The notes below the pieces were generated by a model. That model was given only the letters and a program-made list of their open reading frames with translations. It did not search any database and was not told the DNA's origin. Shown piece by piece: positions 1 through 64,000 of a DNA stretch of 64,000 bases. Numbering within the stretch: position 1 is the stretch's first letter; each line of letters starts with the position of its first letter. Source of the DNA: Bacteroidota bacterium (GTDB taxonomy: Bacteria; Bacteroidota; Bacteroidia; Bacteroidales; JACABE01). Made by a program: the position numbers and the translations under genes. The stretch lies in NCBI GenBank assembly GCA_013377005.1, contig JACABE010000002.1:7165-71164 (forward strand). The letters are read 5' to 3'.

Positions 1-1049
1 ATGATTTCCATATGTAAGAGACCAAGAAAACCACATCTGAATCCAAACCCTAATGCCATGGAAGATTCCGGTTCAAAGGTTAAAGAAGCATCGTTTAACT
101 GAAGTTTTTCAATAGAACTTCGTAGTTCTTCATAATCATCAGCATCTATAGGGTAAACTCCGGCAAAAACCATTGGTTTTACATTCTCGAAACCATCAAT
201 AGCTTTTAAACAAGGTTTATTAACATGTGTAATTGTATCACCAACCTTAACTTCCTTTGATGTCTTAATTCCTGATATAATATATCCTACATCACCAGCA
301 CTTAATTTATCTTTTGGTTCTGGTTTTAATTTTAAAACACCAATTTCATCCGCATGATATTCTTTTCCTGTTGCAAAAAACTTAACAAAATCTCCTTTTT
401 TTACTTCACCATTCATAATCCTGAAATATGAAATAATTCCTCTGAAAGAATTAAATACAGAGTCAAAAATAAGTGCTTGCAAAGGTTCATCAACAGAACC
501 ACTTGGAGCAGGAATTCTGCTAACTATCGCTTCAAGAATACCTTCAATTCCATAACCTGTTTTTCCACTTGCTTCTATAATATCATCCCGATCACAACCA
601 ATCAAATCAACAATCTGATCTTTCACTTCTTCTGGCATGGCTGCATCCAAATCTATTTTATTAAGAACAGGAATAATTTCTAAATCATGGTCTAAAGCAA
701 GATATAGATTTGAAATCGTTTGAGCCTGTATTCCTTGGGTAGCATCAACAATAAGCAGTGCACCTTCACATGCAGCAATAGAGCGAGATACTTCGTATGA
801 AAAATCAACATGACCAGGTGTATCAATTAAATTTAATTTATACATTACACCTTCATGCAGATAATCCATCTGGATTGCATGACTTTTAATAGTAATCCCT
901 CTTTCTCTTTCCAAATCCATGTCGTCAAGCACCTGTGCCTGTGAATCTCTTGCAGAAACAGTATGAGTAATCTCTAACAATCTGTCTGCAAGCGTACTTT
1001 TCCCATGATCAATATGGGCAATAATGCAAAAATTTCTTATGTTTTTCAT
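1..1049 (-). CDS. lepA: Elongation factor 4 (LepA), 5' portion; the gene runs off the left edge of the window
   Basis: Own reverse-strand translation from ATG at 1047-1049 gives [25 protein letters not shown]...[14 protein letters not shown]...VLNKIDL, the translational GTPase G1/G3/G4 motifs in the LepA arrangement. The frame stays open to position 1. It is absent from the ORF track because there is no stop in the window. Confidence 0.93.
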
Positions 1050-1275
1050 TGTGTGCAAAAGTACAAAAAAAACTGAAATCTAACAACTTGTTTAGTTAAG
1101 CTCTTAATTACCTGATTATCTAGTGAATTAATACTCCTTTTAATAACTTTTTTTGCTTTCTATAAGGATATTTATAATACAATTCTACTAATCTTTAAAA
1201 AAAACAAAATACATACAACCTTTACAAAAATTTAAACGTCTGCTGAATAACTACAATATATTAAAAATAATTTTA

Positions 1276-1283
1276 TACTTTTG
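1276..1283 (+). promoter_or_regulatory. Candidate Bacteroidota sigma-A -7 box (TACTTTTG, matches TAnnTTTG)
   Basis: Exact TAnnTTTG match 26 nt upstream of the ATG at 1309. Motif match only. Confidence 0.35.
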
Positions 1284-1308
1284 TAATCCTTTAAAAATCT
1301 ATAAAGAA

Positions 1309-1773
1309 ATGAAAAAATCAATTGCTTTTTTTGGTAAATGTTTATTTATCATTATTTTATTTGTTGGCTTTTCTGCCATTAGTCAAAATAAAAATCTAAC
1401 TCCTGATGCACGGTTGTATCAGTGTTACGAAAAAACCTATCTTGATAATTTAGCTAAAACAAATCCAGAACAAGTTTTGTATCTGAATTATTATCTTGAT
1501 AATTCTTATTATACAGCAAGTTTAAAAGCAGAAAAACCAATCACTGGTATTGATATTACTACTTTATTTGAAAAATCTAAAATAGGGGATGTTACTAAAA
1601 TTCCTTTTAAAGAAAGAGTTTACAATAAAGCTAGTTTTAATGTGTTGAAATATAATTTTAATTTAGATGAAAATTTATTTACAACTTATCTGTGGAAAGA
1701 AGCTGGTATTGCAATTGTTTTTAGTCCTTTAAAATACATTAAAAGTGATTTTAATCAAAAAAATAACAAATAA
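1309..1773 (+). CDS. Hypothetical secreted protein (154 aa)
   Basis: ORF with N-terminal signal-like segment MKKSIAFFGKCLFIIILFVGFSAISQ. No family recognised. It ends 12 nt before the next gene. Confidence 0.6.
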   Translation: MKKSIAFFGKCLFIIILFVGFSAISQNKNLTPDARLYQCYEKTYLDNLAKTNPEQVLYLNYYLDNSYYTASLKAEKPITGIDITTLFEKSKIGDVTKIPFKERVYNKASFNVLKYNFNLDENLFTTYLWKEAGIAIVFSPLKYIKSDFNQKNNK

Positions 1774-1784
1774 AAACTTTAGAG

Positions 1785-4475
1785 ATGAAAAAGATACTAT
1801 TATTCAGTTTGTTTGCATTTATCGTTATTGGTATTAAAGCACAAACTTATGACATTGCTGCATATAATGGACAAACATTACAAAGTTGCGCTGTAGATTT
1901 TTATGCTACAACAGCAGCAACTTATGCTGCAAATGTTAATCAAACAATTACTTTTCAATCAAATAGTGCAACTAACACTCATCTCAGAATGAGTTTTGCT
2001 ACTTTTGATGTTGACGCATCAGATACATTATTTGTATATGACGGATTAAATACTTCTGCACCTTTAATAGGAAAATTTAATAGCTCACATCCACTTACAG
2101 CAGGTCAAAATGTTGTTCAATCAACTGTTACAAATTTATCTGGTGCTTTAACATTCAAGTTTGTAACAAATTCAAGTATTCAAAAAGCAGGATGGTTTGC
2201 TTCTATGGTATGTATAAAAGCTTGTAAAAGAATTATTGCATCTTTAGATACAGTACTTACCTCTCCGAAACCTCACAATAATTATATTGATTTATGCTTA
2301 GGAAACCCAATTAATTTTGTTGGTGCAGAAAACTTTCCAGATAGCAATGTGGCTGGTTATCATCAAACAAAATATAATTGTACTTATACTTGGGATTTTG
2401 GAGATGGTTCCCCAACTGCAACAGGATATAATGTTACCCATAATTATTTAGTTAGAAAAGGCTATGATATAATGCTTACTATTACAGATAGTATGGGTTG
2501 TACAAGTACAAATGCTTTAGGTACTAGAGTTAGAATATCTTCGAAACCCACTACGATAATAAAACCTTTACCAGATATGTGCTCAGGTGACACTAAATTA
2601 ATAAATGTTGGTTATAATCCAAACTCAGTGATTTTAGTTGAACCTATGGCTTTTGCCCAAACTTCTAAGCAAGGATTTGACAGTACGATGTTTATTCCTG
2701 ATGGTCCTGCATGTCCTCCTGGAGTTTATAATACTAACGTTTTCTTTAATAATTTCCCTCCTGGTGCTAGTATTCAAAATGCCAGTGATATACTTGCAAT
2801 TTGTGTAAATATAGAACATAGTTTCTCTGGCGATTTAGGATTTAGAGTTATTTGTCCAAACAATCAAAGTGTATGGATAGATCCGAATCAACATTCGGGT
2901 GCAAATGGGTTGGGGGTTTTTAATGATACTGATGGATCACCAGCTTGCTCTGCTGCTGCGAATACGCCAGGTGTTGGTTGGAATTATTGTTGGTCGGAAT
3001 ATTATCCTAATAATGGTACTTTAGGAAGTAAAAAAGGGACAGGTCCCAATCCAATCGACTCCACAAATACAATAGCTCACACTAATTATTTTTTACCAGG
3101 CAATCCACTTTCAGGTTTAGTAGGTTGTCCTTTAAATGGTACTTGGAGTATAGAAATTACAGATAACTGGGGAATAGATAATGGTTATGTTTTTAATTGG
3201 ACTTTAGAATTAACAGCAAATTTAATGCCTGGTAACTGGTCTTATGATGTAAAAATTGATTCTGTTGGATTTGCCGGCCCCTTTATCAACGCACTTAATG
3301 ACACTACTGCTTTAATTTCACCTACTATTGGCGGTACATATGCATATAATATATCTTTGGTTGATGAGTTTGGCTGTGCTTGGGATACTACTACTACTAT
3401 GAACGTAATTCAAACTCCTCATCCAAATTTAGGCTCAGATACTTCATTATGCTATCCTTACACAACAATACTGGATCCAGGAAATATAGGTACTATGTAT
3501 TCATGGTCTACACCTAGTGGTATAAAAACTACTCAAACTATTACTTCAGACACAATTACTAAGCCATATCCTTATCTTTTTTACTATGTTGTAGCAGCAT
3601 CTAATCTAAACACAACACATTTACTAACCTGTACAGGGAAGGATACCATAGTTGTAATGGTTGTACCTTCTCCTTTTGTAACCTTCGAAACACCTCCATT
3701 TAAAGGCTCCATTATTGGATGTGAGCCATTAAGTGTTTCTTTTCTTAATTCATCTACACCTGCAAACTCGACTTATTTCTGGGATTTTGGTGATGGACAA
3801 ACATCAACCGATGCGAATCCTTTACACGATTTTGCATCTGGTAATTTTGTAGTATCATTAACAGCAACTTCAGCTGATGGTTGTTCAAAAACATTCTCTA
3901 CTTCTCCTGGTTTTGTAGTAAGTTATCCTCAACCAATTGCAGACTTCACATGGAATCCTCCAATTGGAATAAGGCAGAATCCGCTTATTAATTTTACAAA
4001 CTTAACTACACCAGCTAATTCCACGTTTACATGGCAATGGGATTTTGGTGATCATAGCCCTACTGATATAGCTCAAAATCCTATTCATATGTTTCCTAAC
4101 ACACAGGATGATTCAATTTATACTGTTACTTTAATTTCTTGGAGTGAACACGGAAATGGCGTTAAATGTGCTGATACAAATTCATATAATGTAAAAATTA
4201 TTGATGATTTATTGATATTTCCTAATGTTTTAACTCCAAATGGAGATGGTATTAATGATAAATTCGAGATTGGAGCATTAATAAGAGGTGGTGGATATAC
4301 TGAAGCTCAAGTTATTATATATAATCGCTGGGGTAAGAAAGTATATGAAAATAATAACTATAAAAATGATTTTGATGGTGAAGGCTTGCCTGATGGTGTT
4401 TATTATGTTACTATTAAAGCAAAAGGCTTATTAAAAAATGTAGAATACAAGAGTAGTTTGCAAATATTAAGATAA
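1785..4475 (+). CDS. T9SS type-B (gliding-motility-associated C-terminal domain) secreted multidomain protein with a CUB-like N-terminus, a proprotein-convertase-type P-domain and PKD repeats
   Basis: Signal peptide MKKILLFSLFAFIVIGIKAQ. P-domain-like segment ICVNIEHSFSGDLGFRVICPNNQS...GTWSIEITDNWGIDNGYVFNWTLEL. PKD-like WDFGDG repeats occur 3 times. The C-terminus IFPNVLTPNGDGINDKFEI...IYNRWGKKVYE...GVYYV matches the CHU_C/type-B T9SS sorting domain as I remember it. Confidence 0.85.
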   Translation: MKKILLFSLFAFIVIGIKAQTYDIAAYNGQTLQSCAVDFYATTAATYAANVNQTITFQSNSATNTHLRMSFATFDVDASDTLFVYDGLNTSAPLIGKFNSSHPLTAGQNVVQSTVTNLSGALTFKFVTNSSIQKAGWFASMVCIKACKRIIASLDTVLTSPKPHNNYIDLCLGNPINFVGAENFPDSNVAGYHQTKYNCTYTWDFGDGSPTATGYNVTHNYLVRKGYDIMLTITDSMGCTSTNALGTRVRISSKPTTIIKPLPDMCSGDTKLINVGYNPNSVILVEPMAFAQTSKQGFDSTMFIPDGPACPPGVYNTNVFFNNFPPGASIQNASDILAICVNIEHSFSGDLGFRVICPNNQSVWIDPNQHSGANGLGVFNDTDGSPACSAAANTPGVGWNYCWSEYYPNNGTLGSKKGTGPNPIDSTNTIAHTNYFLPGNPLSGLVGCPLNGTWSIEITDNWGIDNGYVFNWTLELTANLMPGNWSYDVKIDSVGFAGPFINALNDTTALISPTIGGTYAYNISLVDEFGCAWDTTTTMNVIQTPHPNLGSDTSLCYPYTTILDPGNIGTMYSWSTPSGIKTTQTITSDTITKPYPYLFYYVVAASNLNTTHLLTCTGKDTIVVMVVPSPFVTFETPPFKGSIIGCEPLSVSFLNSSTPANSTYFWDFGDGQTSTDANPLHDFASGNFVVSLTATSADGCSKTFSTSPGFVVSYPQPIADFTWNPPIGIRQNPLINFTNLTTPANSTFTWQWDFGDHSPTDIAQNPIHMFPNTQDDSIYTVTLISWSEHGNGVKCADTNSYNVKIIDDLLIFPNVLTPNGDGINDKFEIGALIRGGGYTEAQVIIYNRWGKKVYENNNYKNDFDGEGLPDGVYYVTIKAKGLLKNVEYKSSLQILR

Positions 4476-4496
4476 AGATTTCTTAATATTACCTAA

Positions 4497-4528
4497 AAAA
4501 GACGCTTTAAAAAAAAGCGTCTTTTTTT
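4497..4528 (+). terminator. Rho-independent terminator after the T9SS substrate gene
   Basis: aaaaaagacgcttt / aaagcgtcttttttt hairpin followed by a T-run, about 25 nt after the stop at 4475. Confidence 0.75.
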
Positions 4529-4572
4529 AATTAAAGTAATGATTGAATAGTTTTTATTCATTATATCAAACC

Positions 4573-4616
4573 AAAAATAAAAGGAGGATAGTATAAAGTA
4601 TCCTCCTTTTATTTTT
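4573..4616. other. Perfect 18-bp stem hairpin (loop gtataaag) in a convergent intergenic gap
   Basis: aaaaataaaaggaggata (4573-4590) is the exact reverse complement of tatcctccttttattttt (4599-4616). It has A/T runs on both sides, so it could act as a bidirectional terminator. Confidence 0.5.
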
Positions 4617-4801
4617 ATTGCATATCAATGAAATTTTGTTATGAATTGTCTCTTGAAGAACCTATTTTATCTTCAGTTTACAGTTGAAATGTAATAAATT
4701 TATCAATAAAAATACAAAACGTAAAGATTATAAACTCAAAATAAAACTCATTAATACTGATTTAAGAAGTATTAGTGGTAGTGATTTTTATTATTCAGCC
4801 T

Positions 4802-4838
4802 CAATTGATTTTTTGATTAATCAAAAAAATCAATTTGA
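4802..4838 (-). terminator. Hairpin overlapping the stop codon of the deoxyhypusine-synthase-like gene
   Basis: caattgattttttgatt / aatcaaaaaaatcaatt palindrome with a one-base bulge, spanning the stop at 4830. Confidence 0.45.
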
Positions 4839-5861
4839 GCTTCTTTTATCTAGCATTTTTGTCCATTCTTTTTTTGTTCTTGCTTTCCAGTTACTATTAT
4901 GATAAGCATAGCTAATCATTAACGGCAAAACAGATGTAGCTTCAGCATATACCATTTGTTCATAAACAGTATCAACTTTACCCCATGATGAAGCTTCTTT
5001 CAACGTAGAACTTGAACAAGCACCATCTCTTGAATCCGCAACAGTAATTTGAACTGCATATTTATGCATAGGCACATCTTTACCTAATACCTCTGCACAA
5101 ATTACAGTATCCTGAGTAAAATTCTTAGGAACACCTCCACCAATCATAAATAATCCAGTAATTTGTGCTGCCATTTTAATTTTAGTTAATTCTAGGAAAT
5201 CTTTAACAGAATCAATAGAAAGATGTTTGTCAGGATTTTCCCATTGATGAAGCACTAATCCAAAACCTGCACTACTATCTGTAAAAGCAGGACAAAAAAT
5301 AGGAACATTATGTTCATAACAAACCTGAACCAACGAATCTTTTTTCTTAGAATGGGTTGTCAAATATTTACCCATTTCACGTATAAATTCTCGTGAAGAA
5401 TAAGCTCTTTTTTCCAATGAATCAGTAATTTCCTTAATTGTTCTGTCGCACATTTGCAATTCCTCTTCATCAATATAAGTATCATAAATTCTATCAATGT
5501 AGAGATCTCTTAATTTACTGTCATCAATAAATGGAGATCCTTTATAATGTTTAAAACCTAAAGCTTCAAAAAAATCCATATCTACAATAGATGCACCTGT
5601 AGCAACTATTGCATCAATCATATTTGCTTTAACCATATCAACATATACCTGCATACAACCAGCAGCACTTGTACTACCTGCAAGAGTAAGAATGATACTG
5701 CAATCATTTTCATTAATCATTCTATTTAAAATATCTGTGGCATTTGCAGTATCTCTTGATGTGAATGACATATCACGCATAGCATCAATAATAAGTGTTG
5801 AATCAAAAGATTTTATATCTATGTGTTTTACAACTTCTTTTAATAAATCCGACTTTTTCAT
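4830..5861 (-). CDS. Deoxyhypusine synthase family protein (probable homospermidine-type aminobutyl transferase)
   Basis: 343 aa. The full length shows the DHS-like pattern (ILTLAGSTSAAGCMQ..., ATGASIVDMDFFEALGF, GGGVPKNF, SSWGK). It lies next to an arginine decarboxylase gene, as in many Bacteroidota. Confidence 0.88.
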   Translation of the reverse strand: MKKSDLLKEVVKHIDIKSFDSTLIIDAMRDMSFTSRDTANATDILNRMINENDCSIILTLAGSTSAAGCMQVYVDMVKANMIDAIVATGASIVDMDFFEALGFKHYKGSPFIDDSKLRDLYIDRIYDTYIDEEELQMCDRTIKEITDSLEKRAYSSREFIREMGKYLTTHSKKKDSLVQVCYEHNVPIFCPAFTDSSAGFGLVLHQWENPDKHLSIDSVKDFLELTKIKMAAQITGLFMIGGGVPKNFTQDTVICAEVLGKDVPMHKYAVQITVADSRDGACSSSTLKEASSWGKVDTVYEQMVYAEATSVLPLMISYAYHNSNWKARTKKEWTKMLDKRSSN

Positions 5862-5907
5862 ATTATTATTCGTTAATTGATAATTTGTTACAAAATTAAT
5901 AAAAAAA

Positions 5908-7299
5908 TTAATATCCTAAAATTTTAAGCATTGATTTATGACTTTGTTCTTTTGCAAATAATTTAGTTGTATATTCACCTTCTTCGTCTAAATCGATTAT
6001 AATGTGTTTAGGAGCTGGTGTTAAGCAATGCTGGATACCACCATAACCACCTAGAGATTCTTGATAAGCTCCTGTATGAAAAAAACCGATATATTGTAAA
6101 CTTTCAGGAGTAATTTTTGGTAAAAAAACAGCATTTGAATGTGCTTCTGCATTATAAAAATCTTGACTATCACATGTTAATCCACCGAGAAAGACTCTTT
6201 GATATTCTTTTTCCCAATTATTAATAGCTAATAAAATATATCGCTGATTAATTGCCCATGTATCAGGTAAAGTAGTCATAAAAGAACTATCAATCATATT
6301 CCATTGCTCACGATCATTTTGTTGCTTTTGGTCAATAATAGAAAATAAGGTTGCTCCACTTTCACCTACTGTAAATGAGCCAAACTCTGTGAAAATATTT
6401 GGTTCTACTACCTTTTGCTGTTCACAAATATTTTTTATCTGACCTATAATTTCTTCAGCCATATATTCATAATCATAGTTAAAACCTAAATTATTTTTAA
6501 TAGGAAACCCACCACCTATGTTTAACGAATCTAATTCAGGGCAAATCTTTTTAAGTTCACAATATATATTAACACACTTAGATAACTCATTCCAATAATA
6601 TGCAGAATCTTTAATTCCTGTATTTATAAAAAAATGGAGCATCTTTAACTCAAATTTAGGATTATTTTTAATATTATCAATATAAAAAGATAATATATCA
6701 TTGTATCGCATACCTAAACGAGAAGTATAAAACTCAAACATTGGTTCTTCTTCTGCTGCAATTCTAATTCCAATTTTGCAAGAACCAGTAATTTGTTCAT
6801 CAAGCAATCTAATTTCATCTTTGTTATCTAATACAGGAATTGTATTTACAAATCCTTGATTCAACAATTCTGCTATATTTTCTACATATTGCGGTCGTTT
6901 AAAACCATTACATATAATAAACCGTTCTTTATTTATTTTCCCTAACAAAAACAATTCATTAATAATATTAATATCAAATGCAGATGATGTTTCGATACTA
7001 ACATCATTTTTCAACACTTCTTCCATGATAAATGAGAAATGAGAACTTTTAGTGCAATAACAATAGTAATAGTCACTTTGATAATCTACTTTAGCCATTG
7101 CAACATTAAACATCCGTTTTGCTTTTTGAATTTGAGAGCTGATTTTTGGTAAATAACTAATTTTAAGAGGAGTTCCATATTGCTTGATTATATCCATCAA
7201 TGGAACACCATTAAAATACAATTCATTATCTATTACTTTAAATTCTTCGTTCGGAAACTCAAAAGTTTGCTCAATTAAATCAATATATTTATTTTTCAT
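5908..7299 (-). CDS. PLP-dependent (fold-type III) arginine decarboxylase, short Bacteroidota form
   Basis: 463 aa. N-terminus MKNKYIDLIEQTFEFPNEEF...QYGTPLKISYLP, then YCYCTKSSHF (a PLP-lysine region) and GGGFPI. The Orn/DAP/Arg decarboxylase architecture was recognised by eye. Confidence 0.8.
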   Translation of the reverse strand: MKNKYIDLIEQTFEFPNEEFKVIDNELYFNGVPLMDIIKQYGTPLKISYLPKISSQIQKAKRMFNVAMAKVDYQSDYYYCYCTKSSHFSFIMEEVLKNDVSIETSSAFDINIINELFLLGKINKERFIICNGFKRPQYVENIAELLNQGFVNTIPVLDNKDEIRLLDEQITGSCKIGIRIAAEEEPMFEFYTSRLGMRYNDILSFYIDNIKNNPKFELKMLHFFINTGIKDSAYYWNELSKCVNIYCELKKICPELDSLNIGGGFPIKNNLGFNYDYEYMAEEIIGQIKNICEQQKVVEPNIFTEFGSFTVGESGATLFSIIDQKQQNDREQWNMIDSSFMTTLPDTWAINQRYILLAINNWEKEYQRVFLGGLTCDSQDFYNAEAHSNAVFLPKITPESLQYIGFFHTGAYQESLGGYGGIQHCLTPAPKHIIIDLDEEGEYTTKLFAKEQSHKSMLKILGY

Positions 7300-7415
7300 T
7301 TCAAAATGTAAGTAAGTTGGATTAACTTTAATTTTTCAATCTAACTGAGTTAGATTTATTTTTTAATCTGCAAAATTAAAAAAAATAAATAACATTTCAG
7401 TTGATAATAACAAAA

Positions 7416-7457
7416 TAAGGAGCATAAAGTATAATAAAAATACTCTATCCTCCTTAT
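7416..7457 (-). terminator. Imperfect hairpin terminator downstream of sdhB
   Basis: ataaggagcataaagtat / atactctatcctccttat arms, about 40 nt after the sdhB stop at 7496. A T-rich tract follows on the minus strand. Confidence 0.5.
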
Positions 7458-7495
7458 ATAAATTAAATTAAAATATATTACTCGCTTCTAATTTG

Positions 7496-8236
7496 TTATG
7501 ATATGTTAGCACATAAAAATTCTCTATTCATACGAGCGATATTTGAAACAGAAATTTTCTTAGGGCATTCAGCTTCGCAAGCAAAAGTATTACTACAATT
7601 CCCAAAACCTAATTCATCCATTTTTGCAACCATGGCTTTTACCCTGTCTTTTGCTTCAATTTTACCTTGAGGTAACAAAGCAAATTGAGAAACTTTAGCT
7701 GCTACAAATAACATTGCAGAAGCATTTTTACAAGCTGATACACAAGCTCCGCAGCCAATACATGCAGAAGCATCCATAGCTAATTCAGCATCATTACGAT
7801 TAATCGGTATCGAATTAGCATCGGGTACACCACCTGTAGTAACTGATATATAACCACCTGCCTGTATAATCTGATCAAATGCATTACGATTTATCATCAA
7901 ATCTTTTATTATAGGAAATGCTTTTGATCGCCATGGTTCAATAGTAATGGTATCTCCATCTTTAAATTTACGCATGTGCAACTGACATGTAGTTACTTCA
8001 TTATCTGGGCCATGCGGACGACCGTTAATATATAAACTACACATTCCACATATACCTTCACGACAATCATGATCAAAATTGATAGGTAATTGAACTTTAT
8101 CTATCAAGCTCTCATTCAATATATCAAGCATTTCTAAAAAAGAACAATCAGGTGATATATTTTGAACTTTATAAGTTTCGAATTTCCCTTTTGCTTTCGG
8201 ATTTTCTTGTCTCCAAATTTCTAATGTTAAATCCAT
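7496..8236 (-). CDS. sdhB: Succinate dehydrogenase/fumarate reductase iron-sulfur subunit
   Basis: 246 aa with three Cys clusters: CREGICGMC...C, CIGCGAC..AC and C...C.AECP. Confidence 0.93.
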
Positions 8237-8293
8237 TTAATTTTGTTTTAATATGAAAAAAGATTAAATTTAAGTACCCAGAGAGTACTTATT

Positions 8294-10234
8294 TTATTTG
8301 TAATCCCTTTGTTTAACTTCAATAGCTTCATAATTTAAAGGTTCTTTATGAAGCTCAGGCATTTGATCTTCTCCTTTGTATTCCCATGCTCCAACAAACA
8401 TAAAATCATTATCATTCCTTAATGCTTCTCCTTCAGGAGTCTGATATTCTTCCCTGAAATGTCCACCACAAGATTCGTTTCTTTGCAGTGCATCTAAAGC
8501 AATCAATTCACCCAATTCAATAAAATCAGCAACACGAGTGGCTTTTTCAAGCTCTGTATTAACACCATTCATATCACCTGGAACACGTAAATCACTCCAA
8601 TAATCCTTCTTTAGTTCACGGATAAGTTCAACAGCTTTGCTTAGACCTTCTTTGGTTCTTCCCATTCCGACATATTCCCACATAATATGACCTAATTTTT
8701 TATGGAAGTAATCAACAGATTTATTGCCACTTATCGACATTAATTTGTTCAAACGTCCTTTTACTTCTTCCAGAGTTTTATTAAATTCAGGTAAATCGGT
8801 TGACATACGTGGAACTTTTATTTCCTTTGAAAGATAATTCTGAATGGTATATGGCAATACAAAATAACCATCTGATAATCCTTGCATCAATGCAGAAGCT
8901 CCCAAACGATTTGCACCATGATCAGAAAAATTAGCTTCACCAGCACAGAATAAACCTTCAATCGTAGTTTGTAGTTCATAATCAACCCAAACACCTCCCA
9001 TTGTATAATGTACTGCAGGATAAATCATCATCGGATTTTCATACGGATTTTCATCTACTATCTTTTCATACATCTGAAAAAGATTGCCATAACGTTCTTC
9101 AATTACATCTTTACCCAAACGTTTAATAGCTGCTGCAAAATCAAGATAAACAGCCAATCCAGTATTTCCAACACCAAAGCCGGCATCACATCTTTCTTTG
9201 GCAGCTCTTGAAGCTACATCACGCGGAACCAAATTACCAAAGGCAGGATATCTTCTTTCAAGGAAATAATCGCGTTCTTCTTCTTTTATATCATTGGCTT
9301 TAAGCTGTTTTTTACGAATCTTTTCAGCATCTTCCTTGTTTTTAGGAACCCATATTCTACCATCATTACGTAAGCTTTCGCTCATTAATGTAAGTTTTGA
9401 CTGATAATCACCATGTACAGGTATACAGGTTGGATGTATCTGCACATAACTCGGATTGGCAAAGAATGCACCTTTTTTATAAATTTGCCATGCTGCACTT
9501 GAATTTGAATTCATGGCATTGGTTGAAAGAAAATATACATTTCCGTAGCCACCTGTTGCAATTACAACAGCATGACCAAAATGTTTTTCCAGTTCACCTG
9601 TAACAACGTTTCTTGATATGATTCCTCTTGCTTTTCCTTCGACAAGAACTAAATCAAGCATTTCGCTACGGTTATATAATTTTACATTTCCCAACTTAAT
9701 CTGATGACTTAAAGCACCATAAGCTCCTAACAATAATTGTTGTCCGGTTTGACCACGGGCATAGAAAGTACGCGAAACCTGAGCACCACCAAAAGAACGA
9801 TTATCTAACAAACCGCTGTAATCACGTGCAAACGGAACTCCCTGAGCAACACATTGATCAATAATTGAACCACTTACTTCGGCTAAACGATATACATTGG
9901 CTTCTCTAGCTCTGTAATCACCACCTTTTATAGTGTCGTAAAACAATCGGTAAACGCTATCACCATCATTTGGATAATTTTTTGAAGCATTTATTCCTCC
10001 CTGTGCAGCAATACTATGTGCTCTGCGTGGGCTATCTGATATACAAAATATTTTTACTTTAAACCCCATAGCTCCCAGACTGGCTGCAGCAGAAGCACCA
10101 GCTAAACCAGTACCTACAACAATAATATCTAATTTAGGTTTATTAGGAGGATTAACAAGATTTTGATGAGATTTATAATTTGTCCATTTATCGGCTAAAT
10201 TGCCTTTTGGTATTTTTGAATTCAATTTTGTCAT
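8294..10234 (-). CDS. sdhA: Succinate dehydrogenase/fumarate reductase flavoprotein subunit
   Basis: FAD Rossmann motif [29 protein letters not shown] and the full-length SdhA/FrdA pattern. The ORF-track start at 10240 is a TTG; the ATG two codons downstream (10232-10234) is preferred. Confidence 0.92.
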
Positions 10235-10247
10235 AAACAATCAATTT

Positions 10248-10919
10248 TTAAGCTTTAAAAAAAAGAAAAAATAAAGGAATTATATTAAAACCAACAACAA
10301 TCAATATTGAATAAAAAGTTGCAAATGTTTTTATAAATGGTGTATAAGTAGGGTGATTAATTCCCAATGATTGAAATGCCGACTGAAATGCATGATTCAG
10401 ATGAAACCCCAAAATAGTAATTAATACAATATATAAAATTGAATAGTTTGTATTAGAAAATAATGCTTGAGCAACCAAATAAAAATTTGGTTCTTCACCC
10501 CTTATTTTAAAAGTAGTTTCAACCCAACCCATTTTCATAAAATAAAAATTCATAAAATGGATAATAAAAAAGATAAAAACAACAGCACCTGTATAAATCA
10601 TATATTTAGAAAAAAACGAAGTGGTGCTTTTGTTGCCTGATTTATAAGCAACAGGTCTTGACATCCAATTTTTTACTTGTAAAACCACTCCTATTAAAAC
10701 ATGAATGATAATTCCTGCAAATAAGAAGATTTCAAAGAATTTAATTATATAGTTAGTTCCCATAAAATGAGCAGCAGCATTAAACCATTCACCTCCATCA
10801 TCTCTTAATAAACAAAGATTTATTGCAAGGTGAATTACTAAAAAACTCATCAAAAAAACACCTGCAAGAGCCATAATATATTTTTTTGATAGTGAAGAAT
10901 AATTTAAAATAGATTTCAT
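10248..10919 (-). CDS. sdhC: Succinate dehydrogenase cytochrome b subunit (b558 family, five TM helices)
   Basis: A hydrophobic protein of about 223 aa immediately upstream of sdhA, with several TM segments and conserved His residues (HLAINL, HVLIG, HFMNF, HLNHA). The ORF-track start at 10937 is a TTG; the ATG at 10917-10919 is preferred. Confidence 0.85.
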   Translation of the reverse strand: MKSILNYSSLSKKYIMALAGVFLMSFLVIHLAINLCLLRDDGGEWFNAAAHFMGTNYIIKFFEIFLFAGIIIHVLIGVVLQVKNWMSRPVAYKSGNKSTTSFFSKYMIYTGAVVFIFFIIHFMNFYFMKMGWVETTFKIRGEEPNFYLVAQALFSNTNYSILYIVLITILGFHLNHAFQSAFQSLGINHPTYTPFIKTFATFYSILIVVGFNIIPLFFLFFKA

Positions 10920-11102
10920 ACAATCACTTTTTTGCAAAATTGATAAAAATTAGAATTATTTATAAAATAATGTAAAGTACTTTACTTATTTTTATGTAAG
11001 TTTGTAATAGATAACAAAAGTAACAATTTTTTTAAGGAATTGTCTTATTAATTAGAAATTTAGAATAATTACAAATAACAAATTACTGTAAATAAAACAA
11101 AT

Positions 11103-12374
11103 ATGACTTTATTTGGCAAAAACAGAAGCAAACTTTTTAATAAATTACCAAATCAGTCATTGGTAATTATCAATTCAAATGATGAAATGCCTCGAAATGG
11201 AGATCAATTATATAAATTTAGACAAAATTCTGATTTATATTACTTATCTGGGATTAATCAGCCTAAAACTATTCTAACTTTGTGTCCAAATCATCCGAAT
11301 ATGAATTTTAGAGAAATTCTTTTTACCACTCAGCCTAATGATTTTTTTTCAACATGGTATGGTCATCAAGCTGAAAAAAATGAAATTACTTTAATTTCCG
11401 GAATAAAAAATATTATGTGGCTTGAGGATTTTGAGGTAGTATTAAAAGATTTGATGATTAATTCGACTAATATTTTTTTAAGTAGCAATGAATATATTAA
11501 ATTTATTCCTGATTTCCCAGATAGAAATCACAGATTTACATTAGAATTGAAAGAAAAATATCCTTTGCACTCGTATTTTCGTTTCTCCCCATTAATCAAC
11601 GATTTGAGGTTAATTAAAGAATCTGAAGAATTAAGTACTATTCAAAAAGCTTGTGATATAACGGCTAGTGCATTTAAACGAGTGTTGCAAAATGTAAAGC
11701 CTAATGTTTACGAATCTCATGTTGAGGCTGATATTAGTTATGAATTTATATTAAATGGAAGCGATGGACATGCTTATCCGCCAATAATTGCTTCAGGTTT
11801 AAATGCATGTACATTACATTATAACAAAAATAGAGATATTTGCAGGGATGGCGATTTGTTATTACTGGATTTTGGCTGTGAATATGAAAATTATGCTTCC
11901 GATTGCAGCAGAACTATCCCTGTAAACGGAAAATTTACTGAACATCAAAACTCTTATTATCAAGCAGTTCTGAATGTTTATAAAGAAATTGAAAAAAAAT
12001 ATATTATTGGAAATACCATTGATATCCTTAACAAAGAATGTGGTTTTCTTATTGAAAATGAATTAATTAAACTTGGCTTACTCACAAAAAAGGAAATTGA
12101 GAATCAAAATTCTGAAAATCCTTTATACAAAAAATATTTTATGCACGGAGTTTCACATTTTATTGGATTAGATGTTCATGATGTGGGTTCCAAGCAGCAA
12201 AAACTTGAAGAAGGAATGATATTAACTTGTGAACCTGGAATATATAATAAAGAAGCAGGAATCGGAATCCGTTTAGAAAATGATATTTTAATTACAAAAG
12301 ATGGGCCTGTAAATCTGATGAAAAATATTCCAATTGAGATAGAAGAAATTGAAAAAATAATGAATAAAAGATAA
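11103..12374 (+). CDS. Xaa-Pro aminopeptidase, M24B family
   Basis: 423 aa. Metal-ligand pattern DFGCEY..YASD, HGVSHFIGLDVHD, CEPGIY, IRLENDI. Confidence 0.88.
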   Translation: MTLFGKNRSKLFNKLPNQSLVIINSNDEMPRNGDQLYKFRQNSDLYYLSGINQPKTILTLCPNHPNMNFREILFTTQPNDFFSTWYGHQAEKNEITLISGIKNIMWLEDFEVVLKDLMINSTNIFLSSNEYIKFIPDFPDRNHRFTLELKEKYPLHSYFRFSPLINDLRLIKESEELSTIQKACDITASAFKRVLQNVKPNVYESHVEADISYEFILNGSDGHAYPPIIASGLNACTLHYNKNRDICRDGDLLLLDFGCEYENYASDCSRTIPVNGKFTEHQNSYYQAVLNVYKEIEKKYIIGNTIDILNKECGFLIENELIKLGLLTKKEIENQNSENPLYKKYFMHGVSHFIGLDVHDVGSKQQKLEEGMILTCEPGIYNKEAGIGIRLENDILITKDGPVNLMKNIPIEIEEIEKIMNKR

Positions 12375-12424
12375 AAATTCTATTAATTTTGAAAATTAAA
12401 AAATAATCACCTAATAATAAAAAT

Positions 12425-13810
12425 ATGTTTGCAAAAAGAAATTATATAGACAGAAGAAATCAATTAAAAAAAGATGTAAAATCGGGCTTAATTTTGATTT
12501 TGGGAAATAAGGATGTAGCTTTCAATTATCCTGCCAATACATTTACTTTCAGACAAGACAGTAATTTCCTTTATTTTTTTGGTTTAAATCACGCAGATTT
12601 GGCTGGTGTAATTGACATTGACAATAATAAGGACTATATCTTTGGAAATGATGTTGATATGGACGATATTATATGGATGGGAAATCAACCAACTATAAAA
12701 GAACAAGCTGCTGAAGTAGGTGTTGAACATACCTCTCCCTTATTATCAATGTTTGAATTAATTACTGATACTATTAAAGCTGGAAGAAAAATTCATTTCA
12801 CATCGCCTTACCGTGGTGAAAATCAAATGCAACTAGCGGATTTACTTGGAATAAAATACACTAACGTTAAAAACTATATTTCAATTGAATTAACAAAGGC
12901 TATTATCAAACAACGTTCAATAAAATCATTAGAAGAAGTTGCGGAAATTGAAAAAGCCATTGCCACTGCTTATGAAATGCATACTACTGCAATGAAAATG
13001 GCGAAACCTGGAATCTATGAACGTGAAATCGCCGGTAAAATGGAAGGAATTGCACTATCTGCCGGAGGCCCTGTTTCATTCCCTGTTATTTTAAGTATTA
13101 ACGGACAAACACTTCATAATCACTATCATGGAAATAAATTAGCAGAAGGAAGAATGATGGTTGCCGATGCTGGTTGCGAAACTGAAATGAATTATTGTAG
13201 TGACATCACACGTACGGTACCTGTGGGGGGAAAATTCAATCAACGTCAGAAAGAAGTGTATGAAATCGTATTAAAAGCTAATATGCAAGCTATTGATGCA
13301 ATTAAACCAGGAATACCTTATAGAGAAATTCACTTATTGAGTGCCAAAGTTATTGCTGAAGGCTTAAAAGAAATTGGTTTAATGAAAGGCAATATAGATG
13401 AAGCAGTTAGTAAAGGTGCTCATGCTATGTTTTATCCTCATGGTTTGGGACATATGCTTGGTCTTGATGTTCACGATATGGAAGGAATGGGCGAAAATTA
13501 TGTTGGTTATGATGATGAAATTAAACGAAGTTCAATATTTGGAACTGCTTTCCTCCGCATGGGGAAACGCCTGCAACAGGGTCATGTACTTACAGTTGAA
13601 CCAGGCATTTACTTTATTCCTGCCTTGATTGACCAATGGAAAGCTGAAAGTAAATTTACTGAATATATAAATTATGATAAAGTAGACGCATACAAAGATT
13701 TTGGTGGTATTCGTATTGAAGATGATGTATTAATAAGCAATGATGGTCATCGAGTTTTAGGTAAAGCTATTCCTAAAACGGTAACAGAAATTGAAACTAT
13801 TATGAATTAG
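12425..13810 (+). CDS. Second M24B aminopeptidase P / prolidase-like protein
   Basis: 461 aa. DAGCE..YCSD, HGLGHMLGLDVHD, VEPGIY, IRIEDDV. A divergent paralog of the preceding gene. Confidence 0.88.
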   Translation: MFAKRNYIDRRNQLKKDVKSGLILILGNKDVAFNYPANTFTFRQDSNFLYFFGLNHADLAGVIDIDNNKDYIFGNDVDMDDIIWMGNQPTIKEQAAEVGVEHTSPLLSMFELITDTIKAGRKIHFTSPYRGENQMQLADLLGIKYTNVKNYISIELTKAIIKQRSIKSLEEVAEIEKAIATAYEMHTTAMKMAKPGIYEREIAGKMEGIALSAGGPVSFPVILSINGQTLHNHYHGNKLAEGRMMVADAGCETEMNYCSDITRTVPVGGKFNQRQKEVYEIVLKANMQAIDAIKPGIPYREIHLLSAKVIAEGLKEIGLMKGNIDEAVSKGAHAMFYPHGLGHMLGLDVHDMEGMGENYVGYDDEIKRSSIFGTAFLRMGKRLQQGHVLTVEPGIYFIPALIDQWKAESKFTEYINYDKVDAYKDFGGIRIEDDVLISNDGHRVLGKAIPKTVTEIETIMN

Positions 13811-13818
13811 TATTGAAT

Positions 13819-13848
13819 AAAAAAGACGCTTTTAGGCGTCTTTTTTTA
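13819..13848 (+). terminator. Rho-independent terminator
   Basis: aaaaagacgc-ttttag-gcgtcttttttt directly after the stop at 13810. Confidence 0.75.
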
Positions 13849-13933
13849 TTACTTATTTTTATTTAGACACTCAAATTAAAATCAATTTATAATTTTTTAA
13901 AGGTTTATTATCTAATAATCAGAAAAATTTATG

Positions 13934-13941
13934 TAATTTTG
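13934..13941 (+). promoter_or_regulatory. Candidate -7 box TAATTTTG upstream of tig
   Basis: TAnnTTTG match 57 nt upstream of the ATG at 13998. Motif only. Confidence 0.3.
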
Positions 13942-13997
13942 CAGACTTATTTTACATCTGTAATTTACTTAATTATCAATATATTAATATTTTTTCA

Positions 13998-15350
13998 ATG
14001 AATATTACACAGGAAAATACCGGCAATTTAACAGCAACCATCAAAATTGAACTTAATCAAAGTGATTATCAGGATAAAGTTACAAAACAATTAAAAGAAT
14101 TTCAACAAAAAGCTAATGTTCCGGGATTCCGTCCTGGTAAAGTACCATTCGGAATGGTTCAGAAAATGTATGGAAAAGGCGTTAGAGCAGATGAAATAAA
14201 TAAAGTTCTGTCAGAAACATTAGAAAAATATATATCTGAAAATAAGATTGATGCATTAGGAAGCCCTTTAATGAACGAAGAAAAAAATTCAAATATTGAT
14301 TGGGAAAACCAAAACGATTTTGAATTTTTTTTCGATATAGCCATGCAACCTGAAATTAAGATTAATCTAGAAACTATAAAAGTTGATAAATTTAACATCA
14401 AAGCAGACGAAAAGTTGATTGATCAATTTGTTCTTGATATCCAAAAACGTCATGGTCATGCTCATTCTCACGATGAAGCTCAGGAAAATGATATAATTCA
14501 TGCTGATGCAGAAGAACTAGATGAAAACATGAATGTAAAAGAAAACGGTATCAATACCAAAGCTTCTTTTGCAGTAGAAAAAATTGTTGACAAAGATATT
14601 AAAGCAACTATAATCGGACTGAAAAAAGATGACATCATTGATATTGATATGCTTAAAGCTTTTGGTTCTGAAGAAGAAGTTGGACGTATTATGAATATTA
14701 AAAATGATTCAGAAGCAATAAAATCAACATACAGATTAAAAGCATTAGAAATCAGCCATCTTCATGAAGCAGAACTCAATGAAGAGTTGTTTTTAAAAGT
14801 TTACCCTCAAAACGAAATCAAAACGATTGAAGAATTTCGTAACCGAATTGCAGAAGAAGCTGAAGCTTATTATGTAAAAGAAAGCGACCAAAAATTATTA
14901 GGTGATGTTATCGGCAAACTTATTGAAGAAACTTCTGTAGAATTACCTGCAGAATTCTTGAAAAGATGGTTATTAGAAAGTAATCGCAATAAAATTACCA
15001 TTGAACAACTCGAAGCTGATTTTGGTGCTTATGAGCGTTCATTGAAATGGCAACTAATTGAAAATAAATTAATAACAGAAAATAATATAAATGTAAGTGA
15101 TGAAGAGGTAAAATCTTACATCAAAGAATTTATTTTAGGTCAATATTTTCCAAAATCTGAAGACAAAGAACAAGATAAACGTTTAGACAGCATTGTTGAT
15201 ACTATCATGAAAAACGAAAAAGAAGTAAAAAGAATTTATGATGAAATGTACGACAAAAAGATGATTGAATTGTTTAAAGGCAAGGTAAATGCAAATGCTA
15301 AAAATATTACATTTGAAGAATTTGTAAAGTTGGTAGAACATAAACATTAA
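13998..15350 (+). CDS. tig: Trigger factor
   Basis: 450 aa. N-terminal ribosome-binding signature GFRPGKVP. Sits in the classic tig-clpP-clpX gene order. Confidence 0.92.
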   Translation: MNITQENTGNLTATIKIELNQSDYQDKVTKQLKEFQQKANVPGFRPGKVPFGMVQKMYGKGVRADEINKVLSETLEKYISENKIDALGSPLMNEEKNSNIDWENQNDFEFFFDIAMQPEIKINLETIKVDKFNIKADEKLIDQFVLDIQKRHGHAHSHDEAQENDIIHADAEELDENMNVKENGINTKASFAVEKIVDKDIKATIIGLKKDDIIDIDMLKAFGSEEEVGRIMNIKNDSEAIKSTYRLKALEISHLHEAELNEELFLKVYPQNEIKTIEEFRNRIAEEAEAYYVKESDQKLLGDVIGKLIEETSVELPAEFLKRWLLESNRNKITIEQLEADFGAYERSLKWQLIENKLITENNINVSDEEVKSYIKEFILGQYFPKSEDKEQDKRLDSIVDTIMKNEKEVKRIYDEMYDKKMIELFKGKVNANAKNITFEEFVKLVEHKH

Positions 15351-15360
15351 TCTAAAAATT

Positions 15361-16035
15361 ATGCAAAACGAATTTAGAAAATACGCTACAAAACACAGAG
15401 GAATCAACAGTCTTGCCTTTGATAAGTACCATTCGATTTTAAACAATGGCTATATATCTCCAACTATCATCGAAGAACGCCAGTTGAATGTAGCTTCAAT
15501 GGATGTGTTTTCGAGGTTAATGATGGACAGAATCATTTTCTTAGGCGTAGCTATTGATGATACCGTAGCCAATATTATTCAAGCACAACTTCTTTTTTTA
15601 GAATCTGTTGACTCATCAAAAGACATTCAGATTTATTTGAATACACCGGGTGGATCTGTATATGCCGGTTTAGGAATATATGACACCATGCAATACATTG
15701 CTCCTGAAGTTGCAACAATCTGTACAGGAATGGCAGCTTCTATGGGTGCAGTTTTGTTATGTGCCGGAGCAGATGGAAAAAGAACTGCTTTGAAACATTC
15801 TCGTATTTTGATTCATCAACCCATGGGAGGTGCTGAAGGTCAAGCTTCTGATATTGAAATTACTGCAAGAGAAATTCAAAAATTAAAGAAAGAATTATAC
15901 GAAATCATTGCTCATCATTCAAAACAAACTTACGATAAAATATGGCAAGATGCTGATCGCGATTACTGGATGACCGCTGAAGAAGCTAAAAGTTATGGTA
16001 TGATTGACGAAATTTTGATTCGTAATAAAAAGTAA
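15361..16035 (+). CDS. clpP: ATP-dependent Clp protease proteolytic subunit
   Basis: 224 aa. GMAASMGA (catalytic Ser region), IHQP (His), and LNTPGGSV. Confidence 0.95.
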   Translation: MQNEFRKYATKHRGINSLAFDKYHSILNNGYISPTIIEERQLNVASMDVFSRLMMDRIIFLGVAIDDTVANIIQAQLLFLESVDSSKDIQIYLNTPGGSVYAGLGIYDTMQYIAPEVATICTGMAASMGAVLLCAGADGKRTALKHSRILIHQPMGGAEGQASDIEITAREIQKLKKELYEIIAHHSKQTYDKIWQDADRDYWMTAEEAKSYGMIDEILIRNKK

Positions 16036-16074
16036 AAAAATACATTTATTTGTAAATCTATGATTACAAGTTTA

Positions 16075-16109
16075 AAAACCTAACAGATTTTTATATACTG
16101 TTAGGTTTT
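16075..16109 (+). terminator. Hairpin between clpP and clpX (attenuator or partial terminator)
   Basis: aaaacctaacag / ctgttaggtttt 12-bp stem followed by gtttt. Confidence 0.5.
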
Positions 16110-16127
16110 GTTTTAAAATAAAAGAAA

Positions 16128-17363
16128 ATGGTTAAAGAAAAAGAAAAATGTTCGTTTTGTGGTAGAAATAAAGCAGATACTAATATTCTGATAGCAGGAT
16201 TAGATGCTAAAATTTGTGATTATTGCGTAATACAAGCTAAAACAATTATAGATGAAGAGATACCTAAGAAAAAAAATCAAACATTTTCTAAAGCAAAAAT
16301 TCTTAAACCTTACGAAATAAAAAAACACCTTGACGAATATGTTATTGGGCAGGATGAAGCCAAAAAATACTTATCCGTAGCCGTTTATAATCATTATAAA
16401 CGTATCACTCAAATTTTAGGCAAAGAACAGGATGATGTTGAAATTGAAAAATCCAATATTATTATTGTTGGCGAAACAGGAACGGGAAAAACGCTATTAG
16501 CTCGCACCATTGCAAAAATGCTGGATGTACCGTTCTGTATTGCTGATGCCACAGTATTAACTGAAGCAGGTTATGTGGGTGAAGATGTAGAAAGTATTTT
16601 ATCTCGCTTATTACAAGCAGCAGATTTTAATGTAGAAGCAGCTGAACGAGGCATAATATTTATTGATGAAATTGATAAAATCGCCCGCAAAAGTGATAAT
16701 CCATCTATTACTCGCGACGTTTCGGGTGAAGGTGTGCAACAAGCTTTATTAAAACTGCTAGAAGGTGCAGTTGTGAGTGTCCCACCTCAAGGCGGACGTA
16801 AACACCCTGAACAAAAAATGATTCAAGTAAATACTCAAAATATTCTTTTTATTGCCGGTGGTGCTTTTGATGGAATTGAAAGAAAAATTGGCTCACGCAT
16901 GAAAGCCAATATGATTGGTTATGCAGCAGCAAAAGAAACTGATACAATTGACAAGAAAAATTTGTTACAATATATTGCTCCACAGGATATCAGAAGTTAT
17001 GGAATGATACCAGAAATAGTCGGTCGGTTTCCAGTGCTTACCAACCTCGATCCATTAGATAAAAAAACTTTAAGACGCATACTTACCGAACCTAAAAATG
17101 CACTTGTAAAACAATACATTAAACTTTTCAAAATAGACCACATTGACTTAAGCTTTGATGATAATGTTCTTGATTATATTGTAGAAAAAGCTCTAGAATA
17201 TAAAATTGGCGCACGTGGCTTGCGTTCTATTCTTGAAAATATTATGACTGATGCTATGTTTGATATGCCTTCGCAAAAAGACTTAAAGCATCTACAAATT
17301 ACGTTGGAATATGCTACTGAAAAAATGGAGAAAACCAATATTGCAAAATTAAAAGTGGCATAA
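16128..17363 (+). CDS. clpX: ATP-dependent Clp protease ATP-binding subunit ClpX
   Basis: 411 aa. N-terminal zinc-binding C4 motif CSFCGR...CDYC, Walker A GETGTGKT, Walker [10 protein letters not shown]. Confidence 0.95.
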
Positions 17364-17412
17364 ATTAACTATTAACCTAATGGTTATTAACTTATGTTTT
17401 GATTGATTTATT

Positions 17413-20400
17413 TCACTTTCTAATTCCAATAAACATACTTTCAGATACTTTTTTCTCAATTAATTTCTGCATTATATTATTAACTTCTGTTTTATCAGGA
17501 GAACACCCTACTTGAACCTTATAAAGAGCATTATTCTCTTCTATTCCTATAAAAACGTCAGTTTTTCCCTTAATCTTTTTTGCTAACAGTATGGCTGAGT
17601 TTTTATTTTTGAAAACACCACACTGAACATAATAATTTCCAATTTGTGTACATTTATTCCCTATTGATAAATCCTCATTACCCTTATTTTTCTCAATAAT
17701 TTTAGAAGTATCAGTTTCTTTTGAAGAAGCTGAACTTTTTGTATTATCATTGTTTTTAATCGGTTTAACAATTTTAATCTTTTTATTAATTTTAAACTCC
17801 ACTCTACGATTAAATGATTTCTCAATTGAGTTTGCATTCGTATTTAACGGTCTCAATGAACCTAATCCAACTACCTCAATCCTCTTTCCATCGACACCCA
17901 TTTTTATTAACTCATTGCGTACAGAAGTTGCTCGTTTTACTGAAAGTTTCTGGTTATATTCAACAGATCCATCTATATCGCATAAACCTTCAAGTAGTAT
18001 TCCAATATCAGGACTCTTTTTCAGCATCTTTGCAACCTGTTTAAGATAATGTTTATATATAGCATTAATGATCGCTTGCCCCACATCAAAGTGGATTTTT
18101 TGTGAAACTTGCTCCAATAAAATACTTGCATTTTCTTCTTTATTGTCAAATATAAGTTTTCGTTGCAACGCCAAAGAATCCAATCTTAATAATGTATTAG
18201 TTGTATCGGGGTTCAACATACCCAATGTTGCAGACTTCTTACTTCTCAATACAAAATCAAGACCAGTGAATACATCCCCTTCCACCATTGCTTTAATTTT
18301 GAAATCTATCTGAGAAGGACTAGCTTTCATATCCAATCGGTTTAACTGTACCGAATCAATTTTGGCATAATATTCTCCTGGCAGTAAGCCAAGATAACTC
18401 ACATAACCATCTGATTCTGTAATAATTTTTGTAGCTTTACTCCCATCTTTATTAAATATATTTACAATTACTCTACCTAACCCCTCCTCTGTAGAGTCAG
18501 TTTTATAGAAAACGTTGCCGCTAATTTCGGCAACAGGAGAAATTGGTACTTCAATGGTTTTAAACTGATTAGGATCTACCAAAACGCTAAGATTTTTCTT
18601 ATCAATACGCCAGGTAATAAATTCAAAATCTTTATCATTCAATTCAACATTGTAATAAATAAAAGGTTCCAATCCCATAATTCGGACAATAGAATCTTTT
18701 TCACAATAAAATGAACGCCCACCGCTAACCTTTACCGAAATATTTTCCGCTTTTCGTTCATTCGAATCAAATTTATTATTATGATTTACATCTATAAAAG
18801 CAATAATTGCTATACCTCCGCGTGCAACCATCCCTTGCGGGCTTGGAAAAACTTTTATGTTTTTATCATCCATCGCTATACCACCTCTGGCACTTTCCAG
18901 TAACGAAATTTCATTATCCATTGCACGAACAGAAATATTGGTTTGAGAAAATGAAAGATCATATTTAAAAGAAAAATTTAAACTATTAAAATTTGAAACT
19001 ATATTTTTTTCGAAAGAGAGAGAACAAAACCCTGCTTCAGATACTTTTTTTTCCAACTCAACCTTATAAGATAATAACTCCTTCTTACTTATATCAAATT
19101 GTGCAGAAGGTCGGAATAAAAAGCCTTTTGGAAGTCTGGTAGAAACGGCAGCAGTTGCGTTCATGTAAACAGGTTTATCGCTAATCCAGTTTGCATTGTT
19201 AGAAACATTTACAGTAAATTGACGATAAAAAGCAGATAACATCAACTCAACCATATTGTAATTAAAAGATTTGAACACATTTTGTTTGTAATTAACACGT
19301 GCGCTTCCTGTTATTGTTTTCAATCGCATAGGTATTGAAAGCCCAATTTTCCTTTCTTCCAAATAATTAAAAAGGATGGCTTTTTGCCCTTCATAATATT
19401 TGGAATAATCTATTTCAAGCATTGTATTCGATAAAATATAATAATTCAACAAAGCTTTATATCGAACCTTATCAGCATATTCTCCAGTTAGTATTAGCTT
19501 GGGTATGGGAAGCATTGAAAAACTAACAAACGGAATATAGGTCAAATTATTAATAGATGATAAATATTCAGCTCCACCTCCTATTGTAAAACCACGTGTT
19601 ACACCATAATTTCCTTCCCCCCTTAGAAATAAAGAGTTTTTTCCATCCTGAAGTTGCCCGGCACTTAGTTTATATTCAAAAACTCCTGACGGCATAAAAT
19701 TTGAAGGAATATTCATTACTTTTTCTTCTAACCTTTCTTCGCCCATCGGACCGAAAAATTTCAGTTTCAAAACAGTAAGTCCATATACGACAGGGACTTT
19801 AAAGGTAAACTGACCTGCTGCATCTGCCTTTGTATAAGCTATCAGTACATTGTTTATATAAAGTTCAACAACCCAGTCTGGTTGAGTAACATCACTGATA
19901 ATATATTCCCCCTTTGCTTTTCTAATAGTAGTAGGTGTATTGGTAATAGAAATACCATGTACAGGAGCATTAACCGAAGAAATTGTTTTATTAGATATAT
20001 TTCCTGCTTGTATTTGGCGAATAAGAGTTTTATCGTTATCCACCCATCTCCAATAAAATTGTTGTTGTTTAGAGTCTGGTTTAGTTTTAGCTGAAAAATT
20101 CAAAAAAGCATCCGCTTCCCCAAATAATAATTCTGCACCCAAATTGAGTCCAAATCTGGAATCAGTAGCTGTATTTGGTGCTTGAGAAGACATGATAGAC
20201 CAATCTATATTACCATAACGAAATAAATGATAATTTCGTTTGAGTATCAAATCAGGCACAACTTCCTCATTTTGACCTTGAATAGAATTCCTAGATTTCT
20301 CTATGCGTTGCTTTTTTAATATTGGTAATTCAAAATCTGAAGTTACTTTTATAGCAAGACCTCTAAAATTAAAAGCTAAATGTAAGCCAAATGCTTTTTC

Positions 20401-20817
20401 GAATGAATTTGCTTCCAAATAAATCATTCCCATATTTTTTATCATTTCATTCTCTAAAGTACTTACCTTAGTTTCAAACTTTATCTGCTTAGTAAGATAA
20501 TTAATTTCGTATTCCCGCTTCTCATTTTCAATAAAACCATTCAATAAATCGCCATTATTATTAACAATACAAGGAATAATTAAAACCTGAAAAAGTTCTT
20601 CCACTGCAATATAAAGCTTTCCTTCAGGTGAATATAAGGCTGCAATATTATAAGTACTACTTACACCATCAATTTGAACAATGATAGAAATTTCATCCAA
20701 ATCAGGTTTTTCCTGTGCATTAACATTAATTATAAAAGAATAAAATAGTACTGGAAAAATAAATAAAAATAATCTTTTCTTCCTCGATAAAAAAAAGACT
20801 CTTTTAAATAAATTCAT
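17413..20817 (-). CDS. Large outer-membrane protein: usher-like core, CarboxypepD_reg-like Ig domain, OmpA-like domain and SPOR domain
   Basis: Signal peptide MNLFKRVFFLSRKKRLFLFIFPVLFYSFIINVNAQ from the ATG at 20817; the ORF-track start at 20856 is a GTG. Segment VELYINNVLIAYTKADAAGQFTFKVPVVYGLTVLKLKFFGPMGEE...GVFEYKLSAG resembles the conserved fimbrial-usher plug/barrel motif. OmpA_C pattern: DGSVEYNQKLSVKRATSVRNEL...NRRVEF. SPOR pattern: YYVQCGVFKNKNSA...LYKVQVG. Confidence 0.8.
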   Translation of the reverse strand: MNLFKRVFFLSRKKRLFLFIFPVLFYSFIINVNAQEKPDLDEISIIVQIDGVSSTYNIAALYSPEGKLYIAVEELFQVLIIPCIVNNNGDLLNGFIENEKREYEINYLTKQIKFETKVSTLENEMIKNMGMIYLEANSFEKAFGLHLAFNFRGLAIKVTSDFELPILKKQRIEKSRNSIQGQNEEVVPDLILKRNYHLFRYGNIDWSIMSSQAPNTATDSRFGLNLGAELLFGEADAFLNFSAKTKPDSKQQQFYWRWVDNDKTLIRQIQAGNISNKTISSVNAPVHGISITNTPTTIRKAKGEYIISDVTQPDWVVELYINNVLIAYTKADAAGQFTFKVPVVYGLTVLKLKFFGPMGEERLEEKVMNIPSNFMPSGVFEYKLSAGQLQDGKNSLFLRGEGNYGVTRGFTIGGGAEYLSSINNLTYIPFVSFSMLPIPKLILTGEYADKVRYKALLNYYILSNTMLEIDYSKYYEGQKAILFNYLEERKIGLSIPMRLKTITGSARVNYKQNVFKSFNYNMVELMLSAFYRQFTVNVSNNANWISDKPVYMNATAAVSTRLPKGFLFRPSAQFDISKKELLSYKVELEKKVSEAGFCSLSFEKNIVSNFNSLNFSFKYDLSFSQTNISVRAMDNEISLLESARGGIAMDDKNIKVFPSPQGMVARGGIAIIAFIDVNHNNKFDSNERKAENISVKVSGGRSFYCEKDSIVRIMGLEPFIYYNVELNDKDFEFITWRIDKKNLSVLVDPNQFKTIEVPISPVAEISGNVFYKTDSTEEGLGRVIVNIFNKDGSKATKIITESDGYVSYLGLLPGEYYAKIDSVQLNRLDMKASPSQIDFKIKAMVEGDVFTGLDFVLRSKKSATLGMLNPDTTNTLLRLDSLALQRKLIFDNKEENASILLEQVSQKIHFDVGQAIINAIYKHYLKQVAKMLKKSPDIGILLEGLCDIDGSVEYNQKLSVKRATSVRNELIKMGVDGKRIEVVGLGSLRPLNTNANSIEKSFNRRVEFKINKKIKIVKPIKNNDNTKSSASSKETDTSKIIEKNKGNEDLSIGNKCTQIGNYYVQCGVFKNKNSAILLAKKIKGKTDVFIGIEENNALYKVQVGCSPDKTEVNNIMQKLIEKKVSESMFIGIRK

Positions 20818-20861
20818 AAAACTTGAAATTGTAGTGCTGAAATGAGTTTTATTCACACTAT

Positions 20862-21389
20862 TTATTGTTGATTGAAGGTAATACTGAAACTTCCTGTATA
20901 ATTTCCACCCGGATTCGAAGAATTATTGCCAATAACAAGCGTTCCTCCTACTCTTAATCTGGTTACAAAGTTACAATCATTGTTTACTTCAAAACTTGCT
21001 CCATTCCCACCCTTTTCTGTAGGTCCGATATTTAATGTAAGCGAACCACCATTGCTTCCAGTAAGTATTGTAGTTGGCGGATATGTTATTATAACATTAC
21101 GTCCCTGACAAAGTTGTATTTCAAAAATTGCAGGATAATAAGGATCGGAATTTAATAATACAACTTGTCCTGTCGAAGAGCGAGTCCCTTGCCAGTCAAG
21201 CTGAACAGTACCACCCGAACTACCAGCCGTTTCAAGACAGAATGCACCAAAATAAATTGCTTGAGTAGCTGTTACATTTACCGATCGATTTGGCAAACTG
21301 GGTTGTGAAAAACCTTGTAATGAAAAAAACAAAAGCGTTATATTAAAAAATAACGCTAAATACCCTTTTCTATAAATGTCTTTTTTCAT
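20862..21389 (-). CDS. DUF4402-like secreted fimbrial subunit candidate (divergent; ends ...YTGSFSITFNQQ)
   Basis: Start at the internal ATG (MKKDIYRKGYLALFFNITLLFFSLQGFSQ signal peptide). It has the AIYFGAF and GGTLVIG...GNYTGSFSITF pattern shared with the other six paralogs. Its stop lies 5 nt before the usher-like ORF. Confidence 0.75.
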   Translation of the reverse strand: MKKDIYRKGYLALFFNITLLFFSLQGFSQPSLPNRSVNVTATQAIYFGAFCLETAGSSGGTVQLDWQGTRSSTGQVVLLNSDPYYPAIFEIQLCQGRNVIITYPPTTILTGSNGGSLTLNIGPTEKGGNGASFEVNNDCNFVTRLRVGGTLVIGNNSSNPGGNYTGSFSITFNQQ

Positions 21390-21433
21390 AGTGCAACAAT
21401 TTTGAATGATGTATGATAAATACTGAATATGGT

Positions 21434-21477
21434 GAAATAGATAAATGATGAACATAAATTCATCATTTATCTATTTC
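21434..21477 (-). promoter_or_regulatory. Perfect 19-bp stem intercistronic hairpin between the chaperone gene and the next gene
   Basis: gaaatagataaatgatgaa (21434-21452), loop cataaa, ttcatcatttatctatttc (21459-21477). No U-tract follows on the minus strand. Confidence 0.6.
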
Positions 21478-21523
21478 AAGATTTTATAACTTGAATTTCA
21501 CATCACCCCCATCGATTGCATTT

Positions 21524-22351
21524 TTAAAGCACTAATTCTTGCTCTGCATAAACAGTATAAGGGGTGTCTTTGGGTGAAGTAAACTTAAGCTTAATTTTTC
21601 CTTTTGAAAGATCAACACCTTTTATATTTGTTAATTTCATCGAAACATTGCGTTTATCTACTGTTGTGTAAACAGCTATGCCTCTTACCAAACCAATTTC
21701 TATTGATTTCCCCTGAACAGGAATATATTCTGCGACTAAATCACCATAAGAGGATATTTTACCAGATCTGTTGAGAGTAAACTTTAAATTATTAACTGTA
21801 TCTAATTTTTCTACTTTTAAATTACTCAACGTTGAAGTTACGTTTTCTTCACTTGTACGAATAATAATTGGAATACTGATACCAAATACAGGTGTAATCT
21901 GAACACTCATCAAAGCTGTATCCGCTCCTTTTACTTCCATACCCAGAGGAGATTTTCCTTTTTCTGCCCTAAAATACAAATGAGAACGGTATTCACCTGC
22001 AACCATGTCAGGTGTTTTTCGCAATTGTAATCGTATTACTTGAGCTTCATGTGGAGCCAATGTAACTTTACGAGGAAAAATACGCAAATAAGGATCAGCA
22101 AACAATTGTCCTTCTTCAGGTTTGCTTATAACCTCAAAGCCTCCGTCTTCGGTCATTTTATACTGCAAAAAAGATACAGAATAAACTGCAGTGTCAGCTC
22201 CTGTATTCACCAAACTGATTTCTTCTTTTTGTTTTTTACCTTCAAATACCACACGTACAGGAGATACTAATAAATCGCCCTGAGCTTTTACTTGCATATT
22301 AATACCTAACAGTGGTAGCATTATTAATAATAAGATTTTTTTCATTTTCAT
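21524..22351 (-). CDS. PapD-like periplasmic fimbrial chaperone candidate
   Basis: Start at MKMKKILLLIMLPLLGINMQVKAQ. The mature N-terminus GDLLVSPVRVVFEGKKQKEEISLVN...YSVSF...RIFPRKVTLAPHEAQVIRLQL matches the pili-assembly-chaperone N-domain pattern, including the conserved Arg in P-x-R-v-v-F. The size fits two Ig-like domains. Confidence 0.75.
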   Translation of the reverse strand: MKMKKILLLIMLPLLGINMQVKAQGDLLVSPVRVVFEGKKQKEEISLVNTGADTAVYSVSFLQYKMTEDGGFEVISKPEEGQLFADPYLRIFPRKVTLAPHEAQVIRLQLRKTPDMVAGEYRSHLYFRAEKGKSPLGMEVKGADTALMSVQITPVFGISIPIIIRTSEENVTSTLSNLKVEKLDTVNNLKFTLNRSGKISSYGDLVAEYIPVQGKSIEIGLVRGIAVYTTVDKRNVSMKLTNIKGVDLSKGKIKLKFTSPKDTPYTVYAEQELVL

Positions 22352-22606
22352 AATTTTTATTAATAGTAAAATAGATTTTATTAATTTTATATGTATACTT
22401 TCAAACAAATCAATGGCTTATACGATGATTTTAAAAATTAGTTGTAAAAATACGATTAATTTTTCTCTTCAAAAAAACAAACATAATAAATTACTAACAA
22501 AGAATAGTTTATAACTCATTTCTGATTTTATAGACATATTTTATTAAAAAAGAACGCAAATATACAATAATAAACCTTTTTATTATTCATTTAAAATTTA
22601 TTTTCT

Positions 22607-23113
22607 TTAGTTATAAAAGAAAACAACCGGATAGGAGCCTATATATAATCCAATTGGATTCGATTCTATAGGAGCAACATGTAAAGTAGAACCTATATTT
22701 ACAATAAAATTTTTGCTCGATTCTGAATACCCTCCGTTTGGCATATCTACTTTCCAATTATCCAGATACATAAAATTTACTCCATTATGATGATAAATAT
22801 AAACTGGTGCATTGGGTAATAATACATTCAATTTATTATCCTGAGTACCTGAAACAGAAAAAACACCCTGATGAACAGGATTTTCAGTAACTATGATAGA
22901 ACCATTGGTGGTTCTATTACCCTGAGGACTAATAGTAACACTACCACCATTGGCTAAAGGAGAAAACTGACCAAAATTTAGCTGTTGAATTTCTGTTACA
23001 CTTATTATGGGAACAACCTCAGCATAAGTTGTTGCTATAGACGTAACTTGTCCAAAACTTGTTAGATGAGTAAAAACTATAAAAAAAAAGACAAAACTTT
23101 TAAAGGTATTCAT
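22607..23113 (-). CDS. DUF4402-like secreted subunit (minor-type paralog A)
   Basis: Start at MNTFKSFVFFFIVFTHLTSFGQ. LNFGQF, GSTLHV...GLYIGSYPVVFFYN. I estimate about 55-60% identity to the product of 30227-30745 by eye. Confidence 0.8.
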   Translation of the reverse strand: MNTFKSFVFFFIVFTHLTSFGQVTSIATTYAEVVPIISVTEIQQLNFGQFSPLANGGSVTISPQGNRTTNGSIIVTENPVHQGVFSVSGTQDNKLNVLLPNAPVYIYHHNGVNFMYLDNWKVDMPNGGYSESSKNFIVNIGSTLHVAPIESNPIGLYIGSYPVVFFYN

Positions 23114-23253
23114 CAGAAAGCTAATTATTGCTAAGTTGAAAATTTTAAATTTTGTTATTACATTTAAGAAAAAAACCGCTTTTACCAAATTAATTTAAAT
23201 ATTTTGTAAAGATATAAAATATTTAAATATTAATCTTTTAATGCTTTTTGAAA

Positions 23254-23296
23254 TTAAAAAAAAAGAGAAAAGCTTTACACTTTTCTCTTTTTTTTT
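23254..23296 (-). terminator. Rho-independent terminator after 23311-23847
   Basis: agagaaaag / cttttctct stem flanked by an A-run and a T-run. Confidence 0.7.
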
Positions 23297-23310
23297 GCGT
23301 TTCTAATATC

Positions 23311-23847
23311 TTAGTTATAAGCAACAGTAACAGGATATGAACCAGTATAAGAACCTGCTGCTTGATTTGCAGCTAAATTAAGAGTAGCTCCAACTGTAAA
23401 ATTATCATGACCAGTTCCATCAAATTGAACATTTCCTAAATCTGGTTTTGAACATTTAAAATTATCAACATCCATTGATTCTGATACAGAACCATTAGTG
23501 TATGTTACTTGAATGGTTCCAGGTAAAGTAATAGTGTAATATGCACTTGGATCACCAGTTGTTGCATAAGAAGCTGCTTTATGTGCAGGATTTTGATTTA
23601 ACAAAGTAATTGTACCAGTAAAAGTTCTTGCACCTCCACCATTAGGAACAGTAACTGTTGCAATAGTAGATGGTTTTGACATAGTTCCAAAATTTAAATC
23701 TAAACCAGTTACACCAGGTCCAATTGCAATTGTTTCAACAATTTTAGCAGCTGTAGGTGAAGTTGCTGTAGCTGTGTTTTGAGCAAATAAATTTGAAGTA
23801 AAACTTGCCACTAAAATAACTGCAATAATAATAATTGATTTTTTCAT
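23311..23847 (-). CDS. DUF4402-like secreted fimbrial subunit (divergent major-type)
   Basis: 178 aa. Signal peptide ending FAQ. LNFGTM, YTITLP, GATLNLAANQAAGSYTGSYPVTVAYN. Confidence 0.85.
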   Translation of the reverse strand: MKKSIIIIAVILVASFTSNLFAQNTATATSPTAAKIVETIAIGPGVTGLDLNFGTMSKPSTIATVTVPNGGGARTFTGTITLLNQNPAHKAASYATTGDPSAYYTITLPGTIQVTYTNGSVSESMDVDNFKCSKPDLGNVQFDGTGHDNFTVGATLNLAANQAAGSYTGSYPVTVAYN

Positions 23848-23940
23848 TTTTTTGTTTTTTTAATTGTTTTAAAATTTGTTTTATTTAAATTATTTTAATT
23901 TTTAATTTTTTTTGAATTTCACATTCACATTAAGCATTAA

Positions 23941-23955
23941 GCAATATCCGTGCCA
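23941..23955 (-). promoter_or_regulatory. Sigma-54 promoter, exact consensus (TGGCACGGATATTGC)
   Basis: The reverse complement of gcaatatccgtgcca reads TGGCACG-N4-TTGC, with the -12 element about 94 nt upstream of the ATG at 23847. Confidence 0.8.
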
Positions 23956-24030
23956 AACTTTTTATTTTTTTGTTTTTCAGATAATTAATAAATTCGTTTT
24001 TATACTGCTTCATTTATAAACCTACGAAAA

Positions 24031-24040
24031 TGAATAGAAA
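24031..24040 (-). promoter_or_regulatory. Conserved upstream motif (plus-strand tgaatagaaa), candidate activator or IHF site
   Basis: The GAATA core lies 78 nt upstream of the -24 GG. The same motif sits at nearly the same spacing (77-78 nt) upstream of two other subunit promoters. Confidence 0.35.
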
Positions 24041-24247
24041 TTTTATTTTTTTGAAGAGTTTTATAAAAAAAACATGAATTTGTAGTTATTGTTATAAAAA
24101 ACCCTTATTTAAAAGCAAAATAATATAAATTTTTATTTTTTCTATTGTCGCCATCATAGCAAAATACATGCTAATTTTGAATAAATATTATAAAATACTA
24201 TTTATTAACTTATTACAAATAAAATTATTCATAACAAAACACTCAAT

Positions 24248-24320
24248 CTTCAAAAACGAAGATAATTTCTTCAAAAACAAAGATAATTTCTTCAAAAACG
24301 AAGAATCACTCTTCGTTTTT
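24248..24320. repeat. Three tandem 21-bp repeats (cttcaaaaacgaagataattt) ending in a 10-bp hairpin
   Basis: Units at 24248-24268, 24269-24289 and 24290-24310. aaaaacgaag (24294-24303) pairs with cttcgttttt (24311-24320). Confidence 0.85.
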
Positions 24321-24567
24321 AAGGAATTCAAATATTTTTTTACTAAAATGAGTATTTATGTCTATTCAAAAGCAATGAAAAGTATTTTATGAGGGTAATC
24401 TGAATTTTTAAAATTTATTCAATTGGATTAAAATCTCGGAAAATATACATTTATTCAACTTAAATTAAACGTAAAAAAGGAGATCTCTAATTCACAAGAA
24501 AGTAAAAATCTTGCATAAAGGATTTTTTTACAAAACAGTGAGGATTTTATTTTCGATGAAAATAAAA

Positions 24568-24597
24568 ATAGGGAAAGATTTTACAATCTTTCCCTAT
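24568..24597 (-). terminator. Rho-independent terminator after 24622-25149
   Basis: atagggaaagatt / aatctttccctat 13-bp stem, followed on the minus strand by a T-rich tract. Confidence 0.8.
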
Positions 24598-24621
24598 TCA
24601 AGAAGTATATATTTTAAAATA

Positions 24622-25149
24622 TTAGTTATAAGCTACTGTAACATTAAATGTACCTGTATATATAGCTGCTGCTTGCGCTGCTGCCACATTTAATGTTCCT
24701 CCAATTTTAAAAGAGTCAGCACCTGAACCATTTAATGTACCGGTAAGACCATCTGTTCCAGCTGAAGCTGTTCGAGCCAATAAAGCATTAATTGTCATAT
24801 CTTGCGCTGGTGTTCCATTACTTACTGTGATGGTAGATGGTAAAGTAATAGCATAAGTTGTACTAATAGCACCTCCTACTGTATAAGCTGCATTAGCTGC
24901 AGCAGGCGTTTGAGCAGAAAGATTAACGCCACCAGTTGCAGTACGTACACCCTGAGTAGAAAGAACACAAGTTCCTGGAGTTCCTGCTAATACGGCCATA
25001 GTTCCAAAATGTAATGCTGATGTTTCAGTAATAGAAATAGGTGCAACAATTTTTGCTCCTGCTGCTGTGTTTTTAGTTGCCTGAGCCATAACGTTTGTAG
25101 TAAAACCTACCAAGATAATTGCACAGATAATAATAATTGCTTTTTTCAT
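24622..25149 (-). CDS. DUF4402-like major fimbrial subunit, tandem copy 1
   Basis: 175 aa. Signal peptide ending VMA-QA. LHFGTMAV, YAITLPSTITV, GGTLNVAAAQAAAIYTGTFNVTVAYN. Confidence 0.88.
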   Translation of the reverse strand: MKKAIIIICAIILVGFTTNVMAQATKNTAAGAKIVAPISITETSALHFGTMAVLAGTPGTCVLSTQGVRTATGGVNLSAQTPAAANAAYTVGGAISTTYAITLPSTITVSNGTPAQDMTINALLARTASAGTDGLTGTLNGSGADSFKIGGTLNVAAAQAAAIYTGTFNVTVAYN

Positions 25150-25209
25150 TTTTGTTTATTATTTATATATTTATATTATTTATGTTTCATAATTTACAAT
25201 CCTACATTA

Positions 25210-25224
25210 CCAATATTTGTGCCA
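25210..25224 (-). promoter_or_regulatory. Sigma-54-type promoter (TGGCACAAATATTGG)
   Basis: Perfect -24 TGGCAC. The -12 element reads TTGG instead of TTGC. It lies about 61 nt upstream of the ATG at 25149. Confidence 0.6.
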
Positions 25225-25298
25225 AAACTTACAACACTTTGTATTTATATCATTTATAAAATAACTATTTTTACTTTCAGCAAAATAATCAACTAAAA

Positions 25299-25310
25299 TG
25301 AATAGAAATT
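25299..25310 (-). promoter_or_regulatory. Conserved upstream motif (tgaatagaaatt)
   Basis: Identical core to 24031-24040, about 77 nt upstream of the -24 GG. Confidence 0.35.
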
Positions 25311-25437
25311 AAATATTATTGAATACTTTTATATGAAGAGCGATTCTATAAAACAATAGTTTTTATAATTTATGTTCAATAAACAATTTATTTTTATTCT
25401 TCTTTTGACTTATAAAAACAACTTTTCAGTTACATAA

Positions 25438-25476
25438 ATAAAAAGAGAGGTTATCTCTGATTGAGATAACCTCTCT
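25438..25476 (-). terminator. Rho-independent terminator after 25496-26020
   Basis: agagaggttatctc / gagataacctctct 14-bp stem followed by a T-tract on the minus strand. Confidence 0.8.
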
Positions 25477-25495
25477 ATATTTTTTTAATAAAATC

Positions 25496-26020
25496 TTAGT
25501 TGTAAGCCACAGTTACATTAAAAGTTCCTGAATAAACTGCTGCAACTTGAGCAGCAGCTACATTTAATGTTCCTCCTATTGTAAAACTATCAGTACCCGT
25601 ACCACTTAAGGTGCCGGTAAGTCCATTTGTACCAGCAGAAGCTGTTCGAGCAAGTAAACTATTAATAGTCATGGTATGAGTACTAAGATCAGAAACAGTT
25701 ATTGAGGAAGGTAGCGTAATTGCATAAGTTGTACTTATTGCTCCGCCAACAGTATAAGCTGCATTTGCTGCAATTGGTGTTTGTGCTGAAAGATTTACAC
25801 CACCTGTGGCAGTGCGTACACCTTGAGTTGAAAGCACACATGTTCCTGCTGTTGATGCTAATACAGCCATAGTACCAAAATTTAAAGAAGAAGTTTCTGT
25901 AATAGTAATAGGTGCAACAATTTTAGCACCTGCTGTTGTATTTTTAGTTGCCTGAGCCATAACATTCGCAGAAAAACCTGAAATAATAATTGCAACGATA
26001 ATAATGATTGTTTTTTTCAT
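25496..26020 (-). CDS. DUF4402-like major fimbrial subunit, tandem copy 2
   Basis: The start is taken at MKKTIIIIVAIII, the internal ATG at 26018-26020. Near-identical to copies 1 and 3 outside a short central patch. Confidence 0.88.
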   Translation of the reverse strand: MKKTIIIIVAIIISGFSANVMAQATKNTTAGAKIVAPITITETSSLNFGTMAVLASTAGTCVLSTQGVRTATGGVNLSAQTPIAANAAYTVGGAISTTYAITLPSSITVSDLSTHTMTINSLLARTASAGTNGLTGTLSGTGTDSFTIGGTLNVAAAQVAAVYSGTFNVTVAYN

Positions 26021-26156
26021 TTTTGTTTGTACTTTTTTTCTAAAATTCATGATAACAAATTATCCAATATCCACATTAAGCTTTAAATAATATAATGATT
26101 TGATAGCATTTAAAAAATAATCTCCTTATTATTTTTTACCAAATAAATTTTCTAAA

Positions 26157-26168
26157 GTGAATAGATTT
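26157..26168 (-). promoter_or_regulatory. Conserved upstream motif variant (gtgaatagattt)
   Basis: Same GAATAGA core upstream of copy 2, but the matching -24 element is mutated here. Confidence 0.25.
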
Positions 26169-26260
26169 ATATTTTAATCATTTATATAAAAGAAATAATT
26201 TTAATATTTTATGTTTATAAAGCAAATAACTTATGTCTATTATTCTTTTCAGAAATATGA

Positions 26261-26296
26261 AAAAGAGGCCTCCTTCTGATAAGGAAATAGCCTCTT
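26261..26296 (-). terminator. Hairpin terminator after 26323-26847
   Basis: aagaggc...gcctctt outer stem with an inner tcctt/aagga pairing. An A-run on the plus strand gives a T-tail on the minus strand. Confidence 0.6.
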
Positions 26297-26322
26297 AATG
26301 CTATTATAGTTATTAAAAAAAA

Positions 26323-26847
26323 TTAGTTATAAGCTACAGTTACATTAAAAGTTCCTGCATAAACTGCTGCAACTTGAGCTGCAGTTACATTTAATGTTCC
26401 TCCGATGGTAAAACTATCAGTACCGGTAACACTTAATGTGCCGGTAAGTCCGTTTGCACCAGCAGAGGCTGTTCGTGCAAGTATATTATCAATAGTCATG
26501 TTATGAGCAGCACCATCGGTTACAGTTATTGTAGAAGGCAAGGTAATTGCATAAGTAGTGCTTATTGCACCACCTACATTATAAGCTGCATTTGCTGCAA
26601 TAGGTGTTTGTGCTGAAAGATTAACACCACCAGTAGCAGTGCGTACACCTTGAGTTGAAAGCACACATGTTCCTGCAGTTGATGCTAAAACAGCCATAGT
26701 ACCAAAATTCAAAGGAGAAGTTTCAGTGATAGAAATAGGAGCAACAATTTTAGCTCCTGCGGTTGTATTTTTAGTAGCCTGAGCCATAACGTTTGCAGAA
26801 AAACCTGCCATAATAATTGCAACGATAATAATGATTGTTTTTTTCAT
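26323..26847 (-). CDS. DUF4402-like major fimbrial subunit, tandem copy 3
   Basis: 174 aa. Same architecture, ending YAGTFNVTVAYN. Confidence 0.88.
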   Translation of the reverse strand: MKKTIIIIVAIIMAGFSANVMAQATKNTTAGAKIVAPISITETSPLNFGTMAVLASTAGTCVLSTQGVRTATGGVNLSAQTPIAANAAYNVGGAISTTYAITLPSTITVTDGAAHNMTIDNILARTASAGANGLTGTLSVTGTDSFTIGGTLNVTAAQVAAVYAGTFNVTVAYN

Positions 26848-26909
26848 TTTTGTAGTTCTTTGTTTTTATTGTTTTACTTTTTAGTATCAAATTTACAATT
26901 CCTTATCTA

Positions 26910-26925
26910 TCAATATACGTGCCGG
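26910..26925 (-). promoter_or_regulatory. Sigma-54-like promoter (CCGGCACGTATATTGA)
   Basis: GGCACG -24 element with correct spacing to a TTGA -12 element (GC changed to GA). It lies about 64 nt upstream of the ATG at 26847. Confidence 0.5.
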
Positions 26926-26999
26926 AATTCACAACAAATTGATTTATATACTTTTAATCATTTTAAAATAATAAAATTACATATAAAAATCTACAAAAA

Positions 27000-27009
27000 C
27001 GAATACATA
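27000..27009 (-). promoter_or_regulatory. Conserved upstream motif variant (cgaatacata)
   Basis: The GAATA core lies 78 nt upstream of the -24 GG of the copy-3 promoter. Confidence 0.3.
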
Positions 27010-27055
27010 ATCTTCATTCTATTATAATTCTGAAAATTTGAACCCAATTTGATAT

Positions 27056-28444
27056 TTATGAAAAATCGGATGGCAATTCGATATTAAACTTCTGAATACG
27101 ACGATAAAGAGCATTCCATTCTAAGTTTAACAATCTGGCAGCTTCTGCTTTATTAAAATTTACCTTTTGTAATACTTTAAGAATTGTTTGTTTTTCTAAT
27201 TCTTTTAAATCAAATGAATTTGCATTTTGAAGCGACTGTGCTTTTTGAAGATTTATTGAAGTAAAATGCATGGCAGTAAGCTCTTTCCCTTGGCAAACAA
27301 TAACCGCTCTTTCAATCAAATTCTTTAATTCCCTTATATTTCCAGGAAAGGAATAATTATTAAAAAGATCAAACACTTCACTGTTAATAGATGTAATTTT
27401 CTTTTTACCCATCTTTTGAGCTAAATTTAAAAGAAAATAATTAGCTAACTCTATTATATCGCCTTTTCTTTCTCTCAAAGGAGGTAAATTAATAACAAAA
27501 GTTCCTAAACGATGAAAAAGATCTAATCGAAAATTCTTGCCATCTGTTAATACATCTAATGTCTTATTAGTAGCAGAAATAATACGGACATCAAATTCAT
27601 GTTCGCGCTGAGACCCAACTTTTGTAAATTTTCGATCTTCAAGAACTCTAAGTAATTTTATTTGTAAAGTAATGGGCATTTCCCCAATTTCATCTAAAAA
27701 CAAAGTACCATTATTTGTTTCTTCAAACCAACCTGCTCTATCAATAATAGCACCTGTAAAGCTACCTTTTTTATGTCCAAAGAATTCGCTTTCGAATAAG
27801 CTTTCCGGAATAGCAGACATATTAACAGCTCCAAATAATTGATCTTTACGATTACTTAGTCTATGAATTCCACGAGCTACTAATTCTTTTCCTGTACCAC
27901 TTTCACCAATAATTAAAACAGAAGTATCAGGGGTTTCTGCAACCATCTCCATTTGTTGTTTAAGGCTAATTACATCTATAGACTTTCCAATGATAGCCTG
28001 TCCTAATTCATTGTTAACTTCGGTTTTAAGTATAAGATTTTCATTTTTTATAAGCGTGAGTTTTTCATTTAACTCAGAATATTTTCGAGTACGCTCAATA
28101 GAAAACCATATTTCAGAAGCAGTGAATGGTTTTTTAAAGAAATCAACAGCACCTTTACGAAGCGCACCGATTACTGCATCCATATCACCAGATGCACTAA
28201 TCATAATAACCTCTATTCCAGGATATTCATCTTTTACAATTTCCAGCACTTTAAGTCCGCTCATTTCTGGCAACTGAAAATCACAAATAATAATATCAAT
28301 AGATTGATTATTAATTATTTTAAATCCCAAAGATGGAGCTTCTACAGCAAATACATTAGACTTTTCTTTTAAAATAGAACGTAAAAGGTTTCTATAAACA
28401 GGATCATCATCAATTACCAAGATATTTAATTTATCTTTTTTCAT
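27056..28444 (-). CDS. Sigma-54-dependent response regulator (REC - AAA+ - Fis-type HTH), paralog 2
   Basis: 462 aa. REC: VIDDDP...IIICDFQLPEMSG...KKPF. Walker A GESGTGKE. GSFTGA (a GAFTGA variant). Walker B LFLDEIGE. C-terminal NKAEAARLLNLEWNALYRRIQK helix-turn-helix. Confidence 0.92.
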   Translation of the reverse strand: MKKDKLNILVIDDDPVYRNLLRSILKEKSNVFAVEAPSLGFKIINNQSIDIIICDFQLPEMSGLKVLEIVKDEYPGIEVIMISASGDMDAVIGALRKGAVDFFKKPFTASEIWFSIERTRKYSELNEKLTLIKNENLILKTEVNNELGQAIIGKSIDVISLKQQMEMVAETPDTSVLIIGESGTGKELVARGIHRLSNRKDQLFGAVNMSAIPESLFESEFFGHKKGSFTGAIIDRAGWFEETNNGTLFLDEIGEMPITLQIKLLRVLEDRKFTKVGSQREHEFDVRIISATNKTLDVLTDGKNFRLDLFHRLGTFVINLPPLRERKGDIIELANYFLLNLAQKMGKKKITSINSEVFDLFNNYSFPGNIRELKNLIERAVIVCQGKELTAMHFTSINLQKAQSLQNANSFDLKELEKQTILKVLQKVNFNKAEAARLLNLEWNALYRRIQKFNIELPSDFS

Positions 28445-28537
28445 TTTTTAAAGAGTATCTATTTATATATTTAAGAAATTATTAAATTATTAAATTTTAG
28501 TCTTTTATTTAAACCCTGAAACTTTTATTATAAAGTG

Positions 28538-28555
28538 CAAAGATATGCAAAGTTA
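28538..28555 (-). promoter_or_regulatory. Two adjacent candidate -7 boxes (TATCTTTG and TAACTTTG) upstream of 27056-28444
   Basis: Both match TAnnTTTG on the minus strand, 94-110 nt upstream of the ATG at 28444. Motif only. Confidence 0.3.
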
Positions 28556-28663
28556 ATTTATATGTAATCTCTTTTATAATAAAAAACCTTACTAATAATA
28601 TTTATCTTTTATTGTTTAGATTTATTAATACTTTAATTTAGTGAAATATATAAGAAAACCCGT

Positions 28664-28700
28664 TTAGTTATAACAATCAAACGGGTTTTCAATCAACAAA
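28664..28700 (-). terminator. Hairpin terminator after 28746-30134
   Basis: gaaaacccgttt / aaacgggttttc 12-bp stem, 46 nt after the stop. Confidence 0.65.
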
Positions 28701-28745
28701 CAATTAGTAATCAATATTTATCTTATATACCTATTATCTTTAGGT

Positions 28746-30134
28746 TTAAGAAAAATCAGGAGGTAAATCAATGCTATATTTCTGAACACGTCGGTAAAGT
28801 GCATTCCAATCCAGATTTAGCAATCTTGCTGCTTCTGCTTTATTAAAGTTCACTCTATGAAGTACGTTAAGAATAGTTTGTTTCTCTAATTCTTTCAGAT
28901 CATAGGGGTTAGTATCTGAGTATAAAGGTATTTTCATAATTTTTACAGAAGTAAAATGTGAAGGAGTTAACTCATTAGTCTGACAAATAATAACAGCTCT
29001 TTCTAATAAATTTTTCAGTTCTCTAATATTTCCAGGGAAAGGATAATTATTGAATAATTGAAAAACATCATCATTGATGGATTTAATCTTATTTTTACCC
29101 ATTTTTTTCGTCAAAATATTTAAAAAATAATTTGATAGTTCGGCAATATCACTTCTTCTTTCTCTTAAAGGAGGTAAATTAATAACAAAAGTTCCTAAAC
29201 GATGGAAAAGATCTAGGCGAAAAACTTTTCCTTCAGTTAATTCTTCGATAGATTTATTCGTAGCAGAAATTATACGAACATTAAAATCCTGTTCTCGTTG
29301 TGTACCAACTTTCGTAAATTTACGATCTTCCAGTACTCTTAATAATTTTATCTGTAAAGCAATTGGCATTTCTCCAATTTCATCCAAAAATAATGTACCA
29401 TTATTCGTTTCTTCAAACCAACCAGCTCTATCAACAATTGCACCAGTAAAACTTCCCTTTTTGTGTCCAAAAAATTCACTTTCAAATAAAGATTCGGGAA
29501 CAGCTGACATATTTACAGCTCCAAATAATTGACAATTTCGTTTACTAAGATTATGAATTCCACGAGCTACTAGCTCTTTCCCTGTACCACTTTCTCCAAT
29601 AATCAATACAGATGTATCAGGTGTTTCTGCAACCATTTCCATTTGTTGCTTAATATTGATAATATCTATTGACTTACCAATAATCATCTGCCCTAATTCA
29701 TTGCTTACTGTTTTTTTGAGTAAATTATTTTCCTTATTTACATGAGTAAGTTTTTCTTTTAAAGCTGAGAATTTTTGTGTGCGTTCAATTGAAAACCAAA
29801 TTTCAGGAGCTGTAAAAGGTTTTTTCAGAAAATCGACAGCACCTTTGCGTAAAGCACCAATTACAGTATCCATATCTCCCGAACCACTTATCATAATCAC
29901 CTCAGTACCGGGGTATTCACATCTAACTTTATCTATTACTTTTAACCCACTCATTTCGGGTAATTGAAAATCAGAAATAATAATATCTATGGATTGTTTA
30001 TTAAGAATATCAAAGCCTAGTGAAGGACTTTCTACAGCAATTACTTCAAATTTATCTTTTAAAACTGAACGTAAAAGGTTTCGATATATTGGATCATCAT
30101 CAATAACCAAAATATTTAATTTATCGTCTTTCAT
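28746..30134 (-). CDS. Sigma-54-dependent response regulator (REC - AAA+ - HTH), paralog 1
   Basis: 462 aa, collinear with 27056-28444 and carrying the same motifs: GESGTGKE, GSFTGA, LFLDEIGE, NKAEAARLLNLDWNALYRRVQK. Confidence 0.92.
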   Translation of the reverse strand: MKDDKLNILVIDDDPIYRNLLRSVLKDKFEVIAVESPSLGFDILNKQSIDIIISDFQLPEMSGLKVIDKVRCEYPGTEVIMISGSGDMDTVIGALRKGAVDFLKKPFTAPEIWFSIERTQKFSALKEKLTHVNKENNLLKKTVSNELGQMIIGKSIDIINIKQQMEMVAETPDTSVLIIGESGTGKELVARGIHNLSKRNCQLFGAVNMSAVPESLFESEFFGHKKGSFTGAIVDRAGWFEETNNGTLFLDEIGEMPIALQIKLLRVLEDRKFTKVGTQREQDFNVRIISATNKSIEELTEGKVFRLDLFHRLGTFVINLPPLRERRSDIAELSNYFLNILTKKMGKNKIKSINDDVFQLFNNYPFPGNIRELKNLLERAVIICQTNELTPSHFTSVKIMKIPLYSDTNPYDLKELEKQTILNVLHRVNFNKAEAARLLNLDWNALYRRVQKYSIDLPPDFS

Positions 30135-30226
30135 CTTTATTATTTACTAAATTATTAGCTACAATCTGTTTATTGGTCTATTTTTACAATTAAAGTAGAA
30201 TACTATTAAATTTACATTAAGGTTAG

Positions 30227-30745
30227 TTAGTTATATACAAAAATAATGGGATAAGTACATGCATAAGAACCAATAGGATTAACTTCAGTTGATCCAACAT
30301 GTAAGGTAGATCCAACACTCACAATTAATTCACTGTTTGACTTTGAACTTCCAGCTTTTGGCATATCAACAGTCCATGTATCTAAATACATATAATTTAC
30401 TCCGTTTTGATGATAAATATATACTGGACTACTAGGAAGAATTACTTGTACAGTATTATTTTGAGTGCCAAAAATCGAAAATATTCCTTGTTGAGCAACA
30501 CCTTCTGAAAGCATCACAGATCCATTAGATGTGCGCGTACCCTGAGGTGAAACAACAACATTGCCACCATTACCCATCGTAGAAAACTGCCCAAAACTCA
30601 AAGGTTTTATTTCAGTAGCAACTGTTGCAGGTACTATTTCTGCGAATACAGTGCCTGTACATGTAATTTGCCCGAAAGTATTATAATTTGTCATTATAAT
30701 AACTAAAACTATAATTATTTTTGAAAGAGTATTTAGTTTTTTCAT
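30227..30745 (-). CDS. DUF4402-like secreted subunit (minor-type paralog B)
   Basis: The start is taken at MKKLNTLSKIIIVLVIIMTNYNTFGQ (ATG at 30743-30745). LSFGQF, GSTLHVG...GSYACTYPIIFVYN. Confidence 0.8.
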   Translation of the reverse strand: MKKLNTLSKIIIVLVIIMTNYNTFGQITCTGTVFAEIVPATVATEIKPLSFGQFSTMGNGGNVVVSPQGTRTSNGSVMLSEGVAQQGIFSIFGTQNNTVQVILPSSPVYIYHQNGVNYMYLDTWTVDMPKAGSSKSNSELIVSVGSTLHVGSTEVNPIGSYACTYPIIFVYN

Positions 30746-31102
30746 GTGGACTAATTTTAAGTTTTTATATAAGAACTTATTTATCGTCTTATCACATGTA
30801 AAAGTACTCTCACAATAGGCAATTTCTTGTAAGATAAAGGCTAAATATTTGTAAGGAAAAAGCGATTTCATTTGTAGGGAAAATCTTACAAAGAAATACG
30901 CTTAGTGAATATAATATTAGCGTATTAATTTAGATAGGTAGCAAAAATGTTATTTTTGTTTCTAGATTGAGACCGTTGCAAACAAAATATTGAAAATAAG
31001 ACATAAATACATAGAATACAATTTTTTGTATTGATTTATTTTGCAACGGTTTCAATACTCTATTTCGTTTTTAAACTTCTTTTAAATCCAATGATTTTCG
31101 TA

Positions 31103-31152
31103 TTGGCTAAAAGTAAATAAGTAATAATAACTAATTATTTACTTTTAGCCAA
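31103..31152 (-). terminator. 17-bp perfect stem hairpin after the kinase operon
   Basis: ttggctaaaagtaaata (31103-31119) pairs with tatttacttttagccaa (31136-31152), 34 nt after the stop at 31186. Confidence 0.6.
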
Positions 31153-31185
31153 GCAATAATAGAAAATGAATATAATATCTTTTTA

Positions 31186-32277
31186 TTAATCACTACCCTT
31201 AGGAAGAAATACAATGAAATTTGTACCTAAACCTGGTTTACTTTCTACTATTATTTTCCCATTATTTTGATAAACAAAATCTTTTACCAAAAATAGCCCC
31301 AAACCGGTTCCCATCTCATTTTTAGTACCAAGAGAAGTGTAATGTGTATTCTGATTAAAAATTTTATTTATTATTTCTTCTGACATCCCAATTCCTGTAT
31401 CTTTGATGCTAATAGAAACAAAATCTCCTGAATCTTCAGTATCAATAGATATTGTACCATTATCTGGAGTAAATTTAATAGCATTTGAAATAATATTACG
31501 AAATGCCGTATGCATGGTTACCTCATCAAAAAATGCTATTGTACTTTCAGGAATATTTAAATTAATTATGATATTCTTGTTTTGAACATTGCCTTTTAAA
31601 AGATATAAGCATTCTGAAAGTATAATATGAATATTAGTTAATTTTGGAAAAAGAGAAATATTATCGCTATGAAGTTTTGTCCATTCGAGCAAATTATTAA
31701 GAAGAGTCGTTGTTTCTGTAGTTCTTTGTTTCAACAGATTGAAAATTTTCATAAAATCATCACTCCCCATCTCAAGAAATCCATTTGAAATAGCATCAAT
31801 CGTTTGAGTGATACCAGATAATGGAGAACGAATATCGTGAGCAATAATAGAATATAATTTATCACGGGTTCTGTTCATTTCTATTATTTTCTTTCGTGAA
31901 CCAGCCAGTTCAAGATGTGTTTTTACTCGCATCAGCAATTCATCCTTTTTAAAAGGTTTTGACATATAATCAACAGCTCCTGCTTTAAAGCCATCAACCA
32001 AATCATCTGTTTGATTTTTCGCAGTAATAAAAATCACAGGAATGTTTTTGGTTTTTGGATTTTCTTTTATTTTCTTTTGGACTTCAAAGCCATCCATGAT
32101 TGGCATCATGATATCTAACAAAATCAAGTCAATATCATTGTCTTCTAATATTTTCAATGCATTTTCGCCATTAAGGGCAAGTGCTATTTTGTAGCCTTCA
32201 TCTCTCAGTAAGCTGCTAAGAATTCTTAAATTTTCCTGGTTATCATCAACTGCGAGTATATATTTATCTTCGTTCAT
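31186..32277 (-). CDS. REC-HisKA-HATPase (receiver-controlled histidine kinase)
   Basis: REC: LAVDDNQENL...LILLDIMMPIMDG...SKPF. H-box SIIAHDIRSPLSG. N-box ISNAIKFTP. DTGIGM. GTGLGL. The ATG lies 4 nt after the upstream stop. Confidence 0.92.
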   Translation of the reverse strand: MNEDKYILAVDDNQENLRILSSLLRDEGYKIALALNGENALKILEDNDIDLILLDIMMPIMDGFEVQKKIKENPKTKNIPVIFITAKNQTDDLVDGFKAGAVDYMSKPFKKDELLMRVKTHLELAGSRKKIIEMNRTRDKLYSIIAHDIRSPLSGITQTIDAISNGFLEMGSDDFMKIFNLLKQRTTETTTLLNNLLEWTKLHSDNISLFPKLTNIHIILSECLYLLKGNVQNKNIIINLNIPESTIAFFDEVTMHTAFRNIISNAIKFTPDNGTISIDTEDSGDFVSISIKDTGIGMSEEIINKIFNQNTHYTSLGTKNEMGTGLGLFLVKDFVYQNNGKIIVESKPGLGTNFIVFLPKGSD

Positions 32278-32281
32278 ATTA

Positions 32282-35200
32282 TTAATTAATTAATTTAGTT
32301 ATTCTAGTAATTATTTGTGGAAAATTGTTAAGTGTTATTTTTAATGATTCAAAATCAACTGCATCAAGGTCATCTTTTATTTTATTAGCGTAATCAAGTA
32401 AAAACTGAAATTGATACTTTACTGCTAATTGTTGTAAACCATCAGCAAAAGTCTCTATTTTGTAGAGGAGAAGGTTGTCTTTAACATATTCCCAATCAGG
32501 TAAGTATTTTTGATTTATTACTTGTAGAATTTCAGGTATAGATTTCATGAGAGTCTCTGATAGGTTATCTAGATTTGACGTGTACAGTATTTTCTCATTT
32601 TCAGTTTTATTCTTAATTGTATATTTTAAAAATCTTGTAAGTTGACTATATATCTGTGCTCTACTTACAGGTTTTATAAGAAATCCATTAAAATAAACAG
32701 AATTCTCAATTTTTTGGGTGTCGAAAATAGAAGCAGTGAAAGCAACAATGGGTATATTATTTTTTTGCGGATTCTCTTTTATTCTTTTTGCTACTTCAAA
32801 CCCATCAATACCAGGCATACGAATATCAAGCAAGATTAAATCAGGAGAAATGTGTTCTAACTTTTCAAGAGCTGTTTCACCATCTTCAGCAGATAAAATT
32901 TTTAAACCAGATGTTATCAATAAACTTTCAATAGTTTCTATATTTGAAACAACATCATCTACTATTAAAATAGATGCTTCATTAAAAGTTATATTTTTAA
33001 TATTGTCCTCATTATCATTTTTTGGCAGTTTTTCTGTTTTTGTAATTTTTATATCTGGAATAATAATCTTAAACACAGATCCTTTCTCAATATTACTGGA
33101 AACAGAAATTTTTCCATTCATTTTTTCCACCAAACGTTTTGAAATAGCCAAACCTAAACCAACTCCACCATATTTTCGATTTGATTGACCGTGCTGTTGC
33201 CTAAAAGCTTCAAAAATTAAGTCTTGCTGAGATTCAGGAATTCCGATACCTGTATCTTCAACCTCTAACCGAAGCTCTCCTTCATTTTCATTGGTAATAG
33301 AGAAATAAGCAAAGATATTTACATGGCCTTGATTTGAAAATTTAATAGCATTTCCTACAAGGTTAAAAATTATTTGTTTGATTCTTATTTCATCAATTAT
33401 AAGTATCTCTGGAAAACCGGATTCAATGAAAATATTTAATTCCAGTCCTTTAGAAATAGCTTTATCTTTAAAAAGAACAATAATTTCATGCAATAAATTG
33501 CTTAAATTAATTGGTAAAGGTAAAATATCAAGTTTCCCTGCTTCAATTTTTGAAAGGTCGAGAATATCGTTAAGTAATGATAATAAAAGATTTCCACTAC
33601 TTAACACAGATTTTATCATTTCCTGATGTTGCCTTGATTCGAGTTTATGAAACAATGCCTCACTAAAACCAAGTATTGCATTCATTGGAGTACGAATTTC
33701 ATGACTCATATTGGCAATAAACTCAGATTTAGCAGTATTGGCTAGCTCTTCCTTTTTCTTTTCTTGGATTAAGCTATTTTCCAATTCAACTCTATTTTTA
33801 AAATTTACCAACATTTGAGAAAAAACAAATAAAAGTGTTTCTTCTTTTTCGGAATAAGTATGATGATGTTTAACTGAATCAAAACCAACAAAACCAATAC
33901 ACTGATTATCTTTCATCATAGGTATTGCTATCAAACTTTTTATTCCTTGATCCTTTATTATTGTTCTTACTCCATTTTCTTCAGGAAAAACTAATACATC
34001 AGGAATATTCAATGCGAGTCCTTTTTTGTGCGCTTCTACAAACTGAGGTATAACAGATAAAGGAACATTTTGTAATTCATCAAACTGGGAAGTTATTCCT
34101 TGAGCACACCATTCATAGGTATTGCTACAACTTTGATTTTCCCAATCGTATTCTAAAATATATGATCTGTCAGCATCCACAAAAAGACAAAGTTCTTCTA
34201 AAGATTTGTTTATTGTTGTATCAATTTCTGAAAGCGGAATATTAATATAAGTAGAAGAAATATTCATAAGAATTCTTTGCAACGATGCCTGATTAATAAG
34301 AGCAGCTTCAGTGTTTTTACGTTCAGTAATATCTGTTGCAACTCCAATTAGAGCAATTGGTTCATCTTTTTCGTTATAAATAATAGAAGAAGAAACATAA
34401 ACAGGAAATTCAGTACCATCTTTTTTAAGATTCAGTAATTCTCCATTCCAACCACCTTTAAGTGTTGATGAAAGAATACTTTTAATATCACCAACCAGAT
34501 TATTAGGAGAACGAATAATGCTTATTGAACTTCCTATTAAATCATGTTCTTCGTATTTATATGTTTTTAAAAATGCATTGTTAACAAAAAGTATATTATC
34601 ATTCATATCAGTAATGCTGACACATTCACCGATACTTCGTATTGCATGTGCAAGCATCAGCACGGTTTCCTCTGTCCGCTTTCGATTGGTAATATCTTCT
34701 CCAGAACTTAGCATACCTTGTATTTTACCATTATTGTCGGTAATTAAAGTATTGTGCCATGCAATTAAAAGTTTTTTACCAGTTTTAGTAATAATGCTAT
34801 TTTCGTAATAATCAGAAGGTAAAGATTTTCCGGTTATTATTCTTTGATAGTCATAAAAAACTCTGTCATATTCTTCCTTAGGAACACAGGTTTTAAACCA
34901 GTCTTTACCTTCTAAATCATCCAATGTATATTCAAGAACTTGACATGCTTTTTGATTGAGCATCGTAATTCTGGCATTATTATCATAAGCTACTAGCATT
35001 ACCTGAGCTACATTTAAATAAGTTTCTGCTTTTTGTTTTTCTTTAAGAGACGCTAATTCAGCCAATTTTCGATCCGTTACATTTCTAACAATAGCCAAAA
35101 CTTTATCATAATGTGTAGGTACTATACGTGATTCAAAAAATTCATTGACACCATTGATATTGAGTTCATAAGAAAATTGGACTAATTCTTTGTTTAACAA

Positions 35201-36358
35201 TGACATTTTAAATGCATTCTTTGCTTCTTCAGCTATATTAGATGGAAATAATTTAGTAATATTTAATCCTATAAGTTGTTCTTTTGGCACAAAGAGTTTT
35301 GAATTATCTTCAGTAAAAACATCTAAATAATCGCCATCTTTATTAAAGATAAACAATAAATCAGGAATTGCTTTTAAAATAGCAGCTTTTTGATTTTCAC
35401 TTTCTATTAAATCTTCTTCTATTTTTTTTCTTTTGCTAATATCACGAGTTACACCAAGAAAATATTTGAATTGGTGTTCATCATCATAAATTGCACTTAT
35501 TACAATCTCAGTCCATACTGTAGATCCATCTTTGCATGTTTGCTCTAAGATAAGTGGAACCGGTTCGAGTTTTTCTCCTGCTATAATTCTTGGAGTATAT
35601 TCAGCGAGTATATTATGTGCAATTTGAGCAGAATCAGGCGTTAATGTTTCATCAAAGGTTTGCTTAATACCTTCTTCCGCAGTAAAACCCCTTAGAATGA
35701 TTATAGACTGACTTATGTAGTGGTATTTACCAAATAAATCCATTGTCCATATTACATCGGTGGAATTTTCAGCCAGAAGTCTATATTTTTCTTCGCTTTC
35801 ACGAAGTGCTTCTTCCATTTTTCTCCTTATTTCATTCTCCTTTCCCAAATCTTCCAGTAAATTCAAGGTCGCTTTTTGAGTTAATATCAACTCATTGGTA
35901 CGTTCTTCAACTAAAGTACTTAACCGTTTTTCTTCGTTGCGTTTTTCTGTATTGGCTTTTTTAATTTTTACCATTGCACGAATTTGAGCAGTAAGTTCGC
36001 TTTCGTCAATAGGCTTAGCAAGAAAAGCTTCACCGCCAACTTCTAATGCCCTAATACGACTGTCTTTATCGCCTTTTAATGCAGTTACAAAAACTACCGG
36101 TATATCGCATAGCAATTCGTTGGATTTTAGTTTTCCACATACTTCAAACCCATCCATGCCTGGCATTACAACATCGAGCAAAATAACATCAGGATTTTCA
36201 TTAACAGCTAGCTCAATTCCATTTTCTCCGTTTAAAGCAGTAAAGATTTTAGCTTCAGGAAAAGCGTCATATACCATTGCTTTAATGGTGATTAGATTGT
36301 CTTCATTATCATCAATAGCTAGAATTTTTAACTTTTTATTTTCCATATAAGACCTCAT
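32282..36358 (-). CDS. Hybrid sensor kinase: REC - about 4-5 PAS - GAF - HisKA - HATPase - REC - helical tail
   Basis: 1358 aa. N-terminal REC (ILAIDDNEDN...VILLDVVMPGMDG). PAC boundaries RDISKRK, RNVTDRK, EDITNRK and TDITERK. H-box MSHEIRTPMNA. GVGLGL. C-terminal REC LILLDIRMPGIDG. An alternative ATG exists at 36346. The gene overlaps the upstream gene's stop. Confidence 0.92.
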   Translation of the reverse strand: MRSYMENKKLKILAIDDNEDNLITIKAMVYDAFPEAKIFTALNGENGIELAVNENPDVILLDVVMPGMDGFEVCGKLKSNELLCDIPVVFVTALKGDKDSRIRALEVGGEAFLAKPIDESELTAQIRAMVKIKKANTEKRNEEKRLSTLVEERTNELILTQKATLNLLEDLGKENEIRRKMEEALRESEEKYRLLAENSTDVIWTMDLFGKYHYISQSIIILRGFTAEEGIKQTFDETLTPDSAQIAHNILAEYTPRIIAGEKLEPVPLILEQTCKDGSTVWTEIVISAIYDDEHQFKYFLGVTRDISKRKKIEEDLIESENQKAAILKAIPDLLFIFNKDGDYLDVFTEDNSKLFVPKEQLIGLNITKLFPSNIAEEAKNAFKMSLLNKELVQFSYELNINGVNEFFESRIVPTHYDKVLAIVRNVTDRKLAELASLKEKQKAETYLNVAQVMLVAYDNNARITMLNQKACQVLEYTLDDLEGKDWFKTCVPKEEYDRVFYDYQRIITGKSLPSDYYENSIITKTGKKLLIAWHNTLITDNNGKIQGMLSSGEDITNRKRTEETVLMLAHAIRSIGECVSITDMNDNILFVNNAFLKTYKYEEHDLIGSSISIIRSPNNLVGDIKSILSSTLKGGWNGELLNLKKDGTEFPVYVSSSIIYNEKDEPIALIGVATDITERKNTEAALINQASLQRILMNISSTYINIPLSEIDTTINKSLEELCLFVDADRSYILEYDWENQSCSNTYEWCAQGITSQFDELQNVPLSVIPQFVEAHKKGLALNIPDVLVFPEENGVRTIIKDQGIKSLIAIPMMKDNQCIGFVGFDSVKHHHTYSEKEETLLFVFSQMLVNFKNRVELENSLIQEKKKEELANTAKSEFIANMSHEIRTPMNAILGFSEALFHKLESRQHQEMIKSVLSSGNLLLSLLNDILDLSKIEAGKLDILPLPINLSNLLHEIIVLFKDKAISKGLELNIFIESGFPEILIIDEIRIKQIIFNLVGNAIKFSNQGHVNIFAYFSITNENEGELRLEVEDTGIGIPESQQDLIFEAFRQQHGQSNRKYGGVGLGLAISKRLVEKMNGKISVSSNIEKGSVFKIIIPDIKITKTEKLPKNDNEDNIKNITFNEASILIVDDVVSNIETIESLLITSGLKILSAEDGETALEKLEHISPDLILLDIRMPGIDGFEVAKRIKENPQKNNIPIVAFTASIFDTQKIENSVYFNGFLIKPVSRAQIYSQLTRFLKYTIKNKTENEKILYTSNLDNLSETLMKSIPEILQVINQKYLPDWEYVKDNLLLYKIETFADGLQQLAVKYQFQFLLDYANKIKDDLDAVDFESLKITLNNFPQIITRITKLIN

Positions 36359-39308
36359 TTATTGTTTCGAAAAATATTTTTTCGTCAATAGGTTTTGCGA
36401 TATAAGCATTAAAGCCATGGGCAAGAATGGTTTCTCTATCAGAAGTCATAGCGCTGGCAGTAAGAGCTATAATAGGAATGTTTTGCAATCGAATGTCATT
36501 TCTTATAGCTTTAAATGCTTCTATTCCGTCTTTTTCAGGCAAAGCAATATCCATTAAAATCAGATGAGGATTATGATCCTTGGCCATCAATATCCCTTCA
36601 TTTCCATTTACAGCTTCTACAACATGATACTTATCGTTAAGAAGTGCTTTAACAGTTATCATATTATCAGGATTATCTTCAACTACTAATACCAATGGCT
36701 TTCCTTCAATACTTTGTAATTTTCGTTTAGGTTTTTCAATTTCAATTATTTCTGGTGATACCATTGTCGTTATAGCGTTCAATAACTCATTTCGATTTAC
36801 ATCACCTTTTTGAATAAGTTGATGAACATTATTTTGTTTTAAGAATTTAAGATCTTCTTTGGTAATATGTTTTGCTGTTAGAATTAAAACTGGGATAAGA
36901 GCTGTAGGTTCATTTTCTCTCAATACTCTTAATACTTCAAAACCATCAATATCTGGCATCATTAAATCCAAAATTATAGCATCAGGAATGTTTTGAGTTA
37001 CAATTTGAAGTGCTTCATTACCATTGCGAGCAAGTAAGATCTGATAACCATTTTCTTCAATAAAATCTTTTATCTGGATAATTGCAGGTTCACTGTCTTC
37101 CACCAACAAAATAGTTTTAAAAGATGAAATGGGTTTTGGATTTTGTAAAGTTGGTTTTATTGCATAATTAAAAGTTGTTGCAGCCTCTACATCATAAATT
37201 CTGTTTTCAGGTGCATATTGCAAAGGCAAAACAAGTGTAAATTCAGAACCTTGTCCAAGTATGCTTTTAACAGAAACTATTCCGCCAAGTAAGTTTGCAT
37301 ATTTCTTTGCAATAGCTAAGCCTAAACCAGTACCTCCAAATTTCCGAGAAGTACTACCATCTGCTTGCCGGAATTCATCAAAAATATGATGTATATGATT
37401 TTCATCAATTCCAATACCTGTATCACTTATTTTTATAATAAGCTTATTATCATTTTGTTTTGCAAATATTTCAACTTTCCCTTTTTCAGTAAATTTAACT
37501 GCATTACTTATAATATTTTGTAAAATATGACGGCATTTTCTATCATCACTGGTAAAAAACAATTCGGAATCAGCATCTGTATGAAGCAAATCAATATTTT
37601 TCTGTTGTGCTTGCTGTTTTATCATAGTTACAATTTCAGCAATCAGTGTATTGATATTAAATTTGTTTATTTCTATTTCTTCACGTCCGGCTTCAATGCG
37701 AGAAATATCAAGAATATCATTAATAAGATCCAATAGATGTTTACCATTACGTTCTATTACTTCAATATAACTATATTCTTCTTCGGGAATTAGTTTGGCA
37801 AGTCGGCGATTTAGCACTCCTGAAAGTGCAATTACAGAATTTAATGGTGTACGCAATTCATGACTCATATTAGAAAGGAAATTGGTTTTCAGACGATTTG
37901 CTTCGTTCAATTGCTTTTTCTGCATTTCTAACTCAGTATTTTGCTCGATTAATTCAGCAGATTGAGTAGATAATTCCGTTCTTTGAGTCTCTAATTCAAC
38001 GTTTTGTTGTTTTAGTCGTTCAGAAAATTCTTTCATTTTACGATATGCTAAAATACCCTCTATACGAGCATTTAAGGTATCTTTCATTTCATCTATCAAC
38101 TGTAATGTTTGTTTTGTAAAAGAGCTAATACTAGCCAACGAAATAATTGCAATAACTTTGTTACCAGCCAGTATGGGGAGCGTAATAATTTCGCGAGGAA
38201 TATATTTTCCACTAACAGTATGAAAAACAAATCGTGTTTCTTGAGGAATATTTTTAATATGTTGGATTTCACGTGTAGAAATAGCAGCACCAAATTCTCC
38301 CTCGTAGTTAGTAGCTGTAAACGATTGTCTGGCGTTATCATCAATTCCCAGTGATTCATAATGATCAAAAGTCTTTCTATCATTGCTCAACAAATAAACT
38401 GCTGCCATTTGTGCTTCGGTAAGCATAGTTAATGAATTGAGTGTAAGCTGAAAAAATCTTCTTGATTCATATTCATTCAGCATAACACTTGCAAGATTTC
38501 TAACTTTGTTAGCAATATCAGTATTCATCTGAATATACTCTATCATGGCATTGAATGAATTTGACAAGACACCGAATTCATTGTTTGACACATAAGAAGA
38601 ACGGGCATTCATATCTCCATTATGGTATTTATTTGTTGCATTCGTGAGTTCAACTATCGGTTTTTTAAAACTTTTTAATAAGTAAATATATATAATAATA
38701 GTAAGTACTAAAATAATTACTATTATTATTATTAATTGATTATTTAATGTATTTTGTAATTCTACTGAAGCTTTATACAACTCATCTCCTTTTGATTTAG
38801 CAAAAAAATCAATTTTATTTAATTTGGAAAGCAAAATATTAGTATTTTGCCCAACAATACCAGCATTTTTTGTACGATCTTTAGCTTCTGTTATTTTACC
38901 ATTGCGAAAAAGACGAATAGTTTCTTCGCATTTTGAATTCCAGATAATAAATGTTTCTTTAAGATAATCAATTTCAATTTTTTGACCCAAATATCGGCTA
39001 TATAAAATATCAATTTGCTCAAAAGCATTTGCCTTAGAAATCTCAATTTGGTTGAAATCATAAGCATTTTCTTTCTCATCGACTGTAAGAAACAAGTCGT
39101 TCATATCACGTTGAATAGTAAAAATATCTGAACGAAACGCATCAATTGCTCGCCTTACTTGAAGAGGATGATTATACAAGGTTTCCGTTTGTTCTTGAAT
39201 TTTATCTGTTTGCAAAAAGGAAATAATCCCCAATACAATTACAAAAAATATCATGATAGTGAACCCTATCTTAAGTTGCGTTCCAATTTTAAAGTTTTTG
39301 ATTTTCAT
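36336..39308 (-). CDS. Membrane hybrid kinase: MCP-like helical sensor between two TM segments - HAMP - GAF - Q/E-rich coiled coil - HisKA - HATPase - REC - REC
   Basis: 990 aa. TM1 IGFTIMIFFVIVLGIISF. TM2 LIIIIVIILVLTIIIYIYLL, followed by a HAMP-like segment. H-box MSHELRTPLNS. GTGLGL. Two receivers (IILDLMMPDIDG and ILMDIALPEKDG). Confidence 0.9.
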   Translation of the reverse strand: MKIKNFKIGTQLKIGFTIMIFFVIVLGIISFLQTDKIQEQTETLYNHPLQVRRAIDAFRSDIFTIQRDMNDLFLTVDEKENAYDFNQIEISKANAFEQIDILYSRYLGQKIEIDYLKETFIIWNSKCEETIRLFRNGKITEAKDRTKNAGIVGQNTNILLSKLNKIDFFAKSKGDELYKASVELQNTLNNQLIIIIVIILVLTIIIYIYLLKSFKKPIVELTNATNKYHNGDMNARSSYVSNNEFGVLSNSFNAMIEYIQMNTDIANKVRNLASVMLNEYESRRFFQLTLNSLTMLTEAQMAAVYLLSNDRKTFDHYESLGIDDNARQSFTATNYEGEFGAAISTREIQHIKNIPQETRFVFHTVSGKYIPREIITLPILAGNKVIAIISLASISSFTKQTLQLIDEMKDTLNARIEGILAYRKMKEFSERLKQQNVELETQRTELSTQSAELIEQNTELEMQKKQLNEANRLKTNFLSNMSHELRTPLNSVIALSGVLNRRLAKLIPEEEYSYIEVIERNGKHLLDLINDILDISRIEAGREEIEINKFNINTLIAEIVTMIKQQAQQKNIDLLHTDADSELFFTSDDRKCRHILQNIISNAVKFTEKGKVEIFAKQNDNKLIIKISDTGIGIDENHIHHIFDEFRQADGSTSRKFGGTGLGLAIAKKYANLLGGIVSVKSILGQGSEFTLVLPLQYAPENRIYDVEAATTFNYAIKPTLQNPKPISSFKTILLVEDSEPAIIQIKDFIEENGYQILLARNGNEALQIVTQNIPDAIILDLMMPDIDGFEVLRVLRENEPTALIPVLILTAKHITKEDLKFLKQNNVHQLIQKGDVNRNELLNAITTMVSPEIIEIEKPKRKLQSIEGKPLVLVVEDNPDNMITVKALLNDKYHVVEAVNGNEGILMAKDHNPHLILMDIALPEKDGIEAFKAIRNDIRLQNIPIIALTASAMTSDRETILAHGFNAYIAKPIDEKIFFETINEVLYGK

Positions 39309-39363
39309 TATGTTATATTTATAAAATCCCTTAAAAAAAGTTGGGTTAAATTAAGCTAATATT

Positions 39364-40182
39364 TTATTTACTAATCTGAAATATAGCCGATTGTGGATAC
39401 ACTTCATTGAATTTATTATTTATAAAAATATCTCTTTCTGCTTCACCAGTGACCAAGAAACTTTTATCCGTTAAACTATTGGATATCTTTTGTATAATAA
39501 CTTTACGATGTTCTGGTTTATAATAGAAAAGCAAATTTGCACAAAATATCATATCAAAACCACCAAATATGCTTACAGGAGGGCTACTTAAGTGTTCATT
39601 AAACAAATCAAAAACAGAAAAATCAATATTTTCTTTCAGTTCTGAATTTACTGTATATATTTTCCCTTCTTTCGTAAACCATCGTTTAAGACGTTTAAGA
39701 TTTATATTATTCATTAAATTGGCAGTATATTCGCCTTTATATGCCTTATTAACCTGCTCTTCTGACTGATCAGTAGCAAATATACGATAACAGAATTTTT
39801 CATTATCAGTACCTTTTATCTCCTCTAAAAGCATTGCTATACTATAAGCTTCCTGACCAATAGCACATGCGGCAGACCAAATTCTAATTTCTTTTCTTTT
39901 ATTATTTTCTTTTCTATGTATAATAGAAGGAAGAATAATCTTTTCTAACACAGAAAAAGTAAGTGGATTTCGAAAAAACTCACTATAACTTATATGCAAA
40001 GAATCTATAAACTGACTTCCTTCTTTAGTGTTTTTTTCAAGAATACTATAATACTCTTCTGTAGAATAACAGTTAATTTCTGCAATCCTTTTTTGAAGTG
40101 ATTTGTACAAGAATGATTCATCAAATTTTGAAACATCAACACCATGCTGTGCGTTTATAAAATCAATAATTTCTGTTTTCAT
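39364..40182 (-). CDS. cheR: CheR-type protein-glutamate O-methyltransferase (orphan)
   Basis: 272 aa. FFRNP motif, SAM-binding IRIWSAACAIGQEAYSIAMLL, and FCANLLFYY. Its ATG overlaps the stop of the upstream gene (ATGA at 40179-40182). Confidence 0.85.
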   Translation of the reverse strand: MKTEIIDFINAQHGVDVSKFDESFLYKSLQKRIAEINCYSTEEYYSILEKNTKEGSQFIDSLHISYSEFFRNPLTFSVLEKIILPSIIHRKENNKRKEIRIWSAACAIGQEAYSIAMLLEEIKGTDNEKFCYRIFATDQSEEQVNKAYKGEYTANLMNNINLKRLKRWFTKEGKIYTVNSELKENIDFSVFDLFNEHLSSPPVSIFGGFDMIFCANLLFYYKPEHRKVIIQKISNSLTDKSFLVTGEAERDIFINNKFNEVYPQSAIFQISK

Positions 40183-43100
40183 TCCACTATTTTATATTTT
40201 TCTTGTATACCTAATTGTTTATGTAAAACGTTTATTTCATTTTTTAATTCAATCATCTTTAATTCACGTCCGACAGAAATATTATGAAACCGTTGCAAAT
40301 CTTCCATTTTTTCTTTTAATGCTTCCTCGTCTTGTTTGCGTTCGGAAATATCACGGAAGTTTATCACTATTGATTCAACACTTGGATCGGCAAGTAAATT
40401 GGTAAATGTGCTTTCAATCCATTTCCAATTTCCATTTTTATCACGAAAACGATATTGCAAGGTTGGAGTATAAGATGGATCTTCAAAAAGTTTAGCCAAA
40501 TCCAATAAAACAAGATGTAAATCATCCGGATGTGTATGTTCTGCAGGATTTCCAGTTAGATCCTCAGATTCGCTATATCCAAACATTCTTTTTGCAGAAG
40601 GGCTCGCAAATTTAAAATTTCCTTCTGCATTTATAAGTACAATTCCATCGGGTGCTTTTTCGATTAAAGCTTGATAATGCTTCCCGATTTTCTTTATTGT
40701 TTCTTCTGTATGTTTTCGTTGAGTAATATCTTGTCCAAAACTTACAATACCTTGAATTTTTTCGGCAATATAAATAGGCGAGGTATTTACTGATATGGTT
40801 ATTATGCTATTATCTTCTTTTTTAAAACGCAATTCGTAATTACAGCTTTCTCCATTTATTGTTCGCTGAAAAACATCCATAATCATAGGGAGATCTTCTT
40901 GCAAGATGAGTGGTATAAAAGACTTTCCTTTCCATTCATTTAAGGTAAGTCCTGTAGTTTTTGTTGCTATTTCGTTAAGAAAAGTAAAGTTGCCACTGTT
41001 GTCTAATATCCAGATTAAGTCGTTTGAATATTCTATCATGGTCCGATATTTATCTTCGCTCTCTTTTAATGCCTGTTGTATCTGCATGTGCTCAGTAATA
41101 TCCATCATACTTATTACCAAATTCAATCTACCATTACTATCTTTATAATGGGTCATGTATTTTTCGCAAAGTCTTATTTCTCCATCAGAACGAATAAAAT
41201 TGAATTCATAATGGTGTTTGTATTTTTCACCTTTTGTAAATTTTATAAAATTAGCAACTACAAATTCTTTGGATTCAGTTGTAAGAAATACAGCAAAAGA
41301 ATCTGCTGCATAAATTTCTTTTCTGGAATACCCTCCCATTTTTATCATTGCATCATTTGCCCAAACAATTTTTCCAGCTTCATTAATAATGCATATAGAA
41401 CTAAAAGAATATTCAGACACTGCACGAAAACGCTCTTCATTTTCTTTCAATGATTTTTCGGCTTGCTTACGATCGGTAATGTTATTATGCTGTATAATAA
41501 CGTTACTTATTTTTCCATTTTTGTCGAATATAGGATAAGCCCAATTAGAATACCATACTTTCTTTTTTTCTTTTACGTCTATATTTTGCGAATCAGCAGC
41601 TATTCCTATATCAAAGAATACTTCCCACTCAACAGCTTTTCCTTCTTTAAAAACTTTTTCTAAATATGGAATAATTCCGTTCTGCTTTATTGCTTCATCA
41701 TGGAAAATATTATAAACCCTACCCTCAATATTCTGTGCTTCTACACCAAAGATTTCACTTAATTTCGAATTTATTCTTTCGCACCAACCTTCACAATCCA
41801 ATATTTGAGTACTTACAGATGATTGCATGAACATTTGTTCAAAGAAATACTTTTGCTTGATTAATTCATCATTATTTCTTTTGCTTTCGGTAATATCAAT
41901 TACATGAGTAATAAAATACATAGGCTCTCCATTCGTATTTCGCACCAAAGAAAAAGCCACATGCCCTAAAACGACATTACCTTGCTTATGAATATATACT
42001 TTTTCAAATTCAGCATGGTCAATTTCTCCATCTAAAGATCGTTTAATATATTCAAAGCTAGTATCATGGTAATCAGAATGAGTAATATCATTAATATTCA
42101 TACTTTCCATCTTTTTTGTACTATATCCAAACATATTACAAAAACATTGATTTACTTTTAAGAATCTTCCTTTAATATCAATAAGACACATCCCAACATT
42201 TGCATTATCAAAACTCAGGCGAAAGCGTTCTTCGCTTTCTTTTAATAAATCATTGGCTTGCCTGCTAAGTGTAATATCTCTTAGGCTCTCAATTGCACCT
42301 ACTACGTTTCCATACTCATCATGCAAAGGCGAAACTTTTGCAAAAATCCATGCTCCTTTATTACTATATAAAGCATTACAGAAAAATTCAGCAGTTAGAG
42401 TATCACCTTCTCTTTTAATATGCGGGTATTTGGAAATCACTTCGGTATTATTTTCGAAGACTAAATCCATCAACTGTGGTCTAGCTTCACCATAAAATGG
42501 AATCGTATAAGCATAATTACCTTTCCCTATCATTTCAGAGGCTTGAATTCCTGTCATTTCTACAATAGCCTTATTCCAGATAATAATACGTTTTTCTTTA
42601 TCAATACCAAGCGTAGCATCAGGTAAAAATTCAACAATATCTGCTAGTTGTCTCTGTTTATCTCTTAGTAAATTTTCAGATTTCTTACGATTTGTAATAT
42701 CTCTAATTGTCAGTAATACAGCTACTTTTTCAGCAAGCTTAATTGACATTGCTTTTACTTCTACATCAATTTCTGACCCATCGAGGCATATAAATTTTTC
42801 TTCATAAAGCGGTAATACAATTCCTTCATTCTCTAATTTTTTCATTCTCTCAATCACAAATGGTCGATAATCAGGATGAACAGATTGTATTACAGGCTTT
42901 CCTATTAATTCTTCTTCGCAGGAGGCTTTAATTAATTTAAGACTTTCATTATTTGCATAGATAACTTTTCCTTTCTCATAAATCACTATTGCATCAGGAG
43001 AGTTCTCAACCAGACTACGGTATTTATTTTCACTTTCTTTTAAAGCGTCTTCTATACGTTTACGCTCATTTATATTTCTAAAAAAAGACTGATAGTTTCC

Positions 43101-44006
43101 TTCTGGCATCCTTTTAGAACTCATTTCCACAAAAACAGAGCTACCATCTTTCCGAATCACTTCTCTTTCAACACATATAGTTTCACCTTTTTCAAGTAAA
43201 TCATACCTTAACGGTTTTTTATCATTTATTTCTGTCGAAAATAAATCCCTAATATTCATATTAAGAAGTTCTTCCTTACTATATCCAGTAAGTTCTGAAG
43301 CAGCTTTATTGGAATCAATAAGATTTCCAACTGCATCCCCCTGAAAAAAAGCATCTACCGCCAAATCAATAAGCAATCGGTATTTTTCTTCATTACCAAT
43401 TAGCAATTCTTGTATCTGTTTTTTTTCGGAAATATACTTTTTAAGTTGTAAATTATTGTATGCTTTTTCGGAAAGTTCGTTAGCAAATGCAAATAGCATT
43501 TTTGCTATTTTATTAAACCTGTCAAGAGACATTTCAGGCACTTCATTAAAAGCCTCTAAAAAATCATTTCGGTTTGCTCCAATTTCATCAGCATAACTTA
43601 ACATGCGTTGATTATCAATTTCACTATTACGAACCTGACCTATTAACCAATTTGCAATATGTCTTCCGGCAACAGTAATGCTTGCACCTGCATCCCATAA
43701 GCCGCCACTCAAACATGGTTGAATAATAGCTCCTGAAACATTATGGCAACCAAGAGTAGCATCTGATTTATAACAATTTGCTAGTCCTTTCTCTGTTTTA
43801 CGGATGATATCATTACATAATCTGCAAAAATTGCTGGGTCTGGTGATGGGTGTACCATCTGGATGTGTAATGAGAGAAGCCACTCCATTAGCATCGGAAA
43901 ACAAATCCTGTAATTGCTGAATATCTTCAATGTTGAATATATCAGCAAACTGAATTTCAATAAAGTTTTGATCAGCTAATTCTATTTGCTTTGTTTTGGT
44001 TTTCAT
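40179..44006 (-). CDS. PocR sensory domain plus eight PAS/PAC units, with no recognisable output domain
   Basis: 1275 aa. N-terminal PocR-like Cys pattern NFCRLCN...GLANCYKSD...QPCLSGGLWDAGASI...GQV. Eight PAC ends (NINERK, RDITNRK, RDITLSR, IDITESK, NNITDRK, MDITEHM, QDITQRK, RDISERK). The C-terminus is a short coiled coil with no H-box and no ATPase motifs. Confidence 0.88.
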   Translation of the reverse strand: MKTKTKQIELADQNFIEIQFADIFNIEDIQQLQDLFSDANGVASLITHPDGTPITRPSNFCRLCNDIIRKTEKGLANCYKSDATLGCHNVSGAIIQPCLSGGLWDAGASITVAGRHIANWLIGQVRNSEIDNQRMLSYADEIGANRNDFLEAFNEVPEMSLDRFNKIAKMLFAFANELSEKAYNNLQLKKYISEKKQIQELLIGNEEKYRLLIDLAVDAFFQGDAVGNLIDSNKAASELTGYSKEELLNMNIRDLFSTEINDKKPLRYDLLEKGETICVEREVIRKDGSSVFVEMSSKRMPEGNYQSFFRNINERKRIEDALKESENKYRSLVENSPDAIVIYEKGKVIYANNESLKLIKASCEEELIGKPVIQSVHPDYRPFVIERMKKLENEGIVLPLYEEKFICLDGSEIDVEVKAMSIKLAEKVAVLLTIRDITNRKKSENLLRDKQRQLADIVEFLPDATLGIDKEKRIIIWNKAIVEMTGIQASEMIGKGNYAYTIPFYGEARPQLMDLVFENNTEVISKYPHIKREGDTLTAEFFCNALYSNKGAWIFAKVSPLHDEYGNVVGAIESLRDITLSRQANDLLKESEERFRLSFDNANVGMCLIDIKGRFLKVNQCFCNMFGYSTKKMESMNINDITHSDYHDTSFEYIKRSLDGEIDHAEFEKVYIHKQGNVVLGHVAFSLVRNTNGEPMYFITHVIDITESKRNNDELIKQKYFFEQMFMQSSVSTQILDCEGWCERINSKLSEIFGVEAQNIEGRVYNIFHDEAIKQNGIIPYLEKVFKEGKAVEWEVFFDIGIAADSQNIDVKEKKKVWYSNWAYPIFDKNGKISNVIIQHNNITDRKQAEKSLKENEERFRAVSEYSFSSICIINEAGKIVWANDAMIKMGGYSRKEIYAADSFAVFLTTESKEFVVANFIKFTKGEKYKHHYEFNFIRSDGEIRLCEKYMTHYKDSNGRLNLVISMMDITEHMQIQQALKESEDKYRTMIEYSNDLIWILDNSGNFTFLNEIATKTTGLTLNEWKGKSFIPLILQEDLPMIMDVFQRTINGESCNYELRFKKEDNSIITISVNTSPIYIAEKIQGIVSFGQDITQRKHTEETIKKIGKHYQALIEKAPDGIVLINAEGNFKFASPSAKRMFGYSESEDLTGNPAEHTHPDDLHLVLLDLAKLFEDPSYTPTLQYRFRDKNGNWKWIESTFTNLLADPSVESIVINFRDISERKQDEEALKEKMEDLQRFHNISVGRELKMIELKNEINVLHKQLGIQEKYKIVE

Positions 44007-44408
44007 TTTTCGTTTAATCTTTTAATGAAAAATCGCATTCAAAAGTTGTAAACATTCATCTAATTAATTACACATATAAAATATGAAGTAAAGATACTAA
44101 ATATTTATAAATGCTATTTACTTTCAATAAAAATAAGAAAATAAACATTACTCATTATTGATTTTTATTTTAAAATAACTGACAATAATAATTCTTTTTG
44201 TATGGATTATAAAATAAAATCATTAAAGAATTTATTTCTTTATAAAATTGAATATTTGATTTATTACATATTAATTTTTCTTGTTTCATTTTAATAAGAT
44301 ATATGATGAGAATCGTAATTAAAAACAAAACTAATAATATTAACATCAAAAGTATTCTGATATATGTATTAATATTTTTTGATAAATAATTTAATACATT
44401 TAAATTCT

Positions 44409-45953
44409 TTAATTTACCTTAAAATAACTCCTCATTATCTCCATCAACTTATCTTGTTTAATAGGTTTTGAAATATAATCGTTGCATCCTGCCTTTAATG
44501 CTTTCTCCTTATCGTCAGATAATGCAAAAGCTGTTTGTGCAATAATAACAACTTCTTTGTTAAACAACCTGATTTGAGTTGTTGCTTCATGCCCATCCAT
44601 TACTGGCATTTGAATATCCATTAGTATCAAATCTATATCAGTATTGCAACTACACACATCCACTGCTTCTAAACCATTTTTTGCTTTTAATACTTCCCTT
44701 GAAAATCTTTTAACTGCCAATGAAATTAGCATTGCTAGTTCTTCATTATCTTCGACAATTAATATTTTTAGATTTTTAATATGATTCCCATCGCCTTCAA
44801 AAAAAGATTTATCTTTATTATTGCTTTTAACTTGAAGTAATTCATTGAAAGGCAATACAAAAGAAAATACAGAGCCTATATTTTCTTTTGAATTTACATT
44901 TAGTATTCCTCCATGCTTTTCAACAAACTCTTTAGATATCAACAATCCTAATCCGGAATAAGGTTCACCTTCTGTGCCAGAACGATTTGTATTTATTTCG
45001 ATTTTAAAAAGGTTTTCAATCATTTCTTCATTCATTCCAATACCTGAATCACTTACAGAAACCTCTGTACTTTTGTCACCTAATCTCTTAGCAAAAACAC
45101 TTATATTACCTCCTTTGGGTGTAAATTTTACTGCATTCGAAATAAGATTTCGAATTATGGTTCGCAACATATTGATATCCGCACATACATAACTGTCTAT
45201 TAATACTTCGTTAATTATCTTAATCCCCTTCATTTTAGCAGACTCTAACTCCACAGAAATACATTCTTCAATTATTGGAAACAATTCAATTTCTTTCGGA
45301 CTGAAAGAAATTAAGCCATGCTGTAACTTCGTCCATTCCTGTAAATTTTCAAGCAAATGATAAAGCTTTGCAGCTGAATTTTGCATAATCATTGCCATTT
45401 CCAATATTTTTTCTTTATTGATAGAGGACAATTCTTTATTCATTTTTTGTGTAAGTCCTAAAAAATTATTGAAAGGATTGCTAAGATCTTTAGAAATAAT
45501 AGAAAAAAACTTATCTTTTTCGGCATTTAATTGCTGTATCATTTTGCTTTGTTGGCGTAGCTTTAAATGAGTAGCTACCAAAGCTTTAATTTCCTCAACC
45601 TGAAACGGTTTATTGACATAATCAACACCACCTGCTGCAAAAGCCTTTGCAATATCGGTAATGTCACTTAAAGCACTTATAAAAATAACAGGAATCTCTT
45701 TTAATTTGGGATTTTCCTTTAACTGGCGACAAACCTCAAATCCATCCATAACAGGCATCATTATATCCAAAAGAATAAGATCTGGCTTTTCTTTATCAGC
45801 AACTTGTAATGCTAACATACCGTTAGGTACGGGTCGAACTTTATATCCTTCGCTTTTAAGAATATTACCCAATACTTTCAAATTATCAGGCATATCATCT
45901 ACAATTAGAATATTGGGGGTATTTTTGTTTAAAAAAGCAATATCGTTTTTCAA
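44409..45953 (-). CDS. REC - degenerate HisKA (His replaced by Lys) - HATPase - REC
   Basis: 514 aa. TTG start overlapping the upstream TGA (TTGA). The H-box position reads FFSIISKDLSNPFNN, versus FFSIIAHDLRGPLGG in the paralog 54905-56017. The N-box ISNAVKFTPKGG, DSGIGM and SGLGLL are intact. Second REC: LILMDIQMPVMDG. Confidence 0.88.
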   Translation of the reverse strand: MKNDIAFLNKNTPNILIVDDMPDNLKVLGNILKSEGYKVRPVPNGMLALQVADKEKPDLILLDIMMPVMDGFEVCRQLKENPKLKEIPVIFISALSDITDIAKAFAAGGVDYVNKPFQVEEIKALVATHLKLRQQSKMIQQLNAEKDKFFSIISKDLSNPFNNFLGLTQKMNKELSSINKEKILEMAMIMQNSAAKLYHLLENLQEWTKLQHGLISFSPKEIELFPIIEECISVELESAKMKGIKIINEVLIDSYVCADINMLRTIIRNLISNAVKFTPKGGNISVFAKRLGDKSTEVSVSDSGIGMNEEMIENLFKIEINTNRSGTEGEPYSGLGLLISKEFVEKHGGILNVNSKENIGSVFSFVLPFNELLQVKSNNKDKSFFEGDGNHIKNLKILIVEDNEELAMLISLAVKRFSREVLKAKNGLEAVDVCSCNTDIDLILMDIQMPVMDGHEATTQIRLFNKEVVIIAQTAFALSDDKEKALKAGCNDYISKPIKQDKLMEIMRSYFKVN

Positions 45954-48900
45954 TATTTTATTTCCTTTCTATTTAAAATTTGTTGTAAATAATCGTATTC
46001 ATAGTTATTGGCAAGTATTTTAAGTTGCTTTGCCAGCTCTGAGTTTTCTGAGTCAATACTATTTATTAACTCAATAAGCAAATCTAAATCTGCAACTGCA
46101 ATTGCATCCAACATTTTTATCACAAGTTGATTTGGCATTTTTGCAATGTCGTCCTCTAAAACCTCATCATTTTTGAGATATTCTTTTTTGGCAGGAACTA
46201 AATTCTCCTCATAAATATATTTAATATCCAGAATTTTCCCTATAACGCTAAACAATTCATATTCCCTAAATGGCTTACGAATATAACCTTGTAAGCCAAA
46301 TATTTTTGCTTTTTTCTTATCTTCTTCAAATGCACTGGCAGTTAAAGCAATAATAGGTGTTTTTAAACCCTTTTCAGTAGCTTTTATTTGATAACAAGCC
46401 TCATAACCATTCATTATTGGCATACGCAAATCCATTAATATAAGATCTGGAGAGTAAATATTAAATTTTGCAATAGCATCTTCACCATTAACAGCTTCCA
46501 TTGTATCAAAACCTACTAAATTAAGGAGTGTTACTACAACTTTCAAATTTTCCTCTTTATCGTCAACAACCAAAATGCGATATGTTTTTTTAGGATTATC
46601 AATGGAAATTACTCTCTTTTTAGGGTTATGTAAAAGTGCTTCTTTTTTCCCAACTTTAATTTTTACATTAAAAGTAAATAAAGAGCCTTTTCCGACTTCA
46701 CTTGAAACAGTGATATCCCCACCCATCAAAATAACTAATTCACGACTTAATGCAAGTCCCAAACCAGTGCCACTTCCTTTTTTGATTCCAGTACTTGTTT
46801 GTACAAAATGTTTAAAAAGGTTATGCTGTTCTTGTTCTGGAATACCAGGGCCTGAATCCTGTATTTCAACAATAATTTGACTTGAATGCTCATCAATTTT
46901 ATCAATACGAATACGGACAGCAATACCTCCTTCATCAGTAAATTTTACAGCATTTCCAATAATATTAATAAATACTTGTCTTAATTTATTTTCATCAACT
47001 ATAATATTTCTAGGTAGATTTTCTTCTGTTTCAAATATAAAAAGAAGGTGTTTTGATTGGATTCGTTCTTTAAAAATCAACTCAATATCTGTTAAAAAAG
47101 AATGCAGATTAATATTTGTAGGGTTTAGCACTACACGTCCGGCTTCTACTTTAGATAATTCCAAAATATCATTAATAAGTGTCAACAAATGTTCACTAGC
47201 ACGAATAATAGAAACATTATATTCCTTTTGATTGCTTGATAATAGAGGATCTCGGTTCATTAGTTGTGAAAATCCGATAATTGCATTCAGAGGAGTCCTG
47301 ATTTCGTGAGACATATTTGCAAGGAATACACTCTTAGCTTTGTTTGCCATTTCAGCTTTACTTGCCATTTCAGTTGCGGTAGTTGTAGCAATTTCAAGAT
47401 TTTTATTGGTTTCAAGTAATTTCTTCTCTGTTTTGGTTCTATTTTTTACATTCACTAATAAATGGGAGAAAAGCTGAAGCAGTGTAATTTCTTTTTCAGT
47501 GTAATAATGTGTATTTACGACTGAATCAAAACCCACAAAACCTATACACTCGTTACCGGAAATCATTGGAATTGTGATCAAACTTAATATTTCTTGTGGT
47601 TCCAGTAAATCTTTTAAAGGACTTTTGGGAAGTGATGAAACATCTGAAATATAGAGCACTTCTCCTTTTTTATGAGAATGAACCCAGTTTGTAATTAATT
47701 CTAAAGGAATATCTTGGAGTTGTTCTATTTGAGGAGTTATATCAGTGTTACACCATTCAAATTCATTAGATGTAGTTTGTTTTATAAAGTCATATTTAAA
47801 AATATAACTTCTATCAGCAGATACAAAATTACCCATTTCTTTTAATGATTCATTAATTGTATCACTCACTTGCTCTATCGGAATATTAATATAGCGAGAT
47901 GCCATATTCATAAGTATTTTTTGCATATTTGTTTGTTGAATCAAAACCTCTTCCGATTGCTTCTGTTCTGTAATATCCCAATTAGTTCCAATCATTCTAA
48001 TTGGTTTACCTGTTTCGTCACGTAAGACTGTGGCAAGTGCTTTTAAATTACGTATTGAACCATCAGACCAAACAACACGAAACTCAGTATCAAACTCTTT
48101 TTCACCACGAATTGCCATCTGGACTTCTTCGTTACCACGTTCCACATCATCTGGATGAACTCTGGATTGCCATACAACGTAAGCATCAGCATCTTCTTTG
48201 TTGGTTATACCGTATAAAGAAAACATTTGATCATCCCATACAAAAACATTGTTTACAATATCATAATCCCAAACACCAACGCCACCAGCACGTGTAGCTA
48301 ATGCTAAACGTGTAGAGACTTGTTTTAATGCTTCTTCTGCTTTTTTACGTTCAGATATATCTCGTTCAATAAAAAGAATACTTGTTGGATTCGAATTAGA
48401 ATCAAGCAAAAGTGTTGAATTTACATCAACATAAAAGCGACTATTGTCTTTTTTAACAGCCAGATATTCAGTGATTTTATTATTATTTTCTCCTTTCAGT
48501 ATTTTTTGAATATTTTCAGTTAATATTTTGTGATTAGATGGATCAATAAAATCAAAAATTGATTTATGTAGATAATCATCTTTTTGCTCTATACTATAAC
48601 CATACATTAATGCTAATTTTTCAGACAAAAGTTGTATTTTACCATCTAATGATGCCATTCCAATCCCATCTGGAGATGCAGAAATAATTGCTTCCCATTT
48701 TTGGCTACTTTGCTGTAAAGCTTCTTCTGCTTGCTTTTGAACAGTTATATCAACAAAACTTTCTACTAATTTTTCTTTATTTCCAATTTGTATCCGTTTA
48801 ACAGTTTTTAAAACATGTATTGCTGTTTTATCAGCACGAAGTAAAATTCTTTCTGAATTATCAACATCTTGCTTTAAATCGCAAACAGGACATAATTGCT

Positions 48901-50785
48901 CTTGAGCTGGACAAATAAATTGGTGGCATTTATTTCCAATAATTCTTTCTTTACTAACACCCATAAGCAATGAAGCAAAAGTATTCACTCTTTCTATAAT
49001 ACGTGTTTCAGGATCAATAATCATGATACCCACAGCCACATTCTCTAATAGTGACCGCTGAAGACTTTCACTTTCACGCAAAGCATCTTCTGCTTGTTTG
49101 CGGATAGTAATATCCAAAACAAAACCTTCAAAATATTTAATATTTCCATTTTCATCCTTTATAGCAGCTGCATCTTCATAAAACCAAATTTTATGACCAT
49201 CTTTATGCTTAACTTCATATTCATAACCCTTAACATAGCCTTTCTCATTCATCATTTTCAGAAAGTTTTTCCGTTCATTAGGATTAAAATAAGCATCTTT
49301 AGAAATGTCTGTTCTACTTTTCATTAATTCTTCCGGTGATTCAAAACCATACATTTTTGCTAATGTTTGATTTACAGAAATGTAAGTTCCGTCAACTTTA
49401 GTCTGAAAAATACCTTCTTGTGCATTTTCGAAAATATTACGATATTTTTTTTCACTATTACTTAAGGCTGCATTCAATCGTTTGCGATCTTCAATTTCTT
49501 TGAGCAGGTTGGCATTTGTGTCTGCCAACTGATATGTTCTTTGTTCAATTCTAAGTTCAAGGTTAGTATTAAGCTCAATTATTTTTTTTTCGGCTTTTTT
49601 GCGTTCTGTAATATCTGCATCCATTCCTCTATATCCAACCAAAACTCCATTTTCATCGAAAATAGGGATTCCATTGGTCATAATATCTATCTCTTTACCA
49701 CTAGCAGCAATACATTGACTTACTGAATTATGAATTTTTTCTTTCCTTCTAAATCTTTCAAAAATAGCATCTTTAAAACGTTTTTTTTCACTTTTGGGAT
49801 AGAGATCATAAAAATGCATTTTTCCGATTAATTGTTCATCTGTATAACCATAAACCTGAAATGCAAGAGGACTTACGTAGGTGAATAAACCTTCAGCATC
49901 AACTTCCCAAACTACTTCTTGGCTTTGCTCTACAACCTGACTAAAACGTTCTTCACTCTTCTCAAGTTTTAGTCTCGATTGTTTTCGTTCGGTAATATCT
50001 CTATATTTCCATAAATGCCCGTTATATTCATTATTCAAATAAGTAGGAATATAATCTCTTTCGAAATATCTACCATCTATTAGTTCTAATTCATCATTAA
50101 AAACTGCTTTTTTATTAGCTAAAATTAAATCAATTGCAGCAATGAATTTATCAGGATTTCTAAAAAGATATTTGCTTTGATCTGCTGAATTTGAACAATC
50201 TGCACCAATAAGAGCTTCAGGTGCAACAGGAATACCAAACATATCGCAGAAAAGCTGATTTGTTAAAATAATTTTTCTATTTAAACTTTCAAGCAAAATA
50301 CCTTCCTGTAAATTAATGATAAGATTGGTTAGAAGATTTGTTTTATCTTTTAAAGCTTCTTGTTCAAGTTTATGATTAGTAATATCATGTATCAAAGAAT
50401 AGAGCAATGTTGAATTACCCACTTTTATAGGTCCGGAATAAACTTCAACATCTCTAGTATTACCATTTGCCAGACGATGCTTAAAGAAAAAATGATTACA
50501 GCTACCTATATTAGCTTTTTGAATTTCTTCTGCAATTTTTTCTTCAGAGGATGTATTTATTTCAGCAATACTCTTATTACACAATTCAGAATGAGACCAT
50601 CCATAAAACCTACAAGCTGAAGAATTTGCATCTTTTATCATACTGCTATTAGGATCTATTAGCAACATTATAGATTGATTGTTCCAAAATAAAGATTTAT
50701 ACCATTCTTCACTTTGATCCAGATTTTTTTCTTCTTTCTTATTAAGATTCTTTGAATCAGTTATAGTTTTATTTTTACTTTTCAT
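45950..50785 (-). CDS. Giant cytoplasmic hybrid kinase: about 7 PAS - GAF - HisKA - HATPase - REC - conserved His-less tail
   Basis: 1611 aa. Seven PAC ends (for example RDITERK, ADITERK, LDITIRK, RDISERK, WDITEQK). GAF: ADRSYIF...CIGFVGFD. H-box MSHEIRTPLNA. GTGLGLALS. REC: LILMDLRMPIMNG. Confidence 0.92.
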   Translation of the reverse strand: MKSKNKTITDSKNLNKKEEKNLDQSEEWYKSLFWNNQSIMLLIDPNSSMIKDANSSACRFYGWSHSELCNKSIAEINTSSEEKIAEEIQKANIGSCNHFFFKHRLANGNTRDVEVYSGPIKVGNSTLLYSLIHDITNHKLEQEALKDKTNLLTNLIINLQEGILLESLNRKIILTNQLFCDMFGIPVAPEALIGADCSNSADQSKYLFRNPDKFIAAIDLILANKKAVFNDELELIDGRYFERDYIPTYLNNEYNGHLWKYRDITERKQSRLKLEKSEERFSQVVEQSQEVVWEVDAEGLFTYVSPLAFQVYGYTDEQLIGKMHFYDLYPKSEKKRFKDAIFERFRRKEKIHNSVSQCIAASGKEIDIMTNGIPIFDENGVLVGYRGMDADITERKKAEKKIIELNTNLELRIEQRTYQLADTNANLLKEIEDRKRLNAALSNSEKKYRNIFENAQEGIFQTKVDGTYISVNQTLAKMYGFESPEELMKSRTDISKDAYFNPNERKNFLKMMNEKGYVKGYEYEVKHKDGHKIWFYEDAAAIKDENGNIKYFEGFVLDITIRKQAEDALRESESLQRSLLENVAVGIMIIDPETRIIERVNTFASLLMGVSKERIIGNKCHQFICPAQEQLCPVCDLKQDVDNSERILLRADKTAIHVLKTVKRIQIGNKEKLVESFVDITVQKQAEEALQQSSQKWEAIISASPDGIGMASLDGKIQLLSEKLALMYGYSIEQKDDYLHKSIFDFIDPSNHKILTENIQKILKGENNNKITEYLAVKKDNSRFYVDVNSTLLLDSNSNPTSILFIERDISERKKAEEALKQVSTRLALATRAGGVGVWDYDIVNNVFVWDDQMFSLYGITNKEDADAYVVWQSRVHPDDVERGNEEVQMAIRGEKEFDTEFRVVWSDGSIRNLKALATVLRDETGKPIRMIGTNWDITEQKQSEEVLIQQTNMQKILMNMASRYINIPIEQVSDTINESLKEMGNFVSADRSYIFKYDFIKQTTSNEFEWCNTDITPQIEQLQDIPLELITNWVHSHKKGEVLYISDVSSLPKSPLKDLLEPQEILSLITIPMISGNECIGFVGFDSVVNTHYYTEKEITLLQLFSHLLVNVKNRTKTEKKLLETNKNLEIATTTATEMASKAEMANKAKSVFLANMSHEIRTPLNAIIGFSQLMNRDPLLSSNQKEYNVSIIRASEHLLTLINDILELSKVEAGRVVLNPTNINLHSFLTDIELIFKERIQSKHLLFIFETEENLPRNIIVDENKLRQVFINIIGNAVKFTDEGGIAVRIRIDKIDEHSSQIIVEIQDSGPGIPEQEQHNLFKHFVQTSTGIKKGSGTGLGLALSRELVILMGGDITVSSEVGKGSLFTFNVKIKVGKKEALLHNPKKRVISIDNPKKTYRILVVDDKEENLKVVVTLLNLVGFDTMEAVNGEDAIAKFNIYSPDLILMDLRMPIMNGYEACYQIKATEKGLKTPIIALTASAFEEDKKKAKIFGLQGYIRKPFREYELFSVIGKILDIKYIYEENLVPAKKEYLKNDEVLEDDIAKMPNQLVIKMLDAIAVADLDLLIELINSIDSENSELAKQLKILANNYEYDYLQQILNRKEIKY

Positions 50786-50866
50786 AAAGAAATTCTTATT
50801 TTAAAGCATATTCTTGCAAAAGGTATTTAGCAAAAATGCATTTATTACTACATAATAATCTAGATT

Positions 50867-53800
50867 CTATCTGTTTTTATTTAATAACTGCTGCAAATAA
50901 TCATAATCATAATTATTGGCAAGCAATTTAAGACGATTTGCAAGTTTTAAGTTATCTTTATTAATACTGTTAATAAGTTCTATCAACAAATCTAAATCTG
51001 CAACAGCAATGGCATCTAACATTTTTAATACAAGATCATCGGATAATTTTGCAATATCTTCTTTAAATGTATCATTATTAGCATAATCTTTTTGATCTAA
51101 AGATGGTATTTCTTCATAAATATAATTAATACCCAATACTTTTCCGACAGTAACAAATAATTCATTTTCCCTAAACGGTTTGCGAATATATCCTTGAAAA
51201 TCAAACAAATCTATCTTTTTTCGTTCATCTTCAAACGAACTAGCAGTAAGTGCAATTATAGGGGTTTGTTTCCCTTTGTCTGTTAACTTTATGCAATGAC
51301 TTGCTTCATAACCATCCATCACAGGCATAGTCATGTCCATTAAAATAAGATCAGGATTGTATTGTTCAAATTTCGCTATAGCATCCACCCCGTTAATAGC
51401 CTCTATAGTTTCAAAACCTACTAAATTGAGAAGTTTAACAGCCACTTGTAAATTTTCTACTTTATCGTCAACTACCAGAATACGATAAATATCTCCTTCA
51501 TTTTCAAAACCAATTACACGTTTTGTGGTAACATCTTTTATTGTTTCAGAGTCTCCTTCTTTTATTTTCACCTTAAATGTAAATATTGAACCTTCGCCAA
51601 TCTGACTGGTTACGCTTATATTTCCACCCATCAACACAGCTAGCTCACGGCTTAATGCAAGCCCCAACCCAGTACCACTCCCTTTTTTCATTCCAGAAGT
51701 TGTTTGCACAAAATGTTTAAATAGACTGTTTAATTCACTTTCTTCAATCCCGATACCAGAATCCTGAATTTCAACAACCAGATAGCTCGTATTTACATTT
51801 TCTTTATAAAGTTTTACTCTCACTGCAATTCCACCTTCATCTGTAAATTTTATTGCATTCCCAATTAAATTGATAAATATTTGTCGTAATTTATTTTCAT
51901 CAACAAGAACAAAACGTGGAAGATTGCTAGCCATTTCAAAAATTATCTGAAGATGCTTAGATTGTATTTTTTCTTTAAAAATCAACTGAATATCTTCAAT
52001 AAGTGTATGTAAATCAACATTAGTAGGATTCAACTCAACACGCCCTGCTTCAACCTTTGAAAGTTCTAGAATATTGTTTATAAGCATTAAAAGATGTTCT
52101 CCTGCACGAATAATAGAAGTGTTATATTCCTTTTGAGCATCAGTTAAAAGAGGATCTCGATTCATCAGTTGTGAAAACCCAATAATTGCATTTAAAGGTG
52201 TTCTGATTTCGTGCGACATATTTGCCAAAAAAATACTCTTAGACTTATTTGCCATTTCAGCCTCCTGTTTGGCATTAAAAAGGACTGCTTCTGTTTTTTT
52301 CTGTTGAGTTATATCCCAATTAGTTCCAACCATATGCAAAGGATTACCATCCTCATCACGTTGAACTTTAGCAAGAGCTCTGACATTATGAATCGAACCA
52401 TCTTTAGACCAAATAACGCGAAACTCAGTATCATATTCCTTCTCGTTGTTTATCGCCATATTCATTTCATTATCAGCTCTTTTTAAATCATCTAAATAAA
52501 TAGTTTCTCGCCAAGTTTTATATCCATTATCAAAATTCTTTTTATCCAGTCCATAAATTTCAAACATTTGATCGTCCCACAAAAGAGTATTATTAACAAT
52601 ATCAAAATCCCAAACGCCCACACCACCAGCACGTGTAGCCAATGCTAAACGTGTAGACAACTGTTTTAATTCGTTTTCTGCCTTTTTCCGATTAGAAATA
52701 TCCTGAATAATAGAAGAAAGATGAACAATGCCACCTTCTGAATTTCTCACAATTCCAGTAGAAACAGATACTTCAATAAGAGTCTTATCTTTACGAATGT
52801 ATCTTTTTTCAATATTTTTGGGCTCTTTACCTAACAAAACTTCCTCAAATAATAATTTTTCTTTTTCTAAATCTTCTTTTGGCGTAATTTCTGCCCAAGT
52901 CATATTTTCAAGTTCTGACTTAGAATAACCGAGCATTTCACAAAGTTTATTATTAAAATAAAGCCACCTGCCATCCATAACAGTAATAGCAATTCCAACA
53001 AGAGAAGAATTAAATAGTCCACGAAATCTTTCTTCGCTCTCGCGTAATTCCAAAGTACGTTCTGCCACCCTTATTTCAAGATCTGTTTTACGTTGGCTAA
53101 GAAAAACTACAAAAGCTACAAAAAGTGAAGTAAGTAATAATCCTATCACTATTGCTATATATCCAGTGAATACGGGTGCAGCAATAATAGATTCAGGGAA
53201 AGGTGTTATAACAGTAACATACGTTTTGCCAAAAACAAAAATCGGATAGATGACTTTATATGTATTTTGAAGTGTCAGATTCAAATCCTTAAAATTACCT
53301 CCATTTTGCTTTGCTGATTCTTCATAAGTTGAAGCTAAAAATATAGGATGTTGATTAACTGATAGCTGGAATAGATTAATAATATTTTGTGGTTTTTCCG
53401 ATGGATCAGTAGAAACTGCTCTTTGAATAAATAATTCAAGTTTTACTATTGCAACCAGAAACCCATGAAAAGTTCGCGTTCCCTTTTCATTTGAATATAC
53501 AGGTTGAAATATCAATATTTCTGTATTATTCTCTTTTTTTGCAGGCAGAATAATTGGATCAGATGCTAGAGTCATTCCATTATTTTTAGCTTTTTCGAGT
53601 GTTTTCATCGCAATAGAATCAGATGAAAGATCGTAACCAGCTAACAATTCATTTCCTAAAAAAGGTTCAATATACCAAATTGGGTAGTAAACATCTCGTT
53701 TTTTCACAGGAATCTTCTTTCCTGTGGCATCTTTCTGCCATATTTTAAAATCGGATAAAGCTTCTTTATGAGCTATTAATTCGAAATTTGGCTTCTCTTT

Positions 53801-54868
53801 TTCATTTACAGGAACAACCCAAGCTATCGAAATTTGCCTACCATTCATCTGAAACATTGGCGCCAATAAAGAATGGAAAGCATCCCTAGAAATATCCTGA
53901 GAGCCAAAAAAATAGCGAGTTAATCCTCCAATTTGATAATCACGTAGATTTTTGAAAGATTTGAAAATACTTTTAGCTTCAGGTTCTGAAACCTGTGTAA
54001 AAACATCCTGCTGTTTCTCTTTTTCATGATATTGCAATGAAAATGAAATAATTAAGGTAAGAGATAAGCCAAAAATGGCAATAATGATGGTCTCTGTGTA
54101 CTTCCATAAAAACTTATCTTTTTTAACACTGTATTTTCGTAATGCAAGTAAAATAGCGCCTCCGAGTAATACCATTACAAGTATAAGAACACAAAAAAAA
54201 GTTATTTGACGATGATCTGTAATTATTTTTTGAAAAACAGCAAAATCAATATCCACACCAACTACCATTAAGACTTTACCTGTACTAAATTCAAATACAG
54301 GAGCATATGCAGAAACAAAAGTGCTGTATTCATCACTATAAGGACCTTCTACAAATGCCTTACCTTTTGAAAAAATATTCTTTACTTCGATTGTTGGTTT
54401 TTTATAAATTGTACCTGGAGGGGAAGCATAAAGTTCTTTTTCTCTATAGCTTTCTGGGCCAAATCTAATAATATTATTATGCATATTCATGCTGTAAATA
54501 CCAATATTTGCAACATGAAAATTCTCTTGAATTACATTTCTGTATGACATCATTTGCTCACACATCTGTTGAAATTCAATTTTTGATTTATCTTTTATAT
54601 TGAATTCTAATTTTTTTACTTGTTCAGGATTTATTGTACGAGCAATTGCTTCTACTTGTCGTTGTAGATTCTTCCTTACTTCTTTATCTGTAAGTTGACC
54701 TTGCCAATTTGCAATCCAAAAGCCTGATACAAAAACAAATATCAATATCAGAGAGAAAGGTAATATATATCTTTGGTGCTGCTTACGCCAAATAATATAA
54801 ATAATAACAAACGTTAACAAAAACGTGATTATAAACAATGAGAAAATATAATCTATTTGCTGCATCAT
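50867..54868 (-). CDS. Membrane hybrid kinase with two extracytoplasmic sensor modules (Cache-like plus CHASE) - 2 PAS - HisKA - HATPase - REC - conserved tail
   Basis: 1333 aa with five predicted TM segments. First loop: YSDEYSTFVSAYAPVFEFSTGKVLMVVGVDI (Cache-like). Second loop: IAWVVPV...YYPIWYIEPF..NELLAGYDLSSD...IFQPVY (CHASE-like). H-box MSHEIRTPLNA. REC: LILMDMTMPVMDG. Confidence 0.9.
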   Translation of the reverse strand: MMQQIDYIFSLFIITFLLTFVIIYIIWRKQHQRYILPFSLILIFVFVSGFWIANWQGQLTDKEVRKNLQRQVEAIARTINPEQVKKLEFNIKDKSKIEFQQMCEQMMSYRNVIQENFHVANIGIYSMNMHNNIIRFGPESYREKELYASPPGTIYKKPTIEVKNIFSKGKAFVEGPYSDEYSTFVSAYAPVFEFSTGKVLMVVGVDIDFAVFQKIITDHRQITFFCVLILVMVLLGGAILLALRKYSVKKDKFLWKYTETIIIAIFGLSLTLIISFSLQYHEKEKQQDVFTQVSEPEAKSIFKSFKNLRDYQIGGLTRYFFGSQDISRDAFHSLLAPMFQMNGRQISIAWVVPVNEKEKPNFELIAHKEALSDFKIWQKDATGKKIPVKKRDVYYPIWYIEPFLGNELLAGYDLSSDSIAMKTLEKAKNNGMTLASDPIILPAKKENNTEILIFQPVYSNEKGTRTFHGFLVAIVKLELFIQRAVSTDPSEKPQNIINLFQLSVNQHPIFLASTYEESAKQNGGNFKDLNLTLQNTYKVIYPIFVFGKTYVTVITPFPESIIAAPVFTGYIAIVIGLLLTSLFVAFVVFLSQRKTDLEIRVAERTLELRESEERFRGLFNSSLVGIAITVMDGRWLYFNNKLCEMLGYSKSELENMTWAEITPKEDLEKEKLLFEEVLLGKEPKNIEKRYIRKDKTLIEVSVSTGIVRNSEGGIVHLSSIIQDISNRKKAENELKQLSTRLALATRAGGVGVWDFDIVNNTLLWDDQMFEIYGLDKKNFDNGYKTWRETIYLDDLKRADNEMNMAINNEKEYDTEFRVIWSKDGSIHNVRALAKVQRDEDGNPLHMVGTNWDITQQKKTEAVLFNAKQEAEMANKSKSIFLANMSHEIRTPLNAIIGFSQLMNRDPLLTDAQKEYNTSIIRAGEHLLMLINNILELSKVEAGRVELNPTNVDLHTLIEDIQLIFKEKIQSKHLQIIFEMASNLPRFVLVDENKLRQIFINLIGNAIKFTDEGGIAVRVKLYKENVNTSYLVVEIQDSGIGIEESELNSLFKHFVQTTSGMKKGSGTGLGLALSRELAVLMGGNISVTSQIGEGSIFTFKVKIKEGDSETIKDVTTKRVIGFENEGDIYRILVVDDKVENLQVAVKLLNLVGFETIEAINGVDAIAKFEQYNPDLILMDMTMPVMDGYEASHCIKLTDKGKQTPIIALTASSFEDERKKIDLFDFQGYIRKPFRENELFVTVGKVLGINYIYEEIPSLDQKDYANNDTFKEDIAKLSDDLVLKMLDAIAVADLDLLIELINSINKDNLKLANRLKLLANNYDYDYLQQLLNKNR

Positions 54869-54904
54869 ATTAAGCCTCCTTATAGGTTGTCATAAAGAAT
54901 TATT

Positions 54905-56017
54905 TTAATTTATTGCAGGAATAGTAAAGCAAAAAGCACTTCCTTTTTTTTCTTCACTCACCACCCATAATTTCCCATTATTTTTTTCTACAAACTCTTT
55001 ACAAAGTAGCAAACCTAAACCAGTACTAGGCTCACCTTCAGTGCCAGGACGACTATGCTTTGCATCTAGTCTAAATAGATTGTCCAACATTTCGTAGCTC
55101 ATCCCAATACCATTATCTTTTACAGCTATTTCAACAATTTTATCAACTCCTATGTTAGCAGAAATACTGACATCTCCGCCTTTAGGCGTAAACTTAATTG
55201 CATTTGAAACCAGATTACGGATAATGATTTGAAGCATATTCATATCCGCAAACACTTCCATTTTTGGAGGAATATTAACTTCTATTTTTATTGTTTTATT
55301 TTTTGCAGTTTCTGTAATAATTTTCAAACATTCATTAACGACGAAATTCAAATCTAATAATTGTGGATTAAAAACAGTATGTCCTTGTTGCATTTGCGAC
55401 CATTCAAGGAGATTTTCTAAAAGTTTATAAATATTACGTGCAGAATGACTTAAATTTTTTGTCAGCTCCACTTTTTGGTCAGGCGTTAGTTGATAAGATT
55501 CATCTTCCATCATATCAGCTAACATCATTAGGCCTCCTAATGGTCCGCGTAAATCATGGGCAATTATGGAAAAAAACTTTACTTTTTCGGCATTAAGCTG
55601 CTGTAGTTTCTGTTTTTGTTGACGAATTTTCAAATGTGTTGCAACTCTAGCTTTTACTTCTTCAGCCTGAAATGGTTTAGTAATATAATCTACTCCTCCC
55701 GAAGTAAATGCTTTTACAATATCATTTGTATCGTTAAGAGCACTAATAAAAATAACAGGTATATCACTTAAAATTGGATTTTGCTTTAATTGCCGACAAA
55801 CCTCATAACCATCCATATCCGGCATCATAATATCAAGCAGAATAATATCTGGTGTTTCCTTATTTGCAACTTGTAAAGCCAAAGCACCATTAGGAACAGG
55901 TCTGACTTTATAACCTTCATTCTTAAGTATATTTCCTAATACTTTCAAATTGTCAGAGATATCATCAACAATAAGAACATTAGAAGTATTATTGCTTAAA
56001 ACATTTTCATTTTCCAT
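54905..56017 (-). CDS. REC-HisKA-HATPase (receiver-controlled histidine kinase)
   Basis: 370 aa. REC: LIVDDISDNL...IILLDIMMPDMDG...TKPF. H-box IIAHDLRGPLGG. N-box VSNAIKFTPKGG. DNGIGM. TGLGLL. Its ATG overlaps the upstream TAA by 1 nt. Confidence 0.92.
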   Translation of the reverse strand: MENENVLSNNTSNVLIVDDISDNLKVLGNILKNEGYKVRPVPNGALALQVANKETPDIILLDIMMPDMDGYEVCRQLKQNPILSDIPVIFISALNDTNDIVKAFTSGGVDYITKPFQAEEVKARVATHLKIRQQKQKLQQLNAEKVKFFSIIAHDLRGPLGGLMMLADMMEDESYQLTPDQKVELTKNLSHSARNIYKLLENLLEWSQMQQGHTVFNPQLLDLNFVVNECLKIITETAKNKTIKIEVNIPPKMEVFADMNMLQIIIRNLVSNAIKFTPKGGDVSISANIGVDKIVEIAVKDNGIGMSYEMLDNLFRLDAKHSRPGTEGEPSTGLGLLLCKEFVEKNNGKLWVVSEEKKGSAFCFTIPAIN

Positions 56018-59000
56018 TATTTTATCTCCCTTTTACTTAATATTTGTTGTAAATAATCATAATCATAATTATTAGCAAGCGATCTTAAATGCTCAACAAG
56101 TTCTGAATTATCTATTTCAATACTATTTATGAGTTCTATTAGTAAGTCCAAATCCGCAACTGCAATAGCATCCAATAATTTCAAAATAAGACGATTAGGT
56201 ATTTTAGCAATATCCTGAGCTATTGCCAATTCATCATTAATATAACTTTTTTGTTCCGATTGAGATTCCTCATCATAGATATATTTAATATCCAAAGTTT
56301 TAGCGATTGCAATAAATAATTCATTTTCCCTAAACGGTTTTCTGATATATCCTTGCAAACCATATTTTTTTGCTTTTTCTTTATCTTCTTCAAATGCACT
56401 GGCTGTTAATGCAATAATAGGTGTTTGTTTACCTTTTTCTGTTAATTTAATTTGACGACATGATTCATAACCATCCATAACAGGCATTCGTAAATCCATT
56501 AATATAAGATCGGGATTCCACTCCATAAACTTCTCTATTGCATCTTCTCCATTTACAGCTTCTTTTGTTTCAAATCCCACTAAATTAAGAAGTTTTCCAA
56601 CTACTTGTAGGTTCTCTTCTTTATCATCAACAGTCAAAATACGATATTTTTTTTCGCTTTTATCAACACTAATAATACGTTTCTTGACTTTAACTTTAAA
56701 ATCTTCCTTCACACCTTTTTGTATTTCAACATAAAAAGTAAACAATGACCCTTTACCAACTTCAGTAACAACAGAAATATTGCCTCCCATCAAATTAACC
56801 AACTCACGACTCAAAGCAAGACCTAAACCTGTTCCACTTCCTTTTTTAATTCCAGAACTTGTTTGTAAAAAATGTTTAAAAAGATTTTTTAACTCATGTT
56901 CAGAAATCCCTGGTCCTGAATCTTGTATTTCAACAACAAGTTGTGTTGTGTGCTCATTAATTTCATTAATTCGAGTACGAACAGCAATTCCTCCTTCATC
57001 AGTAAATTTTACAGCATTTCCAATTAAATTAATATATACTTGGCGTAATTTATTTTCGTCAACAATTACATGCTGTGGAATATCATCAGCAATTTCAAAT
57101 ATAAATAGTAAATGTTTTGATTGAGCTCGTTCTTTGAAAAGCATTTGAATATCTTTCAAAAAAGCATGCAAATCTATATTTGTAGGAGTTAATAATACAC
57201 GTCCTGCCTCAACCTTTGAAAGTTCTAGAATATTGTTTATTAGCATTAGAAGATGTTCTCCTGCACGAATTATAGATGTGTTATATTCTCTTTGAATTTC
57301 TGTTAATAAAGGATCTCGATTCATAAGTTGAGAAAATCCAATTATTGCATTTAAAGGTGTTCTTATTTCATGTGACATATTTGCTAAAAACATACTTTTA
57401 GACTTGTTTGCCAATTCCGCCTCTATTTTGGCATTCAAAAGTACAGTTTCTAATTCCTTTTGTTCGGTAATATCCCAATTTGTACCAATCATTCGCAGTG
57501 GTGTACCCGTTATGTCGCGCTGAACAGTCGCCAAAGACCTAACGTTATGGATAGAACCATCTGGCCATACAACACGAAACTCAGAATTAAATTCTTTCTC
57601 ACCGTTTATTGCCATATGAATTTCGCCATCAGATCTTAGTTTATCTTCAGGATGAATACCTGCCCTCCAAATATTATAGGCATTTTCATATTTCTTATCA
57701 ACAATTCCATAGATTTCAAACATCTGATCGTCCCACAACAAAACATTATTTAAAATATCTAAATCCCATACGCCCACTCCTCCTGCTCGGGTTGCCAATG
57801 CCAAGCGTGTAGAAACTTGTTTTAGTTCGTTTTCTGCTTTTTTACGTTCAGTGATATCACGACTGATTCCTAAAATACCTATTAAAGTTCCATCATGTCC
57901 TAAATAAGGTGTCTTTAAGGTATCAACCAATATTTTTCGTCCATCATTGGGGTAAGTAATCCATATATCATTATGATTAGGTTTACGTGTTTTCATCATA
58001 AGCTTGTCTTGCTCTATAAAATCATCAGCAATCTCTTTTTCAAAGATATCATAATCGGTCATTCCTATAATTTCATCCTTTGATCGTCCGGAAAATTCTG
58101 CAAAAGCTGGATTGCCCCCAAGATAAACTCCATTTATATCTTTGAAAAAAATTATATCAGGAATTGAATCCAATAAAGAAGTAATTAAAGCAGTTTGCCT
58201 TGTCCTTTCGGCCTCCATTTGTTTGCGTTCAGTAATATCACGTTCAATAAATAATATACTTTCAGGATTGCCATTAGAATCGTGCAAAACAGTAGAATTA
58301 ACATCTATATAAAGTTGACTTTTATCTTTTTTTAAGGCAAGATATTCTGTTATTTTCTGATTTTTTTCGCCTTCGAGCAATTTGTGAATATTATCATTCA
58401 AAATTTTATGATTAGAAGGATCAATAAAATCGAATATTGATTTTTCAAGATTATCATCTTTTTCTTCAACAGAATAACCATGAATGACAGCTAACTTTTC
58501 AGACATAAGTTTGATTTTCCCATCTATTGATGCCATACCTATGCCATCAGGAGAAGCTGAAATAATAGCTTCAAATTTTCTGCTACTTTGTAATAATCCT
58601 TCTTCAGCTTCTTTTCTTTTGGTAATATCACGGCTTATTCCTAGTATTCCTATCAAGATACCATCACTTGCCCAATAAGGAGTTTTTAAAGTGTCAAGCA
58701 AAACTTTTCTACCATCTGGATAAACAACCCATTCTTCATTATGACGAGTTAATTTATTTTCAAGCATCTCATTATCATAGTACCTAAACAAATAAGCCGT
58801 GTCTTTATCGAATAGATTATAATCGTTTTTCCCAATAATTTCATTTTTTGATTTTCCAACAAATTCAGCAAAAGGTGTATTACAGCCAAGATAATTACCT
58901 TCAATATCCTTAAAAAAGATAATATCAGGTATTGAATCTAACAATGATGTTATCAGCCCTGATTGCCTAATACTTTCTTCTTGGGCATGTTTTTTTTCAG

Positions 59001-59715
59001 TGATATCTTCTTTAATTGCAATAAAATGAGTGATTTGTTTATTTTCGTTAATAAGAGGTGATATTGAAGAAGATTCCCAAAAAAGTTCGCCATTTTTCTT
59101 TTTATTTTGTAATTCACCTTTCCATTCTTTGCCCGATAATATTGTTCTCCAAAGTTCTTTAAAATACTCTGGAGAAGAGCTATCTGATTTTAATATTCTT
59201 GGATTTTTGCCTATTACTTCTTCCTTGCTATATCCTGTCAAGTTACAAAATTTAGGATTTACATATTCAATACATCCATTTGTATCGGTAATAACGATTG
59301 AAGCAGGATTTTGCTCTACTGCTTTTGACAATTTAAGAATTTCTTCTTCCGCTTGCTTGTGTTCTTCTATTAATTTTATTAATGAATGAAATAGATAATT
59401 ACTATCGGATGAAATGGATTCTCTTTTATTTAAATCGCTTTGTGCAGAAGGATTGATTGCATATATAGCTTCTTTTATTTTATTGATAGTTTCTTTTTGC
59501 ACTTCAGCATCAATCTTATGCTTTTGGTAAGCATCTCTAAGTTCTTGAGAACTAATTTCTATTGAGTTTTGTAGCAATTGAGAGTCTTCATCAAAATTAT
59601 CATAAGTATTATTGATATCTAAAATAAAGCTTTTAAACTCTTCAGATAGGTTATTGATAGAACCAAAATGCTTGTTAATTTGGCGAAATAAAAGTTTATT
59701 CAATTTATTTTCCAT
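56017..59715 (-). CDS. Cytoplasmic hybrid kinase: 5 PAS - HisKA - HATPase - REC - conserved tail
   Basis: 1232 aa. PAC ends EDITEKK, RDITKRK, RDITERK (twice) and WDITEQK. H-box MSHEIRTPLNA. GTGLGLALS. REC: LILMDLRMPVMDG. Confidence 0.92.
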   Translation of the reverse strand: MENKLNKLLFRQINKHFGSINNLSEEFKSFILDINNTYDNFDEDSQLLQNSIEISSQELRDAYQKHKIDAEVQKETINKIKEAIYAINPSAQSDLNKRESISSDSNYLFHSLIKLIEEHKQAEEEILKLSKAVEQNPASIVITDTNGCIEYVNPKFCNLTGYSKEEVIGKNPRILKSDSSSPEYFKELWRTILSGKEWKGELQNKKKNGELFWESSSISPLINENKQITHFIAIKEDITEKKHAQEESIRQSGLITSLLDSIPDIIFFKDIEGNYLGCNTPFAEFVGKSKNEIIGKNDYNLFDKDTAYLFRYYDNEMLENKLTRHNEEWVVYPDGRKVLLDTLKTPYWASDGILIGILGISRDITKRKEAEEGLLQSSRKFEAIISASPDGIGMASIDGKIKLMSEKLAVIHGYSVEEKDDNLEKSIFDFIDPSNHKILNDNIHKLLEGEKNQKITEYLALKKDKSQLYIDVNSTVLHDSNGNPESILFIERDITERKQMEAERTRQTALITSLLDSIPDIIFFKDINGVYLGGNPAFAEFSGRSKDEIIGMTDYDIFEKEIADDFIEQDKLMMKTRKPNHNDIWITYPNDGRKILVDTLKTPYLGHDGTLIGILGISRDITERKKAENELKQVSTRLALATRAGGVGVWDLDILNNVLLWDDQMFEIYGIVDKKYENAYNIWRAGIHPEDKLRSDGEIHMAINGEKEFNSEFRVVWPDGSIHNVRSLATVQRDITGTPLRMIGTNWDITEQKELETVLLNAKIEAELANKSKSMFLANMSHEIRTPLNAIIGFSQLMNRDPLLTEIQREYNTSIIRAGEHLLMLINNILELSKVEAGRVLLTPTNIDLHAFLKDIQMLFKERAQSKHLLFIFEIADDIPQHVIVDENKLRQVYINLIGNAVKFTDEGGIAVRTRINEINEHTTQLVVEIQDSGPGISEHELKNLFKHFLQTSSGIKKGSGTGLGLALSRELVNLMGGNISVVTEVGKGSLFTFYVEIQKGVKEDFKVKVKKRIISVDKSEKKYRILTVDDKEENLQVVGKLLNLVGFETKEAVNGEDAIEKFMEWNPDLILMDLRMPVMDGYESCRQIKLTEKGKQTPIIALTASAFEEDKEKAKKYGLQGYIRKPFRENELFIAIAKTLDIKYIYDEESQSEQKSYINDELAIAQDIAKIPNRLILKLLDAIAVADLDLLIELINSIEIDNSELVEHLRSLANNYDYDYLQQILSKREIK

Positions 59716-59726
59716 AGTCTTTAGGT

Positions 59727-60869
59727 TTATTTCTCTTTAAATAGAGTAATTGTCATAGTTTGATTATGTAATTCGCAATGTTGTTCGAAAGGTTTAATTG
59801 GACATATTTCTCCATAAGAATAAAAGCCTGTAACAGTAGTAGTATTGCCAATTACTTCGCGAATAATTTCGAGTTCTTCTTCTACTCTTTGCTTTAATAC
59901 TAATTTACGACCAACACAACTAATTAGTATTGCAAGATCAGGGTCAGTCATTTTAAGGCTAATTTTTGACATTTCAGCAGCATCATTAGCTCCATCAATA
60001 AGCTTATCAGAACTTGCTTTCATTAATCTTACATATTCACCCTGAGGAATATCTCCTGCAAAAACCATACTGCCATCGGTTTCATTTACTGATAAAATTG
60101 TTCGTACAAGTGATGTTTCTGAATTTTTTAAACGAAGACTTAAGGGAAAAAGTAATGCTGAAGATGGAAGATTTGCAGCATGAATCCCCAGATAACGCTT
60201 GTAAAGTTCAAGTGCAGAATGTCCATCTAACTCATATAAAATATTTCCTTTTGATTTTGTAACTTCACGATCTACTCCAAATGAATCCCAGCCGCCCATT
60301 GATCCATAACCGACATGAAGGTGTTCGCCATAAAATCCAATAGCTAATACCTGATTTTTCTCACCAATTTTATTGTGAACAATAACGGTTTCGGCAAAGT
60401 TAGCTTGATCGCCAGCCAAACCACCCGTGACAGAAATTCTGTTATTGAGTTTGTTATTTATGCCTTTTGTAAGTTCGCTACCGTTGATATTTAAGCCTTC
60501 TGAAAATATCATTATATGAACAAGATTATTTTTATCAAGTTTTCCAGCAAGCCTCTCGCCTATTGAAAAGCTCTCTTCCATCGAATGAATGTTTTCTGAG
60601 GCTATTTCAATAAATGTTTTTTGAAACCATATTGCAGTGCAAACAATATTATTATTAAAAACTTCTTCCTGACAAATTTCACCTGCAGTTGAACAACCAA
60701 TAATTTGTGCATTCGGGTAAGATGCCTTTACAAAATTGATATGCTGCTGTTCTTTTAACAAGTCTTTGTTCCCAAATAAGAAAACCAACTGAGCTAAATT
60801 GCTTAAATTATTTTCGGTTTTTGTTACCCATCCTTTGGTTTCGGAATATATTATTTGTTCTGTTTTCAT
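59727..60869 (-). CDS. FIST (FIST_N + FIST_C) sensory domain protein
   Basis: The start is taken at MKTEQIIYSETKGW (ATG at 60867-60869); the ORF-track extension is non-homologous. ...LVFLFGNKD...AQIIGCSTAGEI...GFYSYGEI is the FIST pattern as I remember it. It lies 9 nt upstream of the next kinase. Confidence 0.8.
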   Translation of the reverse strand: MKTEQIIYSETKGWVTKTENNLSNLAQLVFLFGNKDLLKEQQHINFVKASYPNAQIIGCSTAGEICQEEVFNNNIVCTAIWFQKTFIEIASENIHSMEESFSIGERLAGKLDKNNLVHIMIFSEGLNINGSELTKGINNKLNNRISVTGGLAGDQANFAETVIVHNKIGEKNQVLAIGFYGEHLHVGYGSMGGWDSFGVDREVTKSKGNILYELDGHSALELYKRYLGIHAANLPSSALLFPLSLRLKNSETSLVRTILSVNETDGSMVFAGDIPQGEYVRLMKASSDKLIDGANDAAEMSKISLKMTDPDLAILISCVGRKLVLKQRVEEELEIIREVIGNTTTVTGFYSYGEICPIKPFEQHCELHNQTMTITLFKEK

Positions 60870-61384
60870 ATGAATGTTTTTAATAAAATTTCTGATTAAA
60901 TAACTGTTTATTAGCTTAAAAATACAATGTCTATGATATATTCTTGTTATATTGGTGTTATTATAACAAGGACTTATTACAGGCAATTATTTTATACGAT
61001 TTTTTACCTTAAATAGTTTTATAAAAATTCTCTCTATTTCATGCTTAGAAACTTGAAGTAAAGATAATAAAATTTTATCAATACTAGTACCTGTTTTTAA
61101 TAAAAAAAACTCATACAGATATTGAATCGTAGGAGTTATATTATTTAATTTCTTCTTATTTTTTTAATAAAAATAATAGCATCTAGTTCTATTGTTTCAC
61201 AATAGTATCAAATCAATTCTCAACTTCTATTAAGCTTTTGAAATCAAAAATAATCATCAAGAAAAATATTTTAGTTTTGCTTTTAAAGGGAAACCTAAAG
61301 TATTCTTTAGACTTACATTACAGACAGAGTGGAAAGCAAATTTTTTATATTAAGTATTTAACAAAAAAAGTTAGAGTTTATATT

Positions 61385-63574
61385 TTAAAAATATTTTTTA
61401 ATCATTGTTAGTAATTCTTCTTTTTGTATAGGTTTCGTAATATAATCGTTGCAACCTGCATCGAGGGCATTTTCTCTATCCTCGGGTAAAGTATATGCCG
61501 TTTGTGCAATTATTATTACATCCTTATTAAACTGCCTGATTTGCCGTGTAGCTTCAAGACCATTCATTCCCATCATTTTTATATCCATCAATATCAAATT
61601 AATATCGGGATTGCAACGTAAAGTTTCAACAGCATCAGCACCTGATTTTACACATAAAAGGTCTTCGCCGAATGATTTAACAAATAATGAAATAAATAAT
61701 TCTGAAGCTTCGTCATCTTCGGCAATTAATATTTTTAGACTTTTAATAGACTTTTCTTCTTTCACTAATGGTACAATATCTGGAATTCCTTCTTTTTCTA
61801 ATTTTACGCAGTTATATGGAATAGTAAAATAAAAGGTAGAACCTTTACCAAGTTCGCTTTCCACCCAAATTTTTCCACCCAACATTTCAACATAGGCTCT
61901 GGCAATAGATAAACCTAAACCAGCACCTTCAAATTGTCGTGTACTCGATACATCTGCTTGCATAAATATTTCGAAAATTAACTGAAGCTTTTTTTCAGCA
62001 ATTCCAATCCCCGTATCTTTAAGAGAAAACAAAAGATAATCTCCATCCTTAATTATACGAAACTCTATCGAACCCGTTTTTGTAAATTTAATAGCATTTA
62101 AAAACAAATTTGAAATAACAGTTTTTAACTTTGCAGCATCAGTTCCAATGACTTCATTTGTTTTAAGTAATTCATTGTAAATTAAAAAACCCAGACCTTT
62201 GTCCGTAAAATAAGTTTCAAAGTTATCAATCATTTCGTTGACAATATCACTAATATTGACTTCTGTTAATTTCAGTTTCAATTGCCGTGCCTGAATTTGT
62301 GAAATTTCAACAATATCATTAATAGTATTCATAAGTCGGTACGAACTTTTGTTAATTATATTAATGTATAAATCCCTTTCATTTTCTGTAAGAGTATTAT
62401 CTTTAATTATTGATAGAAATCCAAGTATTCCGTTAAATGGCGTTCTTATTTCATGCGAAATATTATTCAAAAAAGCTGTCTTTAAACGAGCAGTTTCTTC
62501 AACCTTATCTTTAGCAATTAGTAATTCCTCATTCAACTTTTTGTATTCAATATTTTGCTTTTCAATTTCCAGGTTTTTCTCTTTAAGACTATTTTCATAT
62601 CTTTTACTATCAGTAATATTTACCCCGATACTTGCTGTACCCGTTACCTCTTCTGAATCAGATTTTAAAGTGATATTGTACCAAGATATGTATATAAGAT
62701 TACCACTTTTTGTAAATATCTCATTTTCATTGTTAGATAAAATATTGTCTTCACGAATACCTTTTATAAAGATTTGATATATAATATCTTTCATTTCAGA
62801 AGGAATAAAAAGGTCGAACCAATTTTTTCCATTGATTTCGTCAAAAGAATATCCCGTTATGTATAAAAAGTAGTCATTACAAAAAGTAATATTACCTTCC
62901 TTGTTAAGCATAAGAGATACAATATTTCCACTATCAAAAATCTTGCTTAATCTTCGCTCCGATTCCAATAGCTTTATTTGCATCAATCTGTTTTGCCAAT
63001 TTCTTGATTGCTTCAACATTAATAATCCGAGTAGCATACAAGCAGGTGAATATATCAATAATATTGGTAAAGCAATGGTTTTAAAAGTTATAAGTATTTT
63101 ATCAGAAGGTAAAAGCAAAGTGCAAACAGACATAACAAGATGTACTATCAATCCCAAAGCTAATAATTCAAAAATATAATTATTAGTTTTCCAAGATGGT
63201 CTAAACTTACGCCACAACAAACCAATACCTCCAGAGCTAATAATTACAGCTAAGCCCATCCATATACCAGCACCACCAATATAAATTCTTGTAATACCAC
63301 AAATCAAAATTGCAACAAAAGTAGGAAGAGCACCAAAAAACAAACCCGAAATTGAAAGCATAACCGAACGAGTATCGAAAGCAATTCCAGGAACCAAAAT
63401 CCATGGTGTAAACATCAAAGCAACCCCAATTCCTCCAATAATAATACCAGTAATTATCTTAGTAATAATACTCTTTGAATCTTCTTTTTGTATCCATATA
63501 TTTTCATATAGCATTGCAAAAGAAAGCAAGATTGCAACATTTTGCAACAATTCTATTATTATTGAATCTTTCAT
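61385..63574 (-). CDS. Membrane hybrid kinase: 5TM LytS/YhcK-type receptor - PAS - HisKA - HATPase - REC
   Basis: 729 aa. N-terminal multi-TM region with FDTRSV..ISGLFFG (5TMR-LYT-like). H-box ISHEIRTPFNG. GAGLGLSIA. REC: LILMDIKMMGMNG. Confidence 0.9.
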   Translation of the reverse strand: MKDSIIIELLQNVAILLSFAMLYENIWIQKEDSKSIITKIITGIIIGGIGVALMFTPWILVPGIAFDTRSVMLSISGLFFGALPTFVAILICGITRIYIGGAGIWMGLAVIISSGGIGLLWRKFRPSWKTNNYIFELLALGLIVHLVMSVCTLLLPSDKILITFKTIALPILLIYSPACMLLGLLMLKQSRNWQNRLMQIKLLESERRLSKIFDSGNIVSLMLNKEGNITFCNDYFLYITGYSFDEINGKNWFDLFIPSEMKDIIYQIFIKGIREDNILSNNENEIFTKSGNLIYISWYNITLKSDSEEVTGTASIGVNITDSKRYENSLKEKNLEIEKQNIEYKKLNEELLIAKDKVEETARLKTAFLNNISHEIRTPFNGILGFLSIIKDNTLTENERDLYINIINKSSYRLMNTINDIVEISQIQARQLKLKLTEVNISDIVNEMIDNFETYFTDKGLGFLIYNELLKTNEVIGTDAAKLKTVISNLFLNAIKFTKTGSIEFRIIKDGDYLLFSLKDTGIGIAEKKLQLIFEIFMQADVSSTRQFEGAGLGLSIARAYVEMLGGKIWVESELGKGSTFYFTIPYNCVKLEKEGIPDIVPLVKEEKSIKSLKILIAEDDEASELFISLFVKSFGEDLLCVKSGADAVETLRCNPDINLILMDIKMMGMNGLEATRQIRQFNKDVIIIAQTAYTLPEDRENALDAGCNDYITKPIQKEELLTMIKKYF

Positions 63575-63716
63575 CTATATGTACTATTTATATTATTGAT
63601 TTCGTGTATATAATATTTCAAAATTCTTAAGACTCCAATATATTTTACCAATGGAATATACATAATATATTCATTTCTTTTCTCATATATCAGAACATGA
63701 GTATTCATATAATTTT

Positions 63717-64000
63717 TCAATTGGTCATCATTAATTTATTTATCTTTTGTTTCAATTCATCATCCTTAAATGGTTTTGCAATATAATCATTACAACCTAA
63801 AGATATTGCATTTTCATTTTCTTCAGAAAAAGCATAGGCAGTTTGTGCAATTATAATTATATCTGAGTTAAATAAACGAATTTCTTTGGTTGCCTGATAT
63901 CCATCCATTTCCGGCATTTGTATATCCATAAGTACTACGTTAATATCCAAATTATTGCGACACATTTCAACTGCTTCTAATCCATTTCTTGCTACCCATA
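63717..64000 (-). CDS. C-terminal receiver domain of a further (hybrid kinase?) gene; the 5' part lies beyond the right edge
   Basis: The frame stays open upstream of the ORF-track Met: ...WVARNGLEAVEMCRNNLDINVVLMDIQMPEMDGY...IAKPF. Similar to the C-terminal RECs of 44409-45953 and 61385-63574. Confidence 0.85.
   Translation of the reverse strand, partial: WVARNGLEAVEMCRNNLDINVVLMDIQMPEMDGYQATKEIRLFNSDIIIIAQTAYAFSEENENAISLGCNDYIAKPFKDDELKQKINKLMMTN

Follow-up and report, generated by a model that had tools for sequence, protein, structure and literature searches.

Introduction

The closest described relative of the system analysed here comes from Bacillus cereus, where the signalling helix of a hybrid histidine kinase, RsbK, is the methylation target of the CheR-type enzyme RsbM (PMC4574943). 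RsbK joins an extracytoplasmic four-helix-bundle sensor (CHASE3 or 4HB_MCP) to HAMP, GAF, a signalling helix, HisKA, HATPase_c and REC, and 127 RsbK-like sensor kinases have been counted in 10 bacterial phyla; RsbM itself, an orphan methyltransferase dedicated to this kinase, exerts constitutive negative regulation and is present alongside a separate chemotaxis system (PMC4574943). The genomic association of RsbK with CheR is credited to de Been 2011 in PMC12848376. A different elaboration of the enzyme is found in FrzF of Myxococcus xanthus, a CheR with TPRs, whose extra module is reported to control the site and extent of receptor methylation (PMC2535941). Here we describe a locus from a 64-kb window, by which we mean the whole stretch of DNA analysed, that resembles the RsbK/RsbM pair and departs from it in several respects.

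Results

Organisation of the locus

An earlier, sequence-only reading had proposed three consecutive minus-strand genes, and the list of open reading frames, together with Pfam, returns all three at the coordinates it had given: the gene of a 1275-aa soluble sensor, hereafter PocR-PAS (40179..44006), cheR (39364..40182, 272 aa) and HK1, encoding a hybrid membrane histidine kinase of 990 aa (36336..39308). The ATG of cheR shares bases with the TGA of the PocR-PAS gene (40179..40182, minus strand) and the junction reads ...GGAATGAAAAC, so that the ATGA overlap claimed earlier is indeed present in the sequence, indicating that the two genes are probably translationally coupled. A gap of 55 nt on the same strand separates cheR from HK1. 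The proposed gene order holds as far as it went, but the operon is continued by two more kinase genes on this strand, namely HK2 (32282..36358, 1358 aa, with REC, PAS, GAF, HisKA, HATPase and REC in the Pfam scan), which shares 23 nt with HK1 and comes directly after it in most related loci as well, and HK3 (31186..32277, 363 aa, with REC, HisKA and HATPase), which ends the cluster and is also the gene after HK2 in several related loci. We therefore describe the locus as an apparent single signalling operon in the order PocR-PAS-Ctail, CheR, HK1, HK2, HK3, where Ctail denotes the C-terminal module discussed below. The identical sequence, free of indels, occurs in two independent freshwater metagenome assemblies.

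Scanning the open reading frames of at least 120 aa in the 64-kb window, with a few short ones inside or opposite larger genes left out, we found no CheA, CheW, CheB, CheD or MCP-signal domain, in keeping with the earlier statement that CheA, CheW, CheB and an MCP signalling domain are missing. SpoIIE/PP2C, STAS, RsbW and SigB were likewise not found in any scanned open reading frame of the window.

A distinct clade of CheR enzymes

Judged by its sequence, the window CheR is a member of the SAM-dependent protein-glutamate methyltransferase family and belongs to a distinct clade within it. The Pfam CheR domain is matched with an E-value of 1e-43, while CheR_N is unreported by Pfam for this protein and annotated in many members of the clade. 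The protein aligns over nearly its full length with the CheR structures 5FTW, 5XLY and 1BC5, the HMM alignment spanning residues 13-250 of 1BC5 and 9-238 of 5FTW, and it keeps the FFR, WSAAC-GQE-YS, ATD and Y motifs as well as the equivalents of R98 and Y235 and the SAM motifs. The catalytic Arg and Tyr are invariant in the clade, in which CAN takes the place of the canonical CRN (Arg230-to-Ala). Its homologues number more than 2000; the best 120 listed show 52-65% identity and are mostly about 275 aa long. On the NCBIfam CheR equivalog model the protein scores 103.8 bits and does not reach the cut-off of 435. The beta-subdomain insertion that is present in Salmonella CheR, and that matters for pentapeptide binding, is missing from the window CheR, which in this respect is like the B. 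subtilis enzyme. Identity amounts to 32% with B. subtilis CheR and 25% (81 bits) with an RsbM-like protein of Niallia, and a small neighbour-joining tree containing only one RsbM-like sequence places the clade apart from that sequence; the recruitment of the window CheR and of RsbM may have been independent.

CheR is paired with one type of kinase across phyla

Across 80 loci the immediate neighbours of this CheR clade are kinases. Where DNA was available downstream, a kinase of the type 4HB-HAMP-GAF-CC-HK-REC directly follows CheR in 75 of 77 loci (97%), drawn from Bacteroidales, Ignavibacteriales, Nitrospirae, Desulfobacula, Lentisphaerota, Spirochaetales and others, and neither of the two loci without the partner kinase lies inside a che cluster. 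The arrangement is far beyond chance. From the conserved synteny we conclude that CheR has its functional link with the neighbouring kinase rather than with a chemotaxis operon.

The signalling helix of HK1

HK1 reads, from its N-terminus, TM1, 4HB_MCP_1, TM2, HAMP, GAF, signalling helix, HisKA, HATPase, REC, REC. The extracytoplasmic four-helix-bundle sensor (aa 5-181, 38766..39296, minus strand like all features below; Pfam 4HB_MCP_1, 1.3e-14) lies between two transmembrane segments, seen as hydrophobic stretches at about aa 8-33 and 190-215, and is followed by HAMP (aa 211-260) and GAF (aa 285-408; together 38085..38678). The kinase core and receivers occupy 36366..37889, with HisKA at aa 474-541, HATPase_c at aa 588-697, REC1 at about aa 738-860 and REC2 at aa 873-981. 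The MCP-like sensor, HAMP and GAF had been recognised from the sequence alone, but the two C-terminal receiver domains seen by Pfam had been overlooked.

Between GAF and HisKA lies the signalling helix (aa 432-472, 37893..38015), a coiled coil situated, as had been noted, just before the H-box SHELRTPL with its phospho-accepting His483 (codon 37860..37862). It consists of five heptads with Leu at position a, Gln at d, Asn, Lys or Ser at e and Glu at g, which lines up a ladder of candidate methyl acceptors, E438, E445, E452, E459 and Q466, the last rung being Gln. In 59 HK1 orthologues Gln is retained at d in 97-100% and Glu at g in 93-98%, the surface positions e and g are as conserved as the core positions, and each of two natural deletions in the helix of this family removes exactly 7 aa. 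At least four Q..EL heptads precede the H-box in 92 of 95 CheR-partner kinases; among the other kinases of the same loci, 106 of 107 have none or one, the single outlier being a truncated member of the same family. The heptad motif is hence a signature of CheR-partnered kinases, with near-perfect separation from the neighbouring kinases. A phmmer search with the helix against 1.84e9 representative proteins gave 76 matches, almost all of them from the HK1 family and with the helix at about aa 424-474. Being such a signature, this Glu/Gln-rich segment adjacent to DHp is the strongest candidate for the methyl acceptor.

The canonical MCP methylation consensus is [ASTG][ASTG]xx[EQ][EQ]xx[ASTG][ASTG]. 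No strict match to it was found in PocR-PAS, HK1, HK2, HK3 or the upstream kinases, and among the 59 HK1 orthologues none is conserved.

The PocR-PAS protein ends in a conserved module

PocR-PAS opens with a PocR sensory domain (aa 22-183, 43458..43943) that covers profile positions 1-162 of 162 of Pfam PF10114 (169.9 bits, E 4.8e-50). It continues with eight PAS-sized segments separated by S-box linkers, for which we count 7-8 PAS units, Pfam PAS families matching up to 7 stretches. No transmembrane segment was seen in the protein, and the Pfam scan found no kinase, cyclase or DNA-binding domain in it, whereas the PocR regulator carries an AraC-type DNA-binding output. The multi-PAS architecture without such domains had been described correctly, but the terms "output-less" and a short coiled-coil end do not do justice to the C-terminus, which is a conserved module, Ctail, common to many such sensor proteins and made up of a 44-residue helix and a terminal KYxIV peptide.

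The Ctail helix (aa 1221-1264, 40215..40346), delimited by AlphaFold2 and conservation, follows the consensus ...ELQRFhxLTVGRELxMIELKKE(I/V)NxLL..., whose R, E, M, K, E and N do not vary among 81 sequences. AlphaFold2 models it as a single alpha-helix with block-mean pLDDT of 95-97 across most of its length, and it has no match in Pfam or the PDB. The terminal peptide LGIQEKYKIVE (aa 1265-1275, 40182..40214), defined in the same way, is non-helical, has an invariant Tyr and always stands at, or a few residues from, the stop codon. In 44 of 79 genome loci (~55%) a Ctail gene directly precedes cheR, 11 of these 44 having the 4-nt ATGA overlap, which is also seen in many of the 37 Ctail-CheR pairs from metagenome loci; counted from the other side, cheR is the next gene after 37 of 71 Ctail genes. 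Ctail proteins are also found without CheR, beside other membrane kinases, for instance in an ANME-2 archaeon, and Ctail is for this reason not a CheR-specific element.

Comparison with RsbK and RsbM

A locus of Niallia taxi encodes an RsbK-like kinase (4HB_MCP_1-HAMP-GAF-HK-REC), a CheR and REC-PP2C proteins, and HK1 is collinear with this kinase over 767 aa at 29% identity (E 4e-89). When the helices of the window and of the Bacillaceae kinases are anchored on the phospho-accepting His, they share a common a/d/g register: the ladder is E-45, E-38, E-31, E-24, Q-17 in the window and E-66, E-59, E-52 ... E-24, Q-17 in Bacillaceae, with E-24 and Q-17 identical in all. Chen et al. (2012) reportedly placed the methylated residues of B. 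cereus RsbK at E439 and E446, 66 and 59 residues before H505. The sites so placed, at -66 and -59, fall outside the window ladder, three heptads farther from the His.

The two systems are thus alike in the domain order of the kinase, in a CheR-type gene placed in the kinase operon with no cognate esterase, and in a helix whose heptads place Leu, Gln and Glu at positions a, d and g, in equal register to the His. They differ in gene order, methyltransferase before kinase in the window and the reverse in rsbK-rsbM; in the two receiver domains of HK1; and in a ladder that reads E-L instead of E-E-L and sits three heptads nearer the His. The window furthermore lacks both an RsbY-type PP2C regulator and the RsbV/RsbW/sigma-B partner switch, and the genes downstream encode two further hybrid kinases instead; its methyltransferase stems from another CheR lineage (25% identity to the Bacillaceae RsbM-like protein), and a Ctail sensor protein is encoded upstream.

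Discussion

We consider it somewhat more probable than its negation (about 0.55) that the core of the operon is a CheR dedicated to HK1, which would make the locus a Bacteroidota-centred variant of the RsbK/RsbM-type module. DHp is the kinase domain for dimerisation and His-phosphotransfer. In the proposed scheme, CheR would use SAM to methylate at least one Glu of the ladder (E438, E445, E452, E459), and the neutralisation of charge beside the polar Gln core could affect how stable the dimeric helix driving DHp is, or how it rotates. Methylation would thereby set the activity of the kinase, of phosphotransfer or of REC inhibition, in the way that S-helix methylation works in RsbK of B. cereus. 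Points that weigh against the scheme are the missing canonical MCP consensus in all neighbours, the separation of the window CheR from the RsbM-like sequence, the CAN in place of CRN, the greater distance from the His of the sites reported for B. cereus, and the occurrence of Ctail proteins without CheR. More tentatively, PocR-PAS might bind CheR, HK1 or both through the Ctail helix and the KYxIV peptide, in which case cytoplasmic signals sensed by PocR and PAS domains could modulate methylation or kinase output. Given the lack of a neighbouring esterase gene, the most likely role of methylation is to set a level or to serve as an input, and fast feedback adaptation is unlikely.

This bears on the sequence-only reading, which had proposed that CheR methylates the kinase helix or the PAS protein and so provides adaptation. 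The idea of CheR acting on the kinase helix gains from the synteny, the family-specific heptads and the register shared with RsbK; it is plausible but not new, because RsbK/RsbM is a precedent. Adaptation in the sense of reversible feedback, on the other hand, is unsupported, because the window contains no CheB; CheD is missing from it too, and RsbM is a constitutive negative regulator.

One could also argue that the Ctail sensor, and not the kinase helix, is the target or the controller of CheR, with PocR-PAS serving as methyl acceptor through Glu of its C-terminal helix or forming a stoichiometric complex with CheR, and the kinase being affected only downstream. The ATGA overlap in the window and at many other loci, the invariant Glu residues of the Ctail helix, a terminal peptide reminiscent of the C-terminal pentapeptide that tethers CheR to MCPs, and the CheB-CheR fusions that end in Ctail all agree with this. 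Nevertheless we regard it as unlikely, given that a Ctail gene adjoins only ~55% of the CheR loci as against 97% for the kinase, that Ctail with the same terminal peptide stands beside CheR-less kinases such as that of the ANME-2 archaeon, and that the window CheR lacks the beta-subdomain insertion of the pentapeptide-binding Salmonella enzyme. It is likewise unlikely, in our estimate, that the Gln/Glu helix is purely structural or mechanical and that CheR instead targets a response regulator or a receiver domain in one of the kinases HK1 and HK2, or works as a non-catalytic adaptor. Such a role could draw on the change of Arg230 to Ala in the clade, on the reported methylation of the response regulator PhoP by Salmonella CheR (PMC8546571), and on the view, found in papers on BvgS, that polar-core helices between sensor and DHp are often regulators in themselves; but the invariant SAM-binding and catalytic Arg/Tyr residues argue for catalysis, the helix motif is confined to kinases with a CheR partner, and in the RsbK system methylation of the homologous helix has been demonstrated.

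That the enzyme is an ordinary chemotaxis CheR serving MCPs elsewhere in the genome, next to the kinase only incidentally, is very improbable. The protein is a bona fide member of the CheR family, chemoreceptors have been reported in some Bacteroidetes (PMC7390727), and the visible DNA is 64 kb of a genome; against this, the same kinase follows CheR in 75 of 77 loci across phyla, no che gene occurs in the window or at the two exceptional loci, the score of 104 bits compares with an equivalog cut-off of 435, and in B. cereus RsbM coexists with a separate chemotaxis system (PMC4574943).

A CheR dedicated to HK1 can also be set against the other systems in which this enzyme family occurs. With the MCP, CheR and CheB system the locus shares the enzyme family, a 4HB_MCP-type sensor, and Glu/Gln candidates spaced 7 apart in a helical coiled coil beside a HAMP-containing transmembrane receptor; it differs in having no MCP signalling domain, CheA, CheW, CheB, CheD or canonical consensus, and in a helix that is a kinase connector and not an antiparallel four-helix adaptation bundle. 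The CheB-CheR fusions (CheB_methylest-CheR_N-CheR-coiled coil-PAS_10-PAS...) carry, right after CheR, (S/T)NEELQ(S/T) repeats of the same E-L-Q type. In 11 of 80 loci such a fusion is encoded no more than 10 kb from the CheR-kinase pair; the literature searched yielded no function for these proteins. The window CheR, by contrast, is stand-alone, of another lineage and without an esterase, and the heptad helix sits in the kinase; neither a CheB domain nor a CheB-CheR fusion was found in the window, true fusions being confined to the related loci. Ctail sensors could act in trans in a manner comparable to the extra module of FrzF, although FrzF carries its regulatory domain on the enzyme itself and has an MCP, FrzCD, as substrate. 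The HK1 helix finally resembles the S-helix in lying between GAF and DHp, in its length of about 40 residues and in its heptad periodicity, and differs in a core formed by a Gln/Leu zipper with a Glu ladder. The described S-helix signature is probably unlike it.

The tuning of kinases by methylation is a known but little-studied principle, and what is new here relative to RsbK/RsbM is the presence of Ctail sensors, a separate CheR lineage and the absence of a sigma-B output.

Gene organisation of the operon

ORF calling recovered three minus-strand genes at exactly the coordinates proposed in the sequence-only reading: a 1275-aa soluble protein that combines a PocR domain with seven to eight PAS units (40179-44006), a 272-aa CheR-family protein (39364-40182), the start ATG of which overlaps the upstream TGA as ATGA, and the 990-aa membrane kinase HK1 (36336-39308), with two transmembrane segments, 4HB_MCP_1, HAMP, GAF, HisKA and HATPase_c domains and two receivers. 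The sensor, HAMP, GAF and kinase parts of HK1 had been described correctly, but the two receivers had been missed. The heptad-repeat segment singled out in that description is HK1 residues 432-472 and, as had been stated, precedes the H-box, ending 11 residues ahead of His483. The PocR-PAS protein, which had been called output-less, indeed carries no catalytic or DNA-binding domain, but it closes with a conserved C-terminal element, hereafter Ctail.

Between the HK1 gene and the hybrid-kinase gene that follows (32282-36358) there is a 23-nt overlap, and a third kinase gene, encoding REC-HisKA-HATPase (31186-32277), starts 4 nt after the second. Since this overlap and this gap chain the kinase genes, the operon has at least five genes, and it is embedded in a run of about ten sensor-kinase genes. 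Scanning the window ORFs of at least 120 aa, a set that leaves out a few short nested or antisense ORFs, we found no CheA, CheW, CheB, CheD or MCP signalling domain, in agreement with the original claim that CheA, CheW, CheB and MCP signalling domains are missing here. The window has a low G+C content of about 30%, stems from a freshwater metagenome, and occurs with the same sequence in two independent assemblies. A scan for sigma-70 promoters and terminators, uninformative for a Bacteroidota genome, returned fewer promoter-like matches than shuffled sequence and no terminator between the genes of the operon, and one metatranscriptome, from a sample carrying the window sequence, contained no matching contigs.

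The surroundings are rich in signalling genes. An unbroken minus-strand run of about a dozen (31186-63574), several junctions of which overlap by 1-4 nt, comprises in order a 5TM-LYT-PAS kinase-REC, a FIST protein, a 4xPAS kinase-REC, a REC-kinase, a CHASE-PAS kinase-REC, a 1611-aa multi-PAS-GAF kinase-REC, a REC-HATPase-REC protein and the five-gene operon. Directly downstream of the latter, also on the minus strand (17413-30871), lie seven DUF4402 paralogues, two tandem 462-aa sigma-54 activators (REC-AAA-HTH_8), a 294-aa ORF without assignment and a 1147-aa OmpA/SPOR protein. This cluster could possibly be a sigma-54-controlled surface-structure output, but as a conserved output of the operon we rejected it, because DUF4402 genes are found in only the two closest loci, L006 and L073. 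Elsewhere, the window has a gene for a PKD/CHU_C type-IX-secretion cargo protein (1785-4475, plus strand), the CHU_C domain of which identifies the organism as a member of Bacteroidota; a deoxyhypusine-synthase-like gene beside a PLP-dependent decarboxylase gene (4830-7299, minus strand), together a possible polyamine pathway; and a tandem pair of Xaa-Pro aminopeptidase paralogues (11103-13810, plus strand).

The methyltransferase and its pairing with HK1-type kinases

The window CheR aligns over nearly its full length with the solved enzymes of B. subtilis (5FTW), P. aeruginosa (5XLY) and Salmonella (1BC5). Invariant in its clade are the FFR motif containing the Arg98 equivalent, the SAM-binding motifs WSAAC-GQE-YS and ATD, and the Tyr235 equivalent. 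The clade departs from canonical CheR in having CAN instead of CRN and a clade-specific PPxSIFG insertion; the window enzyme lacks the four-residue beta-subdomain insertion of the pentapeptide-binding Salmonella enzyme, and its score of 104 bits is far below the NCBI CheR equivalog threshold of 435. Its detectable homologues number more than 2000, and the 120 best are stand-alone proteins, mostly of about 275 aa, with 52-65% identity; the few with named sources come mostly from Bacteroidales or Bacteroidia MAGs.

Domain probes taken from the window proteins were then used to annotate the ORFs of 80 genome loci that surround members of the clade. These loci represent Bacteroidales, Ignavibacteriales, Nitrospirae, Desulfobacula, Geobacteraceae, Lentisphaerota, Spirochaetales and candidate phyla, and include relatives of Paludibacter and Draconibacterium. 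In 75 of the 77 with downstream sequence, the gene after CheR lies on the same strand and encodes an orthologous 4HB-HAMP-GAF-coiled coil-HisKA-HATPase-REC(-REC) kinase, the next gene usually being an overlapping REC-PAS-kinase-REC gene. Neither of the two exceptions lies in a chemotaxis cluster: in one, CheR sits among housekeeping genes, and in the other it is followed by an inserted nuclease gene and then the contig end. A plasmid collection held no member of the CheR clade, its best match being 32% identical.

A conserved glutamate ladder in the HK1 signalling helix

Across 59 full-length HK1 orthologues the signalling helix follows the consensus LExQNxELEAQKTELxSQSAELxEQNTELEMQKKQLxEA, that is, five heptads with Leu at a, Gln at d, Asn, Lys or Ser at e, and Glu at g. 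In this set Gln 435, 442, 449, 456 and 463 are 97-100% conserved and Glu 438, 445, 452 and 459 are 93-98% conserved, the fifth rung of the ladder being Gln466 (97%); the two natural deletions in the helix each remove exactly one heptad. The surface positions e and g are as well conserved as the core, which points to recognition by a partner rather than mere coiled-coil packing.

The helix also sets these kinases apart from their neighbours, since at least four Q..EL heptads precede the H-box in 92 of 95 CheR-adjacent kinases, compared with none in 96 and one in 10 of the 107 other kinases in the same loci; the sole remaining one, with three, is a truncated member of the HK1 family. When the 51-residue helix was searched by filter-free phmmer through 1.84 billion representative proteins, only 76 matched. 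Nearly all of these share the HK1 architecture and have the match around residues 424-474, the rest being generic repetitive coiled coils. A helix profile search of a word-indexed protein database gave only two, uninformative, matches. The canonical chemoreceptor methylation consensus was tried and rejected as a description of the acceptor: it occurs in none of the operon proteins and has no conserved match in the 59 orthologues.

Comparison with RsbK and RsbM

The closest precedent is RsbK of Bacillus cereus, a hybrid kinase with CHASE3, HAMP, GAF, S-helix, HK, CA and REC parts, the signalling helix of which is methylated by RsbM, encoded in the same operon; this methylation is required for kinase output to be off, RsbM has no cognate esterase, and deletion of the chemotaxis CheB has no effect (PMC4574943). 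The finding of a genomic association of RsbK with CheR is credited to de Been et al. 2011 in PMC12848376.

With the HAMP-to-HisKA region of HK1 as query, tblastn gave two useful records in the plasmid collection. On a Niallia taxi megaplasmid, genes for a 920-aa 4HB_MCP_1-HAMP-GAF-HisKA-HATPase-REC kinase, a 273-aa CheR_N+CheR protein and a REC-SpoIIE (PP2C) regulator lie in this order, an RsbK-RsbM-RsbY arrangement. HK1 aligns collinearly with the Niallia kinase over 767 aa at 29% identity (E 4e-89). The other record, plasmid pBMB0231 of Bacillus thuringiensis YBT-1518, has a second copy of the sigB cluster at 4539-10164, in which general stress protein genes flank a CHASE3-type RsbK paralogue, an RsbY-like REC-phosphatase, a STAS protein, RsbW and SigB; among the genes listed there, none adjoining the RsbK paralogue is RsbM-like.

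With the phospho-accepting His as anchor point, the window-family, Niallia and B. thuringiensis helices fall into one common ungapped heptad register. Leu occupies a from -51 to -16 in the window family, from -72 to -16 in Niallia and from -65 to -16 in B. thuringiensis, the latter two with Ala at -37, and all three alike have Gln at d in the repeat region. The g ladder reads E-45, E-38, E-31, E-24, Q-17 in the window family; E-80, E-73, E-66, E-59, E-52, Q-45, D-38, E-31, E-24, Q-17 in Niallia; and E-66, E-59, E-52, Q-45, E-38, D-31, E-24, Q-17 in B. thuringiensis. In B. cereus RsbK, work by Chen et al. in 2012 reportedly identified Glu439 as the preferred methylation site and Glu446 as a minor one. 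The phospho-accepting His of this protein is H505, and we take the two sites to lie 66 and 59 residues ahead of it, therefore on the g ladder, as the second Glu of SEELQxQ repeats. Compared with the RsbK-type helix, the ladder of the window family is placed three heptads nearer the phospho-accepting His.

Common descent of the kinase module with the RsbK type is well supported. The relationship between the methyltransferases is less clear: the window CheR shares 25% identity with the Niallia RsbM-like protein, compared with 32% for B. subtilis CheR and 27-29% for the CheR domains of CheB-CheR fusions, and it is not joined to the single RsbM-like sequence in a small neighbour-joining tree, in which the CheR sequences of solved structures were those shown in the structure alignments.

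The Ctail module and CheB-CheR fusions

In 44 of 79 loci the gene directly upstream of CheR encodes a variable sensory protein (1-10 PAS units, REC, REC-PAS and PocR-PAS, among others) with conserved last ~55 residues, the Ctail, which follow the consensus ...AEEALxEKMxELQRFHxLTVGRELxMIELKKE(I/V)NELLxxxGxEEKYxIVE-stop. The Ctail gene overlaps cheR in 17 of the 44, as ATGA in 11. A profile search collected 563 Ctail proteins, and R, E, M, K, E, N and Y are invariant across 81 sequences. In the AlphaFold2 prediction 44 residues form one helix (block-mean pLDDT 95-97 over most of its length), and the 11 residues after it, which carry the KYxIV motif, are non-helical. Ctail has no Pfam match, as is also true of the kinase helix, and a PDB profile search with it was empty. 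In a Ctail-centred metagenome sample the element nearly always ends 0-5 residues from the stop codon, and CheR is the next gene in 37 of the 71 cases having a downstream gene; other followers are often a dCache-HAMP membrane sensor, a periplasmic binding protein preceding one, or unrelated. In an ANME-2 archaeon (GCA_013572355.1, locus L083) a PAS-Ctail gene (2-340) lies 4 nt ahead of a dCache-HAMP-GAF-kinase-REC-REC gene (345-3833); the locus has no CheR and the kinase no Gln/Glu ladder. Ctail therefore crosses the boundary between bacteria and archaea and does not depend on CheR.

Two other identities for Ctail were considered. That it mimics the H-box/DHp region or is a relative of the kinase helix was rejected, with hhalign probabilities below 1% against S-helix and DHp profiles, and that its terminal peptide is an NWETF-like tether for CheR is weakened by the lack of the Salmonella beta-subdomain insertion in CheR and by the retention of the peptide where there is no CheR neighbour. 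The same REC-Ctail and PAS-kinase pair was also observed as two genes with a 4-nt overlap (L123:1668-3511) and as a 597-aa fusion with a linker instead of the terminal peptide (L148:2042-3835). A row of many short PAS, kinase and Ctail ORFs at about 4917-10891 of L082 (contig_9609, 408 kb) resembles a large multi-PAS kinase gene that frameshifts or assembly errors have split up, and many "stand-alone" Ctail database proteins of 40-100 aa may be such fragments.

Within 10 kb in 11 of the 80 loci, usually just upstream of the Ctail gene, we found a CheB_methylest-CheR_N-CheR-coiled coil-PAS_10-PAS protein, the coiled coil of which consists of many (S/T)NEELQ(S/T) repeats; RsbK-like helices have heptads of this same E-L-Q type. 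In two fusions of this kind (L129:3-3266 and L134:1-2088) the C-terminus is Ctail, as the only module after the PAS domains. The suggestion that fused and split systems are related thus fits the occurrence of fusions with a like helix near CheR-kinase loci, but the window itself has no fusion; fusions are possibly the esterase source in some genomes. Our literature searches yielded nothing relevant on CheR together with PocR, on CheB-CheR fusions or on orphan CheR in Bacteroidetes.

Interpretation

Weighing these comparisons, we consider the operon most likely to be a Bacteroidota-centred variant of the RsbK/RsbM principle, in which a CheR-family enzyme dedicated to HK1 would set kinase output by methylating the Glu ladder in the signalling helix of this kinase. 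The comparisons themselves show gene linkage, kinase homology, the signature and register of the helix, intact enzyme motifs, and the conservation and predicted shape of Ctail; methyl transfer, its sites and its effect are inferred. More speculatively, Ctail sensors such as the PocR-8xPAS protein might couple cytoplasmic signals to CheR and/or the kinase. The PAS protein had been proposed as an alternative substrate of CheR, and its gene is the one coupled to cheR. The two associations are nevertheless of different kinds: that of Ctail sensors with membrane kinases of RsbK-like layout is broad, whereas that of CheR with Glu-ladder kinases is specific and near-obligate, and this asymmetry is the main reason for favouring the kinase helix as the target. 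Feedback adaptation in the chemotaxis sense, as originally envisaged, is not supported, the window having neither CheB nor CheD.

A wider proposal, which we hold to be rather unlikely as a whole, is that Ctail is an undescribed, widespread output module by which otherwise output-less PAS, REC, PocR and even CheB-CheR sensors dock onto a membrane kinase, a CheR-type methyltransferase or both, that Glu methylation of the signalling helix serves as a signal-dependent input and not as feedback adaptation, and that this helix, together with the E-L-Q helices of RsbK-type kinases and CheB-CheR fusions, defines a chemotaxis-independent methyl-accepting signalling helix across many bacterial phyla.

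Glutamate methylation of chemoreceptors is textbook biology, and Bacteroidota are not usually linked to chemotaxis; for glutamate methylation of a histidine kinase, we know of essentially one studied case, RsbK/RsbM of B. cereus. The operon belongs to a large, tightly conserved and Bacteroidota-centred family of CheR-kinase pairs. Its Leu-a, Gln-d, Glu-g ladder is a clean signature that predicts the acceptor residues, which makes the mechanism directly testable outside Bacillus. Two elements that we did not find reported for RsbK/RsbM are the modular sensors with a common C-terminal module and translational coupling to the methyltransferase, and the nearby CheB-CheR fusions with a like helix. 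If methylation is signal-controlled here, it would constitute a second covalent input layer on two-component signalling.
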